From positions 3,090,545-3,154,544 of the forward strand of contig OZ245359.1 in assembly GCA_965226385.1 (NCBI GenBank): a stretch of 64,000 nucleotides of DNA, read 5' to 3'. Position 1 is the first letter of the stretch, and every line of letters begins with the position of its first letter. The stretch is from Bryobacterales bacterium. Lineage in GTDB: Bacteria > Acidobacteriota > Terriglobia > Bryobacterales > UBA6623. This document shows positions 1-64,000 of the stretch, piece after piece. Position numbers and translations under genes: made by a program. The notes beneath the pieces were generated by a model, which was given only the letters and a program-made list of their open reading frames with translations, was not told the DNA's origin and did not search any database.

Positions 1-279
1 TGTCACGTGGTTCTTGTGACTGTACTGGCCAGTCAGCAGTGTCGCCCTGCTTGGGGTACAGATCGAGTTTGTGCAAAAAGCATTCTCAAAAAGCATCCCT
101 TCCTGCGCCAGTTTGTCCAGGTTGGGAGTCGGATCCAATGTGGCAAGCCGACCGCCATAGGCACCCAGAGCATGGGCGGCGTGGTCATCCGACATGATGA
201 ACAGAATGTTTGGTTTATCAGCCGCAAGAAGTGGGCTTGAGATGCAAAGAACTACAAGTAAGCGAATCCAATTGTGCAT
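1..279 (-). CDS. Sulfatase (formylglycine-dependent), N-terminal part; 3' end runs off the window
   Basis: Not in the ORF track because no stop lies in the window. Reverse translation from ATG at 279 gives [36 protein letters not shown]...[23 protein letters not shown]. This shows a signal peptide and the C-x-P-S-R sulfatase signature. Confidence 0.85.
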
Positions 280-316
280 GCTGGCTTCGCCTTAAAGAGT
301 ATACTGTTGGGGTTCC

Positions 317-1780
317 GTGATGCGACTCCAGATGCTGATTCCCGCCTTGTTCATGGCAGGCATAATACAAGCTGAACAGCCCAATGTCCTGCTGCTGTTT
401 GCAGACGATCAGAGACCGGACACCATTGCAGCCCACGGCAATCCCTACGTTCGTACTCCCAACATAGACAGGATTGCAGCAGGAGGCTACAGTTTTCGGC
501 GAGCCTACTGCCTGGGGGCCCAGGGTGGTGCAGTTTGTGTTCCAAGTCGGGCAATGTTGAATACCGGCAAAAGCTTCTTTCGGATCTCCATGGATATGGA
601 AGGTGAGACTACGCTTGGCGAACTGCTGGGACAGAATGGATTCAGCACCTTTGCAACAGGTAAATGGCACAACGGAGAACCTTCCTGGCTGCGGAGTTTC
701 CAACAAGGGAAAAACATCATGTTCGGAGGGATGTCGAATCATGTGAAAGTCCCGATTGTTGATCTGGGAGAGGACGGCAAGCTGACCAGCAAGAGAGAGG
801 GGGTCCGATTCTCAAGCTCCCTGTTTGCTGATGCTGCAATCGAGTTTTTACGCAACTACAAGGAAGAGAACCCGTTTTTTGCCTACGTGGCCTTCACTGC
901 TCCACATGACCCGCGGAATCCGCCGCCCCGCTATCGCCGGATGTACTACCGCAACAGGCCTCCGCTGCCGCCCAATTTTGCACCGCAACACCCGTTCAAC
1001 AATGGGCACATGACTGGCAGGGATGAGAGTTTGGGACCATGGCCCCGAACGAAGGAGATCGTCCATGATCAACTTGCGGAGTACTACGGGTTGATCACGC
1101 ATCTCGACAGTCAAGTCGGGCGCATCCTGCATGAACTTCAATCTGGACCACATGCGAAAAACACCATCGTGATTTACGCAGCGGATCATGGGCTTGCTGT
1201 TGGCAGCCATGGTTTGCTGGGCAAGCAGAACCTGTACGAGCACTCCATGGGTACACCCTTGATCTTCCAGGGACCTGGCATACCGGCCGGTAGCGAATCA
1301 AACGCGTTCTGTTACCTGCTAGATATCTACCCGACTCTCTGTTCACTGCTGGGAGTAGAGATGCCAGATGGAATTGATGGGCAGGATCTCTCGCCGATCT
1401 GGAGAGGGGAACCAACAATGTTGAGAGACTCACTGTTCACCTCGTTCCGTGACTTGATGAAGTCGGTCCGGGATGAACGCTGGAAGTTGATTCGCTATCC
1501 CAAAATTGATCACACGCAGCTATTTGATCTTGAAATGGATCCTCACGAGATGAATAATCTTGCTGCTGAAACGAGCCAGCAGGATCGTATCAAGGAAATG
1601 CTGGAGATGATGCAGCAATGGCAGCAGAGGGTAGGGGATGACGACCCCTTGAGTGTTCCCAATCCAATGGCGAAAGAGATTGATCTCAGTGGGCACGAGA
1701 GGGTGCGTGATCAATGGCAACCGGACTGGATCTTCGATAAGTACTTCGAAGAGCCTTACGGCAAACTTTCCACGCGTTGA
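317..1780 (+). CDS. Sulfatase family protein, secreted
   Basis: 487-aa ORF. It has an N-terminal hydrophobic signal, PNVLLLFADDQRPD and the CVPSRAMLNTG (C-x-P-x-R) motif, and a later AADHGLAVGSHGL block typical of arylsulfatases. Confidence 0.9.
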   Translation: MMRLQMLIPALFMAGIIQAEQPNVLLLFADDQRPDTIAAHGNPYVRTPNIDRIAAGGYSFRRAYCLGAQGGAVCVPSRAMLNTGKSFFRISMDMEGETTLGELLGQNGFSTFATGKWHNGEPSWLRSFQQGKNIMFGGMSNHVKVPIVDLGEDGKLTSKREGVRFSSSLFADAAIEFLRNYKEENPFFAYVAFTAPHDPRNPPPRYRRMYYRNRPPLPPNFAPQHPFNNGHMTGRDESLGPWPRTKEIVHDQLAEYYGLITHLDSQVGRILHELQSGPHAKNTIVIYAADHGLAVGSHGLLGKQNLYEHSMGTPLIFQGPGIPAGSESNAFCYLLDIYPTLCSLLGVEMPDGIDGQDLSPIWRGEPTMLRDSLFTSFRDLMKSVRDERWKLIRYPKIDHTQLFDLEMDPHEMNNLAAETSQQDRIKEMLEMMQQWQQRVGDDDPLSVPNPMAKEIDLSGHERVRDQWQPDWIFDKYFEEPYGKLSTR

Positions 1781-2092
1781 GTCCCAGGAACTACTGAACG
1801 AGTAAATTCGTTCCATTCCTGCCTGTTGAGTTCGCGCCCCCCGCCTTTGGTCGGAATCCACCCCACTGCTTGAAGAAGAAAGCAACACTCGTTCAGTGCA
1901 TTGCACCCTCCTCTGCCTGGATGCATCGGCAGTGCATGCAGGCCACTTTCGGCAACGACGCTTACCCCCGAAGACAGGGTGGAAAGAAGAGGCAGTTTAC
2001 AACTCTGTTACTCAAATCCGGTATTATTACTCACCGTGTTGAGTGCAGCCAACTGGGATTTCACTGTCGAAGAGTTTTAGCTCAGAGACAGG

Positions 2093-2314
2093 TTATAACT
2101 GCTCGTAGCATTTTCGGGAAGCGGTGCAGGTATCCTCGTCAACAATATCTCCGTCCGGGCCAATAGGTTTTTGGGTGCGGTCACACCAGTAGATACGAGT
2201 GTTTGACAGTTGCACCGTGGGATCATCGTCTGCGTCGATATACATCCCCTTCCAGCGAATATCGCTGCAGCGGTTGGTTAGGATTTTCAGGCCTGCGCCT
2301 CTGTTGCGGGACAT
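2093..2314 (-). CDS. Small Cys-containing hypothetical protein downstream of the Mo-enzyme operon
   Basis: The ORF likely starts at the internal Met (MSRNRGAGLKILTNRCSDIRWKGMYIDADDDPTVQ...CTASRKCYE). It resembles a small conserved hypothetical family I recall from PVC/Acidobacteria genomes. Function is unknown. Confidence 0.4.
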   Translation of the reverse strand: MSRNRGAGLKILTNRCSDIRWKGMYIDADDDPTVQLSNTRIYWCDRTQKPIGPDGDIVDEDTCTASRKCYEQL

Positions 2315-2444
2315 AATTATCTTCCTGATGGCTAAACTCAATGCTCAACCCGAAGGGAATCAGGCGAATGCCAAACACCTTGGCCATTCCAACGGAGCGA
2401 CTCCAGCGTACCGCTGATTCACCTTTCCCGATAATAACTGCTGC

Positions 2445-3413
2445 TTAACTGGCCTCCAGCAGAGCCCGTTTCACCGCAATGCTGGCGAGCTGAACCTTGG
2501 CCATGTTCTGGCTCAGTGGGGTGGCCGCCGAAACGGCAGCTTTCCCTGCAGTCATCGCAGTATCCTCGCTCATGCTTTTGCCCTTGAGAGCCATTTCTGC
2601 TTCCGATGAACGCCATGGGGTCGGAGCGACATGGCCCATCACAACCCTGGCATCGGAGATGTTCTTTCCGTCCTCGCGATAAGCAACTGACGCGGTCACA
2701 AGTGGCCAGTCAAGCAATCGGCGCTGTCGTACTTCGTACGTCGCAGTCATCCAGCCGGAAGCTGAAGGAACCATGATTTCGGTTACAATTTCGTTGGGCT
2801 GCAGTGTAGTCTCACGATCAGATTCACCAGAAGGTATCTGGTAAAGGTCTGCGACCGCAATCTCGCGTTCACCATCCGGGCCGACAACCGTGACCTTGGC
2901 ATCCAGTGTAATCAGTGCAGGTGCGAAACTCGATGCACTGACGAAGTACGCAGGACCCTTGTTGCCGAAAATCGCATGGTAGCGGTTTTCACCGTTTGGA
3001 ACGAGTGATTTGCCTTCATGCATGGCCAACAGGCCATGACCGTTACGGTAGTACCAGCAGCGTGGACGCTGTAACAGGTCACCGACAACGGTTCCCATGG
3101 AGCGGACCTGTGGGGCTGAAATGCCCATGCTTGCCTGAATCAGTGAGTTGTACGATGCAACCATCTTGGAAGAAAGCAACTCTTCGACAGTAGCCATTGC
3201 ACCAATGCGGATTCCACTGCCATTTTTCGAGATGCCCTTGAGCTCACTGATGTTGCGAAGACTGACCACCCGTGTAGGAGTTTCAGTGCGCTCCTTCATG
3301 AGGCTCAGCAGATCCGTACCACCGGCCAGTATTACTGATTTTCCAGCATCCGGGCTAAGTGACTGGGTCGCCACTTTGGTGTCTGTGGGAGCAAAATATT
3401 CGAAGTTATTCAT
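2445..3413 (-). CDS. Molybdopterin dehydrogenase FAD-binding subunit (CoxM/PaoB-like)
   Basis: 322 aa. The N-terminus FEYFAPTD...VILAGGTDLLSLMKERTETP matches the FAD-binding domain of xanthine dehydrogenase family enzymes. It sits in an operon with the Moco and 2Fe-2S subunits. Confidence 0.9.
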   Translation of the reverse strand: MNNFEYFAPTDTKVATQSLSPDAGKSVILAGGTDLLSLMKERTETPTRVVSLRNISELKGISKNGSGIRIGAMATVEELLSSKMVASYNSLIQASMGISAPQVRSMGTVVGDLLQRPRCWYYRNGHGLLAMHEGKSLVPNGENRYHAIFGNKGPAYFVSASSFAPALITLDAKVTVVGPDGEREIAVADLYQIPSGESDRETTLQPNEIVTEIMVPSASGWMTATYEVRQRRLLDWPLVTASVAYREDGKNISDARVVMGHVAPTPWRSSEAEMALKGKSMSEDTAMTAGKAAVSAATPLSQNMAKVQLASIAVKRALLEAS

Positions 3414-3432
3414 GGTTTTTCCTTAACCCCTT

Positions 3433-5595
3433 CTATGCTTCCTGCAATGCAGCCAGAATTCGGTCTGGCGTCATAGGTAACGTAGGCACACGAACACCGA
3501 TGGCATTCGCAACAGCATTTGAAATGGCAGCACCTGGTGAAATTGCCGGAGGTTCACCAATGCCGATGACCCCGCGGTCATCGTACATGTTCTGAACCAT
3601 ATGCACTTCCATCTCGCCAATGTCGGCCGCACCGGAGAGCTTGTAGAACTCCATGTCGGCGTTGAGCATCTTGCCAGTGGTCTGATCGTAGACAGACTCT
3701 TCGTACAGTGCCCAGGCAACGCCCTGAATGAGAGCTCCGTAGACCTGGCTCTCGCTCTGCTTGAGGCAGACGACAAGTCCGACATCCTGAACAGCCGTGA
3801 TCTTGTTGATCGTCACAACACCGGTCTCGATATCCACTGAAACATCGGCCATCTGAACGCCTCCGACTCCGGAATCGTTCAACTTGCCTCCATCAGGATC
3901 AGGCTGTTTGCCCTGTCCTGAAATAGTGCGAGTACCGAGTTTCTTGCAGGCATCCATCCAACTCACGGACTTTGAGGCATCTGACTTCGAACTGATCATG
4001 TGATTCCTGGCCACCAGGTCGTCGGCTTCGACGCCCATTGACTCGGCCACGACCGATTTGAGTTCCTCTAGTGCATTGACACTGGCTCGACGCGTCGAGG
4101 CGGTTGTGCCTCCAACAGTTGTTGAGCCGCCTGAGGCACCGGAGACCGGTAATTTCGAGCTACCGATATTGACCGTGATGTCCGCAATGTCCAGTCCAAA
4201 GGTTTCAGCAGCTATAACCGAGAGGGTTGTATATGTACCAACACCGAGATCCTGGCTGGCAAGATTCACAGAAACCCCACCGTCAGGTGCAACGCGGACT
4301 TCGCACGTGGAATCGTGCGGACGTCCACCCCAGGTATGCAGGGACATTCCAAGACCGCGCTTGTCAACTCCGGAACCGGAGTCACCCCGCTTGTGCCAGT
4401 TCGTCTTCCAGTCAATCATCTCTGCGCACTTGTCGATCTCGTAACGGTAGACCTCCGGGCGTGCAGTCAGATCGGCGTTCTTTTTGAAGAAGTCGACAGG
4501 ATCCATGTCCAGCTTGGCCGCTAGATCATCCAGCGGACACATGGTCAGGATGGCTGCCTGTGGGTGATTGGGTGCTCGCCAGGCGCGGGCAGGACCCATG
4601 TTCGTGGAAACACTCAGGTGCCTGGCCTTTTGAGCCAGACGTTCCTCATTGTTATAGACATATGGCAACGGAGGGCTGCCTCGCCCGGCAACTCCACCTG
4701 TGGACCAGGATTCGGACTGATAGGCGATCAGCGTGCCGTCCTTCTTGGCACCGACCTTGATATTTCCATAATCCGCGGGCCGTGAGCCAGCAATCATCAA
4801 CTCTTCATCGCGATCCAGCATCAACTTGACGGGCTTGCCGGTTTTCTTGGAGAGTTGAGCGCAGACGATTCCCCAGGAATCGACATTGAACTTCGATCCG
4901 AAGCCGCCACCCATATAAGGAGTGATACATTCGATCTGTTCTGCCTGGACGGTTCCGATCGACTCGTCGCGGGAAAGCCCCCTGGCGAGATCTGCTGGAA
5001 TGCGTGCAACTGCCTGTGTGGAGGCGTAGATCTTGATGTCATCTCCAGTCCAGTCCACGACCTGGCCGTGCGGCTCAAGGCAGCAATGGGTGATGACACC
5101 CAGTCCGTAATACCCTTCGTGAGTGGTGTCGGCACTGTTCCATGTCTCTTCGAAGTCAGGCCCCTTGGTGTCATCCTTGGCAGGTTTGACACGGTTGGCC
5201 TCGCCAGCTTTCTTGACGTCTTCAGCCTTGAGCCAGTGTGGAAGCTGTTCAAAGTGCACCGTGACAGCGGCAGCAGCTTCGCGGGCATGCTCTTCCGTAT
5301 CAGCACAGATTGCAAGAATCTCAGTACCAGCCCACTGGACTTCGTCCCCGGGATTCATGATGTTCTCATGACCCTTGTAGCCGCTGACTTTCTCAGCTGT
5401 GCTCGTATCAATGGCAACGATGCGTCCGTGGGCAACATTTGATGTCACCAGACGGGCGAATAGCATGCCGTCGAGGTTGCGGTCATAGGAATACTTGGCA
5501 AGGCCTCGGGCCTTGGCGGGACCGTCTACACGGTCATGTCTTTTGCCGATCAGGCTGCGGTCTTCTACAGCTGGCCAATCATATTTCGTAGCCAT
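3433..5595 (-). CDS. Xanthine dehydrogenase/aldehyde oxidase family molybdopterin-binding large subunit (PaoC-like)
   Basis: 720 aa with aldehyde oxidase/xanthine dehydrogenase a/b hammerhead and Moco-binding blocks (GGGFGSK, AWRAPNHPQA, GIGEPP). Confidence 0.9.
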   Translation of the reverse strand: MATKYDWPAVEDRSLIGKRHDRVDGPAKARGLAKYSYDRNLDGMLFARLVTSNVAHGRIVAIDTSTAEKVSGYKGHENIMNPGDEVQWAGTEILAICADTEEHAREAAAAVTVHFEQLPHWLKAEDVKKAGEANRVKPAKDDTKGPDFEETWNSADTTHEGYYGLGVITHCCLEPHGQVVDWTGDDIKIYASTQAVARIPADLARGLSRDESIGTVQAEQIECITPYMGGGFGSKFNVDSWGIVCAQLSKKTGKPVKLMLDRDEELMIAGSRPADYGNIKVGAKKDGTLIAYQSESWSTGGVAGRGSPPLPYVYNNEERLAQKARHLSVSTNMGPARAWRAPNHPQAAILTMCPLDDLAAKLDMDPVDFFKKNADLTARPEVYRYEIDKCAEMIDWKTNWHKRGDSGSGVDKRGLGMSLHTWGGRPHDSTCEVRVAPDGGVSVNLASQDLGVGTYTTLSVIAAETFGLDIADITVNIGSSKLPVSGASGGSTTVGGTTASTRRASVNALEELKSVVAESMGVEADDLVARNHMISSKSDASKSVSWMDACKKLGTRTISGQGKQPDPDGGKLNDSGVGGVQMADVSVDIETGVVTINKITAVQDVGLVVCLKQSESQVYGALIQGVAWALYEESVYDQTTGKMLNADMEFYKLSGAADIGEMEVHMVQNMYDDRGVIGIGEPPAISPGAAISNAVANAIGVRVPTLPMTPDRILAALQEA

Positions 5596-6236
5596 TATGC
5601 ACTCCCCATTCTGGCCGCTTCATAAACGGCTTTGCGGACACCAACATACGTCCCGCAGCGACAGATGTTGCCGCACAACCCTGCTTCAACCTGATCCATG
5701 GTTGGTTGCGGATTGTTGTCGATAATTGCCTTGCCTGCCATCACTATGCCAGGAGTGCAGAACCCGCATTGCTGAGCATCGTGCTCGACAAACTTCTCCT
5801 GGACAGGGTGCATCCTGTCGTCAGTAGAAATCCCTTCGATAGTTTCGATCCTGCGTCCCTGGGACTCAATTGCCAGCATCGTGCAGGAGTATGCGGGCGA
5901 ACCGTCGACAATCACTGTGCAGGCACCACAGGTTGCCCTGTCACAAACTTTTTTGGCACCGGTGTGGTCGAGTTGGTTGCGTAGTGCATCAATCAATGTC
6001 ACACGCGGCTCAACCATGAGTTTGTGGTTTTCCCCGTTGATATTGAGCGTGATGGAGACAGGGCCGGGACCGAGTGGTTCGTGATGTTCTGCCTTGACCA
6101 CAGCGGGTGATGCCAGAGTACCGACAGCACCAGCTCCAATACCAACACCTTCAAAGAAGGTTCGCCGGGAAAAGCCTTTCTGTGTTTTTTGTTCGGGCCT
6201 CACAGTAGGCCCATCATGTGGGTTGTTAAAACTCAC
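5595..6236 (-). CDS. (2Fe-2S)-binding small subunit with twin-arginine signal (PaoA-like)
   Basis: 213 aa. The Tat motif is FSRRTFFEGVGIGAGAV. The Cys clusters CDRATCGACTV and CGFCTPG...CRCGTY are typical of two [2Fe-2S] centres. The stop overlaps the start of the large subunit. Confidence 0.9.
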   Translation of the reverse strand: MSFNNPHDGPTVRPEQKTQKGFSRRTFFEGVGIGAGAVGTLASPAVVKAEHHEPLGPGPVSITLNINGENHKLMVEPRVTLIDALRNQLDHTGAKKVCDRATCGACTVIVDGSPAYSCTMLAIESQGRRIETIEGISTDDRMHPVQEKFVEHDAQQCGFCTPGIVMAGKAIIDNNPQPTMDQVEAGLCGNICRCGTYVGVRKAVYEAARMGSA

Positions 6237-6368
6237 CTGGGTCTCTCCTTTATCAAGAGTTGCTTGGTGCAGTTAGGATAGTACCCAAACCACATATCAA
6301 GCTTGTGCACATAGAGAATACATCATATCGGATCCTACTGCAATGATATTGTGAACGGATTGTTGGAT

Positions 6369-7745
6369 TTAAGGCAACATGCGGATTGAATGCACGCGGA
6401 TGTCCTGTGTGATGTGATCCAGTAACCTGTCTCCGGAAACCAGCCGTCCGAAGTTCACATAGCGACTATCTGCAAGTGGCAGTGCTGTTTGGCAGAGAAA
6501 GAACTCCCAGGCTGATGCCGAATCGCCCCGTTGCAGCAGGCCGACACTGCCTCTCAAAAAAGGTAGAGGATTCAATTCCGGACGTATCAGATCCAGCCCT
6601 GCACTTGCCAGTGCGTAGCCGTTTGGACGTACAGTTGTGAACCGGATACCGTCAAAGGCTCCCTGTATGGCTCTCTGTCGAAAGTGTTCTGCAGTGAGAG
6701 GGGCATGTTCGTAGTCAAGCTTGATCTCGAAATCTCCAAGCGAAGTGCTCATGAGCAGGTAGCTCCCGAGGGTCCGTGCAATCTGCTGGTAGTCAACCGC
6801 CTTCACAGGAAGATTATTGGTTTGTATCGAATTGTCTGGCAGCAGGGGCGGCTCCCCTGTCGGCAGGTCATGAATCTTTGCTGCTCCCAGCAGCACATTG
6901 CGGGTATATTCAGCTTCGAAGCGAACCTTGGGGTCCTTGTGGTCAAGACTTTTACTAATCTTCTCGATGAGTGCAGTGCCGGGTGATCTGGCGGCAGCGG
7001 ATCTGACAGCAACCGCACGGACGTAGTCATTGTCGTCAGTTAAAAGCCTTTCAAGGCGTTTCCATACAGCGGGGCTGTTAAGGAGTTTTAGTTCATCAGC
7101 AGCCAATGCAGCTGCCCAACGGCTGTCCTGGTCATCGGAATCAAGATATTCGGTTATAAATGCATGTTGTTCGTTTGCCTGCATGCGAATCAGTGCTGTC
7201 ATGGTCGTCACTATCGGAGCAGGGGATTGAGTGACCCTCACGGCAGCCTCTCTCAACTGCATCTTTCCCAGTGCCTCGACAGCCCGTGTAACCACGATGC
7301 GGTCTCCGTCTTCAAGAAGGGTTAAGAGGGCGTCTGCTGCTCCAAGGTTTGGATTGTTCCCACTACGGACATCCAGTAGCACCCCGATGGAAAAAGCAGC
7401 CTGTGCCCGAACGGAGGGTGCGGGATCAATTGTGGCTTCCCCGAGACGCTGCAAGGCGGCGGTACCCTGTATGCGAGCCAGTGCAAGATAAGCCCGAGCG
7501 CGTAGTTCGGCGATCGGATTGCTCAGCTGGTCTATGAGCCAGTCATCAAAGAGTAATTGATCTTCTCGTTTGAGGAAATCCCCTTCGGTCCTGTGAACCG
7601 GGCGGGTTAGCAACAGCCAAATCGCAGCGGTTGCAAGCAGCAGCATGCAAGCAAAAAGCATGTAGCCTGCGGTTCGGGGCCAGCCTTCGAATGCGGTTTC
7701 GTTCCGCTTCGGGGTTTGATCGTCCCTGCTGTGCCAGTCAATCAT
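6369..7745 (-). CDS. Membrane-anchored HEAT-repeat protein fused to a cyclophilin-type peptidyl-prolyl isomerase domain
   Basis: 458 aa. One N-terminal TM helix (YMLFACMLLLATAAIWLLL) is followed by repeated PxVRxxAxxALG-like HEAT units. The C-terminus (TSLGDFEIKLDYEHAPLTAEHFRQ...GSVGLLQRG...FFLC) is cyclophilin-like. Confidence 0.7.
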   Translation of the reverse strand: MIDWHSRDDQTPKRNETAFEGWPRTAGYMLFACMLLLATAAIWLLLTRPVHRTEGDFLKREDQLLFDDWLIDQLSNPIAELRARAYLALARIQGTAALQRLGEATIDPAPSVRAQAAFSIGVLLDVRSGNNPNLGAADALLTLLEDGDRIVVTRAVEALGKMQLREAAVRVTQSPAPIVTTMTALIRMQANEQHAFITEYLDSDDQDSRWAAALAADELKLLNSPAVWKRLERLLTDDNDYVRAVAVRSAAARSPGTALIEKISKSLDHKDPKVRFEAEYTRNVLLGAAKIHDLPTGEPPLLPDNSIQTNNLPVKAVDYQQIARTLGSYLLMSTSLGDFEIKLDYEHAPLTAEHFRQRAIQGAFDGIRFTTVRPNGYALASAGLDLIRPELNPLPFLRGSVGLLQRGDSASAWEFFLCQTALPLADSRYVNFGRLVSGDRLLDHITQDIRVHSIRMLP

Positions 7746-7793
7746 GAAATTGCATTGTGAAAATTCACCGTCATCAAAGAGTTCCCCAATGTA

Positions 7794-8123
7794 TTGCTAA
7801 GCTTGCCGATGATGGTCGATGGAATGGAGCGGCTTGCTGCCATTCGGCAGGAACTGAAAAAATACTCGCACCCCTTGCTGAAGTTCGATGTGAGGGAAAC
7901 GGAAGCAGGTCGTATTGAGCTGGTGATTGATCTCAAGGATAAGCCTGCCAACATCCATACATACTACTTGGAAATACATCCAAGGGACCTTGCTCATGCC
8001 CAGTTCCGTTGGATATTGCAGCGGATGATCTTTGAGGGGCTACATGACTATTTTGTCGAGATGTTCGAATACACCCCTCAGAGCCTCGACAACCCTGCAG
8101 GTCCTTACGAACTCAAGCGCTAG
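7794..8123 (+). CDS. Hypothetical protein
   Basis: 109-aa ORF in an otherwise empty intergenic gap. I recognise no motif and the start is uncertain. Confidence 0.35.
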   Translation: MLSLPMMVDGMERLAAIRQELKKYSHPLLKFDVRETEAGRIELVIDLKDKPANIHTYYLEIHPRDLAHAQFRWILQRMIFEGLHDYFVEMFEYTPQSLDNPAGPYELKR

Positions 8124-8210
8124 GTCCGGATCCTTCTGCAGCAGCCCAGTTTTCAGGAATGGTGTTCACGCCTTCCCTGTTCTTGTGGTTGCAGGTACTC
8201 TTGCGAACCT

Positions 8211-9641
8211 TCACGTTTCTATTTGGTCATAACGGTTTGGTGCTTCCGTTTCGATCAGGAGGCAGTCCAACTCTGAGGAGAGTTCGGCCTTAGTAGCGTC
8301 AAAGCTAGGATTCTTGATCACGTTCCGGATCTCGTAAGGATCAGTTGCCAAGTCATAGAGCTCGTCCATCCCCTCGATGTCGATATATCGGATGTACTTC
8401 CAGCGCTCCGTCCGAACGGCCTGATAGCCCATATTCACCATGCGCGGCCAAACGGCATCCGAGAAGTACTCGATCAGCACCGACGCCCGCCAATCCGATG
8501 GGACGGCACCCTCAAGCAGAGGAACCAGGGAGCGTCCGTGAAACTTGGCGGGCGGCGGTTCGACCCCGGCCAGTTCCAGGAGTGTAGGGGCCAGGTCGAC
8601 GCTGAGAGCGAAGGCGTCCATCTCGGCCCAGGCGGCAACCCTCCCCGGCCATCGGACTACTAACGGGACGCGGATGCTCTCCTCGTAGGCCAGGCGCCGT
8701 TCTTCGTTCAGGCCGTGCTCTCCGTAGAAATACCCGTGGTCGCTCGTCAATACGATAACGGTGTTGTCGATCTGCCCGGTTTCCTCAAGAGCATCGAGGA
8801 TTCCGCCAAAGGCTTCGTCTGCAGCTGTCAGAATGCGCAAACGGTTCCGAATCACGTGATCGGGCGTCCCCGTAGACGGCCCCAGTGGCGGAACGCCAGC
8901 AATTGGCCGCTGCAACGCACTCTTACCCTCCCCATATGAGGAGGCGTTTGGTCGGCGACGAATCGGCTCGTCCTCGTACAGGTGTGCGAGTTTCTCGGGA
9001 GGTGTGAACCCGCCGTCGTCTGGAATCGAATTAATGCTGCCATCTGCGTCCTGGAAGAGATTTGGATGGACCGCCTTGTGGGATAGGTACACCAAGAATG
9101 GTCGGTCACGCTCGCGTCTGATGAATTCAGCAGCACGTTTTGAAAGGATGTCCGTGGCATAGCCCCTGAGTGTGCACAGCTCGCCGTTGTCGTTCACGTC
9201 AGGATCGAAGTAATTGCCTTGACCTCGGAAGCTGAGCCATTCGTTGAAACCGGGTCGGCGCGTGTCGTCGAGGCCCATATGCCATTTACCGATGAAGGCT
9301 GTGTCATAGCCGGAACGGTTGAGTACCAGGGGGAATGTGGCGAGCCGGTGTGACTGCTCACTACGGTCACGGTTGTCGGTGATTCCATGAGTGTGAGCGT
9401 ACTGGCCCGTCAAGATACAAGCCCGATTAGGAGAACAGAGCGGGATCGGGGCGAAGGCGTTAGCGAACCGCATCCCTTCCTTCGCGATGCGATCGAAGTT
9501 GGGGGTCTCGACGAACGGATGGCCGGCGAAGCCCAAATCGTCGAATCGGACGTCATCCATCACGACAACGAGTATGTTTGGTCGCGACACGGGCGAGGGC
9601 CCCCCTGTCTGTGGCGAATACTTGGACTTTGATGAATTCAT
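8211..9641 (-). CDS. Sulfatase family protein
   Basis: 476 aa with PNILVVVMDDVRFDD and the CSPNRACILTGQYAHTHG (C-x-P-x-R) signature, plus a later LTSDHGYFYGEHGL block. Confidence 0.9.
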   Translation of the reverse strand: MNSSKSKYSPQTGGPSPVSRPNILVVVMDDVRFDDLGFAGHPFVETPNFDRIAKEGMRFANAFAPIPLCSPNRACILTGQYAHTHGITDNRDRSEQSHRLATFPLVLNRSGYDTAFIGKWHMGLDDTRRPGFNEWLSFRGQGNYFDPDVNDNGELCTLRGYATDILSKRAAEFIRRERDRPFLVYLSHKAVHPNLFQDADGSINSIPDDGGFTPPEKLAHLYEDEPIRRRPNASSYGEGKSALQRPIAGVPPLGPSTGTPDHVIRNRLRILTAADEAFGGILDALEETGQIDNTVIVLTSDHGYFYGEHGLNEERRLAYEESIRVPLVVRWPGRVAAWAEMDAFALSVDLAPTLLELAGVEPPPAKFHGRSLVPLLEGAVPSDWRASVLIEYFSDAVWPRMVNMGYQAVRTERWKYIRYIDIEGMDELYDLATDPYEIRNVIKNPSFDATKAELSSELDCLLIETEAPNRYDQIET

Positions 9642-9914
9642 GGGCTTTGTGCTAGGTGCTTCCCAGTCGGCTATCTACGAACCCGCTCAATGCAAGGCCG
9701 TTAGTTGAACCCTGCGGATTACAGGTAACTGGCATCGACAGACGCTTCTATGCGGGTGATTCTCATAGTGCCAGAAACCGCCATCGCTTCTGATAACGTC
9801 CTCCTCCAGACGAAGATTCGCTCCCATTGGTTTGCCGGTAACACGATCTTCTGGATGAGCGCAGTCGGAACATCGCCCAGAGGCAGACAGTAGGATGATA
9901 CACTCGCTCGGATT

Positions 9915-10313
9915 ATGCCCGTCCGCCTGATATTGCTCGCCTTACTGACCCTTCCTGTATCGTAGGCGCATGTCCAGGAAAACGTCATCTACACCATGCG
10001 TGGCGGACTCGGGATGCTGATGGACGTGCATTACCCGGACCGGGTCCAACGGATTCGGCATCGTCTTCATTCCCGGCAGCGGTTGGCACGCACCGCTGAG
10101 CTATGACGCAGCGCCGCTCAAGACATCCTGGTTCGCCAAGCTCTACGTCCCGCCGTTGACGGCTGTGGGCTTCACCGTGTTCGACAGCAACCACTGGGCT
10201 GCACCGCGCTATCCTTATCCGGCTCCCCTCGACGATGCGTAGCAGGCTGTTAGATTCGTTCGTCGACATGCCGAGCGTCTCGGGATCCGCTGTGACCGGA
10301 TTGGTAGCTCCTT
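9915..10313 (+). pseudogene. Alpha/beta-hydrolase (esterase/lipase-like) remnant
   Basis: The signal-like start is MPVRLILLALLTLPVS, then an in-frame TAG at 9963-9965. The frame changes near 10045, after which it reads NGFGIVFIPGSGWHAPL...AAPRYPYPAPLDDA. A second TAG lies at 10240-10242, followed by QAVRFVRRHAERLGI. The 3' end is replaced at about 10313. Confidence 0.6.
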
Positions 10314-10320
10314 ATTACGT

Positions 10321-10812
10321 TTGAAGATTGATTTGAATCTGAATAAAAATTTGTCGATTCTCGATTTCAAGAAAATACCATATCAACTCGAATCGTCGTG
10401 GTACTGGAAGTCTTGGGACGTCACGACGTATGACTTGAACGAATTGCTTGTGACGAAACTTCGCGCCTTTCTGCAACGAAGGAAGATCAGGGACTTGTTT
10501 GATCTCGATGTGGGCTTGCAGCATCCTGAAGCAAAGCCTGAGCTCGTCATTGGGGTGTTCTTGGAGTATGCGAAATGGGAGACTATGAAAGCGTCGCGAG
10601 CCGTCTGCGAGCAAGATATAGCGGCTAAGTTGAGTGATCCAAGATACGGGGATGGTATTGAGGATGTCCTGCCAGCCGGCCAGCGATGGGATCGCGATCG
10701 AGCGGCCTGTGCAGTTGCCGAACAACTTATAGCCCGACTGCCCGGCAAGCCTTGGCAAGACGAGTCGGAAATCGAGTGGCTTGGCAAGTCTCCATCCGGG
10801 CCCCAACGCTAG
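10321..10812 (+). pseudogene. Nucleotidyltransferase AbiEii/AbiGii-toxin-like C-terminal fragment (5' truncated)
   Basis: YDLNELLVTKLRAFLQRRKIRDLFDL resembles the conserved AbiEii/DUF1814 block. The N-terminal NTase motifs are missing and there is no adjacent AbiEi antitoxin gene. Confidence 0.5.
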
Positions 10813-10958
10813 TTGTGGCAGTGCCTTCACCCGGCCTTAATTCTCTCCTGCAGTAGCGCATTAATTCGAACAACGGCCGGACGAATGCATGGAATAACTT
10901 GGTAAAATCCGCCGAAATTATGTGAAATACAACACCGGGACTTGCTTTCAGCGAGCCC

Positions 10959-11083
10959 GGACACCCGCTTGACCTTGACATGGCTGCTCTTCTCAGCAAT
11001 CATGAAGTGCACTCGACCTCCGGGACCACTCGACTGCCATAGCTGCCACAGCCTAAATAGTCCGAAACTTCGTAGATACTCCA
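10959..11083 (+). repeat. 125-bp repeat, copy A (inverted partner at 44179-44303)
   Basis: Hand alignment to the reverse complement of 44179-44303 gives 123/125 identical bases. The two mismatches are g/c in gacatGgctgc and t/c in cagccTaaatag. Confidence 0.9.
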
Positions 11084-11240
11084 TACCCCCTGCAACGCCT
11101 GCCAGCAATGGTATCCAACCCGATAGACCGCCAGTCATTGTATACTCCAACAGACTGGAAACGGATGCAGAAACCAATCCACCGATTGCCTTGTTCCAGC
11201 TTTTCTTGCGCATCCCATCACGCTACCACCCCATTTTACC

Positions 11241-11840
11241 TTGTGTCAAGTGCATAATTACGGTTGCAAGTCAGTCGTCCGGCGAGCTGTGGTTCTGGTC
11301 CTGGTGATGACCGGCACCTTGCTCGTCGGGCCATTCGTATCCCAAGTCGCTGCGCAGCCGCGCGACAGGCTGGAACTCCAGATCGGCGGGAGCTATATAT
11401 TTCCGGGCGGCCGAACGGAACGACTCCGCGCGGTCAACGCCGGTGGTGCGCTCTGGCTAACGGACAAGTGGGGGGTCGCGGTGCGGCATGCCATCGCCCC
11501 CGCTGCTGACCTGGATGACCTTGAACTCGACCCCTCCAGCACACTTCTGAACTTGCGTTACACCAATGTGACCGTGCGCCGTCGCTGGTTCACGGAACGC
11601 CGCGTTGAGATCGACCTCGGGTTCGGTCTGCGGGTGCATGGGACCAAGGAATACGCGTACTTTTCTACTGAGGATCCACCCCATGTGCAGAATGAATTCA
11701 GCCGCGCGCTTGTGCTCGAACTGCTCGGCGGCACCAAGGTGTCACGCCACCTCGGATTCAAGGGCGGCGTCACGGTCGATCTCGGCCAAGAGTACAACAG
11801 CAACATACAGGTGGTGGGGCTTGTGGTGATAGGGTTCTAG
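11241..11840 (+). CDS. Putative outer-membrane beta-barrel protein
   Basis: 199 aa in a high-G+C segment. It has a signal-like VVRRAVVLVLVMTGTLLVGPFVSQVAAQ, alternating beta-strand-like sequence and a C-terminal aromatic residue (VVIGF). The start codon is uncertain. Confidence 0.5.
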   Translation: MCQVHNYGCKSVVRRAVVLVLVMTGTLLVGPFVSQVAAQPRDRLELQIGGSYIFPGGRTERLRAVNAGGALWLTDKWGVAVRHAIAPAADLDDLELDPSSTLLNLRYTNVTVRRRWFTERRVEIDLGFGLRVHGTKEYAYFSTEDPPHVQNEFSRALVLELLGGTKVSRHLGFKGGVTVDLGQEYNSNIQVVGLVVIGF

Positions 11841-12382
11841 TTGCATGCGTAGCCGATGAGGCCGCTGACCGTCGAGATCGTCATCCCACAATCGGAGTCG
11901 GCGAGCGTCTCGAGAACGACGGTGGACCTGGCTCATGGGCGCTTAGGTCCCATGAGCCAGCATACCCAATGTACGTACATTGGGCTGGCGAGGGGCTCCA
12001 CCACCTCGACCCCTGAACAGAGATACGGCAGCGCTGCGCTGGTTCGGATCCCGCGGTCGATGCGGCCGGCGTCGGGTCGCGTGCGGGCCGGACATAACGG
12101 TCCGGCGGTTCGCGAGCACGAAGCCGCTGGAGAGCGATGCCACCCCGCCGTCCAACTCGTCAAGCCGCGCGGAGCGCGGCTCCTTCGCTTGCGCTACGGC
12201 CCTGCGGGGTTTGGCGGCGGCGGTGGTTACAGTTTCCATTCCAGTATCATATACGGGAATGGAGCGCATTTCCCGGGGTCAGCCCAACCTCACGCGGATT
12301 CGGTGAACGGATATAAACCACTATTAAACAGTTACTTGCAGACTATACTGCACGACTCTGGACACCCATGGCCGATCATTGG

Positions 12383-14713
12383 CTATTCCGGCAGGGCGAA
12401 GGCGATGATATTGAAGCCCGCCGCGACCGCCACATACTGCCTTCCTCCAGCCAAGTAGGTCATTGGCGACGCTCTCCAGCGGTCATTGGTGTAGAAGTGC
12501 CAGAGCAGTTCGCCGCTGCTGGCGTCGGCAGCAGTGAAGGTTCCGTTGCCGTCTCCGTAGAAGACGATGCCCCCGTCGGTGGAGAGCACTCCGGTCCAGG
12601 GGCGGCGAGGAGACCCGTGAGGGCGGTCCCAGACGATCTCGCCCGTTTCCAGCTGGATCGCTCGCACGGAACTCACTACGAGCTCGCTCGGAACGGCTCG
12701 CGCTGCGCCACCGAAGAACCCCTTGCCGCGTTGCCACCTCTCATCCCGCTTCGTGAAGATGTTGCACTGCTCAACCGTCTGCACGTAGACAAGTCCCGTA
12801 CCCGGGCTATAGGAAGGCGACATCCAGTTCGTCGCCCCCGCCAGCGAGGGGCAGACTTCGTTTCCGCCGTATGTCGGCTCCTTGCCCGGCAGTTTCTGCG
12901 GGCGGCCGTCGGGTCCGATCCCGGTTGCCCAGGTCATCTTCTCGACGAAGGGCTTGGCCAGCAGTACCTCTCCGTTGGTTCGGTCGAGCACATAGAAAAA
13001 GCCGTTGCGATTGGCGTGGACCAGCAGCTTGCGCGGACTTCCCTGGAACTCGGCGTCGACCAGCATGGGCGTTTGGTTGGCGTCCCAGTCGTAAAGGTCG
13101 TGCGGCGTGTATTGATAGTGCCAGCGCAGCTTGCCCGTGCTGGGCTCGATCGCGAGAATCGAGTCGCTGTAAAGGTTGTCGCCCTGGCGTTCGTCGCCGT
13201 TCATGTCGGGGCAAGGGTTGCCGGTCGGCCAGTAAAGCAGATCGAGCTCCGGATCGTAGGTTCCGGTCAGCCAAGTGCCGGCGCACCCGTGCGGCAGGAC
13301 GCTTCCCACCCAGGTATCCGACAATGGCTCACCGGGCAGCGGCACGGTCCAAAAGCGCCAGGCTTCTTCGCCGGTGGCGGCTTTGTAGGCCGCGAGGAAG
13401 CCGCGAATGCCTTCGTCGCCGCCGCTCACTCCAGCAATGACCAGGTCGTTGACCACCAGCGGCGCGAGCGTGCCACCGTAGTTGTCGCGGTGGTCAGCCA
13501 TTTCGGTTTCCCACAACAGGTGGCCTGTGAGACGGTCGATCGCGATGAGATTAGCGTTGTCGGTGACGATGAATACCCGGTCGCCCAGGATTGCTGCACC
13601 GCGGTTCGTGCCCGAACCGGCGTCGCCCATCACGCCTTCGGTGCGCGGCCGGCTGTAGCTCCACATCTCGCGGCCCACTCGCGCGTCCAGGGCGCGCACC
13701 TCGTTGGGCGCGGTGACGTACATGATGCCGTCGACAACGATGGGCGTGGTCTCGAGCCCGCGCGTCGAGCGCATCGGGAAGATCCATGCGGGGGCTAGTT
13801 TCCCCACATTCTGGGTCTTGATCTCGTCGAGCGAGCTGTGGCGGTTGCCATGGAGCCGGCCGTTATAGGTCGGCCAGTCGCCCGCGCTAGGACTCCGGAT
13901 GCTCGCGAACTGCACGGTCCCGGGAAGCTCTTTCTGCGCGCGGATGTAGCGCGCTTGCAGAGCGTTGCCGGGCCGGCCGTCAAGGCGACTGAGGTACGCG
14001 ATCAAATCATCGAACCCGGCACCGTTGAATCGCGGCATCGAGGACCCGGGCGCGGGAGCCAGTTCGGTGATCTGGTCTCGGGAGAGCAGCCGCCAGCTTC
14101 CATCGACCGCTTGAAGCTGCATGTCGTGGGCGCTTTGATTTCGCACGAAGCCGTGGATCTGCTCGCCGTCCCTGAGCTTCACCTCGACTTGCTGGTAAGC
14201 CTGGGCGATTTCCGCATTGGGTTCCCTGAGGTCGCTTTCAAGCTCGCCCAACGTGCGGCTCGCCCCCACCGACGAGAGATCGGGCCCGACCAGACCGCTT
14301 CCGCCACGGACGTGGCAGGCGTGGCAATTGGCGTTTCCGAAGAAGAGCTCCTCGCCTGCCGCGGGGTCGCCTTGAGGTGCGGTCTCGCTAGCGGGCGCGG
14401 TTTGCGCGCGATAGAAAGTCACTAGCGCGGTCGTTTCGCCTTCCGGAAGGGAGAAACCGGGCATGCCGACGTCAGGCAAGCCATCACGGATTAGCTCGCG
14501 GACCTCTTCGGCGCTACGGTTTCGGGCTGAGCGCGTGGTGATTATGTCCGGACCACGCTCGCCCCCGCGGCCATCGCCTCCGTGGCAGCCCCCGCAGCGC
14601 AGTTCGAAATGCTTGCGTCCTTCGGCTATGAGCTGGATGGTGTGCTGCGGCGCGCTTTGAGCCGCGGCGGCGGGTAGGAACAATAGCAGCGGAAGCAATT
14701 GAAGAGGTTTCAT
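12383..14713 (-). CDS. PQQ-dependent (quinoprotein) dehydrogenase with two N-terminal cytochrome c domains
   Basis: 776 aa with a signal peptide. Heme motifs CGGCH and CHACH come first, followed by DWPTYNG...TPIVVDGIMYV and repeated W-containing beta-propeller blades typical of the methanol/ethanol PQQ dehydrogenase family. Confidence 0.9.
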   Translation of the reverse strand: MKPLQLLPLLLFLPAAAAQSAPQHTIQLIAEGRKHFELRCGGCHGGDGRGGERGPDIITTRSARNRSAEEVRELIRDGLPDVGMPGFSLPEGETTALVTFYRAQTAPASETAPQGDPAAGEELFFGNANCHACHVRGGSGLVGPDLSSVGASRTLGELESDLREPNAEIAQAYQQVEVKLRDGEQIHGFVRNQSAHDMQLQAVDGSWRLLSRDQITELAPAPGSSMPRFNGAGFDDLIAYLSRLDGRPGNALQARYIRAQKELPGTVQFASIRSPSAGDWPTYNGRLHGNRHSSLDEIKTQNVGKLAPAWIFPMRSTRGLETTPIVVDGIMYVTAPNEVRALDARVGREMWSYSRPRTEGVMGDAGSGTNRGAAILGDRVFIVTDNANLIAIDRLTGHLLWETEMADHRDNYGGTLAPLVVNDLVIAGVSGGDEGIRGFLAAYKAATGEEAWRFWTVPLPGEPLSDTWVGSVLPHGCAGTWLTGTYDPELDLLYWPTGNPCPDMNGDERQGDNLYSDSILAIEPSTGKLRWHYQYTPHDLYDWDANQTPMLVDAEFQGSPRKLLVHANRNGFFYVLDRTNGEVLLAKPFVEKMTWATGIGPDGRPQKLPGKEPTYGGNEVCPSLAGATNWMSPSYSPGTGLVYVQTVEQCNIFTKRDERWQRGKGFFGGAARAVPSELVVSSVRAIQLETGEIVWDRPHGSPRRPWTGVLSTDGGIVFYGDGNGTFTAADASSGELLWHFYTNDRWRASPMTYLAGGRQYVAVAAGFNIIAFALPE

Positions 14714-14772
14714 GGTCGTAGGGCGGGACGCCGCTGAGCGTGGTCGAACCTATACCAAGCTCCTGAGCCGCA

Positions 14773-15018
14773 GGTCTCCTGAATGTCGGCGATCTGCCGC
14801 CGTGTCAGGCGCTTGCCGAAGAATGTCGTGGATTTAAGGTTCTCGATCAGCGGGTCCATCGGGTAGCTCCCAGTACTCCATACCTAGGGTGGCAAATTGG
14901 GGCACAAAAGTTAAGCGCTTCGGGAGAAAAAATTGAGGGAGGCATATCCTTTTGAAAATCAACAACCTATCGGTCCACCGACGGGCTATCTACCGGATTA
15001 TCTATGCGAATGCCATTG
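14773..15018 (-). mobile_element. Solo 246-bp remnant of the IS4-like element (transposon right end plus first ~30 codons of its DUF4338 ORF)
   Basis: Direct repeat of 39854-40099 with 8 mismatches by hand alignment. It ends in the same terminal sequence cgaatgccattg. Confidence 0.85.
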
Positions 15019-15409
15019 ACCTTGGGGGAGGCCGCGACATCAGCGGTGAAGGTCGCGACCAGTGCGCCCACTGGCGTTTCGATCCGCGCTTCTCTACCGT
15101 CGACGGTATCGGCCCGCATTTCGGCCAGGACCTTCTGCACGACCTGGTGCGATGAGCCGCACCAGAAATTGGCTTGGATGAATGGGTATTTTTTTGTGAA
15201 GCCTTCGATCAGCGATCGCAGCAGCTGGTTGACGGCCATGGAGGAATAGACCGTTAATTTACTTCCTTCCTGGCGTTGACGACAAGCTTTACCTGCTGAT
15301 CGGAGCCCGAATAGGTCAGGATATCCTGGCTATTGGCGGCACCCATAAGGGTCATCGCCAGTGTATCGGCGATTAGTCGGGGTACAAGCCATTTCATGTG
15401 TGTTTTCAT
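15019..15409 (-). pseudogene. ABC-transporter periplasmic substrate-binding protein remnant (Fe3+/solute-binding type)
   Basis: The ATG at 15409 gives a signal peptide, MKTHMKWLVPRLIADTLAMTLMGAANSQ. A frameshift near 15260 is followed by KLTVYSSMAVNQLLRSLIEGFTKKYPFIQANFWCGSS. The sequence is cut off at 15019 by the IS remnant. Confidence 0.5.
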
Positions 15410-15782
15410 CGAAAGGTCTACTCTGCATCCGTACTCAGGTTAATCTGAATGTCACCTTCAGGTGAAAGTGAACTACTTGGACCAAGTAGCGTGGACTGGT
15501 TAAATGGTGCCTGAGGGTGTGGATGTCTTTCAAGTGTTGGACAGGAGACAGTGGATATTATCATCTCGTCTTGGGTTCGTTTTGGAGCGTGATCAATTGT
15601 TCGCCTTGGGTAAGCGTTCGGACGGGCCGTGGAACGAGTATAGGGCCGGTCAACGGTTACATATTGTCAAACTGTGGAATTTCCTGTAATTCATTCATAA
15701 ATCTATATATTTCATAAGTATCCGACGTCCCACCGGCCTTCACTTGTGAATTCCCTGCGCTAAAGGCTTGTAGCCTGTCATA

Positions 15783-16748
15783 GTGTCACTTTCCAGTCTT
15801 ATCCTTGAGCAGATCCGGTCACAAGGATCAATTCCGTTCGGCCAGTTCATGGAACTGGCTCTCTATCACCCGGAACATGGTTACTACTCTGGCCAGCGGG
15901 ATCCTTTCGGTGTCGGAGGAGACTACTACACAAATGACCAGCTTCAGCCTGTTTTTGGCAGGCTGATCGCGCTGCAGTTGAAGTCCTGGAGACAGCAGAT
16001 GGGGGATCCTGACAATTTCAAGGTTCTTGAGTTGGGATCGGGTCGAGCTGAAACGTCAGTTGAGGCACTATACACAATGCCTGATGTGGAGTGGATTACG
16101 GTTGATCACAAAGATCCGTGGCCTGAGCAGCCAGTGACAGGAGTTGTCTTCTGTAATGAGTTTTTTGATGCACTGCCAGTGGATCTTCTGGAGAAGACAA
16201 AAGAGGGCTGGCTGGAATGGCGGGTCACATACAAGCAAGATCGATTTGATTGGCAAACCGGAAGCGACATCCAGCAGCGCTCTGGACTACCGCACTGTGC
16301 GCAAGGTTGCCGAATCGAGTCCTGCGAACGTGCTGTTGCTGCCCTGAACCGTGTCAGCAGTTGTTTAGACAAGGGCTGGATCCTGGCCATCGACTATGGG
16401 TACACGCACGATGAGGTTGAGCGAGCCGGACGCTTTCCGGAAGGTTCCCTGATGGGTTACCACAATCATCAGGCTGACCCGGACGTACTTCTTGAGCCAG
16501 GCCAGCGTGATATTACTGCGCATGTCAACTTCAGTACCTTGATCAGTTGTGCAGAAACCGCAGGACTTGAAGTGTTTCCGCTTGAGTCACAGCAGGCGTT
16601 CCTGATGAGTATCGGGGAGCCGGATCAATTTACCTATGCACTGGCGGCTGAAACCCGGGAACAATCAGATGCATTGAGGATGCAATTGAAAACCCTGCTT
16701 TTTGGGCTTGGTGAGACCTTCCGTGTTCTCGTGATGCGCAAGCTTTGA
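15783..16748 (+). CDS. SAM-dependent methyltransferase, MidA/NDUFAF7 (DUF185) family
   Basis: 321 aa. IPFGQFMELALYHPEHGYYS and VLELGSGRAE (motif I) match MidA-like proteins. Confidence 0.75.
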   Translation: MSLSSLILEQIRSQGSIPFGQFMELALYHPEHGYYSGQRDPFGVGGDYYTNDQLQPVFGRLIALQLKSWRQQMGDPDNFKVLELGSGRAETSVEALYTMPDVEWITVDHKDPWPEQPVTGVVFCNEFFDALPVDLLEKTKEGWLEWRVTYKQDRFDWQTGSDIQQRSGLPHCAQGCRIESCERAVAALNRVSSCLDKGWILAIDYGYTHDEVERAGRFPEGSLMGYHNHQADPDVLLEPGQRDITAHVNFSTLISCAETAGLEVFPLESQQAFLMSIGEPDQFTYALAAETREQSDALRMQLKTLLFGLGETFRVLVMRKL

Positions 16749-16769
16749 AGGTATAATTGCAACAACATT

Positions 16770-17552
16770 ATGGCCTCGCAGCCATTACCTTTTGAAGCCC
16801 TGCAAGACAGGAGTTTTTCGTTCTACCCTGCGGTAAGGGGTGTGGAACACAATGAGTGGACCCTCAAGGAAGTCACCTGGTCTGAGGTCCTGGTGCTTAA
16901 TTGCCAGACGCTGCAGGAACTGTGGATCCCACGGAGTCATCTCGGGGAAGTCAGCAGTTCAGACTCACCAATCCTGATCCTGGGACTTCAGAGAGAATTG
17001 GAACTGAAGGCGGGTGGAGTTTATCCGTATCACAAGGTTGTTACGGAGTTGCCGTCTACAAGGTCAGGTCGTGAACAAGCGGATTCAGATAAAATCCCGA
17101 TGCCCACGCAGAAGAGAATCCGTGATTCGGATGCGCGTATCATCCGGATGCTTCCTGTTGCCATAGGTATCGGTCTCCTTTTGTCACTGACTGTTTTTCT
17201 CGGATTGTCCGGCAACCTACGCAACCCTCTTAAATGGCTGTTTGAGGTGAACACAACGACATCGGACCAGAGTTATCTTGCACTGATTGAAAGCGACAAC
17301 TACCACGCAGTTATTAGCAAACTCTCTGCACCGGATTCGGAGCAGTGGATCAGTCACGAGGAGGATGAACTGCAGTTTCAGGCACTGCACTATGCCTCGC
17401 GGGGTTACATCGTTGTCATGATGGGTGGTGCACGCGCCGAGATGCGCTACCTGGGGACGGTCCATGATCCATCAAGACAGGTCCTGGATTCGGCAAAACT
17501 CTCCCGAGGAGGAAACACCTCCTCCATGATGCACAATCTTCCTGAATTCTGA
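16770..17552 (+). CDS. Hypothetical single-pass membrane protein
   Basis: 260 aa with one central hydrophobic helix (MLPVAIGIGLLLSLTVFLGL). I recognise no motif. It follows the MidA-like gene closely. Confidence 0.45.
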   Translation: MASQPLPFEALQDRSFSFYPAVRGVEHNEWTLKEVTWSEVLVLNCQTLQELWIPRSHLGEVSSSDSPILILGLQRELELKAGGVYPYHKVVTELPSTRSGREQADSDKIPMPTQKRIRDSDARIIRMLPVAIGIGLLLSLTVFLGLSGNLRNPLKWLFEVNTTTSDQSYLALIESDNYHAVISKLSAPDSEQWISHEEDELQFQALHYASRGYIVVMMGGARAEMRYLGTVHDPSRQVLDSAKLSRGGNTSSMMHNLPEF

Positions 17553-17567
17553 ATTGTGTGCAGAAGT

Positions 17568-18878
17568 TCAGGTTTTTCTTGACTGCTGTTGCAATAAATC
17601 CAGAACGTTCAGTAGCCGTTCCACTTCATGCTCGGTGTTGTAGTGAACAAGACCGATGCGGACAAGTCCGCCATCTTCTTCGACACCCAGTGCTTCTGTG
17701 ACATTGATGGCGTAAAAGTTGCCGTCCCAGACGTAGAAACCCCTGTCGCCTAGCCATTTGGCAGTCTGCCCAGGTGTCTTGCCTTGCAGTCGACAGGCCA
17801 CAGTTGGAGTTCGCTGCTCGAACTGGCTCTCATTCCTGATTCCGTAAAAGCTCAACCCCTTGATCTGCAGCATTCCTCCAATCAAGCTTTGGGCGAGCTT
17901 GCGTTCATGAGTTTGAATGGCCTGCATGGCAGTAACCAGATTGTAACGGCGACTATTGTTTTTTGATGACTCGCAGCAGCGACTTCCCAGTTCTGCGAGG
18001 TAATCAATAGAAGCAGTCACACCGGCCATGCATTCATGATTCTGCGTGCCTGTTTCAAAACACCACGGAATCTCGTTGTTGACCGGGCGCAACTTGTAGG
18101 CTTCCAGCGCAGAAAGAATTTCTGCCTTGCCGAAAAGAAGGCCTTGGTGTGGTCCAAAAAACTTGTATGCCGAGCAAGCCAGAAAATCGCAGTCAATCTC
18201 ACGTACATCAATCAGCCCGTGTGGTGCAAAGTGCACGGCGTCGATGAACACATATGCCCCAACCTGGTGGGCCGCAGCAGTAAGAGCCCTGACATTGTTA
18301 ATGGTTCCAATGGCGTTGGAAGCGTATCCAAATGCCACGAGTTTTGTGTGGTTGCTTAATTTGCTATAAAAATCGTCAAGATCCAGAGTGCCGGTTTCCG
18401 TATTGAATTGAACTTCCCGAATGCGTAACCCTTGTTCACTGAGAGCCTTCCAGGGGGTGAAATTTGCATCATGATCCAGTCTGGTTACAACGATCTCGTC
18501 GCCGGGTGAGAACTGCCGGGACAGTGTGCGGCTCAGCATGTACGTCAGTGTGGTCATGTTGGGACCAAAGATCACCTCGTTTTCTGAACAACCGAGCAGG
18601 TCAGCCACTGCACTATGAGCTTTTTCAATGATCAGGTCGCTTTCGCGGCTGGTGCGAAATGCACCGTGCATGTTTGAATTGGAGTTTTTGAGGTAATCAG
18701 AGATTGCATCAATGACTCTCTGAGGAACCTGTGTTCCCCCGGGACTATCCAGGAAGACCTCCGGGTGAGGAGTGTTGCGGTTATTGAGTGCCGGAAACTG
18801 TGAGCGCACCCAGGAAGTGTCGATCACAAGTGCCTTGGGGCCGCAAGATTTGGGTTGCAGTTTGGATGCAGGGGGCAT
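17568..18878 (-). CDS. Aminotransferase class V / cysteine desulfurase-like PLP enzyme
   Basis: 436 aa. FIDAVHFAPH and CSAYKFFGPH (PLP-Lys context) are typical of cysteine desulfurase-related class V enzymes. Confidence 0.8.
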   Translation of the reverse strand: MPPASKLQPKSCGPKALVIDTSWVRSQFPALNNRNTPHPEVFLDSPGGTQVPQRVIDAISDYLKNSNSNMHGAFRTSRESDLIIEKAHSAVADLLGCSENEVIFGPNMTTLTYMLSRTLSRQFSPGDEIVVTRLDHDANFTPWKALSEQGLRIREVQFNTETGTLDLDDFYSKLSNHTKLVAFGYASNAIGTINNVRALTAAAHQVGAYVFIDAVHFAPHGLIDVREIDCDFLACSAYKFFGPHQGLLFGKAEILSALEAYKLRPVNNEIPWCFETGTQNHECMAGVTASIDYLAELGSRCCESSKNNSRRYNLVTAMQAIQTHERKLAQSLIGGMLQIKGLSFYGIRNESQFEQRTPTVACRLQGKTPGQTAKWLGDRGFYVWDGNFYAINVTEALGVEEDGGLVRIGLVHYNTEHEVERLLNVLDLLQQQSRKT

Positions 18879-19159
18879 CTTGATAGTTTAAAAAGTCTGG
18901 ATTCCATGGAAAGATGGCAAGGACATTCCTTCAACAGGAGAGCCTGGTAGAAACATGAGGTCTTCAGTTCAGCAATAGCGAATGTTCGCGTAGTAGTAGG
19001 CCTGCCTTACTCCGCGCAGTGTCCTGCTGTATCATTGCAATGGGATCAATGGCTCGACCTGTTTGGTGTTTTTGAGGTTCCCTGGGAGGATATGGATTTA
19101 TGAGAAATTCAAACAGTTTCAAGTTGCAAACAGCCAACAAGGTGGGAATCCGGAAAGAG

Positions 19160-20038
19160 ATGTGCATTGCGCTCGCCTGTAGAGTTCACATCTATAAAGC
19201 AAAACTTCTGCTCACAAGTCTGTTGATGTTTCTTGTGGCGACTCCTGCAGTATTTGGACAGGCTGCCAGTCCGATGACCCCTGATCCGGACATGCCTCTG
19301 CCAGTCCCTGCTCTCGATTCGGTCTTCACAGAAGAGTTGACATGGATTGAGATCCGTGAGGCAATGCGGGCGGGTAAGAATATCGTGATCGTCGCCAGTG
19401 GTGGGGTCGAGATGAATGGTCCTTACCTAGCTACAGGCAAGCACCAGTACATCTTGCAAGCAACTACACAATCCATCGCCCGCAAACTCGGGAATGCCTT
19501 GGTTGCTCCCATCGTGCAGTTCGTACCTGAGGGAGATATTAGTCCACCGAGTTCCCACATGCTTTACCCGGGTACGGTCTCGGTACGTGAAGAGACATTC
19601 AGGGCGCTATTGACTGACATCGCTGAGAGCTTCCGTACACATGGTTTCCAGCATATTGTCTTCCTGTCCGACAGTAATGGGAATGTCGATGGAATGACAG
19701 CAGTTGCTGAGCAACTTGCAAAAAAGTGGAAGGGTGGAAAAGCATCAATTCATTACATACCTGAGTATTACCAGAGTGGGAGTGCACGAGATCTTCTGGA
19801 GTCACTATCCATTCGCGAGATACCTGAAGGTCATCACGACAATATCCCTTCGTCGACCCAGATGATGGTGACCGACCCGGGCACAGTACGGGCAGAACAA
19901 CGCATTGCTCTCGGCAAGATGTCGATCAACGGGGTGGACATCACTCCACCAAGAGGAACAGAGATAGGCAGGAAGATCGTTGCATACCGCACAGAACAGG
20001 CAGTCATGGCAATCCGGAAAGCAACCGGGCAGAATTGA
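19160..20038 (+). CDS. Creatininase-family (amidohydrolase-like) protein, secreted, divergent
   Basis: VASGGVEMNGPYLATGKH and FLSDSNGNVDG resemble the creatininase E-x-HG-x-HLP and HGGN blocks, but with substitutions. A signal-like LLMFLVATPAVFGQA is present. The start is chosen at an internal Met and is uncertain. Confidence 0.6.
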   Translation: MCIALACRVHIYKAKLLLTSLLMFLVATPAVFGQAASPMTPDPDMPLPVPALDSVFTEELTWIEIREAMRAGKNIVIVASGGVEMNGPYLATGKHQYILQATTQSIARKLGNALVAPIVQFVPEGDISPPSSHMLYPGTVSVREETFRALLTDIAESFRTHGFQHIVFLSDSNGNVDGMTAVAEQLAKKWKGGKASIHYIPEYYQSGSARDLLESLSIREIPEGHHDNIPSSTQMMVTDPGTVRAEQRIALGKMSINGVDITPPRGTEIGRKIVAYRTEQAVMAIRKATGQN

Positions 20039-20209
20039 TACTGGCGGGTGTGATTGGAAACAATAAGCACAACTTGAACGTATTGATCTCAGGGGCATAG
20101 TTATTTTCCGGTTATGCCTCGTATTCAGGAACAGAGCCTTGTAGGATAGGACGAATTCCTGAATACACAGACCAGGACTGTGATTTCGGTACAAGAATCA
20201 CAAATTGCG

Positions 20210-21226
20210 ATGAAGGTCTCGGTTGTTATCCCGCATTTGAACCGCGCAGACCTGCTGGATAAGGTGTTGTGCAGTATCCACATGCAACAGCTTCCTGTGG
20301 GCACCCAGTGTGAAGTCATCGTTGTGGATAACGCTTCCAGGGACTCATCTGCTGAAGTGGCTCGGTTTCATGGGGCAAATTTGATTCAGTTGGAAAGCAA
20401 CCAGGGAGTCAGCCGGGCACTGAACCGCGGCATTAGTGAGTCAAGCGGAGACCTGGTTGTGATTCTGAACAATGATGTCGAGCTGACTCCGGACTGGACC
20501 AGAATAATGATGGAATCCGTGCAGAAACCGAACATCTGGTTTGCAACCGGGAAGCTGTACAACGCCTCCCGGACACATTTGCTCGATGGGGCAGGTGATG
20601 CAGTCTGCAGAGGGGGTACGGCCTGGCGTGTAGGACATGGCAAGCAGGATGGGCCTGGGTTCAACTTTGCACGAGGTACTTATTTTCCAGCGGCCACAGC
20701 TACGATATTCCGGCGTGAGTTTTTTGAGCAAGCCGGGCTGTTTGAAGAGTCCTTTTTTGCTTATTTGGAAGATGTTGATCTTGGAATCCGCGCGGCCTCA
20801 CTTGGTTTGCAGGGAGTATATGAACCGGAAGCCATTGCCTGGCACCGGGGAAGTGAAACATGGGGATACTGGAGTAATAGTACTGTTACCGCGATTACCC
20901 GTAATCAATTGCTTCTGCTGGCGAAGCACTACAGCGGGTCCATGCTGCTACGATTCTGCATTCCAATCCTGACCGCACAAAAGCTCTGGTTGATGATGGT
21001 GCTCTCTCATGGCAAGATTGCGGCCTGGTTGCACGGTATGTGGTCAGGATTACGTGAAATTCCACGTATGCGTCGCAAGGGTTCCGGGTCCCGTACTGAT
21101 CGATTGCAGAATGTGCTCATCCAAAGCGAACGTGAAATTGCCATTTATCAGGAATCTGGGGGCTGGGACAGGTACTGGAAATGGTATTTCCGACTGGCTT
21201 GGCCAAAGGTGACAAGGCCAGAATGA
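20210..21226 (+). CDS. Glycosyltransferase family 2
   Basis: MKVSVVIPHLNRADLL...VVDNASRD...NQGVSRALNRG...LNNDVE is a classic GT2 N-terminal domain. Confidence 0.85.
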   Translation: MKVSVVIPHLNRADLLDKVLCSIHMQQLPVGTQCEVIVVDNASRDSSAEVARFHGANLIQLESNQGVSRALNRGISESSGDLVVILNNDVELTPDWTRIMMESVQKPNIWFATGKLYNASRTHLLDGAGDAVCRGGTAWRVGHGKQDGPGFNFARGTYFPAATATIFRREFFEQAGLFEESFFAYLEDVDLGIRAASLGLQGVYEPEAIAWHRGSETWGYWSNSTVTAITRNQLLLLAKHYSGSMLLRFCIPILTAQKLWLMMVLSHGKIAAWLHGMWSGLREIPRMRRKGSGSRTDRLQNVLIQSEREIAIYQESGGWDRYWKWYFRLAWPKVTRPE

Positions 21227-22182
21227 ATAGCCCGGTTGCAGCAATCATCGTGGCTTATCATTCGCAAGAGGTATTGCCTGCCTGCCTGGAAGCGTTGCAG
21301 GGCAAGGTTGAGCAGACCGTTGTTATCGATAACACACCCGGTCAGGCCTGTGTCCGGATGTTTGAAAACACCTATTCCTGGGTTCATTGGATTGGCAATG
21401 CCGAGAATCGAGGATTTGCAACCGCAGTCAACCAGGGCATAGCTGCGACAGATTCCAAATTCGTACTGATGCTCAACCCGGACTGCGAACTTCAGACCAG
21501 GTTGGATGCGCTCATCGATGCATGTGAAGCAGAGCAAGTCGCTGCTGCAGGCGGTTTGCTGGAGAATCAGGATGGCACTGCCCAGGCAGGCTTTACAGCA
21601 CGTTCACTGCCTACGCCCTGGATGTTGGCTTTCGAGGTGCTTGGTATCAACCGCGTCTGGAAACGCAATCCCTTGAACCGACGGTATCGACTGCTCGACA
21701 TGGACCTGACCCGGGCAAACGAGGTCGAACAGCCAGCTGGGGCATTTCTCATGTTGCGTAGGTTGGCATTGGCAGAGATTGGAGGACTGGATGAGCAATT
21801 TCATCCGGCATGGTTTGAAGATGTGGACCTTTGTCACCGACTTCGGGAGGCGGGCTATGTAATCCGGTACACGCCGGACGCAGTCGCCAGACACCTTGGA
21901 GGTCATGCGGTTCACAACCTCTCAATGCATTCACGCCTGCAAGCTTGGTATGGTGGATTATTGCATTATGCCGTGAAGCATTACGCTCTCGGTACGCATA
22001 GGTGGCTACGCTACACGGTCTTGGTTGGGTTGGTCTTGCGGAAGTTGCTTTGCTTTTTTCGAATTGGTAAACATGCAGAATCCGGTGCATACAGTAGGAT
22101 GTTTCGCCTGATCCGCAAAGGCTTTCCCGAAACACAATCTGCTCCGAACACTATCCATGAAGATGCATCCCCATTTGCATAG
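21223..22182 (+). CDS. Glycosyltransferase family 2
   Basis: VAAIIVAYHS...VVIDNTP...NRGFATAVNQG...LNPDCE...FEDVDLCHR. The ATGA overlap with the upstream GT at 21223-21226 suggests translational coupling. Confidence 0.85.
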   Translation: MNSPVAAIIVAYHSQEVLPACLEALQGKVEQTVVIDNTPGQACVRMFENTYSWVHWIGNAENRGFATAVNQGIAATDSKFVLMLNPDCELQTRLDALIDACEAEQVAAAGGLLENQDGTAQAGFTARSLPTPWMLAFEVLGINRVWKRNPLNRRYRLLDMDLTRANEVEQPAGAFLMLRRLALAEIGGLDEQFHPAWFEDVDLCHRLREAGYVIRYTPDAVARHLGGHAVHNLSMHSRLQAWYGGLLHYAVKHYALGTHRWLRYTVLVGLVLRKLLCFFRIGKHAESGAYSRMFRLIRKGFPETQSAPNTIHEDASPFA

Positions 22183-23266
22183 TTCAAAACCATCCATGTC
22201 AGGCGAACCCATCGTTTCTGTTACCGTTGTCACTTACAACAGTGGCCGATTCATCCGTCGTTGTCTTGATTCGGTTCTCGAACAGGTCTATCAACGGCTA
22301 GAAGTCATTGTCATTGACAATGACTCGACCGACGGCACTTGCGATATTCTTGAGCGTTTCGAAAATATCTGCACCATTGTTTACAACGAAGAAAACATCG
22401 GCTTTGCGGCAGCCCAGAACCAAGCCATCAACATTGCTCGTGGTGACTGGGTACTAACCCTCAACCCTGATGTGCTGTTATTGTCCAACTTCGTTTCCAG
22501 CCTTATGGGTACAGCCAAGCTCGACCCGAGAGTTGGCACTGTTTGTGGCAAATTACTGCTTGCAGATGCGAGTTTCAACCTGCAGGATTCCCAACGGCTT
22601 GATTCAATGGGCATGTTCTTTACTCCCATGCTGCGGCACAAGGATCGTGGCTGCATGGAGACGAACAACGGGCACTACCTTCAACACGAATATGTGTTTG
22701 GAGCAACTGCAGCTGCGGCTTGCTACCGGCGTGAGATGATCAATGACATCTCCATTGAGAACGAGTTCTTCGATGCGGACTTCTTTGCCTACCGGGAAGA
22801 TGCTGATGTTGCCTGGAGAGCCCAACTGCTTGGCTGGAAATGTATTTTCGATCCCAACGCTGTGGCATACCATGTACGCAAGCTGCGGCCGGGCATGCGC
22901 AACCAGCTACCACCCGAGATCAACATGCACTCGGTAAAAAACCGCTTCCTGATGCGCATCAAGAACATTACTCCAGGACTTTATCTGCGCAACTTTGTGC
23001 CGATCACGATCCGAGACCTGGGGATTCTTGCGTACTGCCTGACTGTGGAGCACACTTCACTACGGGCATTCGGTCAGCTCATACGTGATTTTCGAGGTGT
23101 CGTACGCAAACGTCGTCTGATTCAGGAACGCAAACGTGTCGACGAAGCGTATATGGCTAGTTGGTTCCGGTTCTCTCCAGTGAGCATGCCATTTGCAGTG
23201 AATGAAGCTGTAAGTCAGCAAGAGTCCGAAGCGGCCTCACAACAGGTTGACCGGCACTTGGCATGA
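22157..23266 (+). CDS. Glycosyltransferase family 2
   Basis: VSVTVVTYNSGRF...VIDNDSTDGT...NIGFAAAQNQA...LNPDV...YREDADVAWR. The true start may instead be the Met at 22196. Confidence 0.85.
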   Translation: MKMHPHLHSSKPSMSGEPIVSVTVVTYNSGRFIRRCLDSVLEQVYQRLEVIVIDNDSTDGTCDILERFENICTIVYNEENIGFAAAQNQAINIARGDWVLTLNPDVLLLSNFVSSLMGTAKLDPRVGTVCGKLLLADASFNLQDSQRLDSMGMFFTPMLRHKDRGCMETNNGHYLQHEYVFGATAAAACYRREMINDISIENEFFDADFFAYREDADVAWRAQLLGWKCIFDPNAVAYHVRKLRPGMRNQLPPEINMHSVKNRFLMRIKNITPGLYLRNFVPITIRDLGILAYCLTVEHTSLRAFGQLIRDFRGVVRKRRLIQERKRVDEAYMASWFRFSPVSMPFAVNEAVSQQESEAASQQVDRHLA

Positions 23267-24363
23267 AAATTGCCCTTTTGGGTACCCGTGGCATCCCTGC
23301 CAACTACGGTGGATTTGAGACATTCGCCGAAGAGGTTTCGGCACGACTTGTACAGCGTGGTCATGAAGTAACCGTTTATTGCCGCTCACATTACTCGCGG
23401 TCCTCAAGTGATACGTACCGTGGGGTGGGAAGAGTGGTTCTGCCAACAATCCACACCAAATATCTCGATACTTTCGTGCACACGTTCCTGTCGTGTCTGC
23501 ATCTGTTTTTTCACAGACAAGACGTCGTCCTGTTCTGCAACGGTGCTAATGCAATATTTACTTTCTGGCCCAGGTTGTACGATGTCCACACGGTACTTAA
23601 CCTGGATGGACTGGAGCGCCAGCGTAGGAAGTGGGGGCGTGTGGCTCGGGCGTGGTATTTGCTCTCTGAACGCTGGGCGACCTTGTTTCCGGAAGTGGTT
23701 ATCAGCGATGCCAGATTTATTGAACGCTACTACCTGGACAGGTATGGATTGCAGACACAATGTATCGGCTATGGAACCGATCACGGATCCGTGAAATCAA
23801 CACAGCAGTTGGAGCAACTCGGGCTTGAGCCTGGAAAGTACTTCTTGTATGTCAGTCGTTTTGAGCCGGAGAATAACGCTCTGCTGGTTGTACAGGAATT
23901 TGAGAAATCCGGAGTCGATCAGAAACTTGTGATGGTCGGTGATGCTCCTTATGCTGCGGAGTACATTGCACAGGTAAAAGATACAAATGACTCAAGAATC
24001 CTTTTTACAGGAGCAATTTATGGAGAGGGTTACCATGAATTGCTGTCTCATTCCCTAGCCTACATTCATGCCACAGAAGTTGGTGGAACGCATCCGGCAC
24101 TGGTGGAAGCGATGGGCCGGGGAGCAGCTGTGCTTTACCTGGATACACCGGAAAATCGTGAAGCGGCAGGAAGTGCCGGACAGTCTTACACTGCATGTGA
24201 GGATGAATTGAAGACACTGATTGAGGATATGGCATCCAGGGGCATGGGACAGCTTCAGGAGATGCGTGAGGCTTCTTCCCGGGAAGCAAGGGATCGATTT
24301 AACTGGGAAGCAGTTACTGACGATTACGAACGACTATTCATGTCATTTAACAACCACAGTTAA
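23263..24363 (+). CDS. Glycosyltransferase family 4 with DUF1972-type N-terminus
   Basis: MKIALLGTRGIPANYGGFETFAEEVSARLVQRGHEVTVYC matches the DUF1972 N-terminus. The C-terminal ATEVGGTHPALVEAMG is a GT4 E-x7-E-like block. An ATGA overlap with the upstream GT lies at 23263-23266. Confidence 0.85.
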   Translation: MKIALLGTRGIPANYGGFETFAEEVSARLVQRGHEVTVYCRSHYSRSSSDTYRGVGRVVLPTIHTKYLDTFVHTFLSCLHLFFHRQDVVLFCNGANAIFTFWPRLYDVHTVLNLDGLERQRRKWGRVARAWYLLSERWATLFPEVVISDARFIERYYLDRYGLQTQCIGYGTDHGSVKSTQQLEQLGLEPGKYFLYVSRFEPENNALLVVQEFEKSGVDQKLVMVGDAPYAAEYIAQVKDTNDSRILFTGAIYGEGYHELLSHSLAYIHATEVGGTHPALVEAMGRGAAVLYLDTPENREAAGSAGQSYTACEDELKTLIEDMASRGMGQLQEMREASSREARDRFNWEAVTDDYERLFMSFNNHS

Positions 24364-24411
24364 ACTGACAGGGAATTCCCTGGGGTCTTGACAGGAAAGT
24401 CACTGCGAATA

Positions 24412-26397
24412 ATGGATAAGGAATTCGAGAGTTATCAGTTCGATAAAGTTTATCCGAGCCCGGTTGCCGAGTTCTTTGGACCCGGCGGTGAGTTGTCAAA
24501 ACATTTCCCCGGTTGGGAGTTCAGGGAAGGACAACTCGCGATGGCTTGCGAGGTGGAAGAGGCACTTGCGGAGAACCGGAAGCTGATCATTGAGGCTGGC
24601 ACAGGAACAGGGAAGACACTGGCTTACCTGATTCCGCTGATTCTGGCAAACAAGCGTGCCGTGATTTCAACCGGTACAAAAAACCTGCAGGATCAGTTGG
24701 TCAAAAAGGATATTCCTTTGTTAGAGAAGCATCTGGGACTCGACCTGCAGGTTGCCATCATGAAAGGCAGGCAGAACTACCTGTGTCTTCACAAACTCTC
24801 AAAGTCCGACCGTAATCCGGCTCTTCTGGATCTCAAGGAGACCTCGGATATTGTACGGATCAGCGACTGGGCAGAAAGTACGCAAACCGGGGACCGTAGT
24901 GAACTGGGCTGGATGGCATCCGGCAACAAGCTCTGGCCACAGATAGATGCCCGCCGTGAGGCTTGCAATGGCAGTGAGTGTTCGCTGTACAGGGAATGTT
25001 TCATCTCCCGCATGCACCAGAAAGCACGTGAGGCCGATCTTATCATCATCAACCACCACCTGTTTTTCGCGGATCTTGCGATGGCGCAGGATGACTTTGG
25101 TTCGTTTCTGCCGAAGTATGAGACGGTCGTATTTGATGAAGCACATGAACTTGAGAGTATTGCCAGCCAATTATTTGGCATTCATCTGAGCAGTTTCGAA
25201 TTTGATGAGTTGGCTCGTAGCGTCACGGCTTCGGCGGTGCGAGGAAAGTATGGCTCCCTGGAACTGAATCGCGAACTGGTGTCGTTGAGGAAGTTGGCCA
25301 GGGCCTTTTTTGGCAAACTCGGTAAAACGGATCATCCAATTTCTATTGCAAACCCCGGCCAGTTGCGTACGCAGCATGCCCGCCCGTATGAACAGTTGCA
25401 GGTTGCAATCACCGGGTTGGTTGCCAGGCTGAAGCTTGTGGGTGATCAGGATGAAGAAATATCCCCGTTGACCCGGCGGGCAATAGACTTGCAGCGCAAA
25501 CTGGCTGTGTTCGTTGCTGATGAAGGAGTAGAACCGGTTGAGCAACTGGATGACGATCCTGGCAATTACGTGTACTGGATGGAATCCCGCAGGAATAGTG
25601 TATCTTTGCATGCTACACCGATTGATGTTTCGCAAATCCTTGAAGATGCCTTGTTTGATCAAGCTGTGAGTATCATCCTGACCTCGGCCACGCTGGCATA
25701 CAACGACAGTTTCGATTACGTACGTAGCCGGCTGGGACTTCATTCATCGAATGAACTGCAGGTTGAAGGGTGCTTCGACTATCCGAACCAGGTCCTTCTT
25801 TACATCCCGAGTGAAATGCCGGAGCTCAACTCACCTGGGTATGTCGGTTCTGCTGTGGAGCAGATTGTCCAGATTGTGCGCCACTCGAAGGGGCGGGCAT
25901 TTGTTCTGTTTACGAGCCATCAGCAGATGAAGAAAGTCCACCAGAAGGTTCAAAAGCAACTGGAGTATCCATGCCTGCTGCAGGGAGATGGATCAAACCC
26001 GGCGTTGCTTGAGGTTTTCCGAGCGACGGACAATTGTGTACTGTTTGCCACAGCCAGCTTCTGGCAAGGTGTGGATGTGCCAGGAGAGCAGCTAAGTTGT
26101 GTGATTGTCGAAAAGCTGCCGTTTGCGGTACCTTCGGATCCGGTTGTCGAGGCCCGCATTAATCAGATCAGGGAATCTGGCGGGAATGCATTTTTTGAAT
26201 ATCAGCTACCCAATGCTGTTCTGTCTCTAAGGCAGGGCTTTGGAAGGTTGATCAGGGGTGTTGCTGACCGTGGTGTGCTGGCCTTGCTGGATGTTCGTGT
26301 TCTAAAAAAGTCTTATGGTAGATATGTCCTGGACAGTTTGCCGAATTACACGATGACCCATGAGATTGACGATGTTGAGGTCTTTTTCCGTGAATGA
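24412..26397 (+). CDS. dinG: ATP-dependent DNA helicase, DinG/XPD (Rad3-related) family
   Basis: Walker A is EAGTGTGKTLAYL and the DEAH box is VVFDEAHEL. An Fe-S-type Cys set lies between the motifs (YLCLHK, CNGSECSLYRECF). C-terminal helicase motifs are also present (FATASFWQGVDVPG, RQGFGRLIR). Confidence 0.85.
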   Translation: MDKEFESYQFDKVYPSPVAEFFGPGGELSKHFPGWEFREGQLAMACEVEEALAENRKLIIEAGTGTGKTLAYLIPLILANKRAVISTGTKNLQDQLVKKDIPLLEKHLGLDLQVAIMKGRQNYLCLHKLSKSDRNPALLDLKETSDIVRISDWAESTQTGDRSELGWMASGNKLWPQIDARREACNGSECSLYRECFISRMHQKAREADLIIINHHLFFADLAMAQDDFGSFLPKYETVVFDEAHELESIASQLFGIHLSSFEFDELARSVTASAVRGKYGSLELNRELVSLRKLARAFFGKLGKTDHPISIANPGQLRTQHARPYEQLQVAITGLVARLKLVGDQDEEISPLTRRAIDLQRKLAVFVADEGVEPVEQLDDDPGNYVYWMESRRNSVSLHATPIDVSQILEDALFDQAVSIILTSATLAYNDSFDYVRSRLGLHSSNELQVEGCFDYPNQVLLYIPSEMPELNSPGYVGSAVEQIVQIVRHSKGRAFVLFTSHQQMKKVHQKVQKQLEYPCLLQGDGSNPALLEVFRATDNCVLFATASFWQGVDVPGEQLSCVIVEKLPFAVPSDPVVEARINQIRESGGNAFFEYQLPNAVLSLRQGFGRLIRGVADRGVLALLDVRVLKKSYGRYVLDSLPNYTMTHEIDDVEVFFRE

Positions 26398-26425
26398 ACC
26401 CGAGTCCTGGTCCTGCTCGTGAATC

Positions 26426-27541
26426 TCAGCCAAGCAGAATCGCCACAGCCTCGTCAGCAAAAAGCATGCCTTGCCCGGTTAGCTGAAGAGTGAGTTTTTT
26501 GGACAGTAACCAGTCACGTTCAACCAGGGATGCAACATTCGGGGCGATCCGGTTCCACTGTTCCTGAGAGAGCCTGACACCATCAGACGTACGCAACCCT
26601 GTGATCACACGATCCTCAAGCTGGCTTTTGGCATTCATCGTTTCAAAGGAATCCCTGGGAGACTCGCCACTGCTGAAGCGGGCAGTGTACTCGGGGGCAG
26701 TGGCCACGTTCGACCAACGGTTCTGGCCATCGTAGGAATGCGCATCACTGCCGAATCCAATGTAAGGCTCCATTCGCCAGTACTTGAGGTTGTGCAGGCT
26801 TCTCTTGCCGGAGCGGGCAAAGTTAGATACTTCATAACGCTCAAAGCCCAGTGATAGCAGCTGATCCAGAGCAGTCAAATAGAGTTCGAGTATTTGGTCT
26901 TCATGTGGTACGTGGTTGGCTCCATACCTGTTGCCGTCCTGGCGCAGTTCTCTTCCAAGTCGGCTGTTGTCACCGGTTTCAAGCATGTAGACAGAGACAT
27001 GGTCAATGTCCAGTCTCTCGATCCACTGCAGTGACTGCTGCCAGGTATCGGGAGTCTGGTATGCAAGGCCAGCAATCAAGTCGACGGAGATATTGTGAAT
27101 GCCATGGGCCTTCAGGCAACTGATATCAGACTGAACAGTTTGCGCATTATGCTTGCGCCCGGCAGCTGAAGCGACTGCAGGTACGAATGACTGTACACCG
27201 AAGCTGACTCGATTGAGCCCCAGAGCTACCCAGGCTTTTACTCGTTCAGGGGTTGTCTCTCCGGGAGCAACCTCGATGGTGCCTTCTTTCCAGTCCACAG
27301 ATGGAATGGATCTGTTAAGAGCCGAAAACTCTTCTGGAGCAAGCAGACTAGGGCTACCGCCACCCAAATAAAGTGTTTCGAATTCTGTTTGTACTCCGTG
27401 TTGGCTGATCTCGTGGGAAAGGCCCTGCATGTAGGAATCACGCAACGTCTGGGCGTACACGTCCGATCTGAAATTGCAGTATGTGCACTTTTGTGCACAG
27501 AACGGGATGGAAATATAGATACCTGACACGGCTTTGGCCAC
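26426..27541 (-). CDS. hemW: Radical SAM heme chaperone HemW / oxygen-independent coproporphyrinogen oxidase-like
   Basis: IYISIPFCAQKCTYCNF (CxxxCxxC radical SAM motif), followed by a HemN_C-like tail. GTG start. Confidence 0.85.
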   Translation of the reverse strand: MAKAVSGIYISIPFCAQKCTYCNFRSDVYAQTLRDSYMQGLSHEISQHGVQTEFETLYLGGGSPSLLAPEEFSALNRSIPSVDWKEGTIEVAPGETTPERVKAWVALGLNRVSFGVQSFVPAVASAAGRKHNAQTVQSDISCLKAHGIHNISVDLIAGLAYQTPDTWQQSLQWIERLDIDHVSVYMLETGDNSRLGRELRQDGNRYGANHVPHEDQILELYLTALDQLLSLGFERYEVSNFARSGKRSLHNLKYWRMEPYIGFGSDAHSYDGQNRWSNVATAPEYTARFSSGESPRDSFETMNAKSQLEDRVITGLRTSDGVRLSQEQWNRIAPNVASLVERDWLLSKKLTLQLTGQGMLFADEAVAILLG

Positions 27542-27565
27542 ATCCAGCAGTAAATGAAATCGGGA

Positions 27566-27853
27566 TTATTCCCGGGAGTTCTTCTTGTCGGGTTTCTTTT
27601 CTACGTGGATTTCCTTTCTAACACGGTCTGTGAAATCAACAGCCCGTGCTTTGAGTTTCTCCCTGGCAGCCTCGACTTCAGGTTTTGCCTTCTCCCAGGC
27701 GGCTTCAACTTCCGGCTTGGCCTGTTCCCAGGCTGATTTTGCTCTTGGCTTTACCTCTTCCTCAAATACTCTTTTTGCTGTCTCGCGGACCCGTGGATCC
27801 TGAGCGACTTTTCGCACAGCTTGGCGGATCAGGTTACGCAAGAAAAAAGCCAT
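27566..27853 (-). CDS. Small basic/acidic helical hypothetical protein
   Basis: 95 aa with an internal duplicated unit, AKPEVEAAWEKAKPEVEAAREK. No known motif. Confidence 0.35.
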   Translation of the reverse strand: MAFFLRNLIRQAVRKVAQDPRVRETAKRVFEEEVKPRAKSAWEQAKPEVEAAWEKAKPEVEAAREKLKARAVDFTDRVRKEIHVEKKPDKKNSRE

Positions 27854-27895
27854 CGTTGAAGGTATCCTACCAGCAATGGCTGACCTGGCAAGACA

Positions 27896-28480
27896 TCAGT
27901 GGTTTTGAACCTTTTGGAGAAACAACTTGTGCAGACGGCGGTCAGTTGTCAATTCCGCATGAAATGTAGCTGCAAGATGTAGTCCCTGTTCGACCAGGAT
28001 CGGGTGTTCATCGTCTCTGAGCAGTACATTGACATCGACTCCGACCTGTCGAATGATTGGGGCGCGAATAAAAACAGCCTCCAGTGATCCTGGCTTGGTG
28101 CGTTCGATGAAGGCAGGCTCAGGGTTGATTTTGCGGATAGAACTGTCTACCTGGCGGCCGTAGGCATTGCGTTCAATAGTCATTTCAATTGCCGACAGTG
28201 AAGGCTGTGGAGGGTTCAGGACCTCACTGGCTAACAGGATGGCTCCTGCACAGGTACCCAGGATTGGTTTAGTGGCTGCAAAATCCAGGAGGGCTTTCCA
28301 GAGCTTTTCCCGGTCTAGCAGGATGAGATTGGCGGTGCTTTCACCACCTGGCAGGATCAGTCCTTCGAGGTCCTTGAACTGGTGGGCATAGCGTACCTCG
28401 ACAACAGTGGTCTTGAAATCTTCAAGCCGTTTTTTATGGGCATGAAAATCGCCTTGCAGGGCTAGCACACCGATTTTCAT
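27896..28480 (-). CDS. pdxT: Pyridoxal 5'-phosphate synthase glutaminase subunit PdxT
   Basis: MKIGVLALQGDF..H, LILPGGESTA and GTCAG (catalytic Cys) are all present. It lies immediately downstream of pdxS. Confidence 0.9.
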   Translation of the reverse strand: MKIGVLALQGDFHAHKKRLEDFKTTVVEVRYAHQFKDLEGLILPGGESTANLILLDREKLWKALLDFAATKPILGTCAGAILLASEVLNPPQPSLSAIEMTIERNAYGRQVDSSIRKINPEPAFIERTKPGSLEAVFIRAPIIRQVGVDVNVLLRDDEHPILVEQGLHLAATFHAELTTDRRLHKLFLQKVQNH

Positions 28481-28537
28481 GCGGTATTTTTCTGGAGAGT
28501 TCTGGTTTGCTGTACAGCAGAAGACGAGGAAATGAGC

Positions 28538-29419
28538 TTACCAGCCCCGGGTCTGCAGCAACTCACTCTCGTCAAGTTTGGAAATGTCCAGGCCAGTCAT
28601 GGGCTCGTCCAAGTCTTCGCAGGCCTCGAGTAATTTCTCGGGGTCGCTAAAAAATGTGGTGGCCTTCACGATAGCAGCTGCCCGGTTGGCGGGATCGTCT
28701 GACTTGAAGATTCCTGAGCCAACGAACACTGCTTCGGCACCAAGGCTCATGACCAGGGCAGCATCGGCCGGGGTAGCAATCCCACCGGCGGAGAAGTTCG
28801 GTACGGGCAGTCGGCCCTTGCGGGCAACCTTTTCAATCAGTTCAAGCGGGGACTGCAGTTCCTTGGCAGCGCCTGGAAGCTCATCATGATTCATTACTGT
28901 CAGTTGCTTGATCTGCTTGCTGATGGTGCGCATGTGGCGAACTGCTTCTACAATATTTCCAGAGCCTGCCTCGCCCTTGGTGCGAATCATTGCTGCACCT
29001 TCGCTGATGCGACGCAATGCCTCACCCAGGTTGCGTGCACCACAGACAAAAGGTGCGTTGAAAGCGTGCTTGTTGATGTGGTGTTCTTCATCAGCCGGTG
29101 TGAGGACTTCACTTTCGTCGATGTAGTCAACTTTGAGCGCTTGCAGTACCATGGCTTCTGCAAAATGACCGATACGCGCCTTGGCCATCACCGGGATGGA
29201 CACGGCAGCCATGATTTCGCGCATTTTTCGCACGTTGGCCATACGTGCAACACCACCGTCCCTTCGGATATCTGCGGGTACGCGTTCCAGTGCCATCACT
29301 GCAGCCGCTCCTGCGGACTGTGCAATGAGAGCTTGTGTAGCGTCAGTGACATCCATGATGACGCCACCCTTCAACTGTTCAGCCAGCCCGACCTTTAACC
29401 GGAACTCTTTTGTAAACAC
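28538..29419 (-). CDS. pdxS: Pyridoxal 5'-phosphate synthase lyase subunit PdxS
   Basis: [32 protein letters not shown] and [15 protein letters not shown] are hallmark PdxS blocks. Confidence 0.95.
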
Positions 29420-29603
29420 AATAATTTCCGCCTTTTGAGGGCTTTCACCCCTACATCGCCCTACTCAGAAAATAGCAAGGCTTCTAATCTCTCATCCTAA
29501 CCTTGAGTGCTCAATGCTTCAAGTGTGCTTCAAGCGAAAAGATGGGAAGTGAATCATCCGCAGGGATAGTCTTTGAGGCTGACAGTAGTATCCTCATGAA
29601 TCT

Positions 29604-31274
29604 ATGCCAACGGGATCCGAACTATTCATCCGCAGTCTGAAGAGCCAGGGAATTGACAGACTTTTCACACTTGTCGGAGACCACCTGAATGATGTCTTGC
29701 AAGTTGCTGTCCGGGAGGGGATGTCCATTTATGACACTCGCCATGAGTCAGCTGCGGTTCATATGGCAGACGGCTGGAGCCGCTTGACCCGCACACCGGG
29801 AGTCTCACTTGTTACAGGTGCACCCGGTCACACCAACTCCATCACGGGTATTGCAACAGCGCATGCAACGGCTGTGCCCATGATGGCAGTCAGCGGTATG
29901 AGTGATTCTTCGTTGCGCGATCGCAATGCCTTTCAGGACATGGACCAGTTGAAGCTCGTGCAGGGTATTACCAAGTATGCTGCAGTACCAGCGCAATCGG
30001 GGCAGCTTCCCTTTCATGTCAAGCGCTCCTTTCTTGAGATGTTGCACGGTCGGCCAGGGGTGGCCCACTTGAGTATCCCTGTTAACTTGTTCACGCAGCA
30101 GAACGAGTCTTATTCCCCGCTACCCACAGAGGTTGTTCAGCCGCTTCGCAGCGCTCCTCTCAGCCAGGATGTTGACCGTGCAGTGGACCTGTTGAAAGCA
30201 GCGGAGCACCCTGTCGTGATAGCAGGTTCCGGAGCCTATTGGTCGGATGCCGGGGAAGCATTGCAGAGATTTGTCGAAACCGCAAAAGTACCACTTTTTA
30301 CGGTTGGTCTGGCTCGCGGGCTGGTCACGGATGACCACCCCTTGTGCTTTGGCTATGCGGACCCAACTCTGAACCGCGGTGCAGAGAACGCTTTCTTGCA
30401 GGCCGACCTTGTGATAGTCATTGGCAAACGCATCGACTACCGCTTGCGATTGGGCGGTCGGCAGATCTTTCGAGGTGATGCGAAGTTCATTCAGATTGAC
30501 ATCTGCGATGAAGAACTGGGGTTGAACCGGGAGCCGGAAGTCGGCATGGCAGCGGATGGGCGGACAAGCCTTGATTATTTCGCAGAGGCGCTAAAGGGAG
30601 TTGCCGCGGAAGATCGTCAGGAGTGGCTCGCTGAGATCCAGCGGGGCTGTGATGAATATGCTGCATATGTCGAAGAACTGATAGCTAAACCCAGATCCCC
30701 CATGCATTCCTTGCATGTATACAGGGAACTGAAGCAAAGAGTCACGCCCGCTACAACATTCTGTTGGGATGGAGGTGATTTTGTTCACTGGGGACGCTAT
30801 ATGCTCTCAGCGCGTCAGCCCGGCCATTGGATGCGACTGGGGACGTTGGCAGGACTGGGTGTGGGACTACCGATCGGCTTAAGCGCCAAAGTTCTGAGGC
30901 CCAATGACCCTTCGGTTGTTGTGACGGGCGACGGCTCGTTGGGCTTTTACATTGGTGAGCTGGATACTGCAGTCAGGTTTGGACTGCCCATTATTGTCAT
31001 CGTTGGCAATGATGGCGGTTGGGGGCTCGAACGTGAACTGCAGAAAGGGTTCTATCCGGAATCAGATACAGTCGCTTGCGAGCTTCGAAAGACACGTTAC
31101 GACCTGGTAATGAAAGGCTTTGGGGGCGATGGTGCACATGTCACCGAACCAGGCCAGCTTCCGGATGCACTTGATCGTGCTTTTCAAAGCGACAAGCCTT
31201 TCCTTGTGAACATCGAGATTGATGGCGTGGGATCTCCATTCACGAAGTACCAAGTGGATAGACGCAAAAAATAG
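29604..31274 (+). CDS. Thiamine pyrophosphate-dependent enzyme (acetolactate synthase / oxalyl-CoA decarboxylase / HACL-like)
   Basis: 556 aa. The N-terminal Pyr domain shows GIDRLFTLVGDH...RHESAAVHMADGW...TGAPGHTNS. The C-terminal GDGSLGF...NDGGWG is the TPP-binding motif. Confidence 0.85.
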   Translation: MPTGSELFIRSLKSQGIDRLFTLVGDHLNDVLQVAVREGMSIYDTRHESAAVHMADGWSRLTRTPGVSLVTGAPGHTNSITGIATAHATAVPMMAVSGMSDSSLRDRNAFQDMDQLKLVQGITKYAAVPAQSGQLPFHVKRSFLEMLHGRPGVAHLSIPVNLFTQQNESYSPLPTEVVQPLRSAPLSQDVDRAVDLLKAAEHPVVIAGSGAYWSDAGEALQRFVETAKVPLFTVGLARGLVTDDHPLCFGYADPTLNRGAENAFLQADLVIVIGKRIDYRLRLGGRQIFRGDAKFIQIDICDEELGLNREPEVGMAADGRTSLDYFAEALKGVAAEDRQEWLAEIQRGCDEYAAYVEELIAKPRSPMHSLHVYRELKQRVTPATTFCWDGGDFVHWGRYMLSARQPGHWMRLGTLAGLGVGLPIGLSAKVLRPNDPSVVVTGDGSLGFYIGELDTAVRFGLPIIVIVGNDGGWGLERELQKGFYPESDTVACELRKTRYDLVMKGFGGDGAHVTEPGQLPDALDRAFQSDKPFLVNIEIDGVGSPFTKYQVDRRKK

Positions 31275-31281
31275 TGCTTTG

Positions 31282-31824
31282 ATGAGATTGCTTGTTAGAT
31301 ATTGCAGTATTGGCTGTTTTGCGCTCTTGTTGCTGGTGGTTGACTTAACGCTCCCCGCTCAGCGCACAACCCGCTACGAATCACCGCCTGAAGATCTTCC
31401 CAGGATATTGGCAGCACAACCTGTTGTATTCAACCACAGACTGCATGCTGAACAACGCCTGGAATGCACGGACTGCCATCCCGGAGCAGAGAAGTGGGTG
31501 AATGCCGGTTTACCAGGTCGCGAGCAATGCATGCTGTGCCATCAGGCCATTGCGGTAGAAAGCACCGCAATCCAGGAACTGGCAGCACTGCCAATGGGGC
31601 ACAGGATTCCTTGGGAGCGTGTGTACCAGGTTCCTGATTTCATCTTCTTTAGCCATGCCAGCCATTTTGATGCTGGCGTTGAATGCAACTCTTGCCATGG
31701 ACCTGTTGCAACGCGTAATGTGCTGGATCAGGAAATCTCAACCAACATGGTGGTCTGCATGAATTGCCACCTGGAGCGCAATGCATCCAATGAGTGTTAC
31801 CTGTGCCATGACCTGGGGCAATAA
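31282..31824 (+). CDS. Membrane-anchored pentaheme c-type cytochrome
   Basis: The N-terminal hydrophobic helix is CSIGCFALLLLVV. There are five CXXCH motifs: CTDCH, CMLCH, CNSCH, CMNCH and CYLCH. The start is taken at the internal Met; the track ORF begins at 31219 inside the upstream gene. Confidence 0.8.
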   Translation: MRLLVRYCSIGCFALLLLVVDLTLPAQRTTRYESPPEDLPRILAAQPVVFNHRLHAEQRLECTDCHPGAEKWVNAGLPGREQCMLCHQAIAVESTAIQELAALPMGHRIPWERVYQVPDFIFFSHASHFDAGVECNSCHGPVATRNVLDQEISTNMVVCMNCHLERNASNECYLCHDLGQ

Positions 31825-31959
31825 CAAAATTCCTGGTAGTAATCTTGCAGTTGAAGATCATTCAGGCACTGATATTACGAGAATTGGAAGTATGATTCGG
31901 TTATGAGGGTGGCACTGACGCGCCGCATTCCGCTGTGTCGGGACAGCCCTACTCCGGTT

Positions 31960-32565
31960 ATGACCGAACACCAGCAGAACAATTCATCGCAATCTGCAGA
32001 CAGGGTTCCAGTGACTCCAGGTGCAGTGATTGCTGACTTGGTGAGACACCCTCTGCGTAGGCTGGTATTGCAATGGAACTGGAAAGCAGCCTTAATGAGT
32101 TGCCTGTTGCGGTCTTTGATTTTCTTTACTGTCAATCTGACCGCTGGATTAAGTAGCGCATTGGATGCGCTTCTGACAGAGTTCATGTACCGCGCCATCA
32201 TGACAGGTTTTCTGGCTTCGCTGTCACAAGCTTTCCGGCGTGTCCAGCAGGCATGGAAGGCCAGCCTGATCCTGATGCTTGTGCTTCCTGCGATTGCGCA
32301 CGGGATCGAGTTTACAGTCCACTCCTTGAGGGGCACTGCACGGCTCTATGAAAGTGTTGCCGTATCTGTGCTGTTTTCGATGTTCTCGGTGGTCTTGAGT
32401 TACATGCTGCAACGTCGTAGTTTGTTGGTTGTAGGCGAAGGGGGCAGACCGTTGCTAACGGATGTAGTTTCCATGCCTGGTGTAATCCTCGATCTGCTTC
32501 TACTCAAACCGGTTCGGTTGTTGCGGAACTCTAATACCAGGAAACTCCGGCCTGACGACCATTAG
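31960..32565 (+). CDS. Hypothetical multi-pass membrane protein
   Basis: Several hydrophobic helices and no recognisable motif. The start is assumed at MTEHQQNN. Confidence 0.4.
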   Translation: MTEHQQNNSSQSADRVPVTPGAVIADLVRHPLRRLVLQWNWKAALMSCLLRSLIFFTVNLTAGLSSALDALLTEFMYRAIMTGFLASLSQAFRRVQQAWKASLILMLVLPAIAHGIEFTVHSLRGTARLYESVAVSVLFSMFSVVLSYMLQRRSLLVVGEGGRPLLTDVVSMPGVILDLLLLKPVRLLRNSNTRKLRPDDH

Positions 32566-32598
32566 CCTGGTCCTGCATTCCCTTATCCGCCAATGGAG

Positions 32599-32787
32599 TC
32601 ATGATTTAGGAACGGCCCTGCCCATCGCAAAAAGTAACCTCAGACCACCGCCTTGACCGCAACCATAATCAAAGACCAGACACTTTCGCGTAATGCTGCC
32701 GTCTGGGACGGCAAATTTGATCGGATGGGATGGCTCTGTTCGTATGATCGCTGTCTTGTTGTGGGTGATAGTCTCCTGTAATAGCAC
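32599..32787 (-). pseudogene. Possible remnant of a class I SAM methyltransferase (resembles DNA-phosphorothioation-associated putative methyltransferase family)
   Basis: THNKTAIIRTEPSHPIKFAVPDGSITRKCLVFDYGCGQGGGLRLL contains the HKTAI..R block and motif I (DYGCGxG), as I recall for that family. It is truncated right after motif I. Confidence 0.3.
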
Positions 32788-32972
32788 TCACGAGACTTCA
32801 ACCACCAGCGCAACCAAGTCATCAATCCTGTGCAGCTTCTTGTTTCCCGCAAGGTAAGAGATGCCCCGGTGAAGATGCCAACGGAATTGCAGTAGCTGCA
32901 TTGCACCCATGTTGGCGTTGATTGATGTCACTGCTTGACGATTGCACTGCCTTGTGGTTCTACTGAAATTCA

Positions 32973-34205
32973 ATGTCAGCAATACCAAGAGACCAACAAC
33001 GCTCACTCATTGACCGCTTGATGCAGGTATCGGGGGGCAGTTACACTCCTGATCAGCGTCGCAAATACTTCATCAGTGGGCCCCAGTGGGCTGGTGATTA
33101 CCAGGGGCAGGCGCTGTTTCATGCACCGACTCGTGAAGTGATCGGGTTCGAAGAAGTAATCAGGAATCTTGGCGAACTGGGTATCCCTTGCTGGACTACC
33201 CATGACAGTGATGTGATTGATACAGACGATTTGTTAACGGATCGTCAGTGGGAAACCGTCGAGAGGATCAACAAGTCACTGAATGAGCACGGTGTACGTT
33301 GCTCTATGGTCACTTGCGAGACCTTCTTTCATCCGGTGTTTGCAGCCAGTCCTGCTGCAGAGGCACCGAAAGTTCGTCATTATGCTTCACGCCGTCTGCA
33401 GAACACTGTTGAGATTGGGCATGAGCTTGGCGCTCAGTTTGCTGTCTATTGGCCGGGAACTCTGGGTTACATGGTTCAGGGGGCTATTGATGAAACACAG
33501 ACCCTGCGTTGGTTTGCTGATGGACTGAATGCTGCCTGCAAGCGTGATATGGAAGTTGCCGAAGAAAAAGGCAGGCCAACTCTCAAGCATTGCCTGGAGG
33601 CTAAACCTTTTGAACCGCAAGCACAGATCATCCTGCCTACCAGTGATGCCATGTTGGCATTCATCGCAAGTGGTCTTCTGGATCACCCTGAGATGGTAGG
33701 ACTGAATCCCGAGTACTTGCATGAGTTGATGTGGGGTGCTCCGGCACGTGCAGTCCTTGCGAGGGCTCTTTTGTGCAAGAAGTTATTCCACTTTGATATC
33801 AATGACGGCTATCCTCTGAAGCATGATGTGGACCTCGGTGTAGGCATCGTGAATCCACTGGACTGGCTGAATGTCCTGGTGCTATTGAGATCCCATGACT
33901 ATGAAGGACCATTCAACCTGGACTTCAAACCACCCCGCACGACATCGAACTATGGAGTCTGGAAAGTCAGTTTCCCGACTGCTGTTGATCGCTTCATCAC
34001 TTTATGGAATATTGCCGGAGAGGTCATTGAGGACCCTGTAATGAATGAAGCTTCGCAAGCCTTGAGAAGTGGCGGTGTTAGTTCGGAAGATGTAAATGAT
34101 ATTGTCGAGGCGAACAAGGAACTGCTCACACTGCATGAGCTGATGGCCAATCGCATATTCCAGTTGCTGATTGGACAGCACAAGGGACGAACGTTCAGCG
34201 GGTGA
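32973..34205 (+). CDS. Xylose isomerase-like TIM-barrel protein (divergent sugar isomerase)
   Basis: 410 aa. The layout and blocks such as GIPCWTTHDSDV, FAVYWPG and LEAKPFEP resemble XylA-type isomerases. The exact activity is unknown. Confidence 0.5.
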   Translation: MSAIPRDQQRSLIDRLMQVSGGSYTPDQRRKYFISGPQWAGDYQGQALFHAPTREVIGFEEVIRNLGELGIPCWTTHDSDVIDTDDLLTDRQWETVERINKSLNEHGVRCSMVTCETFFHPVFAASPAAEAPKVRHYASRRLQNTVEIGHELGAQFAVYWPGTLGYMVQGAIDETQTLRWFADGLNAACKRDMEVAEEKGRPTLKHCLEAKPFEPQAQIILPTSDAMLAFIASGLLDHPEMVGLNPEYLHELMWGAPARAVLARALLCKKLFHFDINDGYPLKHDVDLGVGIVNPLDWLNVLVLLRSHDYEGPFNLDFKPPRTTSNYGVWKVSFPTAVDRFITLWNIAGEVIEDPVMNEASQALRSGGVSSEDVNDIVEANKELLTLHELMANRIFQLLIGQHKGRTFSG

Positions 34206-34216
34206 AGGGAAGGGGA

Positions 34217-34245
34217 CTGCAGGGCGCCCGTGGCATTCCCTGCAG
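34217..34245. terminator. Stem-loop between convergent isomerase-like gene and tRNA-Arg
   Basis: An 8-bp perfect stem (ctgcaggg / ccctgcag) encloses a 13-nt loop. No clear U-tract follows on either strand, so this is weak as an intrinsic terminator. Confidence 0.3.
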
Positions 34246-34254
34246 TTCAAAGAA

Positions 34255-34331
34255 TGGCGCGCCCGGGAGGATTCGAACCCCCGGCCTTCTGGTCCGTAGC
34301 CAGACGCTCTATCCAGCTGAGCTACGAGCGC
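34255..34331 (-). tRNA. tRNA-Arg (anticodon ACG), CCA encoded
   Basis: The reverse complement is GCGCTCG-TA-GCTC-AGCTGGATA-GAGC-G-TCTGG-CTACGGA-CCAGA-AGGCC-GGGGG-TTCGAAT-CCTCC-CGGGCGC-G-CCA. It folds as a cloverleaf with anticodon loop CU-ACG-GA. Confidence 0.95.
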
Positions 34332-34540
34332 AACCTGCACTTTCTATTTAAGCACGTAGCAAAAAAAATCGCCATTTCTGGTAGGGAAATCACGTAATTG
34401 ACTGCCCCGGTACATACCCTGATTGAAACCCGGCGAAGTACTCAACCCCAGTTCTGTCAGTTAGTCCAGGGCAGGGATTTGTTGGTTTAGGCATGATTTT
34501 CTTTGCATTTTGAGGTGGGATTGCGAGAAACTGCAAAACT

Positions 34541-35728
34541 ATGCGAGAAGCAGTTATCGTTGACTCACTCCGAACACCCCTTGCCAAGTCATTTCGGGGC
34601 TCATTGAACCTGACGCGTCCAGATGACCAGGTAGCACACTGTATTAAAAGTGTTCTCGACAAGTATCCACAGATTGATCGCAATGAAATCGGTGACCTGA
34701 TTCTTGGATGTGGGCAACCTCATGGTGCGTCTGGGCACAATGTGGCTCGTATTTCTGCCTTGCTTGCTGGATTGCCTTCCACGGTTGGAGGAACCACAGT
34801 TAACCGATTCTGTTCTTCGGGTCTCCAGGCAGTTGCCATGGCAGCGCACCAGGTAATCATGGAGGGTGAAGATGTAATGCTTGCAGGCGGTGTGGAGTCC
34901 ATCACTATGATGTCTCCGGACAAGTCACCTCATCCAGAACTCAAGGAATCCAACCCTGGTGTCTATATGGTCATGGGAGTCACAGCGGAGGTTGTTGCCA
35001 GGCGGTATAACATCTCGCGGGACGCCCAGGATGAATACGCCCTGCAAAGCCAGCAACGGACAGCTGCTGCCCAGCATGAGGGGTTCTTTGGAGAAGAACT
35101 GGCACCTATGAACGTCAAGAGAGGGAAAATCGACAAGGAGACCAGATCCATTGTCGGTACTGAGGATCATGTCCTGACTGCTGATGAGTGCAACCGGCCC
35201 GGTACAACACTGCAAGCTCTTGCTTCCCTGCCACCTTATTTTGATCCTGATTCTGGCAAGGGTTCGGTTACTGCAGGGAACTCTTCCCAACTCTCGGATG
35301 GAGCTTCCATCACTCTGGTCATGTCCCGGCAACGTGCAGAGGAGTTATCCGTTCCCTACAAGCTTGTTTTTCGTGGCTTCAGCACATCCGGGTGTGAGCC
35401 CGCCGAGATGGGCATCGGTCCGGTCTACGCCGTTCCGAAGCTTTTGAAAAACAACTCCATTGGTGTTAGTGACATTGATCTCTGGGAACTCAATGAAGCA
35501 TTCGCTGTCCAGGTCGTTTATTGCAGAGACAAACTGGGAATCCCGAATGATTGCCTGAATGTGAATGGTGGTTCGATATCAATTGGTCATCCATTTGGAA
35601 TGACTGGTTCACGAATGGTTGGAACGATTGCCAACGAGATGAAACGTCGAAAATCCAGTTTGGGAGTTGTGACGATGTGCGTTGGTGGTGGGCAGGGCGC
35701 GGCCGGACTTTTTGAAGGTGCTTGGTAG
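34541..35728 (+). CDS. Acetyl-CoA C-acyltransferase (thiolase)
   Basis: 395 aa. VNRFCSSGLQAV holds the active-site Cys. NEAFA, the C-terminal GGSISIGHPFGMTG and the CVGGGQG blocks are also present. Confidence 0.9.
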   Translation: MREAVIVDSLRTPLAKSFRGSLNLTRPDDQVAHCIKSVLDKYPQIDRNEIGDLILGCGQPHGASGHNVARISALLAGLPSTVGGTTVNRFCSSGLQAVAMAAHQVIMEGEDVMLAGGVESITMMSPDKSPHPELKESNPGVYMVMGVTAEVVARRYNISRDAQDEYALQSQQRTAAAQHEGFFGEELAPMNVKRGKIDKETRSIVGTEDHVLTADECNRPGTTLQALASLPPYFDPDSGKGSVTAGNSSQLSDGASITLVMSRQRAEELSVPYKLVFRGFSTSGCEPAEMGIGPVYAVPKLLKNNSIGVSDIDLWELNEAFAVQVVYCRDKLGIPNDCLNVNGGSISIGHPFGMTGSRMVGTIANEMKRRKSSLGVVTMCVGGGQGAAGLFEGAW

Positions 35729-35814
35729 GAGCCTGCCAGGATTGTCAAATTAGGTCGAGTGACTCCAGGCACACCCGTCCTTGGGTTTCCTTTAAATTCA
35801 GGATTTGGAAGCGA

Positions 35815-36330
35815 TCAGAGCTTGCTGCAAGCGCTGGCTGCTCCAGCCGGGTCTATGGCGTCACCGCCTGTTTCGACATGGGCAATATTTCCATCCTTGC
35901 CTATGACGTAGGTTGTCCGGCCAGACATCATGCGTTCTTCCATCAGGTTGTCGTAAGCCCGTGACACAGCGCCATCTGTATCACTGAGAATGGCAAACTC
36001 CAGGTTCAGCGATGCGGCGAATTCCTTGTTGGTTTGAAGTGGGTCGGTACTGATTCCGAATACAACGGAGTCCGAACCGGTGAAATCTGAGATACCAGCC
36101 TGGTATCCCTGCATCTCGCGCGTTCAACCACCTGTAAAGGCTTTCGGGAAAAAGGCCAGAACAACATTATTCTTGCCTCGAAACGAGGACAAGGTAGTGT
36201 TCTTGCCATCGGTACCGGGTAGAGTGAAATCGGGTGCTTCCTCTCCCATGGAAAGGGCAGCTACGGCACTGCCAGCCGATGCAGCGGCTACACCGCTCAG
36301 AAGGATTTGTCTTCTTGAGAAAAGTCTCAT
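35815..36330 (-). CDS. Tat-signal peroxiredoxin (BCP/AhpC-TSA fold) with in-frame UGA at the peroxidatic Cys position; candidate selenoprotein
   Basis: Track ORFs 36124..36330 and 35815..36114 share a frame. Joined, they read [10 protein letters not shown]...[13 protein letters not shown]-[TGA 36124-36126][10 protein letters not shown]...GISTD...ILSD. The N-terminus is [24 protein letters not shown]. Confidence 0.7.
36089..36109 (-). promoter_or_regulatory. Hairpin 14 nt downstream of the in-frame UGA (SECIS-like candidate)
   Basis: The mRNA reads GGGAUACCA-GGC-UGGUAUCUC. This is a 9-bp stem including one G-U pair, or 8 bp with an AGGCU loop, and the apex is G-rich. Confidence 0.4.
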
Positions 36331-36899
36331 TGGGTTCTCCGTTGACAGGCCATAGGCATCCTGTTAACCATGCCTTGGAATAATTCTAGCAGGGTGGTTG
36401 CCTGCTGGGTTCAGTTTGCTCAGTCTCAAGCAACAAAATACGCTATGAAGTTGAGTTGTTAAAGGCGCATATTAACAGTGGGTAGAGCAACGAACAGGTA
36501 ATCCAGCTTGTATGTTATGCCTGAAGCGCGTTTTTGATTTTCGATCAAGTCTTTTGTGGCCAGTGAGCCGCAGCCATACCCGAACAGGAGATAAACGGGA
36601 ACGTGCCCCTGGGAACTATGGGCTCCTGAACATTCTGGGGCGGTCACTGACTCAGGACAGCGACTGATGTGGGGAGGGGGTGCGCAAGTTACGGGACGTG
36701 GATGTTTGGGGCAGCGTGTAGCCTGAGCTGCGAGGGATGCATGACGTCATGCAGTACCAGCTGAGTGGCCCGCTTTAACTCCTCGCCCTCGCCAAAAGTG
36801 CTAGCCCGGAAATCTCACCAATGGGTTGAGAATGAGCCTTTAAATCGTGTATAGTATCTTTGTTATCAGTATCTTACACTGATTTCGAAGGGAGGGTTC

Positions 36900-37847
36900 A
36901 TGAAAGCAGGGTGCGCGGCGCAGAAGTTGCAATTCGAGGCGCACGGCAAGCGCGACGTGGTCGCGGATTTCGATGGTGGGAGGATGACGTCGGACGGCGG
37001 GGGATTGCTGCTGCGCGAAGCGAACTGCTGCTTGGGCGACCTGATGGCGCGGCTGCGGACGGCGGACCGGGACGCCTCCGACGGCAGCGTGGAGGAGCTG
37101 GAGCGCATCGTGGGACGGATCCGGGAGCGCTGGCCGGCGACCCGCATCCGCATCCGCGCGGACGCGGGGTTCTGCCGCGACGGGATCCTGAGCTGGTGCG
37201 AAGCCAATGCGGTGGGCTACGTGCTCGGGCTGGCTCGCAACCCGGTGCTGACTCGGCGCTTACGCCACGCCATGCGCCGTGCGCGGCGGTGCTGCTGGCA
37301 GACCGGCGAGGCGGTGCGCCGCTTCCGCCAGTTCCGCTATCGCACGCACAGCTCGTGGAGCCGCAAGCGGCGCGTGATCGGCAAGGCCGAGCACCTGCGG
37401 CAGGGCGCCAATCCGCGCTTCGTGGTGACCAACCTGGAACTCTCCGAAATCCAGTCGCCGCAGCGGCTGTACGAGCAGGTCTACTGCGCCCGCGGCGAGA
37501 TGGAGAACCGCATCAAGGAGCAGCAGCTGTGTCTGTTCGCCGACCGCACCAGCAGCGCGACGATGCGCGCTAACCAGCTGCGCCTGTACCTGTCAACCTT
37601 TGCCTACGTGCTGATGAACACCGTGCGGGAGGTGGGCCTGGCCGGCACGGCCATGGCCAAGGCGCAATGCTCCACCATCCGCCTCAAGCTGTTCAAGATC
37701 GCCGCCGTGATCCGCATCACCACGCGCAAGGTGTGGCTGTCGCTTTCCTCCGTCCACCCCTTCCAGCACCTCTATGCGACCGCGCTGCGCAATCTGCGGC
37801 CCCCCCCCCCCCCCCCCCCCCCCCGCATGCCAATGGCATTCGTTTAA
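36900..37847 (+). pseudogene. IS1380-family DDE transposase, internally deleted and 3' disrupted
   Basis: VADFDGGRMTSDGGGLLLRE and YCARGEMENRIKEQQLCLFADRTS are IS1380 hallmarks. The sequence jumps from LLLRE... directly to ...ARLR..DAS.GSVEELERIV, losing roughly the central third compared with full-length family members as I recall them. The C-terminus runs into the poly-C tract and the nested IS. Confidence 0.75.
37800..37824. repeat. Homopolymer C(25)
   Basis: Counted directly: c at 37800 plus 24 c at 37801-37824. It lies 6 bp (gcatgc) from the left inverted repeat of the nested IS. Confidence 0.95.
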
Positions 37848-37913
37848 CGGCCAAACAGCATTCGTTTAAGGGTTCAAGGGGAATTCCGGCGCAGCGGGCC
37901 GGTTTTTCGCGCT

Positions 37914-39074
37914 TCAGGCTGTGGTTGCAGTTGCGGTTGCCTTGCTGGACCTCCATTTGCTGGCGGGTTTCCGGGAGAGGCGCGGGAAGGAGCGGTTCGG
38001 GCGCTGTCGCTGGCGGCACGCGGCGATGCCGGCGAGGATCCGTTCGACGGTCTTGCCCAGCATGGCGGCGTGCTCCAGGAACAGCCCTTCCAGGTGCCGC
38101 GCCACGGTGCGCAGGCTGCTCTTGAAGTTCGCCTGCATCGCCGGCTGGCCCGGGTCGGCCCGGAAGCTCTCCTCGCTGCGGTTGGTGAACAGCCGGGCCA
38201 GGGCGATCAGGCTGAAGTGGGCGAACAGCTCCTGCTGGACCGTGCGCTCGGTCTGGCCGTGGAACTCCTCCACCGTCAGCAGTTGCTTGGAAATCTTGTA
38301 CAGCTCCTCGATGCTCCAGCGGCCGTGGTACAGGTCGGCGAGGTCCCGCACGCTGTAGCGCTGCCGGTCCAGCAGGGTGGTGGCGAGGGTGTAGGTGGTT
38401 GTGCCGACGGTGTACTTGATGAGGCGCACCCGGCAGGGCTGGAAGGCGGCCTGCGGGTGCTGGCGCAGTACGTCGGCGCTGGGCGTGACGGTGACCGTGT
38501 GATCGGTGCGGTCGCCGAGGATGAAGTCGCGGAACAGGGCGGAGGCGTTCCGCTGGAGGCGGAAGACGGCCTGCAGGCGGCGTTCGGCGTGGGCGTGCAG
38601 CAGCTGGAAGGAGTAGTAACCGCGGTCGTAGACGACGACATCGCCGGGGGCGAGCGCCCGGAGGTGGGCCAGGGCCGCCAGGCGCTCGTTGCCATGGGCG
38701 AGCAGGTCGAAGTCGACCGGGATGCGGGAGCGCAGCTGGTAGAGGCAGCTGAGCAGGCCCTGCGGGTAGTGGGCGTTCGATGAGGGCGTGCGGTAGCCCT
38801 CTTGGGCCAGCGGGCGGGGCAGGTTCAGCTTCGAGCCGTCGACGGCGAAGATCCGGTGGCCGTGCCACAGTTGGCCAGCCGTCTCCCGCGGGGCTTGCTC
38901 GAGAATCGCCCGGTGGATACGCCGGAACACGTCGGCGTGAATCTTGGCGCGGGCCACGCAGATTGACGAGGCCGATACCGGCTGAGGCTGCGGCAGCGCG
39001 ACCCCCAGCCGGCGGCACTGCTCCCACAGCTCGGCCAGGGTCAGGGCATAGCCCTGGCGGTCGGGCGCGAACAC
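37914..39074 (-). CDS. IS4-family DDE transposase
   Basis: 386 aa. IFAVDGSKLNLP and VVVYDRGYYSF (DDE aspartates) are present, together with YHGRWSIEELYKISK, which fits the IS4 Y-2-R-3-E-6-K signature. GTG start. Confidence 0.85.
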   Translation of the reverse strand: MFAPDRQGYALTLAELWEQCRRLGVALPQPQPVSASSICVARAKIHADVFRRIHRAILEQAPRETAGQLWHGHRIFAVDGSKLNLPRPLAQEGYRTPSSNAHYPQGLLSCLYQLRSRIPVDFDLLAHGNERLAALAHLRALAPGDVVVYDRGYYSFQLLHAHAERRLQAVFRLQRNASALFRDFILGDRTDHTVTVTPSADVLRQHPQAAFQPCRVRLIKYTVGTTTYTLATTLLDRQRYSVRDLADLYHGRWSIEELYKISKQLLTVEEFHGQTERTVQQELFAHFSLIALARLFTNRSEESFRADPGQPAMQANFKSSLRTVARHLEGLFLEHAAMLGKTVERILAGIAACRQRQRPNRSFPRLSRKPASKWRSSKATATATTA

Positions 39075-39940
39075 CAGTCGGGGTGCAGCGGGTAGACGTA
39101 CACGCCCTTGGGTGTCTTGGCCGGTGCCGTTCCCCTGGCCTTGCGCCCCTTCGTCATGCCGAGGAACTGCCAGTTGGCCGCCCGGTAGCAGGTCGCCCGG
39201 TAGCGCTCCAGGTCAACGAAGGTTTCCACCAGCACCGGCCGGTAGCCGTGCCGCTGCTGCCAGTCCTGCGGCAGCTGCTGCAGCGCCAACCCCAGCGCCT
39301 TCGACGCCAGGAACTTGACCTGCACCCAAGGAAACAAAAGGAACCGGCTGTTGCTGATGACCAGGTCGAGGTGCTTGCGGTGCGCCTGGCCCTGCCAGCC
39401 GATCCAGGTGTCGCGGCACTCCAGGTTGCGGGTGGCGAAGCCGAACAGCAGGCAGCCGAGCTGGCGCCCGTGTCGGTCGCGCAGGAAGTAGCGCAGATGC
39501 GCGCCGATGGGCTGGCGGTAGCCCTGGGGATGGTAGCGCTCGACCCATTCGTTCCACTCCGCGACAGCCTCCCGCTCGGTCACCGCCTCCAGGGCTAGCG
39601 GCGTCAGCTCGGCGAGATCCTCGCGGAGAGGGGGCTGGGGCGCGGTCCGCTCGCCCGGCGTGATCGGCCTCTGCGGGCCCCGCCCGGGCCTAGCGCTGCG
39701 GGCTGGCAGGGTCAGGATGCCGAGCCGCTCCAGCTCCTCAAGCAGGCGCGTCGCCAGATGAATGCGGTTGCTGCCCTTCGGCGTCTGCCAGCGCAGGTGC
39801 TCGCAGATGGTGTGGCCCAGCTCGGTGCGGCTCAGCTTCGGGAACAGCCCCACGGTCTCCTGGATGTCGGCGATCTGCCGCCGTGTCAGGCGCTTGCCGA
39901 AGAATGTCGTGGATTTAAGGTTCTCGATCAGCGGGTCCAT
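39041..39940 (-). CDS. DUF4338-like protein (domain family of Druantia DruA), first ORF of the IS4-like element
   Basis: RYHPQGYRQPIGAHLRYFL..., NSRFLLFPWVQV, HGYRPVLVETFVD..RYRATCYRAANW and KGVYVYPL match DUF4338 blocks as I remember them. It overlaps the transposase ORF by 34 nt in another frame. Confidence 0.65.
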   Translation of the reverse strand: MDPLIENLKSTTFFGKRLTRRQIADIQETVGLFPKLSRTELGHTICEHLRWQTPKGSNRIHLATRLLEELERLGILTLPARSARPGRGPQRPITPGERTAPQPPLREDLAELTPLALEAVTEREAVAEWNEWVERYHPQGYRQPIGAHLRYFLRDRHGRQLGCLLFGFATRNLECRDTWIGWQGQAHRKHLDLVISNSRFLLFPWVQVKFLASKALGLALQQLPQDWQQRHGYRPVLVETFVDLERYRATCYRAANWQFLGMTKGRKARGTAPAKTPKGVYVYPLHPDWCSRPTARAMP

Positions 39941-40328
39941 CGGGTAGCTCCCAGTACTCCATACCTAGGGTGGCAAACTGGGGCGCAAAAGTCAAGCGCT
40001 TCGGCAGAAAAAGTTGAGGGAGGCGTATCCTTTTGAAAATCAACAACCTATCGGTCCACCGACGAGCTATCTACCGGATTATCTATGCGAATGCCATTGC
40101 CCTCCCAGCGCTCTCAGCACCGCAACAAGACCCGATTCTCCGCGGCAATCCGCCACAGTTTCCGTGTCCCAACGTCAGATTCTCCACCATATCCCCCATC
40201 CAACCAATTACGAATCAGCGGTGGGAGATGATCTTGGTTCCAACCTGCTTCCGCTGGCGTCGGACCGAACCGAAAACCCGGCTCGGCCCAAGGCCAACTG
40301 GTTGCGTGTACTGACTGTCTGGAGGTGA

Positions 40329-43300
40329 TCAGAACATGTACTTCAACCCGAGCTGGACGATTCTCGGGCTCCCTGCGCTCGTGATCCTGCCGAACCGGCT
40401 GGACACAAAGGTCCGCTGTGGGCTACCCAGATTAACGTTGTTGAACATATTGAAAAACTCAGCGCGAAACTGAAGCCTGTGTCTTTCTGAAAGATTAATT
40501 TGTTTCTGCAGACTCACGTCCACTTTGAAATCCCCGGGGGCGTGAATGAAGTTCCGCGGGGTGGTGCCGAACGTACCGAGTGGATTCAGAGTGAAGGCAT
40601 CGGTGTTGAAGTACTCTTGAATAATCTGGGCTCGAGGCCGATCAGATGGCAAAAGAGGATTGATACCGGTGAGCATATCCGGCCGATCGTCGTTGGTGCC
40701 TGCAAGTGATCGATCTCTCCCGGTTCGGATTCTGATCGGGACCCCACTTTGCCAGGTCCAGATGCCGGCGAGGCTCCAGCCACCCGCCACGTGCCTCATC
40801 AACGCGTTTTGACCCGCGAGCCTCGGTAGGTCCCATATGAACGACTGCCGGAAGTTGTGTGGCACGTGGTAGGCGGACAATCCTCGGTTCGCGCTTCGGT
40901 CAAACGGATTGTGAGGTTGATTAAATTGAGGATCCCGGGAGTCCTGATCGATGGACTTGGAAAAGGTGTAGAACGCCAGGAACGACAGATTGTCCCGATA
41001 TCGCTTTTCCAAGCTTATCTGCAACGAGTGGTACGTCGAGAAGTAGTCATGGCCAAGCTGGGTCAGCGAGGCGAAATCGGGATACAGCGGGCGTCGTGTG
41101 TTCGTGTTTCCGAGGGTCGCTCCAGCCCCGAAGATGGCCGGGTTAAGCTGGTCGGTACTGACGAGTCGCGTGCCCTTAGAGCCCACGTAGGCCGTTCGCA
41201 ACAGGAGATCTGTTACCAGCTGTCGCTCGATCGCAAGATTCCACTGCTGGATGTAGCCGGTCTTGAAGTTTGGATGAATCGTGAAACTGTTCCCGGTTGC
41301 GAAGGTTACGTCGGATGGCGGAGTGTAGGGAGCAAAGGCCTCCGGGAAGGGATCTTGTACAGCTGCGGACCCATACGGATCCATGAAATCCACACTCCGA
41401 AGTTCAAACGACGGAGAGAACGGCGCTGCTTCGACAAAGTTGTTGTACATGACGCCGGGAAGCCGCGAGAAGAAGACACCATAACCTCCCCGAACGCTTG
41501 TCCGATTCTTCCCGTCGACGTTCCAGGCAAATCCAAACCGTGGAGCTAGATTCAGTAGATTGCTGTTCGTGCCAGCCTCCGGGAAGTTGCTATCACCGGC
41601 AAAAACAAGGCCGGGCGGAGCATTCCCAAATCGCTCCGACTGAAGTCCCGGACGAAAACCGGTGACTTGGCCGAGTCCGTCGGTGTAGGGCCACCAGGGG
41701 TCCCAACGCAGTCCGAAATTAAGGCTGAAGTCACGGGCGACATTAAACTTGTCCTGGACGTACAAGCTCATCTCGAAACCTCGCATGTCCTTGGCTTTGC
41801 CACCGCTCTGCCGGAAGCGCGCCACTCTACCGGTCAGGAAATCTGCGAAACCATCGCCGGTTGCACTACCGCTGAAAGCAATACTGGGGGCTTGGCGATA
41901 ACCAGTGTTCGACTCGAACTTGATCCGGGGAACAAACTCTGCCCCGAACTGAATCGAGTGCTTTCCCGTGATGTAGCTGACCGTGTTCGAGAATTCGTGA
42001 TTCTGCCGGATCCAGTTGCTGCCCGGAGGTCCGGAGCCGCTGCCCCAACCGCTATATCCGGTGATCCCGAGCAAGAGTGCGCGGCGCTCAGGTGCAGTCG
42101 ACGCGACCTTGACGCCAAAATCCGTAAGGTCGAATGGTGTCGTCCGAATGTTGAATGAGTCGAGGAACAGTGATTTGGCAATAAACGTATTGACAAGGTT
42201 AGGGGACGCAGTCAAGGTGTATCGACCAGTGAAGCTCTTGGTCGTCTGCAGCTGAGCCATTCTCGAGTTGAGAAGGGTATTCTCCCCGTCCCAGCCATCC
42301 CTCGTGTGCCGGACATAGAAAAAGCTTCCCGAGATCATATGGGGCCCACGATTGTAGTCCAGTTTGCCCAGGTACTGGTTATTGCTACGGTCATCTGGAC
42401 GAGCAAACAAAATTTTCCCATCCGGGGTCTGAGGCGGCGGCAAGAATCCAAGGAGATCCACACTGGCGGGCGCAAAGAGTTCCTCCGGTACCCGGTTGTT
42501 AGGGAACAATTCTCCGGTGAACGGGTCTTTCAGTTGTTTCTTTAGTGCCGAAAAGTCTCCTTGGCGCATCTCCAGCGAGGGCACAAAAGCCGTGTTTGCC
42601 AGGGAAGTGTTCTTGATCCGAAATCCCTGGTAGCTGCCGAAGAAGAACAACTTGTTAGTGAGTACGGGTCCTCCGAAAGTGGCTCCAAACTGGTTGCGCT
42701 TCAGATTGTCGTGTGCTGGAGCGAAGAAGTTGCGTGCATTCATGCTTCCGTTGCGCAGGAACTCGAACGCCGATCCGTGGTGCTCGTTGGTTCCGGACTT
42801 GGTGACGACGTTGACGATGGCTCCAGCGGAGTTGCCGTATTCGGCATTGTAGTTGTTTGTCTGAACACTGAACTCCTGGATGGCGTCCGGGTTGGGGAAG
42901 ATCGCGTTGTTGCGCCAGATGACATCCGAGTGAGTGCCGCCATCGAGCTTGTAGCCCACCTCGCTCCCTCGCGCTCCATTCGCCGAGATCGCCAGCGCCT
43001 CGTCGGTATTGGCATAGCCAGCCCTGCTGGTCCTCACCCCGGTGACAATGCCAGGAACAAGGTAAACCAGCGAGGCAACATTGCGGCCATTGAGTGGAAG
43101 GTCTTCCACTGCCCGCGTATTGACGATCTGGCTCAGAGTGCCAGATTCCGTTGCTGTCATGGGGGCTTCGGAGGTCACGGTGACCACCTCAGTAATCTCG
43201 CCAACCGAAAGCTCCACGTTGAGGCTGTGTGTGGTATCGACGTTCAGAGTGATACCCGTCTGTCGATAGGTTGCAAAGCCGGGCGCGCTGGCCTCTAAAC

Positions 43301-43556
43301 TGTAACTCCCAATGGGCAGGAGGGTAAGGAGGAACCTCCCGTTTGCACCGGTCGTAGTGGTCCTTGTGAACTGCGTGCCGAGATTCGTGACAGTTACCGA
43401 GGCAGCTGGCACGACGGCACCCGAGCTGTCGGTAACTGTGCCGGCCAGTGATGCAGTTGGAGCCACCTGGGCCAAGGCGGATCCGCTGCAGAGTATCACC
43501 ACAGCCAGGAGCCTCAGACGGGCTCTTAGTTTTCCCGATGTTCTGTTCATATTCAT
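40329..43556 (-). CDS. TonB-dependent receptor-like outer-membrane protein with N-terminal carboxypeptidase-regulatory-like domain
   Basis: The start is taken at MNMNRTSGKLRARLRLLAVVILCSGSALAQ (signal peptide). LAGTVTDSSGAVVPAASVTVTN...TTTTGANGRFLL..LPIGSYSL is CarboxypepD_reg-like. A long beta-barrel follows, ending in ...QLGLKYMF. This architecture is common in Acidobacteriota. Confidence 0.85.
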   Translation of the reverse strand: MNMNRTSGKLRARLRLLAVVILCSGSALAQVAPTASLAGTVTDSSGAVVPAASVTVTNLGTQFTRTTTTGANGRFLLTLLPIGSYSLEASAPGFATYRQTGITLNVDTTHSLNVELSVGEITEVVTVTSEAPMTATESGTLSQIVNTRAVEDLPLNGRNVASLVYLVPGIVTGVRTSRAGYANTDEALAISANGARGSEVGYKLDGGTHSDVIWRNNAIFPNPDAIQEFSVQTNNYNAEYGNSAGAIVNVVTKSGTNEHHGSAFEFLRNGSMNARNFFAPAHDNLKRNQFGATFGGPVLTNKLFFFGSYQGFRIKNTSLANTAFVPSLEMRQGDFSALKKQLKDPFTGELFPNNRVPEELFAPASVDLLGFLPPPQTPDGKILFARPDDRSNNQYLGKLDYNRGPHMISGSFFYVRHTRDGWDGENTLLNSRMAQLQTTKSFTGRYTLTASPNLVNTFIAKSLFLDSFNIRTTPFDLTDFGVKVASTAPERRALLLGITGYSGWGSGSGPPGSNWIRQNHEFSNTVSYITGKHSIQFGAEFVPRIKFESNTGYRQAPSIAFSGSATGDGFADFLTGRVARFRQSGGKAKDMRGFEMSLYVQDKFNVARDFSLNFGLRWDPWWPYTDGLGQVTGFRPGLQSERFGNAPPGLVFAGDSNFPEAGTNSNLLNLAPRFGFAWNVDGKNRTSVRGGYGVFFSRLPGVMYNNFVEAAPFSPSFELRSVDFMDPYGSAAVQDPFPEAFAPYTPPSDVTFATGNSFTIHPNFKTGYIQQWNLAIERQLVTDLLLRTAYVGSKGTRLVSTDQLNPAIFGAGATLGNTNTRRPLYPDFASLTQLGHDYFSTYHSLQISLEKRYRDNLSFLAFYTFSKSIDQDSRDPQFNQPHNPFDRSANRGLSAYHVPHNFRQSFIWDLPRLAGQNALMRHVAGGWSLAGIWTWQSGVPIRIRTGRDRSLAGTNDDRPDMLTGINPLLPSDRPRAQIIQEYFNTDAFTLNPLGTFGTTPRNFIHAPGDFKVDVSLQKQINLSERHRLQFRAEFFNMFNNVNLGSPQRTFVSSRFGRITSAGSPRIVQLGLKYMF

Positions 43557-43670
43557 GACCTGACTCCTTCGTTGCCTACGATCTAACAACTTGTAGATCT
43601 TACCCGTATATATAGCAGCATACTTTCTTGATTTTGTCAAGCAGTAATTCTCAATTTCTCAATTGGGTGC

Positions 43671-43750
43671 GTATTCTGATTGAAAACGAACACCGATTCT
43701 GATTGAGAACGAACACTGATTCTGATCGAAAACGAACACCAGTTCTGAGC
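43671..43750 (+). repeat. Tandem 23-bp repeats (3 full copies and a partial): (g/c/t)(t/g)attctgat(t/c)ga(a/g)aacgaacac
   Basis: The copies lie at 43671-43693, 43694-43716 and 43717-43739, with a partial copy at 43740-43750. IS21-family ends characteristically carry multiple transposase-binding repeats. Confidence 0.85.
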
Positions 43751-43815
43751 ATATAGAGCTGGAGCGGCGCGACGGAGCAAGAACAGTCGACGTCCTTCCT
43801 TGTAAGGAGGTCGCG

Positions 43816-44178
43816 ATGCCAAGAAATCGAGTTGCAATGCACAACATCAAAGAGGTCATGAGGCTGCACCACAAGTTGGGACACAGTCAGCGAGAGATAG
43901 CCAGATCCTGTGGGATCAGTCTGAGTACAGTGAACACCGTGCTCCAGAGAGCCCGCCAAGTGGGCCTGAGCTGGCCCTTGGAGCCTGAGTTGGAGGAGGC
44001 AGCACTGGAGCAGCGCCTCTACGGCCAGCGGGGTGTGGAGGGGAAAGCTGCTCGCCGCGAGACAGTCGACTTCGCGGAGGTTCAAAAGCAGCTGCAAAAG
44101 CACAAGCACACCACGCTGCTACTGCTGTGGCAGGAATACCGTGAGGTGCACCCGCACGGGTACAGTTATAGCCACTAC
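43816..44178 (+). pseudogene. istA: IS21-family transposase IstA, N-terminal HTH part only
   Basis: MHNIKEVMRLHHKLGHSQREIARSCGISLSTVNTVLQRARQVGLSWPL...LLLLWQEYREVHPHGYSYSHYW matches the IstA N-terminus of the IS408/IS1162 type. The DDE domain is absent. Confidence 0.8.
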
Positions 44179-44303
44179 TGGAGTATCTACGAAGTTTCGG
44201 ACTATTTGGGCTGTGGCAGCTATGGCAGTCGAGTGGTCCCGGAGGTCGAGTGCACTTCATGATTGCTGAGAAGAGCAGCGATGTCAAGGTCAAGCGGGTG
44301 TCC
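44179..44303 (-). repeat. 125-bp repeat, copy B (inverted partner of 10959-11083)
   Basis: See copy A. Weaker similarity (cagcgag) continues a few bases past 44303. Confidence 0.9.
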
Positions 44304-45495
44304 AGGAACTCGCTGTGACCTCGCATGACAAGGGCAATCTGGTCACGAGGCACGCGAAACCTGATGAGAATGGCTAGGTCGGGTTTGGACAATTGAGTGC
44401 CGGGGAGTGGCACCTGATGACGAAGACCGAGGGCTGTCCTACCGAGCATGCCAGCGACCAGGTCGTGGAAGAGGAAACGCACTGAGTGAGACTGTACCTG
44501 AAGTAGGGGAAGTTGCTCAGCGGCAAAATCTCCGATTAAGCAGGCAAGCCGATTGCCCAGGCGCAACTTCACCTCGTTGCCGACTAGGCCGCAGTTTAAT
44601 GCCCTGACCGTGTTTGGAAGGAGCCGGATCTGGCACGCAGTTGATCGCCGAGATGAGTGGGGCTTCAACATCGTCTGCGTTAGCCCAGAACCCGAAGCTG
44701 AGTGTAGAGCCTTGCGTTTCTTGAGCTTGAGCCTTTCTGCTGGCTTAACTTCCTGCGAGCCGCATACCTTTCCAGCGATGCTGAAGAGTTGAGTATCCTC
44801 GCAGCGTGGAAGAAGTAGGTGTTGGCCGGATATTACGGTGTGGCTAGCGAGCCAACAGCTTCCGTCGTTGGCGCCCAGCGTCTCCTTGGGTTGGGTGATT
44901 CGACACGGCGAAGCAACTCTCTGAATTCAGGGGCTCCGGGTTGATTGGTATTCGGCTCAACACGCCTGGCGCAACTGCAGCATCGTGCAATTCAAACCGT
45001 AGTTCAGCTTGGTACCGGTCTGTGTCAGATCCGTGGCAGGCGAATCACAGGTCAGATTACAGAGGCAGAGGCTGTACATCCCGGCTAATGCAGACCAAGG
45101 CACCGGAACCAATACTGGCTGCAGTACTCCCACCCACGCCACACTCCAGATCAACGGCTACTCCTTGTCCTGCAACAACAAAAACAGGAATCTTCCCCCA
45201 TCGAAATTATGCCGGACCGGAGGGCGGGGCTACTCGTCCGGTTCTGTATGCAACCCGGTGGGCACCCCACCCATTCCAGGCACAATGAATTCAATGGGCT
45301 GGACGATGCCGAAATCTCTGTGATGGAGGCCACGGTTTACCGTGTCATGGGCAAGCAAAGCTGTGATCACTGGCCATGTGGCACTCGCTTGCTTTGGCTC
45401 GGGCCATGCCCGCCAAATTGCTTGGAACCGGGCCTGGCCTGTAGCGGTCGGGATCGTTGCTTCCTTGGGGGTTGGAGTCAGATACAGGGGTCAGG

Positions 45496-46269
45496 TCATG
45501 GCGTCTTCTGCGTGCGTCTCTGCTGTTTCTGGATCTTCTTTAATTCCTTCTCGTCGATGATGGTCAGGTTGAAATGGATGTCGATAAGCGTGACAACTTC
45601 GACTTTTTCCCCGTTTAAGAGCGTTGGCTGGTACACCCACTGCTCGACGGCTTTTATCGCTGCAGCTGCAAGCAGCGGATGACCATTGATGAGCTTCACA
45701 TCGCGAACCGATCCATTAGTAGTAATGATCGCCTCCAGCTTGACGGTCCCGGTCACATTCTGCTCGATCGCGTCTTGTGGGTAAGTGGGCTGCACTTTGT
45801 GTGTCATGCGGGCACTCTGTATTCGGCCTCCGACACGTATCGGAGGGGGAAGTGGGAGGTATTGACCCCCATGCAGAACCATACCTACCACACCGACCGA
45901 GCCCGAGACGCCCCGTCCACCGGATAAGCCCTGCAGCGCGGATATACCGCCAAGTGGCGAAACGGGCATCACGTTATCGTGGAGGAGAGCAACTCGGTCA
46001 GGGATTGCGACGGGTGATCGGAGGTCTGCTTCGTATCGCACTGTCTCAGGCCGGGGTGACGGATCGACGAGTTGTGGTGCCGGAGCCGGCGGGGGTGGTG
46101 CCGCCAAGCTGAACGCGGTTGCCAACCAATCTCCTGGATTGATCTCGTAAGTATTGAGAAGCGGTAGTAGTACCAGCCCGGCGATGCCGATGACTTGAAT
46201 TATCAGGGAACCGGCAAAGCTCCACCCACGGCGGGCGGAGGATTCCGAGACAGGATACAGGTCAAACAC
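45496..46269 (-). CDS. tonB: Energy transducer TonB
   Basis: 257 aa. An N-terminal anchor (SFAGSLIIQVIGIAGLVLLPLL) and a Pro-rich spacer (APPPPAPAPQLVDPSPRP) come first. The C-terminal TonB domain reads PTYPQDAIEQNVTGTVKLEAIITTNGSVRDVKLINGHPLL..AAIKAVEQWVYQP. Confidence 0.8.
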   Translation of the reverse strand: MFDLYPVSESSARRGWSFAGSLIIQVIGIAGLVLLPLLNTYEINPGDWLATAFSLAAPPPPAPAPQLVDPSPRPETVRYEADLRSPVAIPDRVALLHDNVMPVSPLGGISALQGLSGGRGVSGSVGVVGMVLHGGQYLPLPPPIRVGGRIQSARMTHKVQPTYPQDAIEQNVTGTVKLEAIITTNGSVRDVKLINGHPLLAAAAIKAVEQWVYQPTLLNGEKVEVVTLIDIHFNLTIIDEKELKKIQKQQRRTQKTP

Positions 46270-46491
46270 AGGAAATCTCTACTAATGTTGGGCAACTACT
46301 TGGTGGGTAGGTTACCAGTGGCTGGAAAAAAGTGGCGAAGTCAACCTATTCGCCGTCATGGATCCACTAGACGAAACGGTCCCGTTTCCCACTATGTCCA
46401 ATACCCTTCGTCTTAGGAGCCTGATGTGTTTGGCGAGGTCCGGGATCGGTGGCAGGCTGGCTTGCCCTGCTTGAGTGGATAGCTGCTCATC

Positions 46492-46776
46492 ATGCGCTTC
46501 ACCCTGCTGACAGAGAAATGGCGCTTGCGTCTTAGCCGTGAGGTCGGAGCCTGGATCGAAACGGCGCTCGCGTTGCCGGGCATCCGCTTGATCCCGATCG
46601 AGCCGACAATTGCAGTGGACAGCGTACGATTGCCCGGCAAGTTCCACACAGATTCGGCTGACCGCTTCATCGTCGCCACTGTCCGCCATCACGACGCCCC
46701 GCTCGTCAGTACTGACCGTGCCATCCTCGCATATGCGGCCAACTGCCACGTTCGCATCGTTGACGCGAACAGGTAG
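46492..46776 (+). pseudogene. PIN-domain (VapC-like) toxin remnant lacking the N-terminal acidic motif
   Basis: RLSREVGAWIE...IPIEPTIAVDSVRLPGKFHTDSADRFIVATVRHHDAPLVSTDRAIL follows the C-terminal pattern of VapC/PIN toxins (LP..H.DP.DR.I.A). Upstream frames are broken and no antitoxin is recognisable. Confidence 0.45.
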
Positions 46777-47003
46777 GTCGTGAAATGGCAAAGTTCTTGG
46801 GTGTATGGGTGCAGCGGCGACTCCAGACCCAACCCGAGCGGAAGGTCGTAATCAATGGGACTGTGTTACAAATCTGGCTATTGGGGGGTTGATGGTGGGC
46901 TGAGGCGGTCACTATCCGACGAATATCAGGTGGGTATAACATGGTGCCCAAGGCACTTGGGAAGCATTGTGGGAAGTGACTCTTGCGCGTTGCACTGACC
47001 AGG

Positions 47004-47177
47004 ATGTTTCCCGACGACAAGGCCGCATAGTGTTGGTTCGCCGAAGTCCGCTGTCCTGCCAGGGTTCGCTGTCCGCTTTGTGGTTCGGATAACATGGCAA
47101 GCGGTGGGCGTAACAATACGATGCCTTGCCTCTGCCGTCGTTGCCGAAAGTGGTACTCCGTCAAGCCGGCACCGTAA
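47004..47177 (+). pseudogene. IS1595-family transposase N-terminal zinc-ribbon fragment
   Basis: It reads MFPDDKAA-[TAG]-CWFAEVRCPARVRCPLCGSDN...CRRCRKWYSV. This matches the FPDEE..RWP.G..CP.CGS...C..CR..FSV pattern. An in-frame TAG lies at 47028-47030 and there is no DDE domain. Confidence 0.55.
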
Positions 47178-47441
47178 TGCAAAGATCAGAATACCGGTGA
47201 ACCTGTTTGATCTTTTCCCTATTTGTAAGCATGCTTTGAGCCATCAATGCACTTGATCCTTACTGTCTGGAGATGATAGTGGTTCAACAACATTGACCAT
47301 GATGAATCGCAAGGCTACAATGGTGAGAGTGTCCACATAAAGGGTTGTGCGACCTCGACGGTTTCCCCCGTCTTCTTGGACTACTGATTTAGCGATCCGG
47401 GATTCGCAAGATTCCCTGTGTCGCAATATGGTTAAATCCCA

Positions 47442-48872
47442 ATGTTTGAAAATCTTTCTGAGAAGCTGCAGCGCACGTTCAAGAACATGCGCGGACAGGG
47501 AAAGCTGACCGAAGAGAATATTCAGGAAGCCCTTGGGGAAATACGCCTGGCCCTGCTAGAGGCGGACGTTAATTTCAAGGTTGTCAAGCAACTTGTTGCC
47601 AATATCAAGGAGAAATCCCTTGGGCAGGAAGTGCTTTTGGCCTTCTCGCCTGTCGAACAGGTCATCAAGATCGTCAAGGATGAATTGACTGAGATTCTCG
47701 GTGCCAGCAAATCGAGGATCAAGGTCTCTTCAACCCCGCCATCGGTTTTCCTGGTTGTGGGATTGCAAGGCAGTGGCAAGACAACCTCAACAGGTAAGCT
47801 TGCTCTCTGGCTTTCCAAGAATGGGCATAGCCCCTTGCTGGTTTCCGTGGATGTCAGCCGACCGGCTGCTAGGGAACAACTTGCGATTGTTGCCGGCCAG
47901 ATTTCACAACCTGTTTATGACGGCAGGGAAGGCGAGACAACGCCTTTGCAACTGGCGAAGGGTGCCTTGCGAGAGGCCAGACAGACTGGTCGCGATGTGG
48001 TGCTTGTTGATACAGCAGGGCGACTCCATCTTGATGAACAACTGATGGAGGAACTTGAGCAGTTCAAGAAAGAACTCCGGCCTTCAGAAATCCTGTTTGT
48101 TGCAGATGCAATGACGGGACAGGATGCTGTGAAATCAGCCACAGAGTTCCACACCCGTCTGGATCTCAGCGGAACCATTCTCACCAAGTTGGATGGTGAT
48201 GCCAGAGGCGGCGCAGCACTATCCATACGAGAAGTCACAGGCTGTCCGATCAAGTTCATTGGTACAGGCGAAAAGCCCAGTGCTTTTGAAGTCTTTCACC
48301 CGGATCGCATTGTTTCCAGGTTGCTGGGAATGGGGGACATGCTCTCGTTGATTGAGAAGGTTGAGCAAGAAGTTGATGCATCTCAGGCTCTTGAGATGCA
48401 GGAAAAACTGTTGGCGAACCAGTTTACGCTTGAAGATTTTCGCAAGCAGCTGAAGCAGGTCAAGAAGCTCGGATCACTGCAGTCCATCATTGACATGTTG
48501 CCCAGTGCAGGCCCTTTCAAGGAACTCCAGAATGTGGATCTTGATCCCAAGGACCTTCTGCGCCCCGAAGCGATTATCAACTCGATGACAGCGAAAGAGC
48601 GGTACAATGCTGATATTCTCAATGGCAGCAGGCGTCGCCGTATCGCCATGGGTAGTGGTACATCAGTACAGCAGGTGAACCAACTACTTAAGCAGTACAG
48701 ACAGGCTCGCGATATGATGCGCGGTCTTGCACCAGGCACAGGCACAGGTGTCAAGAGCAGCAGGTTCAGCAAGAAGAGGAAGAAGAGAAGGAAGGGCAAA
48801 CGCTCTCATGTCCAGCGTCCGCTAGGCATGGATCCAACTGCAATGGATCTCAACAGGTTATTGGGCCGCTAG
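47442..48872 (+). CDS. ffh: Signal recognition particle protein Ffh
   Basis: MFENLSEKLQRTFKNMRGQGKLTEENI, GLQGSGKTTSTGKLA, DTAGRL, TKLDGDARGGAALS and an M-domain with a basic tail are all present. Confidence 0.95.
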   Translation: MFENLSEKLQRTFKNMRGQGKLTEENIQEALGEIRLALLEADVNFKVVKQLVANIKEKSLGQEVLLAFSPVEQVIKIVKDELTEILGASKSRIKVSSTPPSVFLVVGLQGSGKTTSTGKLALWLSKNGHSPLLVSVDVSRPAAREQLAIVAGQISQPVYDGREGETTPLQLAKGALREARQTGRDVVLVDTAGRLHLDEQLMEELEQFKKELRPSEILFVADAMTGQDAVKSATEFHTRLDLSGTILTKLDGDARGGAALSIREVTGCPIKFIGTGEKPSAFEVFHPDRIVSRLLGMGDMLSLIEKVEQEVDASQALEMQEKLLANQFTLEDFRKQLKQVKKLGSLQSIIDMLPSAGPFKELQNVDLDPKDLLRPEAIINSMTAKERYNADILNGSRRRRIAMGSGTSVQQVNQLLKQYRQARDMMRGLAPGTGTGVKSSRFSKKRKKRRKGKRSHVQRPLGMDPTAMDLNRLLGR

Positions 48873-48902
48873 CGGGTCTGAGGATATTTTTCGGAGGAAT
48901 GA

Positions 48903-49490
48903 ATGGTTGCAATCCGTCTGGCCCGTACAGGGGCCAAGAAGAAACCAAGCTACCGAGTTGTAGTGATCGATAAGCGCCGTGCGCGCGACAGTCGACATCT
49001 TGAGATTGTCGGACATTACAACCCCAGGCTGGATCCGATCGAGTTGGTGTTGAAGCGCGAGCGGATTGAATACTGGTTGGGTGTGGGAGCTCAGCCTTCG
49101 ACTACGGTTGAGCGTCTCGTCAAATACTTTGACGAGCATAGTGGCAATGTGCTGACAAGTGAAAAAGTTGCTACGAACGGGAACAATGCTGGCGTGGAAA
49201 CAGCAGCTGAATCCGTGCCTACAGAAGCAGCGGTTGAGACAGCGGAGGCTGCTGTAACTGATGTTGCAGATACAGCGGAAGCAGCAGAACCCGAGACTTT
49301 GGAAGCAGCCGTTGAAGAGACTCCTGAAGAACCAGCCGAGCCGGAAGCAGCTGCAATTGAAACTGAGTCTTCCGGGGAATCTTGGCCAATGATGGCTTCT
49401 GGAGATCATTCTGAAGGCGAAGAGGCTGTAATGGGTGAAGCTGACTCTGCTGGCGATGCAGTGGAGCAGGCCGAAAAGGAAGGCAGTTAG
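48903..49490 (+). CDS. rpsP: 30S ribosomal protein S16 with long acidic Ala/Glu-rich C-terminal extension
   Basis: The S16 core is MVAIRLARTGAKKKPSYRVVVIDKRRARDSRHLEIVGHYNP. It is followed by about 110 extra residues rich in A/E/T. Confidence 0.9.
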   Translation: MVAIRLARTGAKKKPSYRVVVIDKRRARDSRHLEIVGHYNPRLDPIELVLKRERIEYWLGVGAQPSTTVERLVKYFDEHSGNVLTSEKVATNGNNAGVETAAESVPTEAAVETAEAAVTDVADTAEAAEPETLEAAVEETPEEPAEPEAAAIETESSGESWPMMASGDHSEGEEAVMGEADSAGDAVEQAEKEGS

Positions 49491-49562
49491 TAGCTGCTGT
49501 TTGCAGGCTCAACTCATACCTGTTGTTTGCCTGCTAATTTTTTTACTGGAGACGAATTTATA

Positions 49563-49835
49563 ATGGATAAAAACAAGGAATCAGTGCTTGAATTGGTCGA
49601 GATTATCGCCAAAGCCCTGGTTGATAACCCCGATGATGTTGAGGTTGAAGTGGTTGAGGGCAATCAGTCCAGTGTTGTTGAGCTTTCCGTACATCCTTCG
49701 GATCTCGGAAAAGTAATCGGCAAGAAAGGACGTACAGCCAAGTCGGTTCGTACGCTCCTGGGGGCTGTGAGCATGAAGTTTGATCACCGCTTCTCCCTTG
49801 AAATTCTTGAAGACGACGACGAAGAAGAGGACTGA
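49563..49835 (+). CDS. KH-domain RNA-binding protein (YlqC/UPF0109 family)
   Basis: LVEIIAKALVDNPDDVEVEVVEG....VELSVHPSDLGKVIGKKGRTAKSVRTLL contains the GxxG KH motif. It occupies the conserved position between rpsP and rimM. Confidence 0.8.
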   Translation: MDKNKESVLELVEIIAKALVDNPDDVEVEVVEGNQSSVVELSVHPSDLGKVIGKKGRTAKSVRTLLGAVSMKFDHRFSLEILEDDDEEED

Positions 49836-49853
49836 GTTCAGAGGCTGCCCGTC

Positions 49854-50399
49854 ATGGTGCAGATGAAGGGGGATACGGATTACCGGGTTCTTGCCAGGAT
49901 TACCCGCCCGCGCGGTAACAAGGGTGAAGTAGCGGCGGATAACCTTGCAGGAGGATTGGGTTTCTTTAAAACGGGAAAGGCATACAGTGTAGTCCTGGCG
50001 AACCTGCAAGATCAGGCACTTGTGATTGATCATGTCTGGGAACACAACGGTCGGCTGATCCTGAAGTTTGCTGGTGTCGAGACGATTTCCGCTGCAGAGA
50101 AACTCAGATCTGCCGTGATCCGGATTGCAAAGGATGAGTTGGAGCCGCTGCAGGCAGGAGAGTACTTCCTGGACGACCTGATCGGTTGCAGGCTGGAGGA
50201 CGAATCTACAGGGAAAGAGGTTGGTGTTGTCTGTGAAGTGCATGAGCCACCCGCTGGAGCATTGCTTTTTGAAGTCGTGGACAGTCAACAGAAAAAGATG
50301 TTAGTGCCATTTGTAAATGAAATATGCCTTGAGATTGATTGCAAGGCACAACGTATTCTGGTTCGTTTGCCTGATGGCTTGGAGGAGTTGAAGATTTGA
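49854..50399 (+). CDS. rimM: 16S rRNA processing protein RimM
   Basis: ARITRPRGNKGEV... and ...YFLDDLIGCRLED are RimM/PRC-barrel blocks. The operon context supports the call. Confidence 0.85.
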   Translation: MVQMKGDTDYRVLARITRPRGNKGEVAADNLAGGLGFFKTGKAYSVVLANLQDQALVIDHVWEHNGRLILKFAGVETISAAEKLRSAVIRIAKDELEPLQAGEYFLDDLIGCRLEDESTGKEVGVVCEVHEPPAGALLFEVVDSQQKKMLVPFVNEICLEIDCKAQRILVRLPDGLEELKI

Positions 50400-50400
50400 T

Positions 50401-51162
50401 GTGACGTTCCACATTGTGACGATTTTTCCGGATTTTTTTCTGGGCTCGGTTTCCTGTGGCATCTTGTCAAGAGCACGCAAGACAGGGTTGGTTGATATTC
50501 GGATTCATGATCTGCGGGGCTGGACCAGTGATGTGCACAGGACGGTTGATGACAGACCATTTGGTGGAGATGAAGGCATGGTAATTAAGGTTGAACCCAT
50601 TGACAGTGCCCTCTCGGATATCACCCGGGAGAATCAGCAAGGGTCAGTACACAAGGTCTTGCTATCTGCGCAGGGCAAGCTGTTCGATCAGTCAGCAGCA
50701 ATGCGACTGGCAGACAAGGATGAGGTGGTTCTCGTGTGTGGACGCTATGAAGGCGTTGATGAAAGAGTAGCGAAATACCTCGTCGACGAGGAACTTGCCA
50801 TCGGCAATTACGTACTTAGTGGTGGCGAGTGGGCAGCTGGTGTAATTGTGGATAGTGTGTCGAGGTTGCTACCAGATGCCGTGGGGAATAAGGATTCGAC
50901 CCGGCACGAGTCGTTTGCACCCCTTGAGGACGGTGCTGTGGGTATTCTTGATTTTCCACAGTACACACGCCCAGCAAGGTTTGTTCCGCAACAGGAAGGT
51001 GAAGATTCCTGGGATGTTCCTGACGTGTTGCTAAGCGGACACCATCAAAAGATTGCAGAGTGGCGCAAAAGTGCTGCTCTGGAGAAAACCCGTTGCAACC
51101 GACCAGATCTTCTGGATCAGGCCGATGTTGCGATTGAGGATGTAGAGAGGACAGGGAACTAG
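50401..51162 (+). CDS. trmD: tRNA (guanine37-N1)-methyltransferase TrmD
   Basis: FHIVTIFPDFF, DDRPFGGDEGMV, CGRYEGVDERV and VLSGGEWAA are present. GTG start. Confidence 0.9.
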   Translation: MTFHIVTIFPDFFLGSVSCGILSRARKTGLVDIRIHDLRGWTSDVHRTVDDRPFGGDEGMVIKVEPIDSALSDITRENQQGSVHKVLLSAQGKLFDQSAAMRLADKDEVVLVCGRYEGVDERVAKYLVDEELAIGNYVLSGGEWAAGVIVDSVSRLLPDAVGNKDSTRHESFAPLEDGAVGILDFPQYTRPARFVPQQEGEDSWDVPDVLLSGHHQKIAEWRKSAALEKTRCNRPDLLDQADVAIEDVERTGN

Positions 51163-51223
51163 AAAGATTGGGCTGACTGCCATTCAGGCACCAAGCCAGT
51201 CATTGAATTCTTGAGGAAATAAC

Positions 51224-51577
51224 ATGCAGAACGCGATGATTGAAAAAGTTGAACAGGCTCATAGTAAGCCTTCCATCGAAAAGCTTGAGCCTGGAGATCA
51301 GATCAAGGTTCACGTCAAGATCCGTGAGGGCGAGAAAGAGCGTATCCAGGTATTCGAGGGAATCCTGCTTGCCCGCAACAATACTGGCATCCGTGAAACC
51401 ATTACGGTCCGCAAGGTCAGCTTCGGGCAAGGAGTAGAAAGGATTTTTCCGCTCCACTCACCGCTCATTGACAAGATAGAAGTTGTCAAACGCAACAAGG
51501 TCCGCCGAGCGAAGCTTTATTACCTGCGCAAGCTCAAGGGCAAGGCAGCCAGGCTCAAGGAACGGGGACGCCGCTAG
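51224..51577 (+). CDS. rplS: 50S ribosomal protein L19
   Basis: [56 protein letters not shown]. Confidence 0.95.
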
Positions 51578-51652
51578 AGCAGCAGACGGGACAACCGCAT
51601 TGTAGTGAGTCCAAAGCATGCTCGGCTCCAAAGAGCTGGCCTCTGAAATAGA

Positions 51653-54180
51653 TCAGGACAGTTCAGGTGAATGTGTATCTGAGTTGGACAGCAGACTGAC
51701 CAGCAGACCAACTCCTACACATGTCAGGATGCCCACCATTCCATAGAGGAAAAAGTGCAGGTTGGTATTTTGCTGTACCCAGAACAGGACAACCACACTT
51801 GTCAATGCACCTGTGATCGCTCCCCGGCTATTTGCACTGCGGAAGAAAATTCCCAACCCAAACAGGCCGGCAAGACCACCTCCCAGTAACCCCATCATGC
51901 CTTGGAAGGCATCCCACAGGGAACCGATTTCGAATGTTGCCAAGGCGATTGATGTTGCGGTTGCAATGATCCCCAATCCCGCTGTAATGATCCTTGCCAG
52001 CCAGAGCCGACTGGCATCACTGGAAGCTGGCCGGAAGCACACATAGAAATCAGTGACCACAGCTGCCGAAACACTGTTCAGGCTGCTGTCGAGTGTCGAC
52101 ATCGAAGCAGCGAATAGAGCTGCAATCAACAGTCCGGCAACTCCAGCCGGTAACTGCTGTGAGATAAACAGCGGGAAGATGGAATCGGTTGGCAGGGCAG
52201 GGTTCAGCAGTCCCGGGTTTGCACGATAGAAAGCCCATAGCCCTGTACCCAGCAGGAAAAGCGTCAGAGTTGATGGAATGATCAGGATCGCATTTGTCCA
52301 GATGGATCGTGCTGCAGCTTTTTCATCCTTTGTCGTGAAATAACGCTGTACAACAGCTTGATCCGAGGTGTAGGGCACCAGGTTCAGGAACAGGTTGCCG
52401 ACCAGTACCACCCAGACAGCGGTTGTTGTCCAGTCCCAGGTCCAGTTAAACATGTGAAACTTGTCATACTCCATGCCAGTAGACAGGATTCCTGTCAGCC
52501 CACCCTCCGTTTTCATTACAAGAATGAGCAGGCTCAAAAGTGCGCCCCCATATAAAACAAATACTTGAACAACATCTGTCCAGATTACGACTGTGATCCC
52601 ACCCATGACGGTATACAAGGTGGCAAGCAGCCCCATCACAAGAATGCATGTGTAGACACTGATTCCGGTAACAGTAGAGAGTGCAATTGCCGGCAGGAAC
52701 AGGACGATCGCCATTCGTCCAAGCTGGTAAAGGATAAATGACAAGCTGGCATACAACTCACTTGCAGGTTGAATCTGCTCTCTAGATACTCATAGGCGCT
52801 CATCATCTTGACCCTTCGGAAATGGGGCAAGTAGAAGAACACCACAGGGAATGCCACCAGCACTATTGACATCTGGATCAGGAAGTAACCCCAGTCAGTT
52901 GAGTAGATCTTGGCGGGGATGGCCATGAAGCTGATAGATGACAACTGGGTCCCGAAAATCGAAAGGCCAGTTGCCCACCAGGGCATACGTTGGCCTGCCA
53001 GGAAAAACTCATCAGTACTGGACCGCTTGCCTGCGTAGTAGAGACCCATCATGACCAGGACTGAGAAATAGGAGATCAGTATGGCGTAATCCAGCATTGC
53101 GAAACTGGACTCAGTAGCCGAAAGAATTCCGGAAAGCACCGTAGCGACGCTGAGCCCTGAGTTGCTGGCACCTCCTGGAATGGTCAGGGTCTCTTGCCAA
53201 GAGACGGCACTTGTCATGCCTAGCCCACTTGGTATTTGCTCTAGTTCTACCCATGTATCCGTGATGGTGTGATAGCTATGGACTGTGCTGGAAAAACTGA
53301 GCGGTGTTGGTCCTGGACTGGTATCTATCCCCTGGGTTGAGCTGCTATCCCCTCCCAGTACAAGGACATGTGAAGGACCGAGGGGAGCAGCAACGGCTCC
53401 AAATGCCTGGTGAGGGAAATCTGCTATACGAGTCCAGCCCTGATCAGGATGATACCGGTGGGAATCACTGAGGCTGTGAAGTATCGGGTTACTGCCGGTA
53501 TCTGTGGATAGTGCTGCACCACCTAACAGGTAAAGAGTTCCATCCTGAGCAACAAGGGAAGCCAGGATGCGTTCTGGTCCACTCCATGAACCAGCAGTTT
53601 TCCAGACCGGTATGGGCTCACTTGGGTCGAAAGTAACAAGACTGTTCAGAGCACTGGTCGAGGATGGTGCATTCTGACCACCAGCCAGGTAAAGAACGTT
53701 GTTGAGTACCGCAGCAGTTGCGTACGCACAGGGTTGCGTTAAAGCTGGTAGCGGTTCATATACGAGATCTTCACCTTCAAAGCGAATCCGCCAGACTGAG
53801 TCGTGATGATTGTTTCCGTCTGTTCCGCCTGCGAATACAGCATAGTCACCAAACGAGGCTACTCCACCAAAAGCCAGAGGTTGTGGCAGTGGAGTTGTTG
53901 GGCGCCATGTCCCGGAAGGTGTTTCCAGCACCCAGGCATGATCCAGGACAACAGCTTCGCCATCTTGTGGCAAGGGAGCACTATTGCGTGATCCACCGGC
54001 AACAACCAGCCTGTCGTCAATAACGGCGATGAAGGCGCCGGCAGTCCCTGCAGAATCCGGTAACTCGGCCAACTGCGACCATGCCAGTGGCTCACCGGTC
54101 ACACCCTGGAGAGTCCCGGTAGCAAGGACCAAAAGCCCAAGGGTCAATGCAGCACACTTGAATTGCAGCAGGCCGTCCAA
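51653..54180 (-). pseudogene. Kelch/beta-propeller (NanM-like) domain fused to a sodium:solute symporter (SSS family), split by a 1-nt frameshift
   Basis: Track ORFs 52636..54180 and 51653..52756 overlap. The N-frame reads ...YEYLESRFNLQVSCMPAC and the C-frame continues ...LYASLSFILYQLGRMAIVLFLPA. The indel lies within about 52745-52765. The signal peptide uses a TTG start. This may be a sequencing error rather than a true pseudogene. Confidence 0.8.
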
Positions 54181-54316
54181 ACTTCATCAATCCTACCGGA
54201 ATGTTGTCACCGGTATGAACCATCCATGACTGTCCTGCGGGTCTATCAATGCTTGATTGCAAATGAAGGGGTGGCTGGTGATGAGACAGATACGCCCGTT
54301 GAATGATGTGCCAGTT

Positions 54317-55750
54317 TCAGAGGCGGTGCTCTTTCCAGCTTCCACGCTGGAAGAACATATAACCGACCGCGACCCAGATCAAACCTGAGGACACTACAGC
54401 CCCGTACATGCCTATCACGCCCATACCGTAAGGCTTGGCAAGGAAGTACCCCAAGGGTAACTGCCAGAACCAGTAGCAGAAGAAGTTGATCCATGCCGGA
54501 GTGGTTGTATCGCCAGCGCCGTTAAACGCCTGGGCAAAGACCATTGAAAACCCTCCGAAGATATATCCAGTACTGAGTATCTTAAGGCTAAGGATGCCGC
54601 TTGCTATGACTTCAGGCTCGCTTGTAAAAAACCGTACTAGCGGGCCGGAAAAGCTCCAGAAGATGATAGTGATCACGCTGAGCATGCCCACATTCACAAA
54701 CCCGGTCAGCCATACGGCGCGTTCAGCTCTATCCGGTTTTTTGGCTCCAAGGTTCTGCCCCACCAGGGTTGCCGCAGCGTTGCTGACTCCCCATGAAGGC
54801 AGGATGGCAAAATGGATCAGACGCAGGGTAACTGTATAGCCAGCTAATGTCGTCTCTCCAAACAAAGCGACAATACGCGTCACACCAAGCCAGGCAGCTG
54901 TTGCTACCAGGAACTGCAACATGCCGGTAGTGGATACGTTCAGTAACTGACGAAAGATAACTGGATTCCAACGCTTGTCTGCACCCACAAGGGTAATCCG
55001 GGCATCGGGGCGGAACATCTTGGCTAGCTGGTACATAACTCCCACACTGCGACCCACTGTGGTTGCGATGGCTGCACCCAACAGGCCCAATGCCGGGATG
55101 GGCCCTGCCCCGAAGATCAACAGTGGGTCAAGGACAATGTTGATCAGGTTTGCGATCCACAGTGCTCTCATGGCCACGGGTGCATCCCCTGCACCCCTGA
55201 AGATGGCATTGTTCAAAAACAGCAGGAAAATCGTGACCGAACCGGCAAACAGAATAGTTGTGTACATATAGCCGGCAACAACTTCTTCCGAACCACCCAT
55301 CCAGCGCAACATATTGGGAGCCAGCAGGCTGCCGCACAGGCTAATGGGGATGGAGATAAAAACGCCGGTCATGATGGCGTGCCAGGCCACTGAAGCTGCG
55401 ACCTCCGGTTTTCCTTCTCCAATGCGTCTGGACACCAGGGCGGTGGTGCCCATGCAAAATCCCATGATGATGGCAAAGACCAGGATGATGACCGCTGCTG
55501 TCAGCCCTACAGTTGCAATGGATGCGGAGCCAAGTTTGCTAACAAAGTAAATGTCCACAAGCCCGAAAGTGGATTCCATGACGAGCTCAAGCATCATAGG
55601 TATCGCAAGCATCACGATGGCCTGTGGTATCGGAATTTTTGTGTAATCCGCTCGCGTACCCCGGAAGGCAGAGGGTACGGCACGCAAGAGCGAGATGACT
55701 AGAGTCTTCAGATCAGCAGACTGTTGCCCTGGAGTAGTGTCCTGTCCCAT
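54317..55750 (-). CDS. MATE family efflux transporter
   Basis: There are 12 predicted hydrophobic segments. IPQAIVMLAIPMMLELVMESTFGLVDIYFVSKLG is a typical MatE N-terminus. The start is taken at MGQDTTPG. Confidence 0.85.
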   Translation of the reverse strand: MGQDTTPGQQSADLKTLVISLLRAVPSAFRGTRADYTKIPIPQAIVMLAIPMMLELVMESTFGLVDIYFVSKLGSASIATVGLTAAVIILVFAIIMGFCMGTTALVSRRIGEGKPEVAASVAWHAIMTGVFISIPISLCGSLLAPNMLRWMGGSEEVVAGYMYTTILFAGSVTIFLLFLNNAIFRGAGDAPVAMRALWIANLINIVLDPLLIFGAGPIPALGLLGAAIATTVGRSVGVMYQLAKMFRPDARITLVGADKRWNPVIFRQLLNVSTTGMLQFLVATAAWLGVTRIVALFGETTLAGYTVTLRLIHFAILPSWGVSNAAATLVGQNLGAKKPDRAERAVWLTGFVNVGMLSVITIIFWSFSGPLVRFFTSEPEVIASGILSLKILSTGYIFGGFSMVFAQAFNGAGDTTTPAWINFFCYWFWQLPLGYFLAKPYGMGVIGMYGAVVSSGLIWVAVGYMFFQRGSWKEHRL

Positions 55751-55942
55751 TGATAATTTAGGACTGTAGTAGGAAGTAACGAGCCAAAGATTTATTGTCA
55801 CACGGACATACAACTTCAATCGATCCTGACATCGGTCCCTAGTCGATTTGTCTCAGGTGGCCAGCGATGCCGCCGACTTCTGTAAAGCAAGGTCCGCTGC
55901 GGGTTTGACTTGTCAATTAAGCCTAGCTGTCCTGAAACGTGA

Positions 55943-58900
55943 TTACTGTATATCTGAGTTGCCTTGTAACTCCGCTTGCTTGAGAACCCAATTGTGCAGT
56001 ATCTGGAATCCGTCATCGTCGGGTTCGTAACGCTGCCCTCCCTGATGGCCTTCTTCTTGCCCACTTTGTATGTTCAGGGGTTTGCGGAGAAAGAGGCTCA
56101 GTTCCGGATTGTCAATTTCTACCCTTTCCTGTAACTTGCGATAGTTCGCCAGCAATTCGGCTGGACCGATATGCCCTGCGCCATCAGGCGGGTTCAGGTA
56201 CAACGTGGGAACCCTGCCCGGAACCCCGTGACAGGAAATGCAGGCGTGGTTGTCATGCTCGCTGATCTTGTTCATCTCAAAGAAAACATGGTCCTTGAAA
56301 TAAAGGATGTCCTGAATGAACTCGTCAGTTGGCTCAAGACGGCGCACAATCGTTTTAGATGAATCCTGTGCCTCCTGCTTGATCAGGTCACGAAGATCCT
56401 TTCCATACTGCTCGTCATCATTGGCCAGCAGGTTTTCCAGGCGAGTTCGGATTATTGCGACAGGCTCTTGTTCTACATAAGACATTACCGTCTTACGGAG
56501 TTCAGGATTGCGTCTCAGGGCCGGGGCCCCTGCCAGATTTACTGCAATCTCTCGTATCTCAACGGGGGTGTCAGGAGAGAACCAGCGTATGAACATGTCC
56601 AATACGTGTATTTTTGCGGCGATGATCGGGTCAATGCCCTCGCCTCCTGGCCCGTCCTGTTCGGATATTATCTCGGCACTAAGGTTAGGGGCAAGCTTGA
56701 GATAGTCGATGCCGAATTTGTACTCCGGTTCTGCAACCTCGCTTGTTCCGAACATCTTGATGGTGAGAACGCTGCGGCCTTTTGGTAACTCGAAAACACC
56801 CAGTGCCATGGGGCCAGTGGAAGTCACTTCCGGGCGGTAGAGGTCGAGATGCTCAGCGATAACGCGTCCGTTGAAACTTATCTCGACAATCCCATGCGAA
56901 GCGCCATAGAGGAATGCACCAATGAGATCGTATGAACCAGGCTGGGGAACTTCCAGGGCGAAAGATAGCTGTGCTCCTGTTTTGCCCTCTTCCCAGAGGA
57001 GTGCGCCGTTGTGGCTTGCGACCCCACCTGGGATCGTCTGTTCCGTTGTCCTTCCAAAAGTGAGTTGTGTGATTTCCAGTTCTTCAGCCTCCAGCGCACC
57101 CTCAATCGCCTCATCGAGTGTGGGTCCTCCCTCTTGATAAGACAGCATCCATTCGGTAGAGTCGAGCCAGAGCCGTGGATCGCTCGAGAGGTGACTGAAT
57201 GCTTCCTTGCGATGAAGTGTCCGATTCTCACCCAGAATGCGAGCAACCAGATTTTTGGGCAGTTTTGTGGTATCACCAAGTCCAGTCTGGGTTGCCGGAC
57301 GTCCCAGCGAGCTTGCTGGTATGACTTCTCGGTTGGATCTCGCGGTCTCGCTTATCCCTTGCAACATGCGATAAAAGGCGGATTCTTCATCCTCGGCGAT
57401 GCCTTCAAAGTCCCATTTCACTCGTGCCAGGAAGTTCGCCACAGCATCCGCATCTAACTCTCTTCCGGCTGCTGCATATTGGGTCATCACCCGCAGCAAG
57501 GGCTCTAACATGCTGGTGAGGGCAGGCAGGGATAGTTCGCCAGGATTCGAGAGGGCGCGTGCTGCAATAGCAACAATGTCCTGATCGGCAGTCAGTAACA
57601 GTTCGAGAATTGTGTCCTGTAGCGGTTGGTATGTGATATTCCTAGCACCTTCCAGGGCAATCGTTTTCCAAGGGGTCTTGCCCTCAATTTCGTTTTCGTA
57701 TACCTCAAGAACTGCCTTACCGTAGAGCTCAGCCGCACCGGGTGTACTGTAGGCAAACTGGCCTGGGCTTTGCTGATTGGATCGCTCCATATAGTGTGAG
57801 GCTGCCATTGCGGTCAGCCGACGATCGACAAGCCTGCGCTCTTCCACCGTCGCAGACTCACGCCATAGAGCAAGATCCTGATACAGGGTTGAGAGTTCGG
57901 GGTATTGCTGTTCGAGGTACTTGTCGCTGGTGATGTTGTTCATTTGCCCGTTTACGATAAACAGTGAAATGGTCGAATAGCGCAATGCCATGTCCACGTT
58001 GGCTTCGGGTTCCGGGCGGGTCAACACGTCAAGCCAAGCCCGATTGATGGGCTCGCGCAGTGATGGATTCCATACCCACCAGTGCCAGGCAGCCTTGCTG
58101 GCATAGGCCCTTACGCCGGGATGATGATCGACCATTCCCGCAGTAAGTACACTTGTCAACTCGGTGCTGTCTGCTTTGCTATTCGAGCCAGCCAGGTAAG
58201 CTCGGGTGATCAGTGCATGGAAGACGGACTGACGGGCCCGGTCGTTTCCGTTGCGGTATGTGTCAAAGAGAGCTTCCCATCCCACATCGTCGAGCAGAAG
58301 CTGGCGTAATGACCAGAAAGCCGCTTCCCTGCAGCTCTTGACCGGATCATCGAAGTGTTGGACGAGGGTCGGGACGGCTGCAGGGACCCTAGCCCCTCCC
58401 AGCCCCAGCAAGCCGTAGAGTCTTACCTGTGGATGGCTGCTCTGTGCTGCCTTGATGTACAGGTCTGCGAAACGCGGGTCCCCTGTTGCCTGGGCATTTC
58501 TGGCACGCATCAGGGATGCCAGAAAGGAATTGTCAGCACGGGGTTCAAACTCTTCGCTGGATTGTTCTTGCGGTTTATTTGGATAAAGTCGCCCGAGAGC
58601 ACGTAGCACGTACGCAGTGGTCACGAAACCGGTTGCAGCCGCTGCATTCCACAATCCGTAGGGGTACTGATTCTGCAACAGCCATTGAACGCCCTTCTGG
58701 ATTACTGGATCGTCCGGTCTGTATCCAGCAGCTTCCAGTGCGATCAGGGATACAGCTGTAGGTGCTGGGTAACTGTTGTCCGCGGGGCGCACCCATTCTC
58801 CATCCTCGTTTTCATGACCGGGGATGAAGCCCCATCCACCGTCCTCATGTTGTAGTGCAAGTACTCGACGCAGATCCTTCGAGACCATGTTTTTGAAATC

Positions 58901-59146
58901 TTCCTGGAAGCGTTTTGCCGCAGCAATCCGCTGGGGTGAATTTGTCAGCTTTGCAATTTGCTCTACGTAATCTTGTGGCCAGATGCGATAGAAGAATTCG
59001 ATCCGGTGGCTGAAATCGTCTGCAATGCGAGCCTTGTCGTCCGTGGCAACAATCTTGTGCGCTTTCTCTTCAAGAGCGAAGAAGTAACGTGGATCCCCAA
59101 AGTCTTGCCAAGCGCGCTCCAGTATCTCGGCAGCAAATTTGAACAC
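55943..59146 (-). CDS. Large uncharacterised protein: prenyltransferase/terpene-cyclase-like repeats, HEAT-like repeats, beta-rich module, C-terminal CXXCH domain; probably the 3' part of a longer gene
   Basis: 1067 codons from a GTG start, with no signal peptide. LQHEDGGWGF and LLQNQYPYGLWN are alpha/alpha-toroid repeat motifs. The heme motif CISCH lies at 56228-56242. It is in frame with the upstream ORF across a single TAG. Confidence 0.6.
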   Translation of the reverse strand: MFKFAAEILERAWQDFGDPRYFFALEEKAHKIVATDDKARIADDFSHRIEFFYRIWPQDYVEQIAKLTNSPQRIAAAKRFQEDFKNMVSKDLRRVLALQHEDGGWGFIPGHENEDGEWVRPADNSYPAPTAVSLIALEAAGYRPDDPVIQKGVQWLLQNQYPYGLWNAAAATGFVTTAYVLRALGRLYPNKPQEQSSEEFEPRADNSFLASLMRARNAQATGDPRFADLYIKAAQSSHPQVRLYGLLGLGGARVPAAVPTLVQHFDDPVKSCREAAFWSLRQLLLDDVGWEALFDTYRNGNDRARQSVFHALITRAYLAGSNSKADSTELTSVLTAGMVDHHPGVRAYASKAAWHWWVWNPSLREPINRAWLDVLTRPEPEANVDMALRYSTISLFIVNGQMNNITSDKYLEQQYPELSTLYQDLALWRESATVEERRLVDRRLTAMAASHYMERSNQQSPGQFAYSTPGAAELYGKAVLEVYENEIEGKTPWKTIALEGARNITYQPLQDTILELLLTADQDIVAIAARALSNPGELSLPALTSMLEPLLRVMTQYAAAGRELDADAVANFLARVKWDFEGIAEDEESAFYRMLQGISETARSNREVIPASSLGRPATQTGLGDTTKLPKNLVARILGENRTLHRKEAFSHLSSDPRLWLDSTEWMLSYQEGGPTLDEAIEGALEAEELEITQLTFGRTTEQTIPGGVASHNGALLWEEGKTGAQLSFALEVPQPGSYDLIGAFLYGASHGIVEISFNGRVIAEHLDLYRPEVTSTGPMALGVFELPKGRSVLTIKMFGTSEVAEPEYKFGIDYLKLAPNLSAEIISEQDGPGGEGIDPIIAAKIHVLDMFIRWFSPDTPVEIREIAVNLAGAPALRRNPELRKTVMSYVEQEPVAIIRTRLENLLANDDEQYGKDLRDLIKQEAQDSSKTIVRRLEPTDEFIQDILYFKDHVFFEMNKISEHDNHACISCHGVPGRVPTLYLNPPDGAGHIGPAELLANYRKLQERVEIDNPELSLFLRKPLNIQSGQEEGHQGGQRYEPDDDGFQILHNWVLKQAELQGNSDIQ

Positions 59147-59206
59147 GACGTTCGGTCCGAAGTTCGAGCCTCGCCCAGCCGCATTGATGCCCTTCGGATC
59201 CGCGGT

Positions 59207-60721
59207 CTAGAGTATGTAGTTGGCGGTGCGCCGTTGCCAGTGTGCATGCAGTTTCTTCGGGGTATGAGTGCGTTCGTGAAGAACGATATTCCTGCCCGCT
59301 ACACGCGTACCGGCGGGGCCGTCGCCGAGGTCATTGGGCGCTACGCTTGTGTTCACGGCGGCGTCTTTGAGTTTGTTGGTCAGCCGTAGCGACTCGTACA
59401 TGGTGTTAACGACGCGCCTGTAGTTCTGCTCGACCCCATCTGGTCGGTAGCCGTTCCGAAAGGCATCCGCAACTCCCCACACACCGCTTTGGGTGTGGCA
59501 ACTCATGCAGTTCTCGCCGAAAAGGGCAGTGGCATCTCGCACCCTGCGGTGAGATGCGATGTTACGGGGCCGATGGATCAACCACGCATCAATCTCGGCG
59601 AGGTGATAAAAGATACCCTGTTGCACCGCCTGTACCGGATCGTCGTAGGGAGCAGGATTGAACAGCCTTACCTGCATCTCGTAATGTGGCTGATTCGCTT
59701 CGACCCGCAGGTAGTAGGTGTGCCCGGGTTCGAGCTTGCGGGTTATAAAGCTTCTGAACGAACGATCCTGCTGATGGGCCCGTTCATTGATAGCCCGCCC
59801 TTGTTCATAGGTATACACCTGAACGGGACCTGGAATGGTCGTGGCTGGTGGATGAACGTATGGCAGTGGATTGAAATTGGAGAAGTCAAAGGAGTTCGGT
59901 ACATCGCGCTTCTGTAACTCTTCCTCGCTCGGAACACCTTCCCTGTAGAACCGAATCCTGGGACTCACAACCGGCTCCACTAGCTGCAGGTTTGCGCTCA
60001 GAAACTTCGGGCTGTCGCCCTTGTAATGTATGCGGTACCAGTCATCGGGAGTCTTGCCTGCGCGGGTATTGTTGTAGTACTCAATGTCGTCCGCTCCCCC
60101 GATGACATGCATGACCTGGTCTTCTTCGGAAGGCTCGAACAACAGGTCGATTGCCTGTTCCGGTGCGTTGTTCGGTTCTGCTTCCAGTACCAGTTCCTGA
60201 CTTGCGAGTGCCTCGACAGGATGCAAGTCAATTGTGATTTGCGACCCATTCACGTGTGGGGTACTTGTTGGCAATGGAGTAGTAAGAGGCGCCAACCCGG
60301 TGTCGTGGGGAATTTCTCCGAGCGGTTGGGGGTGCTCCTCAAGGCTCTTGAGCTTTAGCGTGTAAGTCCCGGAAATCGGGGCCCTGTAGACGAGATAAAC
60401 ATCCGGGTCAAGAGCATGCAGTACCTTGGACCAATCGGTGGTGGCACTGACCCCTTCGCCACGTTCTGCTTTGTAAGTAAATTGTGGCAGATCAGGTCCA
60501 TCCCAGACTGCTTCGATCCGGGAATTTGGTAACAGGGCAGAAGGTTGGTCGATCCGTTCACTCAACTCCAGTGCATCGCCCTCCTCCAATGTCCAGCTCC
60601 GGGTCCAGGGACTGTCAAGGGTATGCGTTTCTGAGAACTCAACAACGGCTGCGCTCGCCAAGGTAACCCCAAAAAACAGCAGGAAAGAAGTGAGGAAACG
60701 AGTAGTAGAGCAAGGCCTCAT
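59207..60721 (-). CDS. Secreted uncharacterised protein with pre-peptidase-C-terminal-like (EPNN..A / DWYR) domains and one CXXCH motif
   Basis: The start is taken at MRPCSTTRFLTSFLLFFGVTLASA (signal/anchor). LEAEPNNAPEQAIDL...DDWYRIHY resembles PPC/collagenase-type beta domains. The heme motif CMSCH lies at 59495-59509. It ends in TAG at 59207-59209. Confidence 0.6.
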   Translation of the reverse strand: MRPCSTTRFLTSFLLFFGVTLASAAVVEFSETHTLDSPWTRSWTLEEGDALELSERIDQPSALLPNSRIEAVWDGPDLPQFTYKAERGEGVSATTDWSKVLHALDPDVYLVYRAPISGTYTLKLKSLEEHPQPLGEIPHDTGLAPLTTPLPTSTPHVNGSQITIDLHPVEALASQELVLEAEPNNAPEQAIDLLFEPSEEDQVMHVIGGADDIEYYNNTRAGKTPDDWYRIHYKGDSPKFLSANLQLVEPVVSPRIRFYREGVPSEEELQKRDVPNSFDFSNFNPLPYVHPPATTIPGPVQVYTYEQGRAINERAHQQDRSFRSFITRKLEPGHTYYLRVEANQPHYEMQVRLFNPAPYDDPVQAVQQGIFYHLAEIDAWLIHRPRNIASHRRVRDATALFGENCMSCHTQSGVWGVADAFRNGYRPDGVEQNYRRVVNTMYESLRLTNKLKDAAVNTSVAPNDLGDGPAGTRVAGRNIVLHERTHTPKKLHAHWQRRTANYIL

Positions 60722-60848
60722 AGTTCTGTGGACTCGCATGGACTTCGGGAAATCAGGTTCGGGTAAATCATAGCACCGCATCCTGGAGTGAATCTCATCA
60801 TTTGGCTCCAACATTCAATTATCACTTGATGGCTGAGCCTGTAAGGAT

Positions 60849-61592
60849 TCAGAGAGTACGGAGGTGGAATCCACCGTCAACATCAAGTACCTGACCGGTA
60901 GAGTAATCCAGTTGTCCATCGGCAATTGAACGCACTACCCGGGCGACGTCCGCAGTGCTTCCCAGTCGTCCTTGCGGCAGCAGACCATCAGCAGCCAGTT
61001 GCTGGTACTTGGCAAGCACTGGAGCAACCATATCGGTTTCAATGATTCCTGGCCGGATCTCGAACACATTGATGCCCTCCCCGGCCAATCTGCTTGCAAA
61101 TAATTGCACTGCCATGCTTAGTCCGGCTTTAGAAATGCAATATTCGCCACGGTTCATGGATGCGGTGTATGCAGAGATCGATGTGATGAACACGATCTTG
61201 CCAGACGACTGTTCCAGCATTAGTCTGGAGGCAGCCTGAGTGAGAAAATAGGGACCTTTCAGGTTGGTGTTGAGTACTTCGTCAAAGCTCTCTTCGCTTG
61301 CATTCAGGATGTCGTTACGTTCCCGGGGAGCCATGCCGGCGTTGTTCACCAGCAAGTCCAGGCGACCATACTCGGACTTGACATGGTTGATTAGATTCTG
61401 GCGATCTTCACCTGAACCCACATCCATTTGAAAAATCCCGGCACCACATTCCTGCTGCAGGCTTTCAGCTGCTTCCAGATTGCCCCGGTAGGTCCCAAGT
61501 ACTTCGTGCGTTCTTGCCAGCTCCATGGCGATGGCACGACCGATGCCACGACTGGCACCTGTAACTAAAGCAGTGGGCCTTGCATCTGCCAT
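60849..61592 (-). CDS. Short-chain dehydrogenase/reductase (3-oxoacyl-ACP reductase-like)
   Basis: TALVTGASRGIGRAIA is the TGxxxGxG motif. NNAG and SISAYTASMNRGEYCISKAG (YxxxK) are also present. The start is taken at MADARP. Confidence 0.85.
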   Translation of the reverse strand: MADARPTALVTGASRGIGRAIAMELARTHEVLGTYRGNLEAAESLQQECGAGIFQMDVGSGEDRQNLINHVKSEYGRLDLLVNNAGMAPRERNDILNASEESFDEVLNTNLKGPYFLTQAASRLMLEQSSGKIVFITSISAYTASMNRGEYCISKAGLSMAVQLFASRLAGEGINVFEIRPGIIETDMVAPVLAKYQQLAADGLLPQGRLGSTADVARVVRSIADGQLDYSTGQVLDVDGGFHLRTL

Positions 61593-61634
61593 GGCTGTTC
61601 TCCAGTATTTTCCTGCATTCTGTACGCGTGGCAA

Positions 61635-63059
61635 TCAGACCAGGATTGGCTGTACGATCTCGCCGTGTACATCGGTCAGCCGAAAATGTCTGCCTTGGTA
61701 CTTGAAGGTCAGCTTCTTGTGATCAACCCCTAGCAAATGCAGAATGGTTGCGTGCAGGTCGTGAACGCTGACGGGGTTTTCGGCGATGTTGTAGGAAAAA
61801 TCATCCGTGGTTCCATAGCTCATGCCTCCACGGATTCCACCACCGGCTAGCCACACAGAGAAACAGCGGGGGTGATGATCCCTGCCGTATACCTCTTGAG
61901 TCAGTTTTCCCTGGCAGTAGACAGTGCGACCAAACTCCCCGCCCCAGACAACAAGCGTTTCATCCAACAGTCCGCGTTGTTCCAGATCCTTGACCAGTGC
62001 AGCGGATGCCTGGTCCGTCTGCCCGGTTCTGGATGTCAGGTTTTGTGGCAGGTTGCTGTGATGGTCCCAACCACGGTGAAAGAGCTGTACACAGCGCACC
62101 CCTCGCTCCACGAGCCGACGTGCCAGCAGGCAGTTACTGGCGTAGGTTCCCGGTTTGCGGGAATCATCGCCATACATTTCGAACACATGTTCGGGCTCCG
62201 AACTTAAATCCGTCAGTTCAGGAACTGAGGCTTGCATCCTGTAAGCCATTTCATATTGGTCGATGCGGTTCTCAATCTCGGGGTCGCCGTACTCGTCAAA
62301 CCGCAGTTTGTTGAGTGCTGACAGGTCCTCAAGATAATGGCGTCTGTCCTCACGGCTGAACCCTTCGGGATTATTGAGATACAGTACCGGCTCACGTCCT
62401 GCCCGGAACTTGACGCCCTGGTAGCGGGTTGGCAGGAAGCCGCTTCCCCAGAGTCGGGAATAAAGTGGTTGCCCTGAACTGCCCAGGGAAACCATCACAA
62501 CAAAAGAAGGCAGATTGCTGCTTTCGCTCCCCAGTCCATAGGACAACCAGGAGCCCAGACTCGGTCGTCCGGCCAACTGGTACCCTGTCTGCAGGAACGT
62601 GATGGCCGGATCGTGGTTGATCTGCTCAGTGTGCATCGAGCGGATCACAGAAATCTTCTCACCAATGGATGCTATGTGCGGTATTACCTCGCTGAATTGC
62701 TGACCTGTTGCTTGATTGCGGATGAAATTGAACTTTGAAGCTGCAACCGGGAAACTGGTCTGTGCTGCAGTCATGCCAGTGAGGCGCTGTCTTCCCCGGA
62801 TCGAATCAGGCAACTCGGATCCCTGCATGTTGGAAAGCGCAGGTTTCGGATCGTACAGATCCATCTGTGAAGGCCCACCGGACTGGAACAAGTAGATGAC
62901 TCGTTTGGCTTTCGGGGCAAAGTGGGGTAGCCCTTGGGGTGCTGTCGCAGCTCCAAGATCTTCTTGCAGCAGGTTGGATATGGCAGCAATCCCCAGACCG
63001 CTCGCTGTGCGTGAGAAGAAATGCCTGCGGGTGTGCTCAAGCCAGATTTTACTGTTCAT
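61635..63059 (-). CDS. DUF1501 domain protein (sulfatase-like fold) with Tat signal
   Basis: TRRHFFSRTASGLGIAAISNLL, FQSGGPSQMDLYDPKP and WGGEFGRT...GRDHH are classic DUF1501 blocks. Confidence 0.85.
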   Translation of the reverse strand: MNSKIWLEHTRRHFFSRTASGLGIAAISNLLQEDLGAATAPQGLPHFAPKAKRVIYLFQSGGPSQMDLYDPKPALSNMQGSELPDSIRGRQRLTGMTAAQTSFPVAASKFNFIRNQATGQQFSEVIPHIASIGEKISVIRSMHTEQINHDPAITFLQTGYQLAGRPSLGSWLSYGLGSESSNLPSFVVMVSLGSSGQPLYSRLWGSGFLPTRYQGVKFRAGREPVLYLNNPEGFSREDRRHYLEDLSALNKLRFDEYGDPEIENRIDQYEMAYRMQASVPELTDLSSEPEHVFEMYGDDSRKPGTYASNCLLARRLVERGVRCVQLFHRGWDHHSNLPQNLTSRTGQTDQASAALVKDLEQRGLLDETLVVWGGEFGRTVYCQGKLTQEVYGRDHHPRCFSVWLAGGGIRGGMSYGTTDDFSYNIAENPVSVHDLHATILHLLGVDHKKLTFKYQGRHFRLTDVHGEIVQPILV

Positions 63060-63062
63060 TGT

Positions 63063-64000
63063 CTATTCACGCGTAATGGTTTCATCAAGGTTGAGCAGCA
63101 TGCTTGCTACTGCTGTGTAGGCAGCCAGTTCTGCAGTCTGAATAGATTTGTTGCGGGGATGCTCCCCGACAGACAGGTATTTTCCTGCATCTTCAGGAGT
63201 AGTCAGGTAGCGGTCCCGGTAACGGTTCAGGGTTGAGAGCAGGATGCGGTTCTCACTTTCAGCAGGTTGACGTGCCGTGGCTAGCAGGAAACCATAAGAC
63301 AGCCGTGTCTGGTCATTGTCCCCGCCTTCCAACAGCATTCGTTCGGCATATAAACGGGCAGCCTCGTTGTAGGTGGGGTCGTTCATCAGATTCAGTGCCT
63401 GTATTGGTGTATTGGTACGAACCTCCTGCACCACACAGGTCTCCCGCGGTGAGGCGTCGAATGCCAGCATGGCTGGCGGCCCCAGTGTGCGCTTCCAGAA
63501 AGTGTAAAGACTGCGGCTGTAAAGGTTCTTGCCGTGATCGTTTTCGTAGGCTTTCCAGTTGGAAAGTTCTTTCCACAGTCCAGTGGGCTGGTAAGGCTTG
63601 ACGGATGGGCCTCCAGACCCCGTCGACAGCAGTCCGGCAATGGACAGAGCCTGGTCCCGGATGGATTCTGCAGGGAGTCTCTGCCTGGGAGCACGTGCCA
63701 GCAGCAGGTTCTCGGGGTCTTTTTCGGACAGTTCCGGAGTCAGCTTCGAGGACTGACGATAAGTGGCACTTGTAACGATTGTCCGTAGCAAATGCTTGAT
63801 ATCCCAGCCGCTTTCAATGAAATCGACAGCAAGCCAGTCCAGCAGTTTCGGATGTGAGGGAGGCGCACCCTGGGAACCAAAATCCTCCACAGTCGAGACA
63901 ATTCCCCTTCCGAACAGCATCTGCCAGAATCGATTGACGGTGACTCGTGATGTCAACGGATGTTGTTGGTCGGTCAGCCAGTGAGCGAGTCCCAGCCGGT
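63063..64000 (-). CDS. DUF1553 (PSD1) domain protein, C-terminal part; 5' end beyond the window
   Basis: The frame is open to nt 64000. NPLTSRVTVNRFWQMLFGRGIVSTVEDFGSQGAPPSHPKLLDWLA is the canonical DUF1553 motif. Pairing with DUF1501 is typical. Confidence 0.8.
   Translation of the reverse strand, partial: RLGLAHWLTDQQHPLTSRVTVNRFWQMLFGRGIVSTVEDFGSQGAPPSHPKLLDWLAVDFIESGWDIKHLLRTIVTSATYRQSSKLTPELSEKDPENLLLARAPRQRLPAESIRDQALSIAGLLSTGSGGPSVKPYQPTGLWKELSNWKAYENDHGKNLYSRSLYTFWKRTLGPPAMLAFDASPRETCVVQEVRTNTPIQALNLMNDPTYNEAARLYAERMLLEGGDNDQTRLSYGFLLATARQPAESENRILLSTLNRYRDRYLTTPEDAGKYLSVGEHPRNKSIQTAELAAYTAVASMLLNLDETITRE

Follow-up and report, generated by a model that had tools for sequence, protein, structure and literature searches.

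A predicted selenocysteine peroxiredoxin with an N-terminal signal peptide in the Bryobacterales

We describe two short open reading frames of a Bryobacterales bacterium that we read as one gene, predicted to encode an exported peroxiredoxin with selenocysteine (Sec) as its peroxidatic residue. From the sequence and its homologs we put the probability of this reading at about 0.88. The gene lies in a 64,000-nucleotide stretch of contig OZ245359.1, which was analyzed as a whole and is referred to here as the window; all positions are those of the window. The predicted selenoprotein coding sequence of the AhpC/TSA family occupies 35815..36330 on the minus strand and consists of 171 codons followed by a terminal TGA (35817..35815). 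Its in-frame UGA at 36124..36126 (minus strand) is read as Sec at residue 69 (U69), the peroxidatic residue of the motif P62-x-x-x-T66-x-x-U69. This assignment draws on a homolog column that contains only TGA and Cys codons, on alignment with solved peroxiredoxins, and on the recurrence of the TGA in independent assemblies.

Results

One frame and one domain run through the stop codon

The two open reading frames, 36330..36124 (68 aa plus TGA) and 36114..35815 (99 aa), are in the same frame on the minus strand, and nothing but the TGA at 36126..36124 and three codons (ACG CGC GAG) separates their coding portions. When a Cys is put in place of the stop, the Pfam domain PF00578 (AhpC-TSA) extends unbroken across it over residues 28-151 with E = 2e-33; the match scores 115.4 bits against a cutoff of 26 and takes in positions 1-123 of the 124-position profile. 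The same joined product matches PF08534 (Redoxin) with 88.4 bits (5e-25). Because one frame and one Pfam domain span the stop, we treat the two reading frames as a single gene. The initial annotation had proposed that these adjacent frames form a complete peroxiredoxin; the domain match across the TGA bears this out, and the coordinates it gave hold. Upstream of the ATG at 36330 a Shine-Dalgarno-like GGAGAA, picked out by eye, lies at a distance of 4 nt (36335..36340, minus strand) and may represent the ribosome-binding site. A consensus scan also returned a weak sigma-70-like promoter candidate (9/12 positions) roughly 105 nt 5' of the start, with the boxes TTAACA-16-TATTTT (36435..36462, minus strand).

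The active-site motif of the joined product is P62-K-A-F-T66-G-G-U69, which is of the PxxxTxxC type. In the alignment with Cys homologs (alignment A2) P62, T66, position 69 and R138 are invariant. The Arg138 codon (35917..35919, minus strand) is located in the stretch G-R-T-T-Y-V-I and specifies what we take to be the conserved active-site arginine of peroxiredoxins. At the C-terminus, which reads AASACSKL, Cys168 (35827..35829, minus strand) is also invariant in A2 and is the sole Cys of the protein besides the catalytic position. A Cys is found in this C-terminal A-C-S-K/R-L motif in 83/83 unique homolog C-termini, and Cys168 is a likely resolving residue.

Among solved structures, the closest are the Prx-like protein 2ywn/4g2e and Mycobacterium tuberculosis AhpE Rv2238c (1xvw, 1xxu, 4x0x, 5id2), both with E values of ~1e-20. 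The whole Prx domain aligns with these proteins, including the FFP-AFTG-C motif, and U69 falls in their catalytic Cys column, where it pairs with the Cys of AFTQVC / AFTGIC (2ywn; Rv2238c). These proteins are Cys enzymes, however, and the alignments start at residues 2-11 of their chains, whereas the window protein carries 24-26 additional residues at its N-terminus. A further difference concerns the C-terminus, as AhpE is a 1-Cys Prx while the window family carries the invariant C-terminal Cys.

The N-terminus and the route of export

Relative to the cytosolic AhpE and 2ywn, the Prx domain of the window protein starts at about residue 26-28. The residues ahead of it form a predicted cleavable signal peptide (residues 1-24; 36259..36330, minus strand) that would be cut before AL. 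It begins with S5-R-R-Q-I-L-L, continues with an Ala/Gly/Ser-rich h-region and ends in A22-V-A24, an AxA site. The twin arginines R6-R7 (36315..36310, minus strand) are part of SRRQIL at residues 5-10. These features make it probable that the protein is exported, and they tip the choice of route slightly toward the Tat system.

The chief alternative retains a genuine Sec-peroxiredoxin and supposes that it is directed to the general Sec pathway, or held by an N-terminal membrane anchor, rather than exported by Tat. This we regard as unlikely, although several observations speak for it. The PF10518 TAT_signal model scores the window protein at 11.4 bits and other clade members at 12.9-16.3 bits, so that the cutoff of 22.7 is not reached, and the residue that follows RRx is I, V or A and not the consensus F. 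In addition, a more distant sister clade, mostly labelled Bryobacteraceae (soil), carries Leu-rich signal peptides of the ordinary Sec type. On the other side, all members of the window clade retain S/T-R-R, many of them also carry a basic c-region residue, and the AxA site is present. The HMM matches to the N-termini, all of them sub-threshold, are mostly to Tat-signal models (PF10518, TIGR02811, UCR_Fe-S_N). Finally, the Ala/Gly-rich h-regions of the RR type are less hydrophobic than those of the non-RR homologs (2.19 vs 2.52, p = 2e-5). Thus the twin-arginine export proposed at the outset stands as far as the conserved arginines and the h-region of low hydrophobicity are concerned, and it falls short in the TAT_signal score. 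Both signal-peptide clades contain Sec and Cys forms. A tblastn search with E. coli TatA/TatC gave no match in the window and the homolog loci, which together represent ~2 Mb of scattered DNA, too little for this negative to be informative.

The UGA shares a column with cysteine codons

A homolog search of a set of 5.8 billion proteins returned full-length Cys homologs that are 55-60% identical to the window protein. It also returned five clusters of proteins of exactly 99 aa that are 75-99% identical and start at the Met three codons past the stop. At the locus of each of these 99-aa clusters, an AhpC-TSA fragment of 68-79 aa ending in TGA lies immediately upstream. Synteny is constant at these loci, with the ffh-rpsP-KH-rimM-trmD-rplS operon on one side and a convergent thiolase gene plus tRNA-Arg on the other.

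The distribution of the family was determined by scanning its alignment against one genome per species, which gave 80 loci, nearly all of them in MAGs of Bryobacterales or other Acidobacteriota. Neighbouring PSCyt/PSD1/DUF1501 genes could suggest a planctomycete, but this taxonomic distribution speaks against such an origin. When all fetched loci and the window are counted, the codon in the catalytic column is TGA in 53 cases, TGC in 31 and TGT in 4. After removal of duplicates, 48 TGA (Sec) forms and 35 TGC/TGT (Cys) forms remain, and a sense codon other than Cys occurs in no homolog. The TGA forms reach down to ~50% protein identity. The alignment with Cys homologs, named as a check when the UGA was initially annotated, therefore places the UGA in one column with TGC/TGT and, together with the solved peroxiredoxins, confirms its position on the catalytic Cys.

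A conserved hairpin follows the UGA

Starting 14 nt past the UGA, the transcript can form the hairpin GGGAUACCA-GGC-UGGUAUCUC (36089..36109, minus strand), in which a 9-bp stem (36109..36101 paired with 36097..36089) is closed by the apical loop GGC (36100..36098). The spacing from the UGA to the loop is 23 nt and the folding energy is -11.6 to -12.3 kcal/mol. By its stability the hairpin stands out only moderately, with z = -1.9 and 7/200 shuffled sequences equally stable. A scan of the window found the hairpin pattern a single time, where 0.09 occurrences are expected. The significance of the hairpin derives from the comparative data and not from its stability alone.

All 48 Sec forms share UAC/UAU-CAG-GCU-GGU/GAU-A at a fixed distance past the UGA. 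The stem pair 33/41 of alignment A3 stays intact throughout: 33 sequences have C:G and 15 have U:A, the latter at the price of a Gly-to-Asp change in the protein. Neither the covariation score nor the share of paired cells was reached by any of 500 column shuffles. Over the interval +13..+45 the mean hairpin energy is -10.1 kcal/mol for Sec forms compared with -5.0 kcal/mol for Cys forms (Mann-Whitney p = 1.3e-10). The codons that make up the hairpin are frozen in the Sec forms (CAG in 48/48, GCT in 44/48, and the third-position T of GGT/GAT in 48/48), whereas those of the Cys forms scatter. Every TGA form retains the hairpin and the Cys forms lack it, except that three TGC loci (L056, L062 and L069) contain fossil hairpins, as expected for recent replacement of Sec by Cys.

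The lower stem, as read from A3, varies by clade and yet is pairable, taking the forms GGGAU/AUCUC, CGGAU/AUCC and, with a bulge, GGCG-U/A-U-CGCC; a pair count in fixed register misses this clade-variable pairing. The window clade has the continuous 9-bp stem with the 3-nt GGC loop, while in the distant clades a bulge interrupts the 3' arm. For the window we also considered an extended lower stem that pairs with the UGA itself. It is predicted there, but in A3 the bases that would pair are not conserved, and we rejected this extension as window-specific.

The published bSECIS consensus consists of a loop of 3-9 nt with a G in its first two positions, an upper stem of 4-16 bp, a spacing of 16-37 nt from the UGA, and an MFE of -7.5 kcal/mol or lower (PMC13188914). 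The window hairpin agrees with every one of these values, having a GGC loop, 9 bp, a spacing of 23 nt that lies inside the 16-37 nt range, and about -12 kcal/mol. The hairpin resembles the SECIS elements of E. coli fdhF/fdnG in being an intra-ORF structure that closely follows the UGA and has G in the first positions of its small apical loop. It differs from them in that the two have no sequence similarity, and in the window it is a predicted SelB site. Rfam gave nothing at gathering thresholds and only a chance miRNA match at relaxed ones, which is weak evidence as the library is without a model for this element. Covariation, the difference between Sec and Cys forms, synonymous fixation and the published consensus values all uphold the initial suggestion that the 9-bp hairpin at 36089-36109 could be a SECIS, and the prediction of a bacterial SECIS element is supported.

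Sec-decoding genes in the window and in related genomes

Searches of the window by tblastn with E. coli SelA/SelB/SelD found no selA, selB or selD, and ARAGORN found no tRNA-Sec in it, only tRNA-Arg. The two methods agree with the earlier remark that no selA/selB/selC/selD gene lies in this stretch. Components of the pathway were seen in related MAGs: at locus L042 a tRNA-Sec is located 2.5 kb from a Cys-form Prx, and at locus L053 selD lies directly beside a Cys-form Prx, this being the only true tblastn match among the window and all loci. Two further matches were rejected. The apparent SelB at L038 is LepA/EF4, and the apparent SelA at L062 is a 504-aa SelA-like PLP protein with an RR-containing N-terminus of its own and not a Sec synthase. 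Also in the order, Solibacter usitatus has SelA, SelB and two Sec-FdhA proteins, and four selenoproteins in three families have been recorded for Acidobacteria (Zhang et al. 2006 and its supplements, PMC1794560). We also looked for a second selenoprotein in the window, where there are 52 split-frame TGA candidates; the Pfam-checked ones are separate genes, such as a DUF1501 gene beside an SDR gene, and no candidate was convincing.

Other readings of the UGA

The UGA could specify a standard amino acid with no involvement of selenium, either because the codon is reassigned (to Trp or Gly, codes 4 and 25) or because a near-cognate tRNA inserts Cys or Trp. In bacteria, tRNA-Trp and tRNA-Cys are known to read through UGA, and the database entry P0003 has a W at position 69. 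The DNA of the P0003 locus (L009) nevertheless reads TGA, and the W is therefore a translation-table artefact. As to reassignment, TGA is the main stop in the window, where it ends 23 of the 41 long open frames (TAG 11, TAA 7), so the standard code must apply in this genome. Incorporation of a standard amino acid is also at odds with homologs that have no sense codon except Cys at this position. It is equally at odds with a conserved GG-loop hairpin at SECIS spacing, which is a requirement of SelB-dependent decoding. We consider such decoding very improbable.

A still less probable possibility is a split peroxiredoxin, in which ribosomes would terminate at the TGA and reinitiate at the ATG at 36114..36112, with the two polypeptides then assembling. 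That ATG is only 9 nt past the TGA and is the one used by gene callers. Its Met is, however, an ordinary conserved residue that is also encoded by ATG in 33/35 Cys forms, and 8 of the 48 Sec forms have no start codon there at all, but ATC, CTC, TTC or ATA. Moreover, the assembled product would be without its catalytic residue, and two polypeptides would leave both the Sec/Cys column and the hairpin that tracks the TGA unexplained.

The exact 99-aa window product occurs on 13 contigs, and in the eight of these that were listed the TGA is present in 8/8 and the full gene is identical in five. The eight contigs belong to separate ENA and NCBI assemblies built from long reads and from short reads, and the identical TGA gene in such independent assemblies excludes a sequencing error. 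Comparison of the window gene with seven relatives of the Sec form gave pN values of 0.09-0.17 and pS values of 0.53-0.85, before and after the TGA alike, from which it follows that both halves are translated in frame. Hence the view that the gene is a pseudogene hit by a chance nonsense mutation, or that faulty sequencing or assembly turned TGC/TGT into TGA, which could be argued from the 68-aa and 99-aa frames that gene callers report and from the lack of Sec machinery in the window, is the least probable reading of all and is effectively refuted, given the eight contigs, the 48 distinct TGA homologs down to ~50% protein identity, the low pN past the stop and the co-conserved hairpin with its compensatory change. 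The initial judgment that the UGA is no chance nonsense mutation is strengthened accordingly by the homologs, the contigs and the strong purifying selection on both halves.

Discussion

The gene is an addition to the known class of Sec-peroxiredoxins and not a new kind of selenoprotein, and the class was correctly recognized as known when the gene was first noted. Prx (PF00578 / COG1225, TxxU) is an established bacterial selenoprotein family (PMC1794560, Table 1) in which Cys orthologs are common and conversion between Cys and Sec is frequent (PMC1794560). The prototype is PrxU of Eubacterium acidaminophilum, described as experimentally verified (Sohling et al. 2001, as cited in PMC13188914 and PMC9312934). 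Counts of Sec-Prx stood at 12 members in 2006 and at 91 in 78 organisms in 2016, with 253 in the GOS metagenomes.

The window protein and PrxU/Prx TxxU have in common the AhpC/TSA fold, a Sec in place of the peroxidatic Cys in PxxxTxxU and a bSECIS directly downstream within the coding region. The window protein is nonetheless not an ortholog of PrxU, as the NCBIfam model NF040737 scores it at 46.2 bits against a cutoff of 270. Unlike PrxU, it belongs to an AhpE/BCP-like subfamily that is found mainly in Bryobacterales and has a signal peptide and the invariant C-terminal Cys. E. coli Bcp is likewise related without being an ortholog (NF006960, 75.1 bits vs cutoff 140), and the window protein differs from the BCP type in being without a Cys five residues past the catalytic position.

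With regard to export, the E. coli formate dehydrogenase-N/O catalytic subunits FdnG/FdoG are Tat-exported selenoproteins that combine a twin-arginine signal with an internal Sec-UGA. In these proteins Sec insertion and folding take place in the cytoplasm before export. FdnG/FdoG are large molybdoenzymes, for which cofactor loading explains the use of Tat, whereas the cargo predicted from the window is a small cofactor-less thiol/selenol peroxidase.

We propose the following pathway, in which the decoding steps are modeled on the established bacterial Sec pathway. SelB-GTP carrying Sec-tRNA(Sec) would be tethered at the GG-containing loop 23 nt 3' of the UGA (36126..36124), its delivery of Sec would compete with release factor 2, and translation would then run on through the 102 downstream codons. 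The folded protein, equipped with its 24-residue signal peptide and twin arginines, would probably cross the cytoplasmic membrane by Tat. Once outside the cytoplasm, the U69 selenolate could reduce peroxide and be converted to the selenenic acid, which Cys168 would resolve to a selenenylsulfide. The latter would be recycled by an extracytoplasmic thiol-disulfide reductant.

On a neighbour-joining tree of the family the Sec and Cys states interleave, and parsimony requires at least eight switches. Two genomes contain tandem Sec and Cys paralogs. Because the Sec clades share the hairpin and three Cys loci keep its fossil, the data suggest that Sec is the ancestral state of the family and that Cys has replaced it repeatedly. 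More tentatively, and at somewhat less than even odds, these genes may constitute the first recognized extracytoplasmic Sec-peroxiredoxin lineage. This would be an ancient Acidobacteriota family in which a Tat signal has replaced the Sec-type one in one clade and in which Cys168 serves a periplasmic selenenylsulfide relay. If this is true, the switch to Tat would allow export of only the full-length folded selenoprotein, as UGA-terminated products would fail Tat proofreading.

What is new about the gene is its lineage (Bryobacterales), its subfamily, its signal peptide and the hairpin common to the Sec clades. We regard the subfamily as new because none of the 285 selenoproteins in the 2006 catalogue contains the motif FTGGUT and because no NCBIfam model reaches its cutoff. 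A literature search that combined selenoprotein, signal peptide, periplasmic and peroxiredoxin yielded no relevant paper. In all of the genomes examined, gene callers and public annotation split the gene in two, and the subfamily is captured by no NCBIfam model, so that a selenoprotein subfamily of a major soil and sediment phylum has been missed. The annotation could be put right by an HMM built for the subfamily that includes a Sec column.

Current understanding is not overturned by these results. With ~50 Sec and 35 Cys forms interleaved on one tree, the family offers a clean natural experiment on the retention and replacement of Sec. It also suggests that peroxide defence outside the cytoplasm can depend on selenium, and it raises the question of how such a selenoprotein would be exported and re-reduced there.

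Catalytic codon and hairpin in Sec and Cys forms

The public protein entry for one homolog (P0003, from locus L009) carries a Trp at the Sec position. The underlying DNA (L009 320-322) reads TGA, and the Trp comes from translation of the contig under a table in which TGA encodes Trp. In the two alignments of peroxiredoxin homologs, A2 and A3, the second codon after Sec, next to a Thr codon, differs between groups. It is CGC (Arg) in the window clade's Sec forms, whose motif is U-T-R-E, and AAG (Lys) in the Cys forms as well as in the more distant Sec forms, whose motif is C/U-T-K-E. The hairpin, UACCAGGCUGGUA, is retained in the Cys-form genes of L056, L062 and L069 at approximately +13 to +45 nt past the TGC codon, with energies of -9.3 to -12.0 kcal/mol. 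These hairpins look like fossil SECIS elements, and the replacement of Sec by Cys in these three genes looks recent.

Sec-related genes beside Cys-form homologs

Genes of the Sec pathway were observed close to two Cys-form homologs. In L053, selD (10478-11578, minus strand) directly adjoins the homolog and is convergent with it, while in L042 a tRNA-Sec gene (13040-13136, plus strand) lies 2.5 kb downstream of the homolog with hfq-hflX-pgsA standing between them. The closeness in both loci may be coincidental. We also considered a 504-aa SelA-like protein in L062 (13066-14580, minus strand), whose N-terminus contains an RR pair (MNRRDMFRGAL...). This protein was rejected as a Sec synthase because its match to E. 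coli SelA is confined to 73 residues around the PLP region.

Gene neighbourhood and inserted DNA

In most loci of the window clade the peroxiredoxin gene has two conserved neighbours, which in the window are a tRNA-Arg(ACG) gene (34255-34331, minus strand) and a thiolase gene (34541-35728, plus strand). The ffh-rpsP-rimM-trmD-rplS operon lies ∼0.2-1 kb upstream of the peroxiredoxin in most related loci and ∼5 kb upstream in the near-identical strain L001; in the window it has been pushed away by inserted DNA. Directly upstream of the window peroxiredoxin is a DDE_Tnp_1_4 transposase ORF (36900-37847, plus strand), which is probably truncated since its match is limited to profile positions 183-432 of 435. 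No transposase is present among the genes called around the peroxiredoxin of L001, and an IS3-type element (HTH_Tnp_1/rve) occupies the matching place in L092. The intergenic region upstream of the peroxiredoxin appears to serve as an insertion site that varies between strains.

The minus strand at 37720-39940 encodes a 299-aa protein with a match to the Druantia DruA family (E = 5e-32) and beside it a 436-aa ORF without a Pfam match. This segment, flanked by the IS on one side and by a TonB-type outer-membrane protein (40332-43640) on the other, may represent an anti-phage defence or mobile island.

Sec/Cys paralog pairs

Tandem peroxiredoxin paralogs that differ at the catalytic codon, which is TGA in one copy and TGC in the other, are found in two MAGs (L036 10001-11230 and L065 10001-11300), with a spacing of ∼700 nt in both. 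Each tandem appears to be a pair of Sec and Cys isoenzymes and might serve as a backup under selenium limitation.

Follow-up and report, generated by a model that had tools for sequence, protein, structure and literature searches.

Organization of the locus

The window, that is, the whole stretch of 64,000 nucleotides that was analysed, contains two long open reading frames (ORFs) on the minus strand (59207..60814 and 55943..59146) that share one reading frame and whose sole separator is the TAG codon at 59209..59207. The halves on the two sides of this stop comprise 504 codons (60721..59210) and 1087 codons (59206..55946), respectively. The ORF positions bear out the layout described in the first-pass annotation, in which two same-frame ORFs are parted by a single TAG and 20 sense codons (TADPKGINAAGRGSNFGPNV) precede the GTG at 59146. 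That annotation had also proposed one long gene of about 1600 codons; the single gene stands, but its size is 1592 codons when counted from the ATG at 60721, and not about 1620. This ATG (MRPCSTT...) is most likely the true start because near-identical intact homologues begin there, and it would define a 1592-codon gene with a 504-codon 5′ fragment. Public gene calling has yielded two separate proteins, P0121 and P0122. The features of the region are the following.

60650..60721, minus strand: predicted Sec signal peptide, residues 1-24 (MRPCSTTR, hydrophobic core, A-S-A, cleavage before A)
59210..60721, minus strand: 5′ fragment, 504 codons, annotated as protein P0121 (model m2c8296e1a0ec and fold search)
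58586..59638, minus strand: predicted 12-helix (alpha/alpha)6 toroid, residues about 362-712 (model helix list, Foldseek and PF13243)
59495..59509, minus strand: first haem c motif, CMSCH, residues 405-409 (C404, C407 and H408 in A2 numbering, invariant in 119 sequences)
59207..59209, minus strand: premature stop TAG, codon 505 of 1592, derived from CAG (Gln) by a coding-strand C-to-T change at 59209
59147..59206, minus strand: 20 codons from TAG to GTG, coding and not intergenic spacer, as judged by conservation
55943..59146, minus strand: 3′ fragment, 1067 codons, GTG 59146 to TAA 55943-55945, protein P0122 (model m772d92e9a073 and Foldseek)
56687..57076, minus strand: predicted CBM6/CBM35-like beta-sandwich, residues about 1216-1345 (Foldseek and phmmer)
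56228..56242, minus strand: second haem c motif, CISCH, residues 1494-1498 (block ACISCHGVPGRVPTLYL invariant or near-invariant among 119 homologues)

A single gene in related genomes

The fused sequence was used as a query, and the best 120 of 655 matches were taken as the homologue set. Each of these 120 homologues is a single protein, with 82-99% of the fused query covered; 118 of them have lengths of 1558-1675 amino acids and cover 91-99%. One ORF of at least 1560 codons is present in 66 of the 70 loci examined. The comparison with orthologues that the first-pass annotation had suggested thus returns single genes. The family is widespread in the Bryobacterales (Acidobacteriota) and well conserved, and is without a described function.

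Glutamine occupies the alignment column at the TAG in 116 of 119 homologues. Of the 20 codons that separate the TAG from the GTG at 59146, most are conserved at 97-100% in the alignment of the best 120 homologues, and in alignment A2 the columns T505, P508, N512, A513, A514, G517 to G521 and N523 to K527 are invariant. Because this stretch belongs to the best-conserved block in the family, it represents coding sequence. Judged from these sequence comparisons, the continuity of the frame across the TAG is far beyond chance.

Export signal and haem motifs

The signal peptide was assigned by hydropathy analysis and not by a trained predictor. A hydrophobic core spans residues 9-21 and is followed by A-S-A, the only such segment in the whole protein; the Kyte-Doolittle maximum of 2.26 at residues 9-19 is also its sole transmembrane-like window. 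The downstream product has no hydrophobic N-terminus by the same analysis, in agreement with the earlier remark that only the upstream part carries a signal sequence. The position of the CISCH motif in the downstream part (56228-56242) was likewise confirmed. The account of the haem motifs was nevertheless incomplete, as a second CXXCH motif (CMSCH, 59495-59509) in the upstream part had been missed. Attachment of haem to CXXCH motifs needs the periplasm. The Pfam profile PF13442 scores 17.6 bits against the 5′ part, below the cutoff of 27, and is listed for many of the homologues in precomputed annotations. Taken together, the protein is predicted to be a Sec-exported, multidomain c-type cytochrome candidate of 1592 residues with two haems.

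Domain architecture

According to the structure models, three beta-sandwich domains and helices 1-5 of the toroid would lie in the 5′ fragment, together with the signal peptide and the first haem motif. The 3′ fragment would hold the remaining toroid helices, an ARM/HEAT solenoid, the CBM6/35-like sandwich and a C-terminal haem domain. The fold search matched the 5′ beta-sandwiches to sandwiches like the collagen-binding domain of ColG (5iku). A sequence search of the PDB gave matches at the level of repeats and single modules only. The CBM-like module, which phmmer matches to 7ehg and 6f2p, superimposes in Foldseek on the xanthan-binding module 7ehg with a TM-score of 0.8 and a root mean square deviation (rmsd) of 2.5 Å, at 23-24% identity.

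The limits of the toroid were inferred from the helix list and not from coordinates. Its Foldseek matches are 8pak (E = 1e-4), 7xqz (rmsd 5.1 Å) and GH105, over about 340-366 columns, and the region around the TAG matches PF13243 with 37.5 bits against a cutoff of 26.1. One of the CXXCH motifs sits inside this (alpha/alpha)6 toroid. The 12-helix arrangement is like that of squalene-hopene cyclases and prenyltransferases (PF13243; 8pak, 1gsz), and resembles 8pak and drimenyl diphosphate synthase. Unlike squalene-hopene cyclases, the protein would have one toroid only, embedded in a 1592-residue exported chain with other domains, and its scores fall well short of the cutoffs of the full cyclase models (TIGR01507, 41.5 bits against 431; TIGR01787, 35.3 against 322.7). 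The kinship holds at the fold or superfamily level only, and cyclase activity is unsupported. In the AlphaFold model (pLDDT 82.9, pTM 0.86), residue 504 closes the helix formed by residues 489-504 (H489-504), the fifth of the 12 toroid helices (361-711). Because the stop follows this fifth helix, neither of the two fragments should fold alone.

A second likeness is found with the planctomycete-type exported multidomain cytochrome c proteins (PSCyt1/PSCyt2/PSD1), which are paired with DUF1501 proteins; they are large, carry a signal peptide, combine CXXCH motifs with non-redox domains and occur in the same genomes. A gene for a 1003-residue PSD1 protein and its DUF1501 partner adjoins the broken gene, immediately upstream in this species. 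Pfam detects neither PSCyt nor PSD1 in the broken gene, which separates it from this group, and the two are not consistently neighbours: of 68 loci, only 12 have a PSD1-like gene within 6 kb. Synteny was considered as a clue to function and set aside, as the PSD1, DUF1501, SDR and MatE neighbourhood is not retained around the homologues of other species.

The stop codon and its reading

The two conspecific contigs L001 and L002, with 99.7% nucleotide identity to the window, read CAG at the site of the TAG, which is the sole nonsense change among the 13-14 differences that separate them from the window within the gene. The conserved codon for Gln-505, CAG, has thus been changed to TAG by one C-to-T substitution.

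A leaky stop was among the options raised in the first-pass annotation. If the TAG were subject to leaky or programmed read-through, or were reassigned or suppressed, a full-length functional protein could still arise, perhaps in small, regulated amounts. This proposal would suit a downstream frame that is fully open and still conserved, and an allele that has persisted long enough to occur in two haplotypes. Near-cognate read-through of UAG in E. coli commonly inserts glutamine (PMC4333366), so that the same decoding, if it carries over to this organism, would often restore the ancestral residue. An in-frame UAG with an ancestral glutamine is indeed what the locus has in common with programmed read-through and UAG reassignment (pyrrolysine, amber suppressors, TAG-to-Gln recoded phages). 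It is unlike those recoding systems in three respects: the stop at codon 505 is not conserved, with glutamine in 116 of 119 homologues and in most conspecific contigs; TAG is an ordinary terminator in the window; and neither a suppressor tRNA in the window nor a recoding structure at the site was found.

Regarding termination, 13 of the 49 other ORFs of the window end with TAG, among them housekeeping genes; the TAG-ended genes include those for a thiolase, Ffh and S16, and also for a TPP enzyme, a PQQ dehydrogenase and a xanthine-dehydrogenase-like protein. The TAG of the thiolase gene lies 3 residues past a complete Thiolase_C match, and the thiolase, Ffh and S16 all have canonical lengths. 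No suppressor tRNA (anticodon CUA) is present in the 64-kb window, where the sole tRNA is Arg-ACG. A segment of 106 nt, extending from 6 nt upstream of the TAG to about 97 nt downstream, folds no better than its shuffles (z = +0.61), which argues against a stable downstream structure, and the site has no Rfam match at E ≤ 1. The +4 base after the TAG is A, which in E. coli is not among the weakest termination contexts. Moreover, the insertions and the deletion found in other strains (see below) could not be rescued by read-through. Codon reassignment was considered separately by scanning the window for long same-frame segments split by one stop, and no supporting case emerged: the other one-stop pairs with real genes are adjacent genes, such as PSD1 TAG DUF1501, annotated as two genes at all loci, and several of the remaining pairs fall on gene-free strands or frames. 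TAG is a normal terminator in the window, and the site shows no recoding signal. The leaky-stop option is thus left without support, and production of a functional full-length protein by this route is highly improbable.

Even less credit can be given to a functional fission of the gene into two assembling subunits, the second translated from the GTG at 59146. The public calls of P0121 and P0122 and the length and integrity of the second ORF speak for such a split. Against it, no homologue is divided at this point among the best 120 matches or in the 70 loci, a split would discard 20 nearly invariant codons, and the cut falls inside the 12-helix toroid domain. Furthermore, no Shine-Dalgarno-like motif is found in the 25 nt before the GTG, and the second product would carry an invariant CXXCH motif with no export signal.

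The stop allele in conspecific strains

Every conspecific contig covering the site reads CAG, except for TAG in L071 and L083; the coding-strand base at 59209 is C in all B-type haplotypes, and T is common to the window, L071 and L083. The L071 contig (GCA_047517725.1, contig JAKZSI010000106.1), an independently produced NCBI metagenome-assembled genome (MAG) sequence, contains the identical ...ATACTCTAGACCGCG... including the TAG, and is set apart from the window by 8 differences in 4970 nt, among them ones in codons 22, 55 and 84. L083 is a Logan contig from run ERR14231557 with 100% identity to the window over 14.5 kb, TAG included; it may share reads with the window assembly, so that strictly independent support for the TAG comes from L071 alone. 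A sequencing, base-calling or assembly-polishing error in an organism that has CAG, as a single transition within an otherwise intact and highly conserved ORF and the CAG of L001 and L002 might suggest, has a negligible chance of being correct, because the TAG recurs in L071 with different linked variants and in the run-level Logan assembly. For related assemblies, contig names such as ctgN_92x_c suggest long-read data of high coverage. A systematic error of the methylation type was also considered and set aside, since the differences between the window and L001 include both transitions and transversions and, as judged by eye, share no motif. The TAG variant is real, and the base-call error envisaged in the first-pass annotation is excluded. 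Of its remaining option, a recent nonsense mutation, the nonsense mutation is upheld by the CAG and TAG alleles, but the change is unlikely to be very new, given that two haplotypes share it.

Other lesions were found in the gene. In L072 (contig ERZ28763718:ctg125578), whose haplotype is 100% identical to the window upstream, a mobile element is inserted at window position ~59452; L082 has an insertion sequence (IS) at ~59405; and L073 has lost ~77 bp at ~57034-57110. The gene is intact in about 19 conspecific contigs, and about 5 of the 24 sampled contigs carry lesions. Every conspecific locus has full-length copies of the neighbouring PSD1, DUF1501, SDR and MatE genes. The enrichment of lesions relative to these four neighbours is marginal (rough P ~ 0.03), with the loci ascertained through this gene. 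Lesions also occur in nearby genes, for example in the Kelch/SSF region.

The substitutions V55E and E84K are derived changes that occur only in the lineage of the window and L072; at position 55, 116 of 119 homologues have V, L or I. Nonsynonymous and synonymous differences stand at 9:3 for the gene, a ratio no higher than the 14:4 of the flanking genes, so that apart from the lesions there is no gene-specific statistical sign of relaxed constraint. Because the gene is intact in some other strains and inactivated by different lesions in others, it seems to be dispensable and decaying in this species. The closest relatives have two copies from this family, and a paralogue in the present genome would account for the dispensability. 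A host-associated (sponge) lifestyle is suggested by record labels only, such as Langseth_Bin and the sponge-derived bins among the relatives. A literature search combining Bryobacterales, sponge and pseudogene gave no relevant match.

Interpretation

The two ORFs are very probably the halves of one gene that was broken by the CAG-to-TAG change, giving a loss-of-function pseudogene allele. In this allele, translation would end after residue 504. The N-terminal fragment of 504 residues would still be exportable and, with 5 of the 12 toroid helices, would be expected to misfold or to be degraded. As it has neither a ribosome-binding site nor an export signal, the 3′ two-thirds of the gene would be expected to remain untranslated or, if a product is made, to yield a protein trapped in the cytoplasm without haem. 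Traces of the wild-type protein may arise through UAG read-through with glutamine; beyond such near-cognate traces, the full-length polypeptide is not expected. The continuous exported polypeptide put forward in the first-pass annotation therefore holds at the level of the gene, which is a single gene for a predicted exported haem protein, but its product is not expected in this strain. The allele would segregate in a natural population beside the intact gene and the other lesions.

The locus has the marks of a bacterial pseudogene formed by nonsense mutation: a conserved sense codon became a stop through a single base change, the frame beyond it is still open, intact alleles exist in the same species, and further independent lesions occur in this gene and in nearby ones. 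Nothing essential sets it apart from the strain-specific pseudogenes of host-associated bacteria, and we infer the loss of function here. A variant of this account, in which repeated independent loss (four lesions) was favoured by selection and was not neutral, and in which the UAG allele is a hypomorph that yields trace protein, is unlikely. The exported protein might then be costly, for instance, or be targeted in the host or phage environment.

The pseudogene reading, which we prefer, has a direct bearing on annotation: the entries of 504 and 1067 amino acids should be merged and flagged as one pseudogene, lest the fragments seed spurious families. It is an ordinary finding that does not challenge current views of the genetic code or of translation. 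The locus provides a small, clean example of stepwise gene decay in a natural population of an uncultured acidobacterium. It also draws attention to a family of predicted exported proteins of ~1600 residues that would combine a CXXCH motif in a toroid, an ARM/HEAT solenoid, a CBM6/35-like module and a second haem motif.

A single interrupted gene

The two minus-strand ORFs 60814..59207 and 59146..55943 lie in the same frame with one stop between them, the TAG at 59209..59207, after which come 20 sense codons (TADPKGINAAGRGSNFGPNV) and GTG 59146; these coordinates bear out the proposal of a single frame split by one TAG. The true start of the broken gene is likely ATG 60721 (MRPCSTT...), because near-identical intact homologues begin there, and from this start the gene comprises 1592 codons, with the TAG as codon 505. 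In the public protein collection the halves appear as two gene calls (P0121, 504 aa; P0122, 1067 aa), both from a single 4,427,227-bp contig. The CISCH haem motif reported in the downstream part was confirmed at 56228-56242, and the upstream part also has one, CMSCH at 59495-59509, which the first-pass annotation missed.

A search with the fused translation, carrying X at the stop, gave 655 matches. The best 120 are all single proteins, 118 of them of 1558-1675 aa and covering 91-99% of the query. The best match, P0001 (99% identity, 1592 aa), reads ...ANYILQTADPKG... across the site. A homologue scan with one genome per species gave 68 loci in Bryobacterales/Acidobacteriota MAGs; when the conspecific contigs L001 and L002 are added, a single ORF of at least 1560 codons is present in 66 of the 70 loci. 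In a MAFFT alignment of the best 120 of the 655 matches with the window, Gln occupies the TAG column in 116 of 119 aligned sequences; the column falls within the family's most conserved block, RTANY(V/I)LQTADPxGINAAGxGSNFGPNVVFKFAAE.LERAW, many positions of which are 97-100% identical. This block spans the supposed spacer, which is therefore coding sequence. The orthologues are thus not consistently two genes, and the one-gene reading holds on the ortholog comparison that the first-pass annotation had proposed.

The stop codon is a genuine mutation

The metagenome contigs L001 and L002, which come from different samples, match the window at 99.7% identity over 10-12 kb and encode an intact protein. 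Position 59209 is one of the 13-14 differences between them and the window inside the gene: CAG in L001/L002 corresponds to TAG in the window, which on the coding strand is a C-to-T transition. The TAG recurs in two further contigs, L071 and L083, so a base-call or polishing error is very unlikely. L071 (GCA_047517725.1, JAKZSI010000106.1) encodes P0132, a second 504-aa protein in the same 90% cluster as P0121; it has the identical ATACTCTAGACCGCG, continues in frame for 176 nt more, and over 4970 nt shows 8 differences from the window, codons 22, 55 and 84 among them. L083, a Logan contig from run ERR14231557 alone, shows 100% identity to the window across 14.5 kb, TAG included, and may share reads with the window assembly, so that L071 is the strictly independent witness of the TAG. 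Of the three causes first offered, base-call error is very unlikely and a leaky stop lacks support; the evidence selects a genuine CAG to TAG mutation that segregates in the population.

Other lesions and haplotypes

Further lesions were found in conspecific contigs and in other species.

Lesions in other copies of the gene
L072 (ERZ28763718 ctg125578; 4.77-Mb contig): 100% identical to window 64000 down to 59452, then a mobile element (11271-21278) with an integrase with Arm-DNA-binding domain, two DDE transposases, Fic and a Toprim/DUF3991 protein
L082 (ERZ25072854 ctg34805_3x_l): IS transposase 6855-7766, inserted at window ~59405; 3x-coverage minor strain
L073, ~5388-5393: ~77-bp deletion (window ~57034-57110), frame shifted, no Ns at the junction
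L063 (other species), ~7126: TAG in place of an invariant Glu just ahead of CXXCH
L036 (other species), ~9295: in-frame TAA
L040 (other species), ~6216: frameshift
L030 (other species), 6585-7755: ~1.2-kb insertion

L082 and L073 thus add two more independent lesions. Intact alleles are carried by ~19 contigs of the species-level cluster, and none of the conspecific loci has a shortened copy of the neighbouring PSD1, DUF1501, SDR or MatE gene. Among the Bryobacterales/Acidobacteriota species representatives, 4 of 68 copies are broken. Window 38224-39081 shares 98% identity with an 858-bp piece of the L072 element, and a 72-bp repeat from that element is present twice in the window (44179-44250 and 11012-11083).

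The TAG lies on the window-type haplotype in the window, L083 and L071, as the haplotype table shows. The derived changes V55E and E84K are found solely in the window and L072; of 119 homologues, 116 have V, L or I at position 55. The TAG would have arisen first, followed by further unconstrained changes and then by the element insertion of L072. The haplotype pattern fits this order, the L072 comparison covering 64000 down to 59452; recombination could produce the same pattern.

Nonsynonymous to synonymous differences between the window and L001 number 9:3 in the gene and 14:4 in its flanks, and do not set the gene apart. Over ~12 kb (window 52000-64000) there are 23 nonsynonymous and 7 synonymous differences, with a nonsynonymous majority in all genes; the 23 include neither the TAG nor another stop-codon difference, which lies in the SSF gene. 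These sequence counts suggest that, genome-wide rather than in the broken gene specifically, purifying selection is weak or divergence very recent.

Recoding and read-through

TAG is an ordinary terminator in the window. It ends 13 of the 49 other long ORFs, including those for thiolase, Ffh, ribosomal protein S16 (identified from gene tables), a TPP enzyme, PQQ dehydrogenase and molybdopterin dehydrogenase; the thiolase TAG falls 3 residues past a complete Thiolase_C match, and in every locus the PSD1 gene has a terminal TAG directly before the DUF1501 start. No suppressor tRNA was found in the window, whose sole tRNA is Arg-ACG. The 106 nt around the stop (6 nt upstream to ~97 nt downstream) fold no better than shuffles (z = +0.61) and match no Rfam family. 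The stop is missing in relatives and is therefore not a conserved recoding site, and the mixed stop types in other species give no pointer to TAG-specific recoding. Programmed read-through and codon reassignment failed these tests. In E. coli, UAG is decoded at a basal level by near-cognate tRNAs, with insertion of Gln, Tyr, Lys and Trp (PMC4333366); by analogy, traces of a protein with the ancestral Gln may be produced, with no sign of programming.

The separate halves and the protein family

Functional fission into two subunits likewise failed its tests. No Shine-Dalgarno-like motif was found in the 25 nt ahead of GTG 59146 (AGGCTCGAACTTCGGACCGAACGTC), and later in-frame starts lie 86 and 118 codons beyond it. 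Only the upstream part has a signal, as first claimed: residues 9-21, followed by A-S-A, form the sole hydrophobic signal-like segment of the whole protein, and the N-terminus of the downstream product is charged and non-hydrophobic. Haem attachment at CXXCH requires export (cytochrome c maturation), and the downstream product contains an invariant CXXCH.

AlphaFold2 models were built from 119-sequence alignments. That of the N-terminal half (pLDDT 82.9, pTM 0.86) comprises a signal helix, three beta-sandwiches and twelve helices at residues 361-711; in Foldseek it matched ColG collagen-binding domains and, over ~340-366 columns, (alpha/alpha)6 toroids (8pak, squalene-hopene-cyclase-like; drimenyl diphosphate synthase; GH105; epimerases). 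From the helix list, the stop appears to lie where the fifth toroid helix (model H489-504) ends, in a region (around residues 440-520) of local pLDDT only ~40-77, and would therefore bisect the domain. The C-terminal half (pLDDT 83.7) is modelled as an ARM/HEAT solenoid, a CBM6/35-like sandwich matching the xanthan-binding module 7ehg (TM 0.8, rmsd 2.5 A), and a helical C-terminal region that carries the second haem motif.

No characterised family includes the protein: Pfam cutoffs are exceeded only by PF13243 (squalene-hopene-cyclase C-terminal repeat region) and HEAT_2, PF13442 is sub-threshold in the window copy, and the cyclase equivalog models score far under their cutoffs. The first CXXCH is located within the second helix of the predicted toroid (window 58586-59638, minus strand), not within a classical cytochrome c domain; the second, invariant, CXXCH (56228-56242, minus strand) lies ~100 residues from the C-terminus. 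The architecture is unusual, and no functional annotation exists for the family. A fitting description of the product would be a two-haem exported protein that combines a ligand-binding toroid with a solenoid and a carbohydrate-binding-like module. Its substrate is plausibly, at low confidence, a periplasmic or extracellular glycan, a guess that the verdict does not need. Among the matches listed, the family is restricted to Bryobacterales/Acidobacteriota MAGs, and several genomes of the one-per-species scan have two paralogues; a second paralogue would make loss of one copy tolerable.

Neighbouring decay

The Kelch/SSF region (window 51653-54180), adjoining the broken gene, is a second decaying locus. 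A Kelch/NanM-like ORF (54180..52636, minus strand) is continuous with the N-terminal portion of an SSF symporter, whose other 327 codons lie in a different frame (52636..51653, minus strand); the symporter is thus apparently frameshifted in the window, L001 and L083-L086. L001 (10637-12667) is without 190 bp (window 53961-54150), the signal-peptide region of the Kelch protein, and L076, L078, L079 and L080 are without ~1.9 kb (window ~51658-53522). Elsewhere, an ORF at 39044-39940 (minus strand) matches DruA (PF14236, E = 5e-32), a Druantia defence protein, and adjoins transposase-related sequence at 38224-39081.

Significance

The first-pass annotation was right in its observation and in its main interpretation, one interrupted gene. 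The broken gene shows every testable defining feature of the textbook case and is an ordinary nonsense-mutation pseudogene allele. The practical value lies in correcting a two-gene annotation and in documenting gene decay for this lineage.
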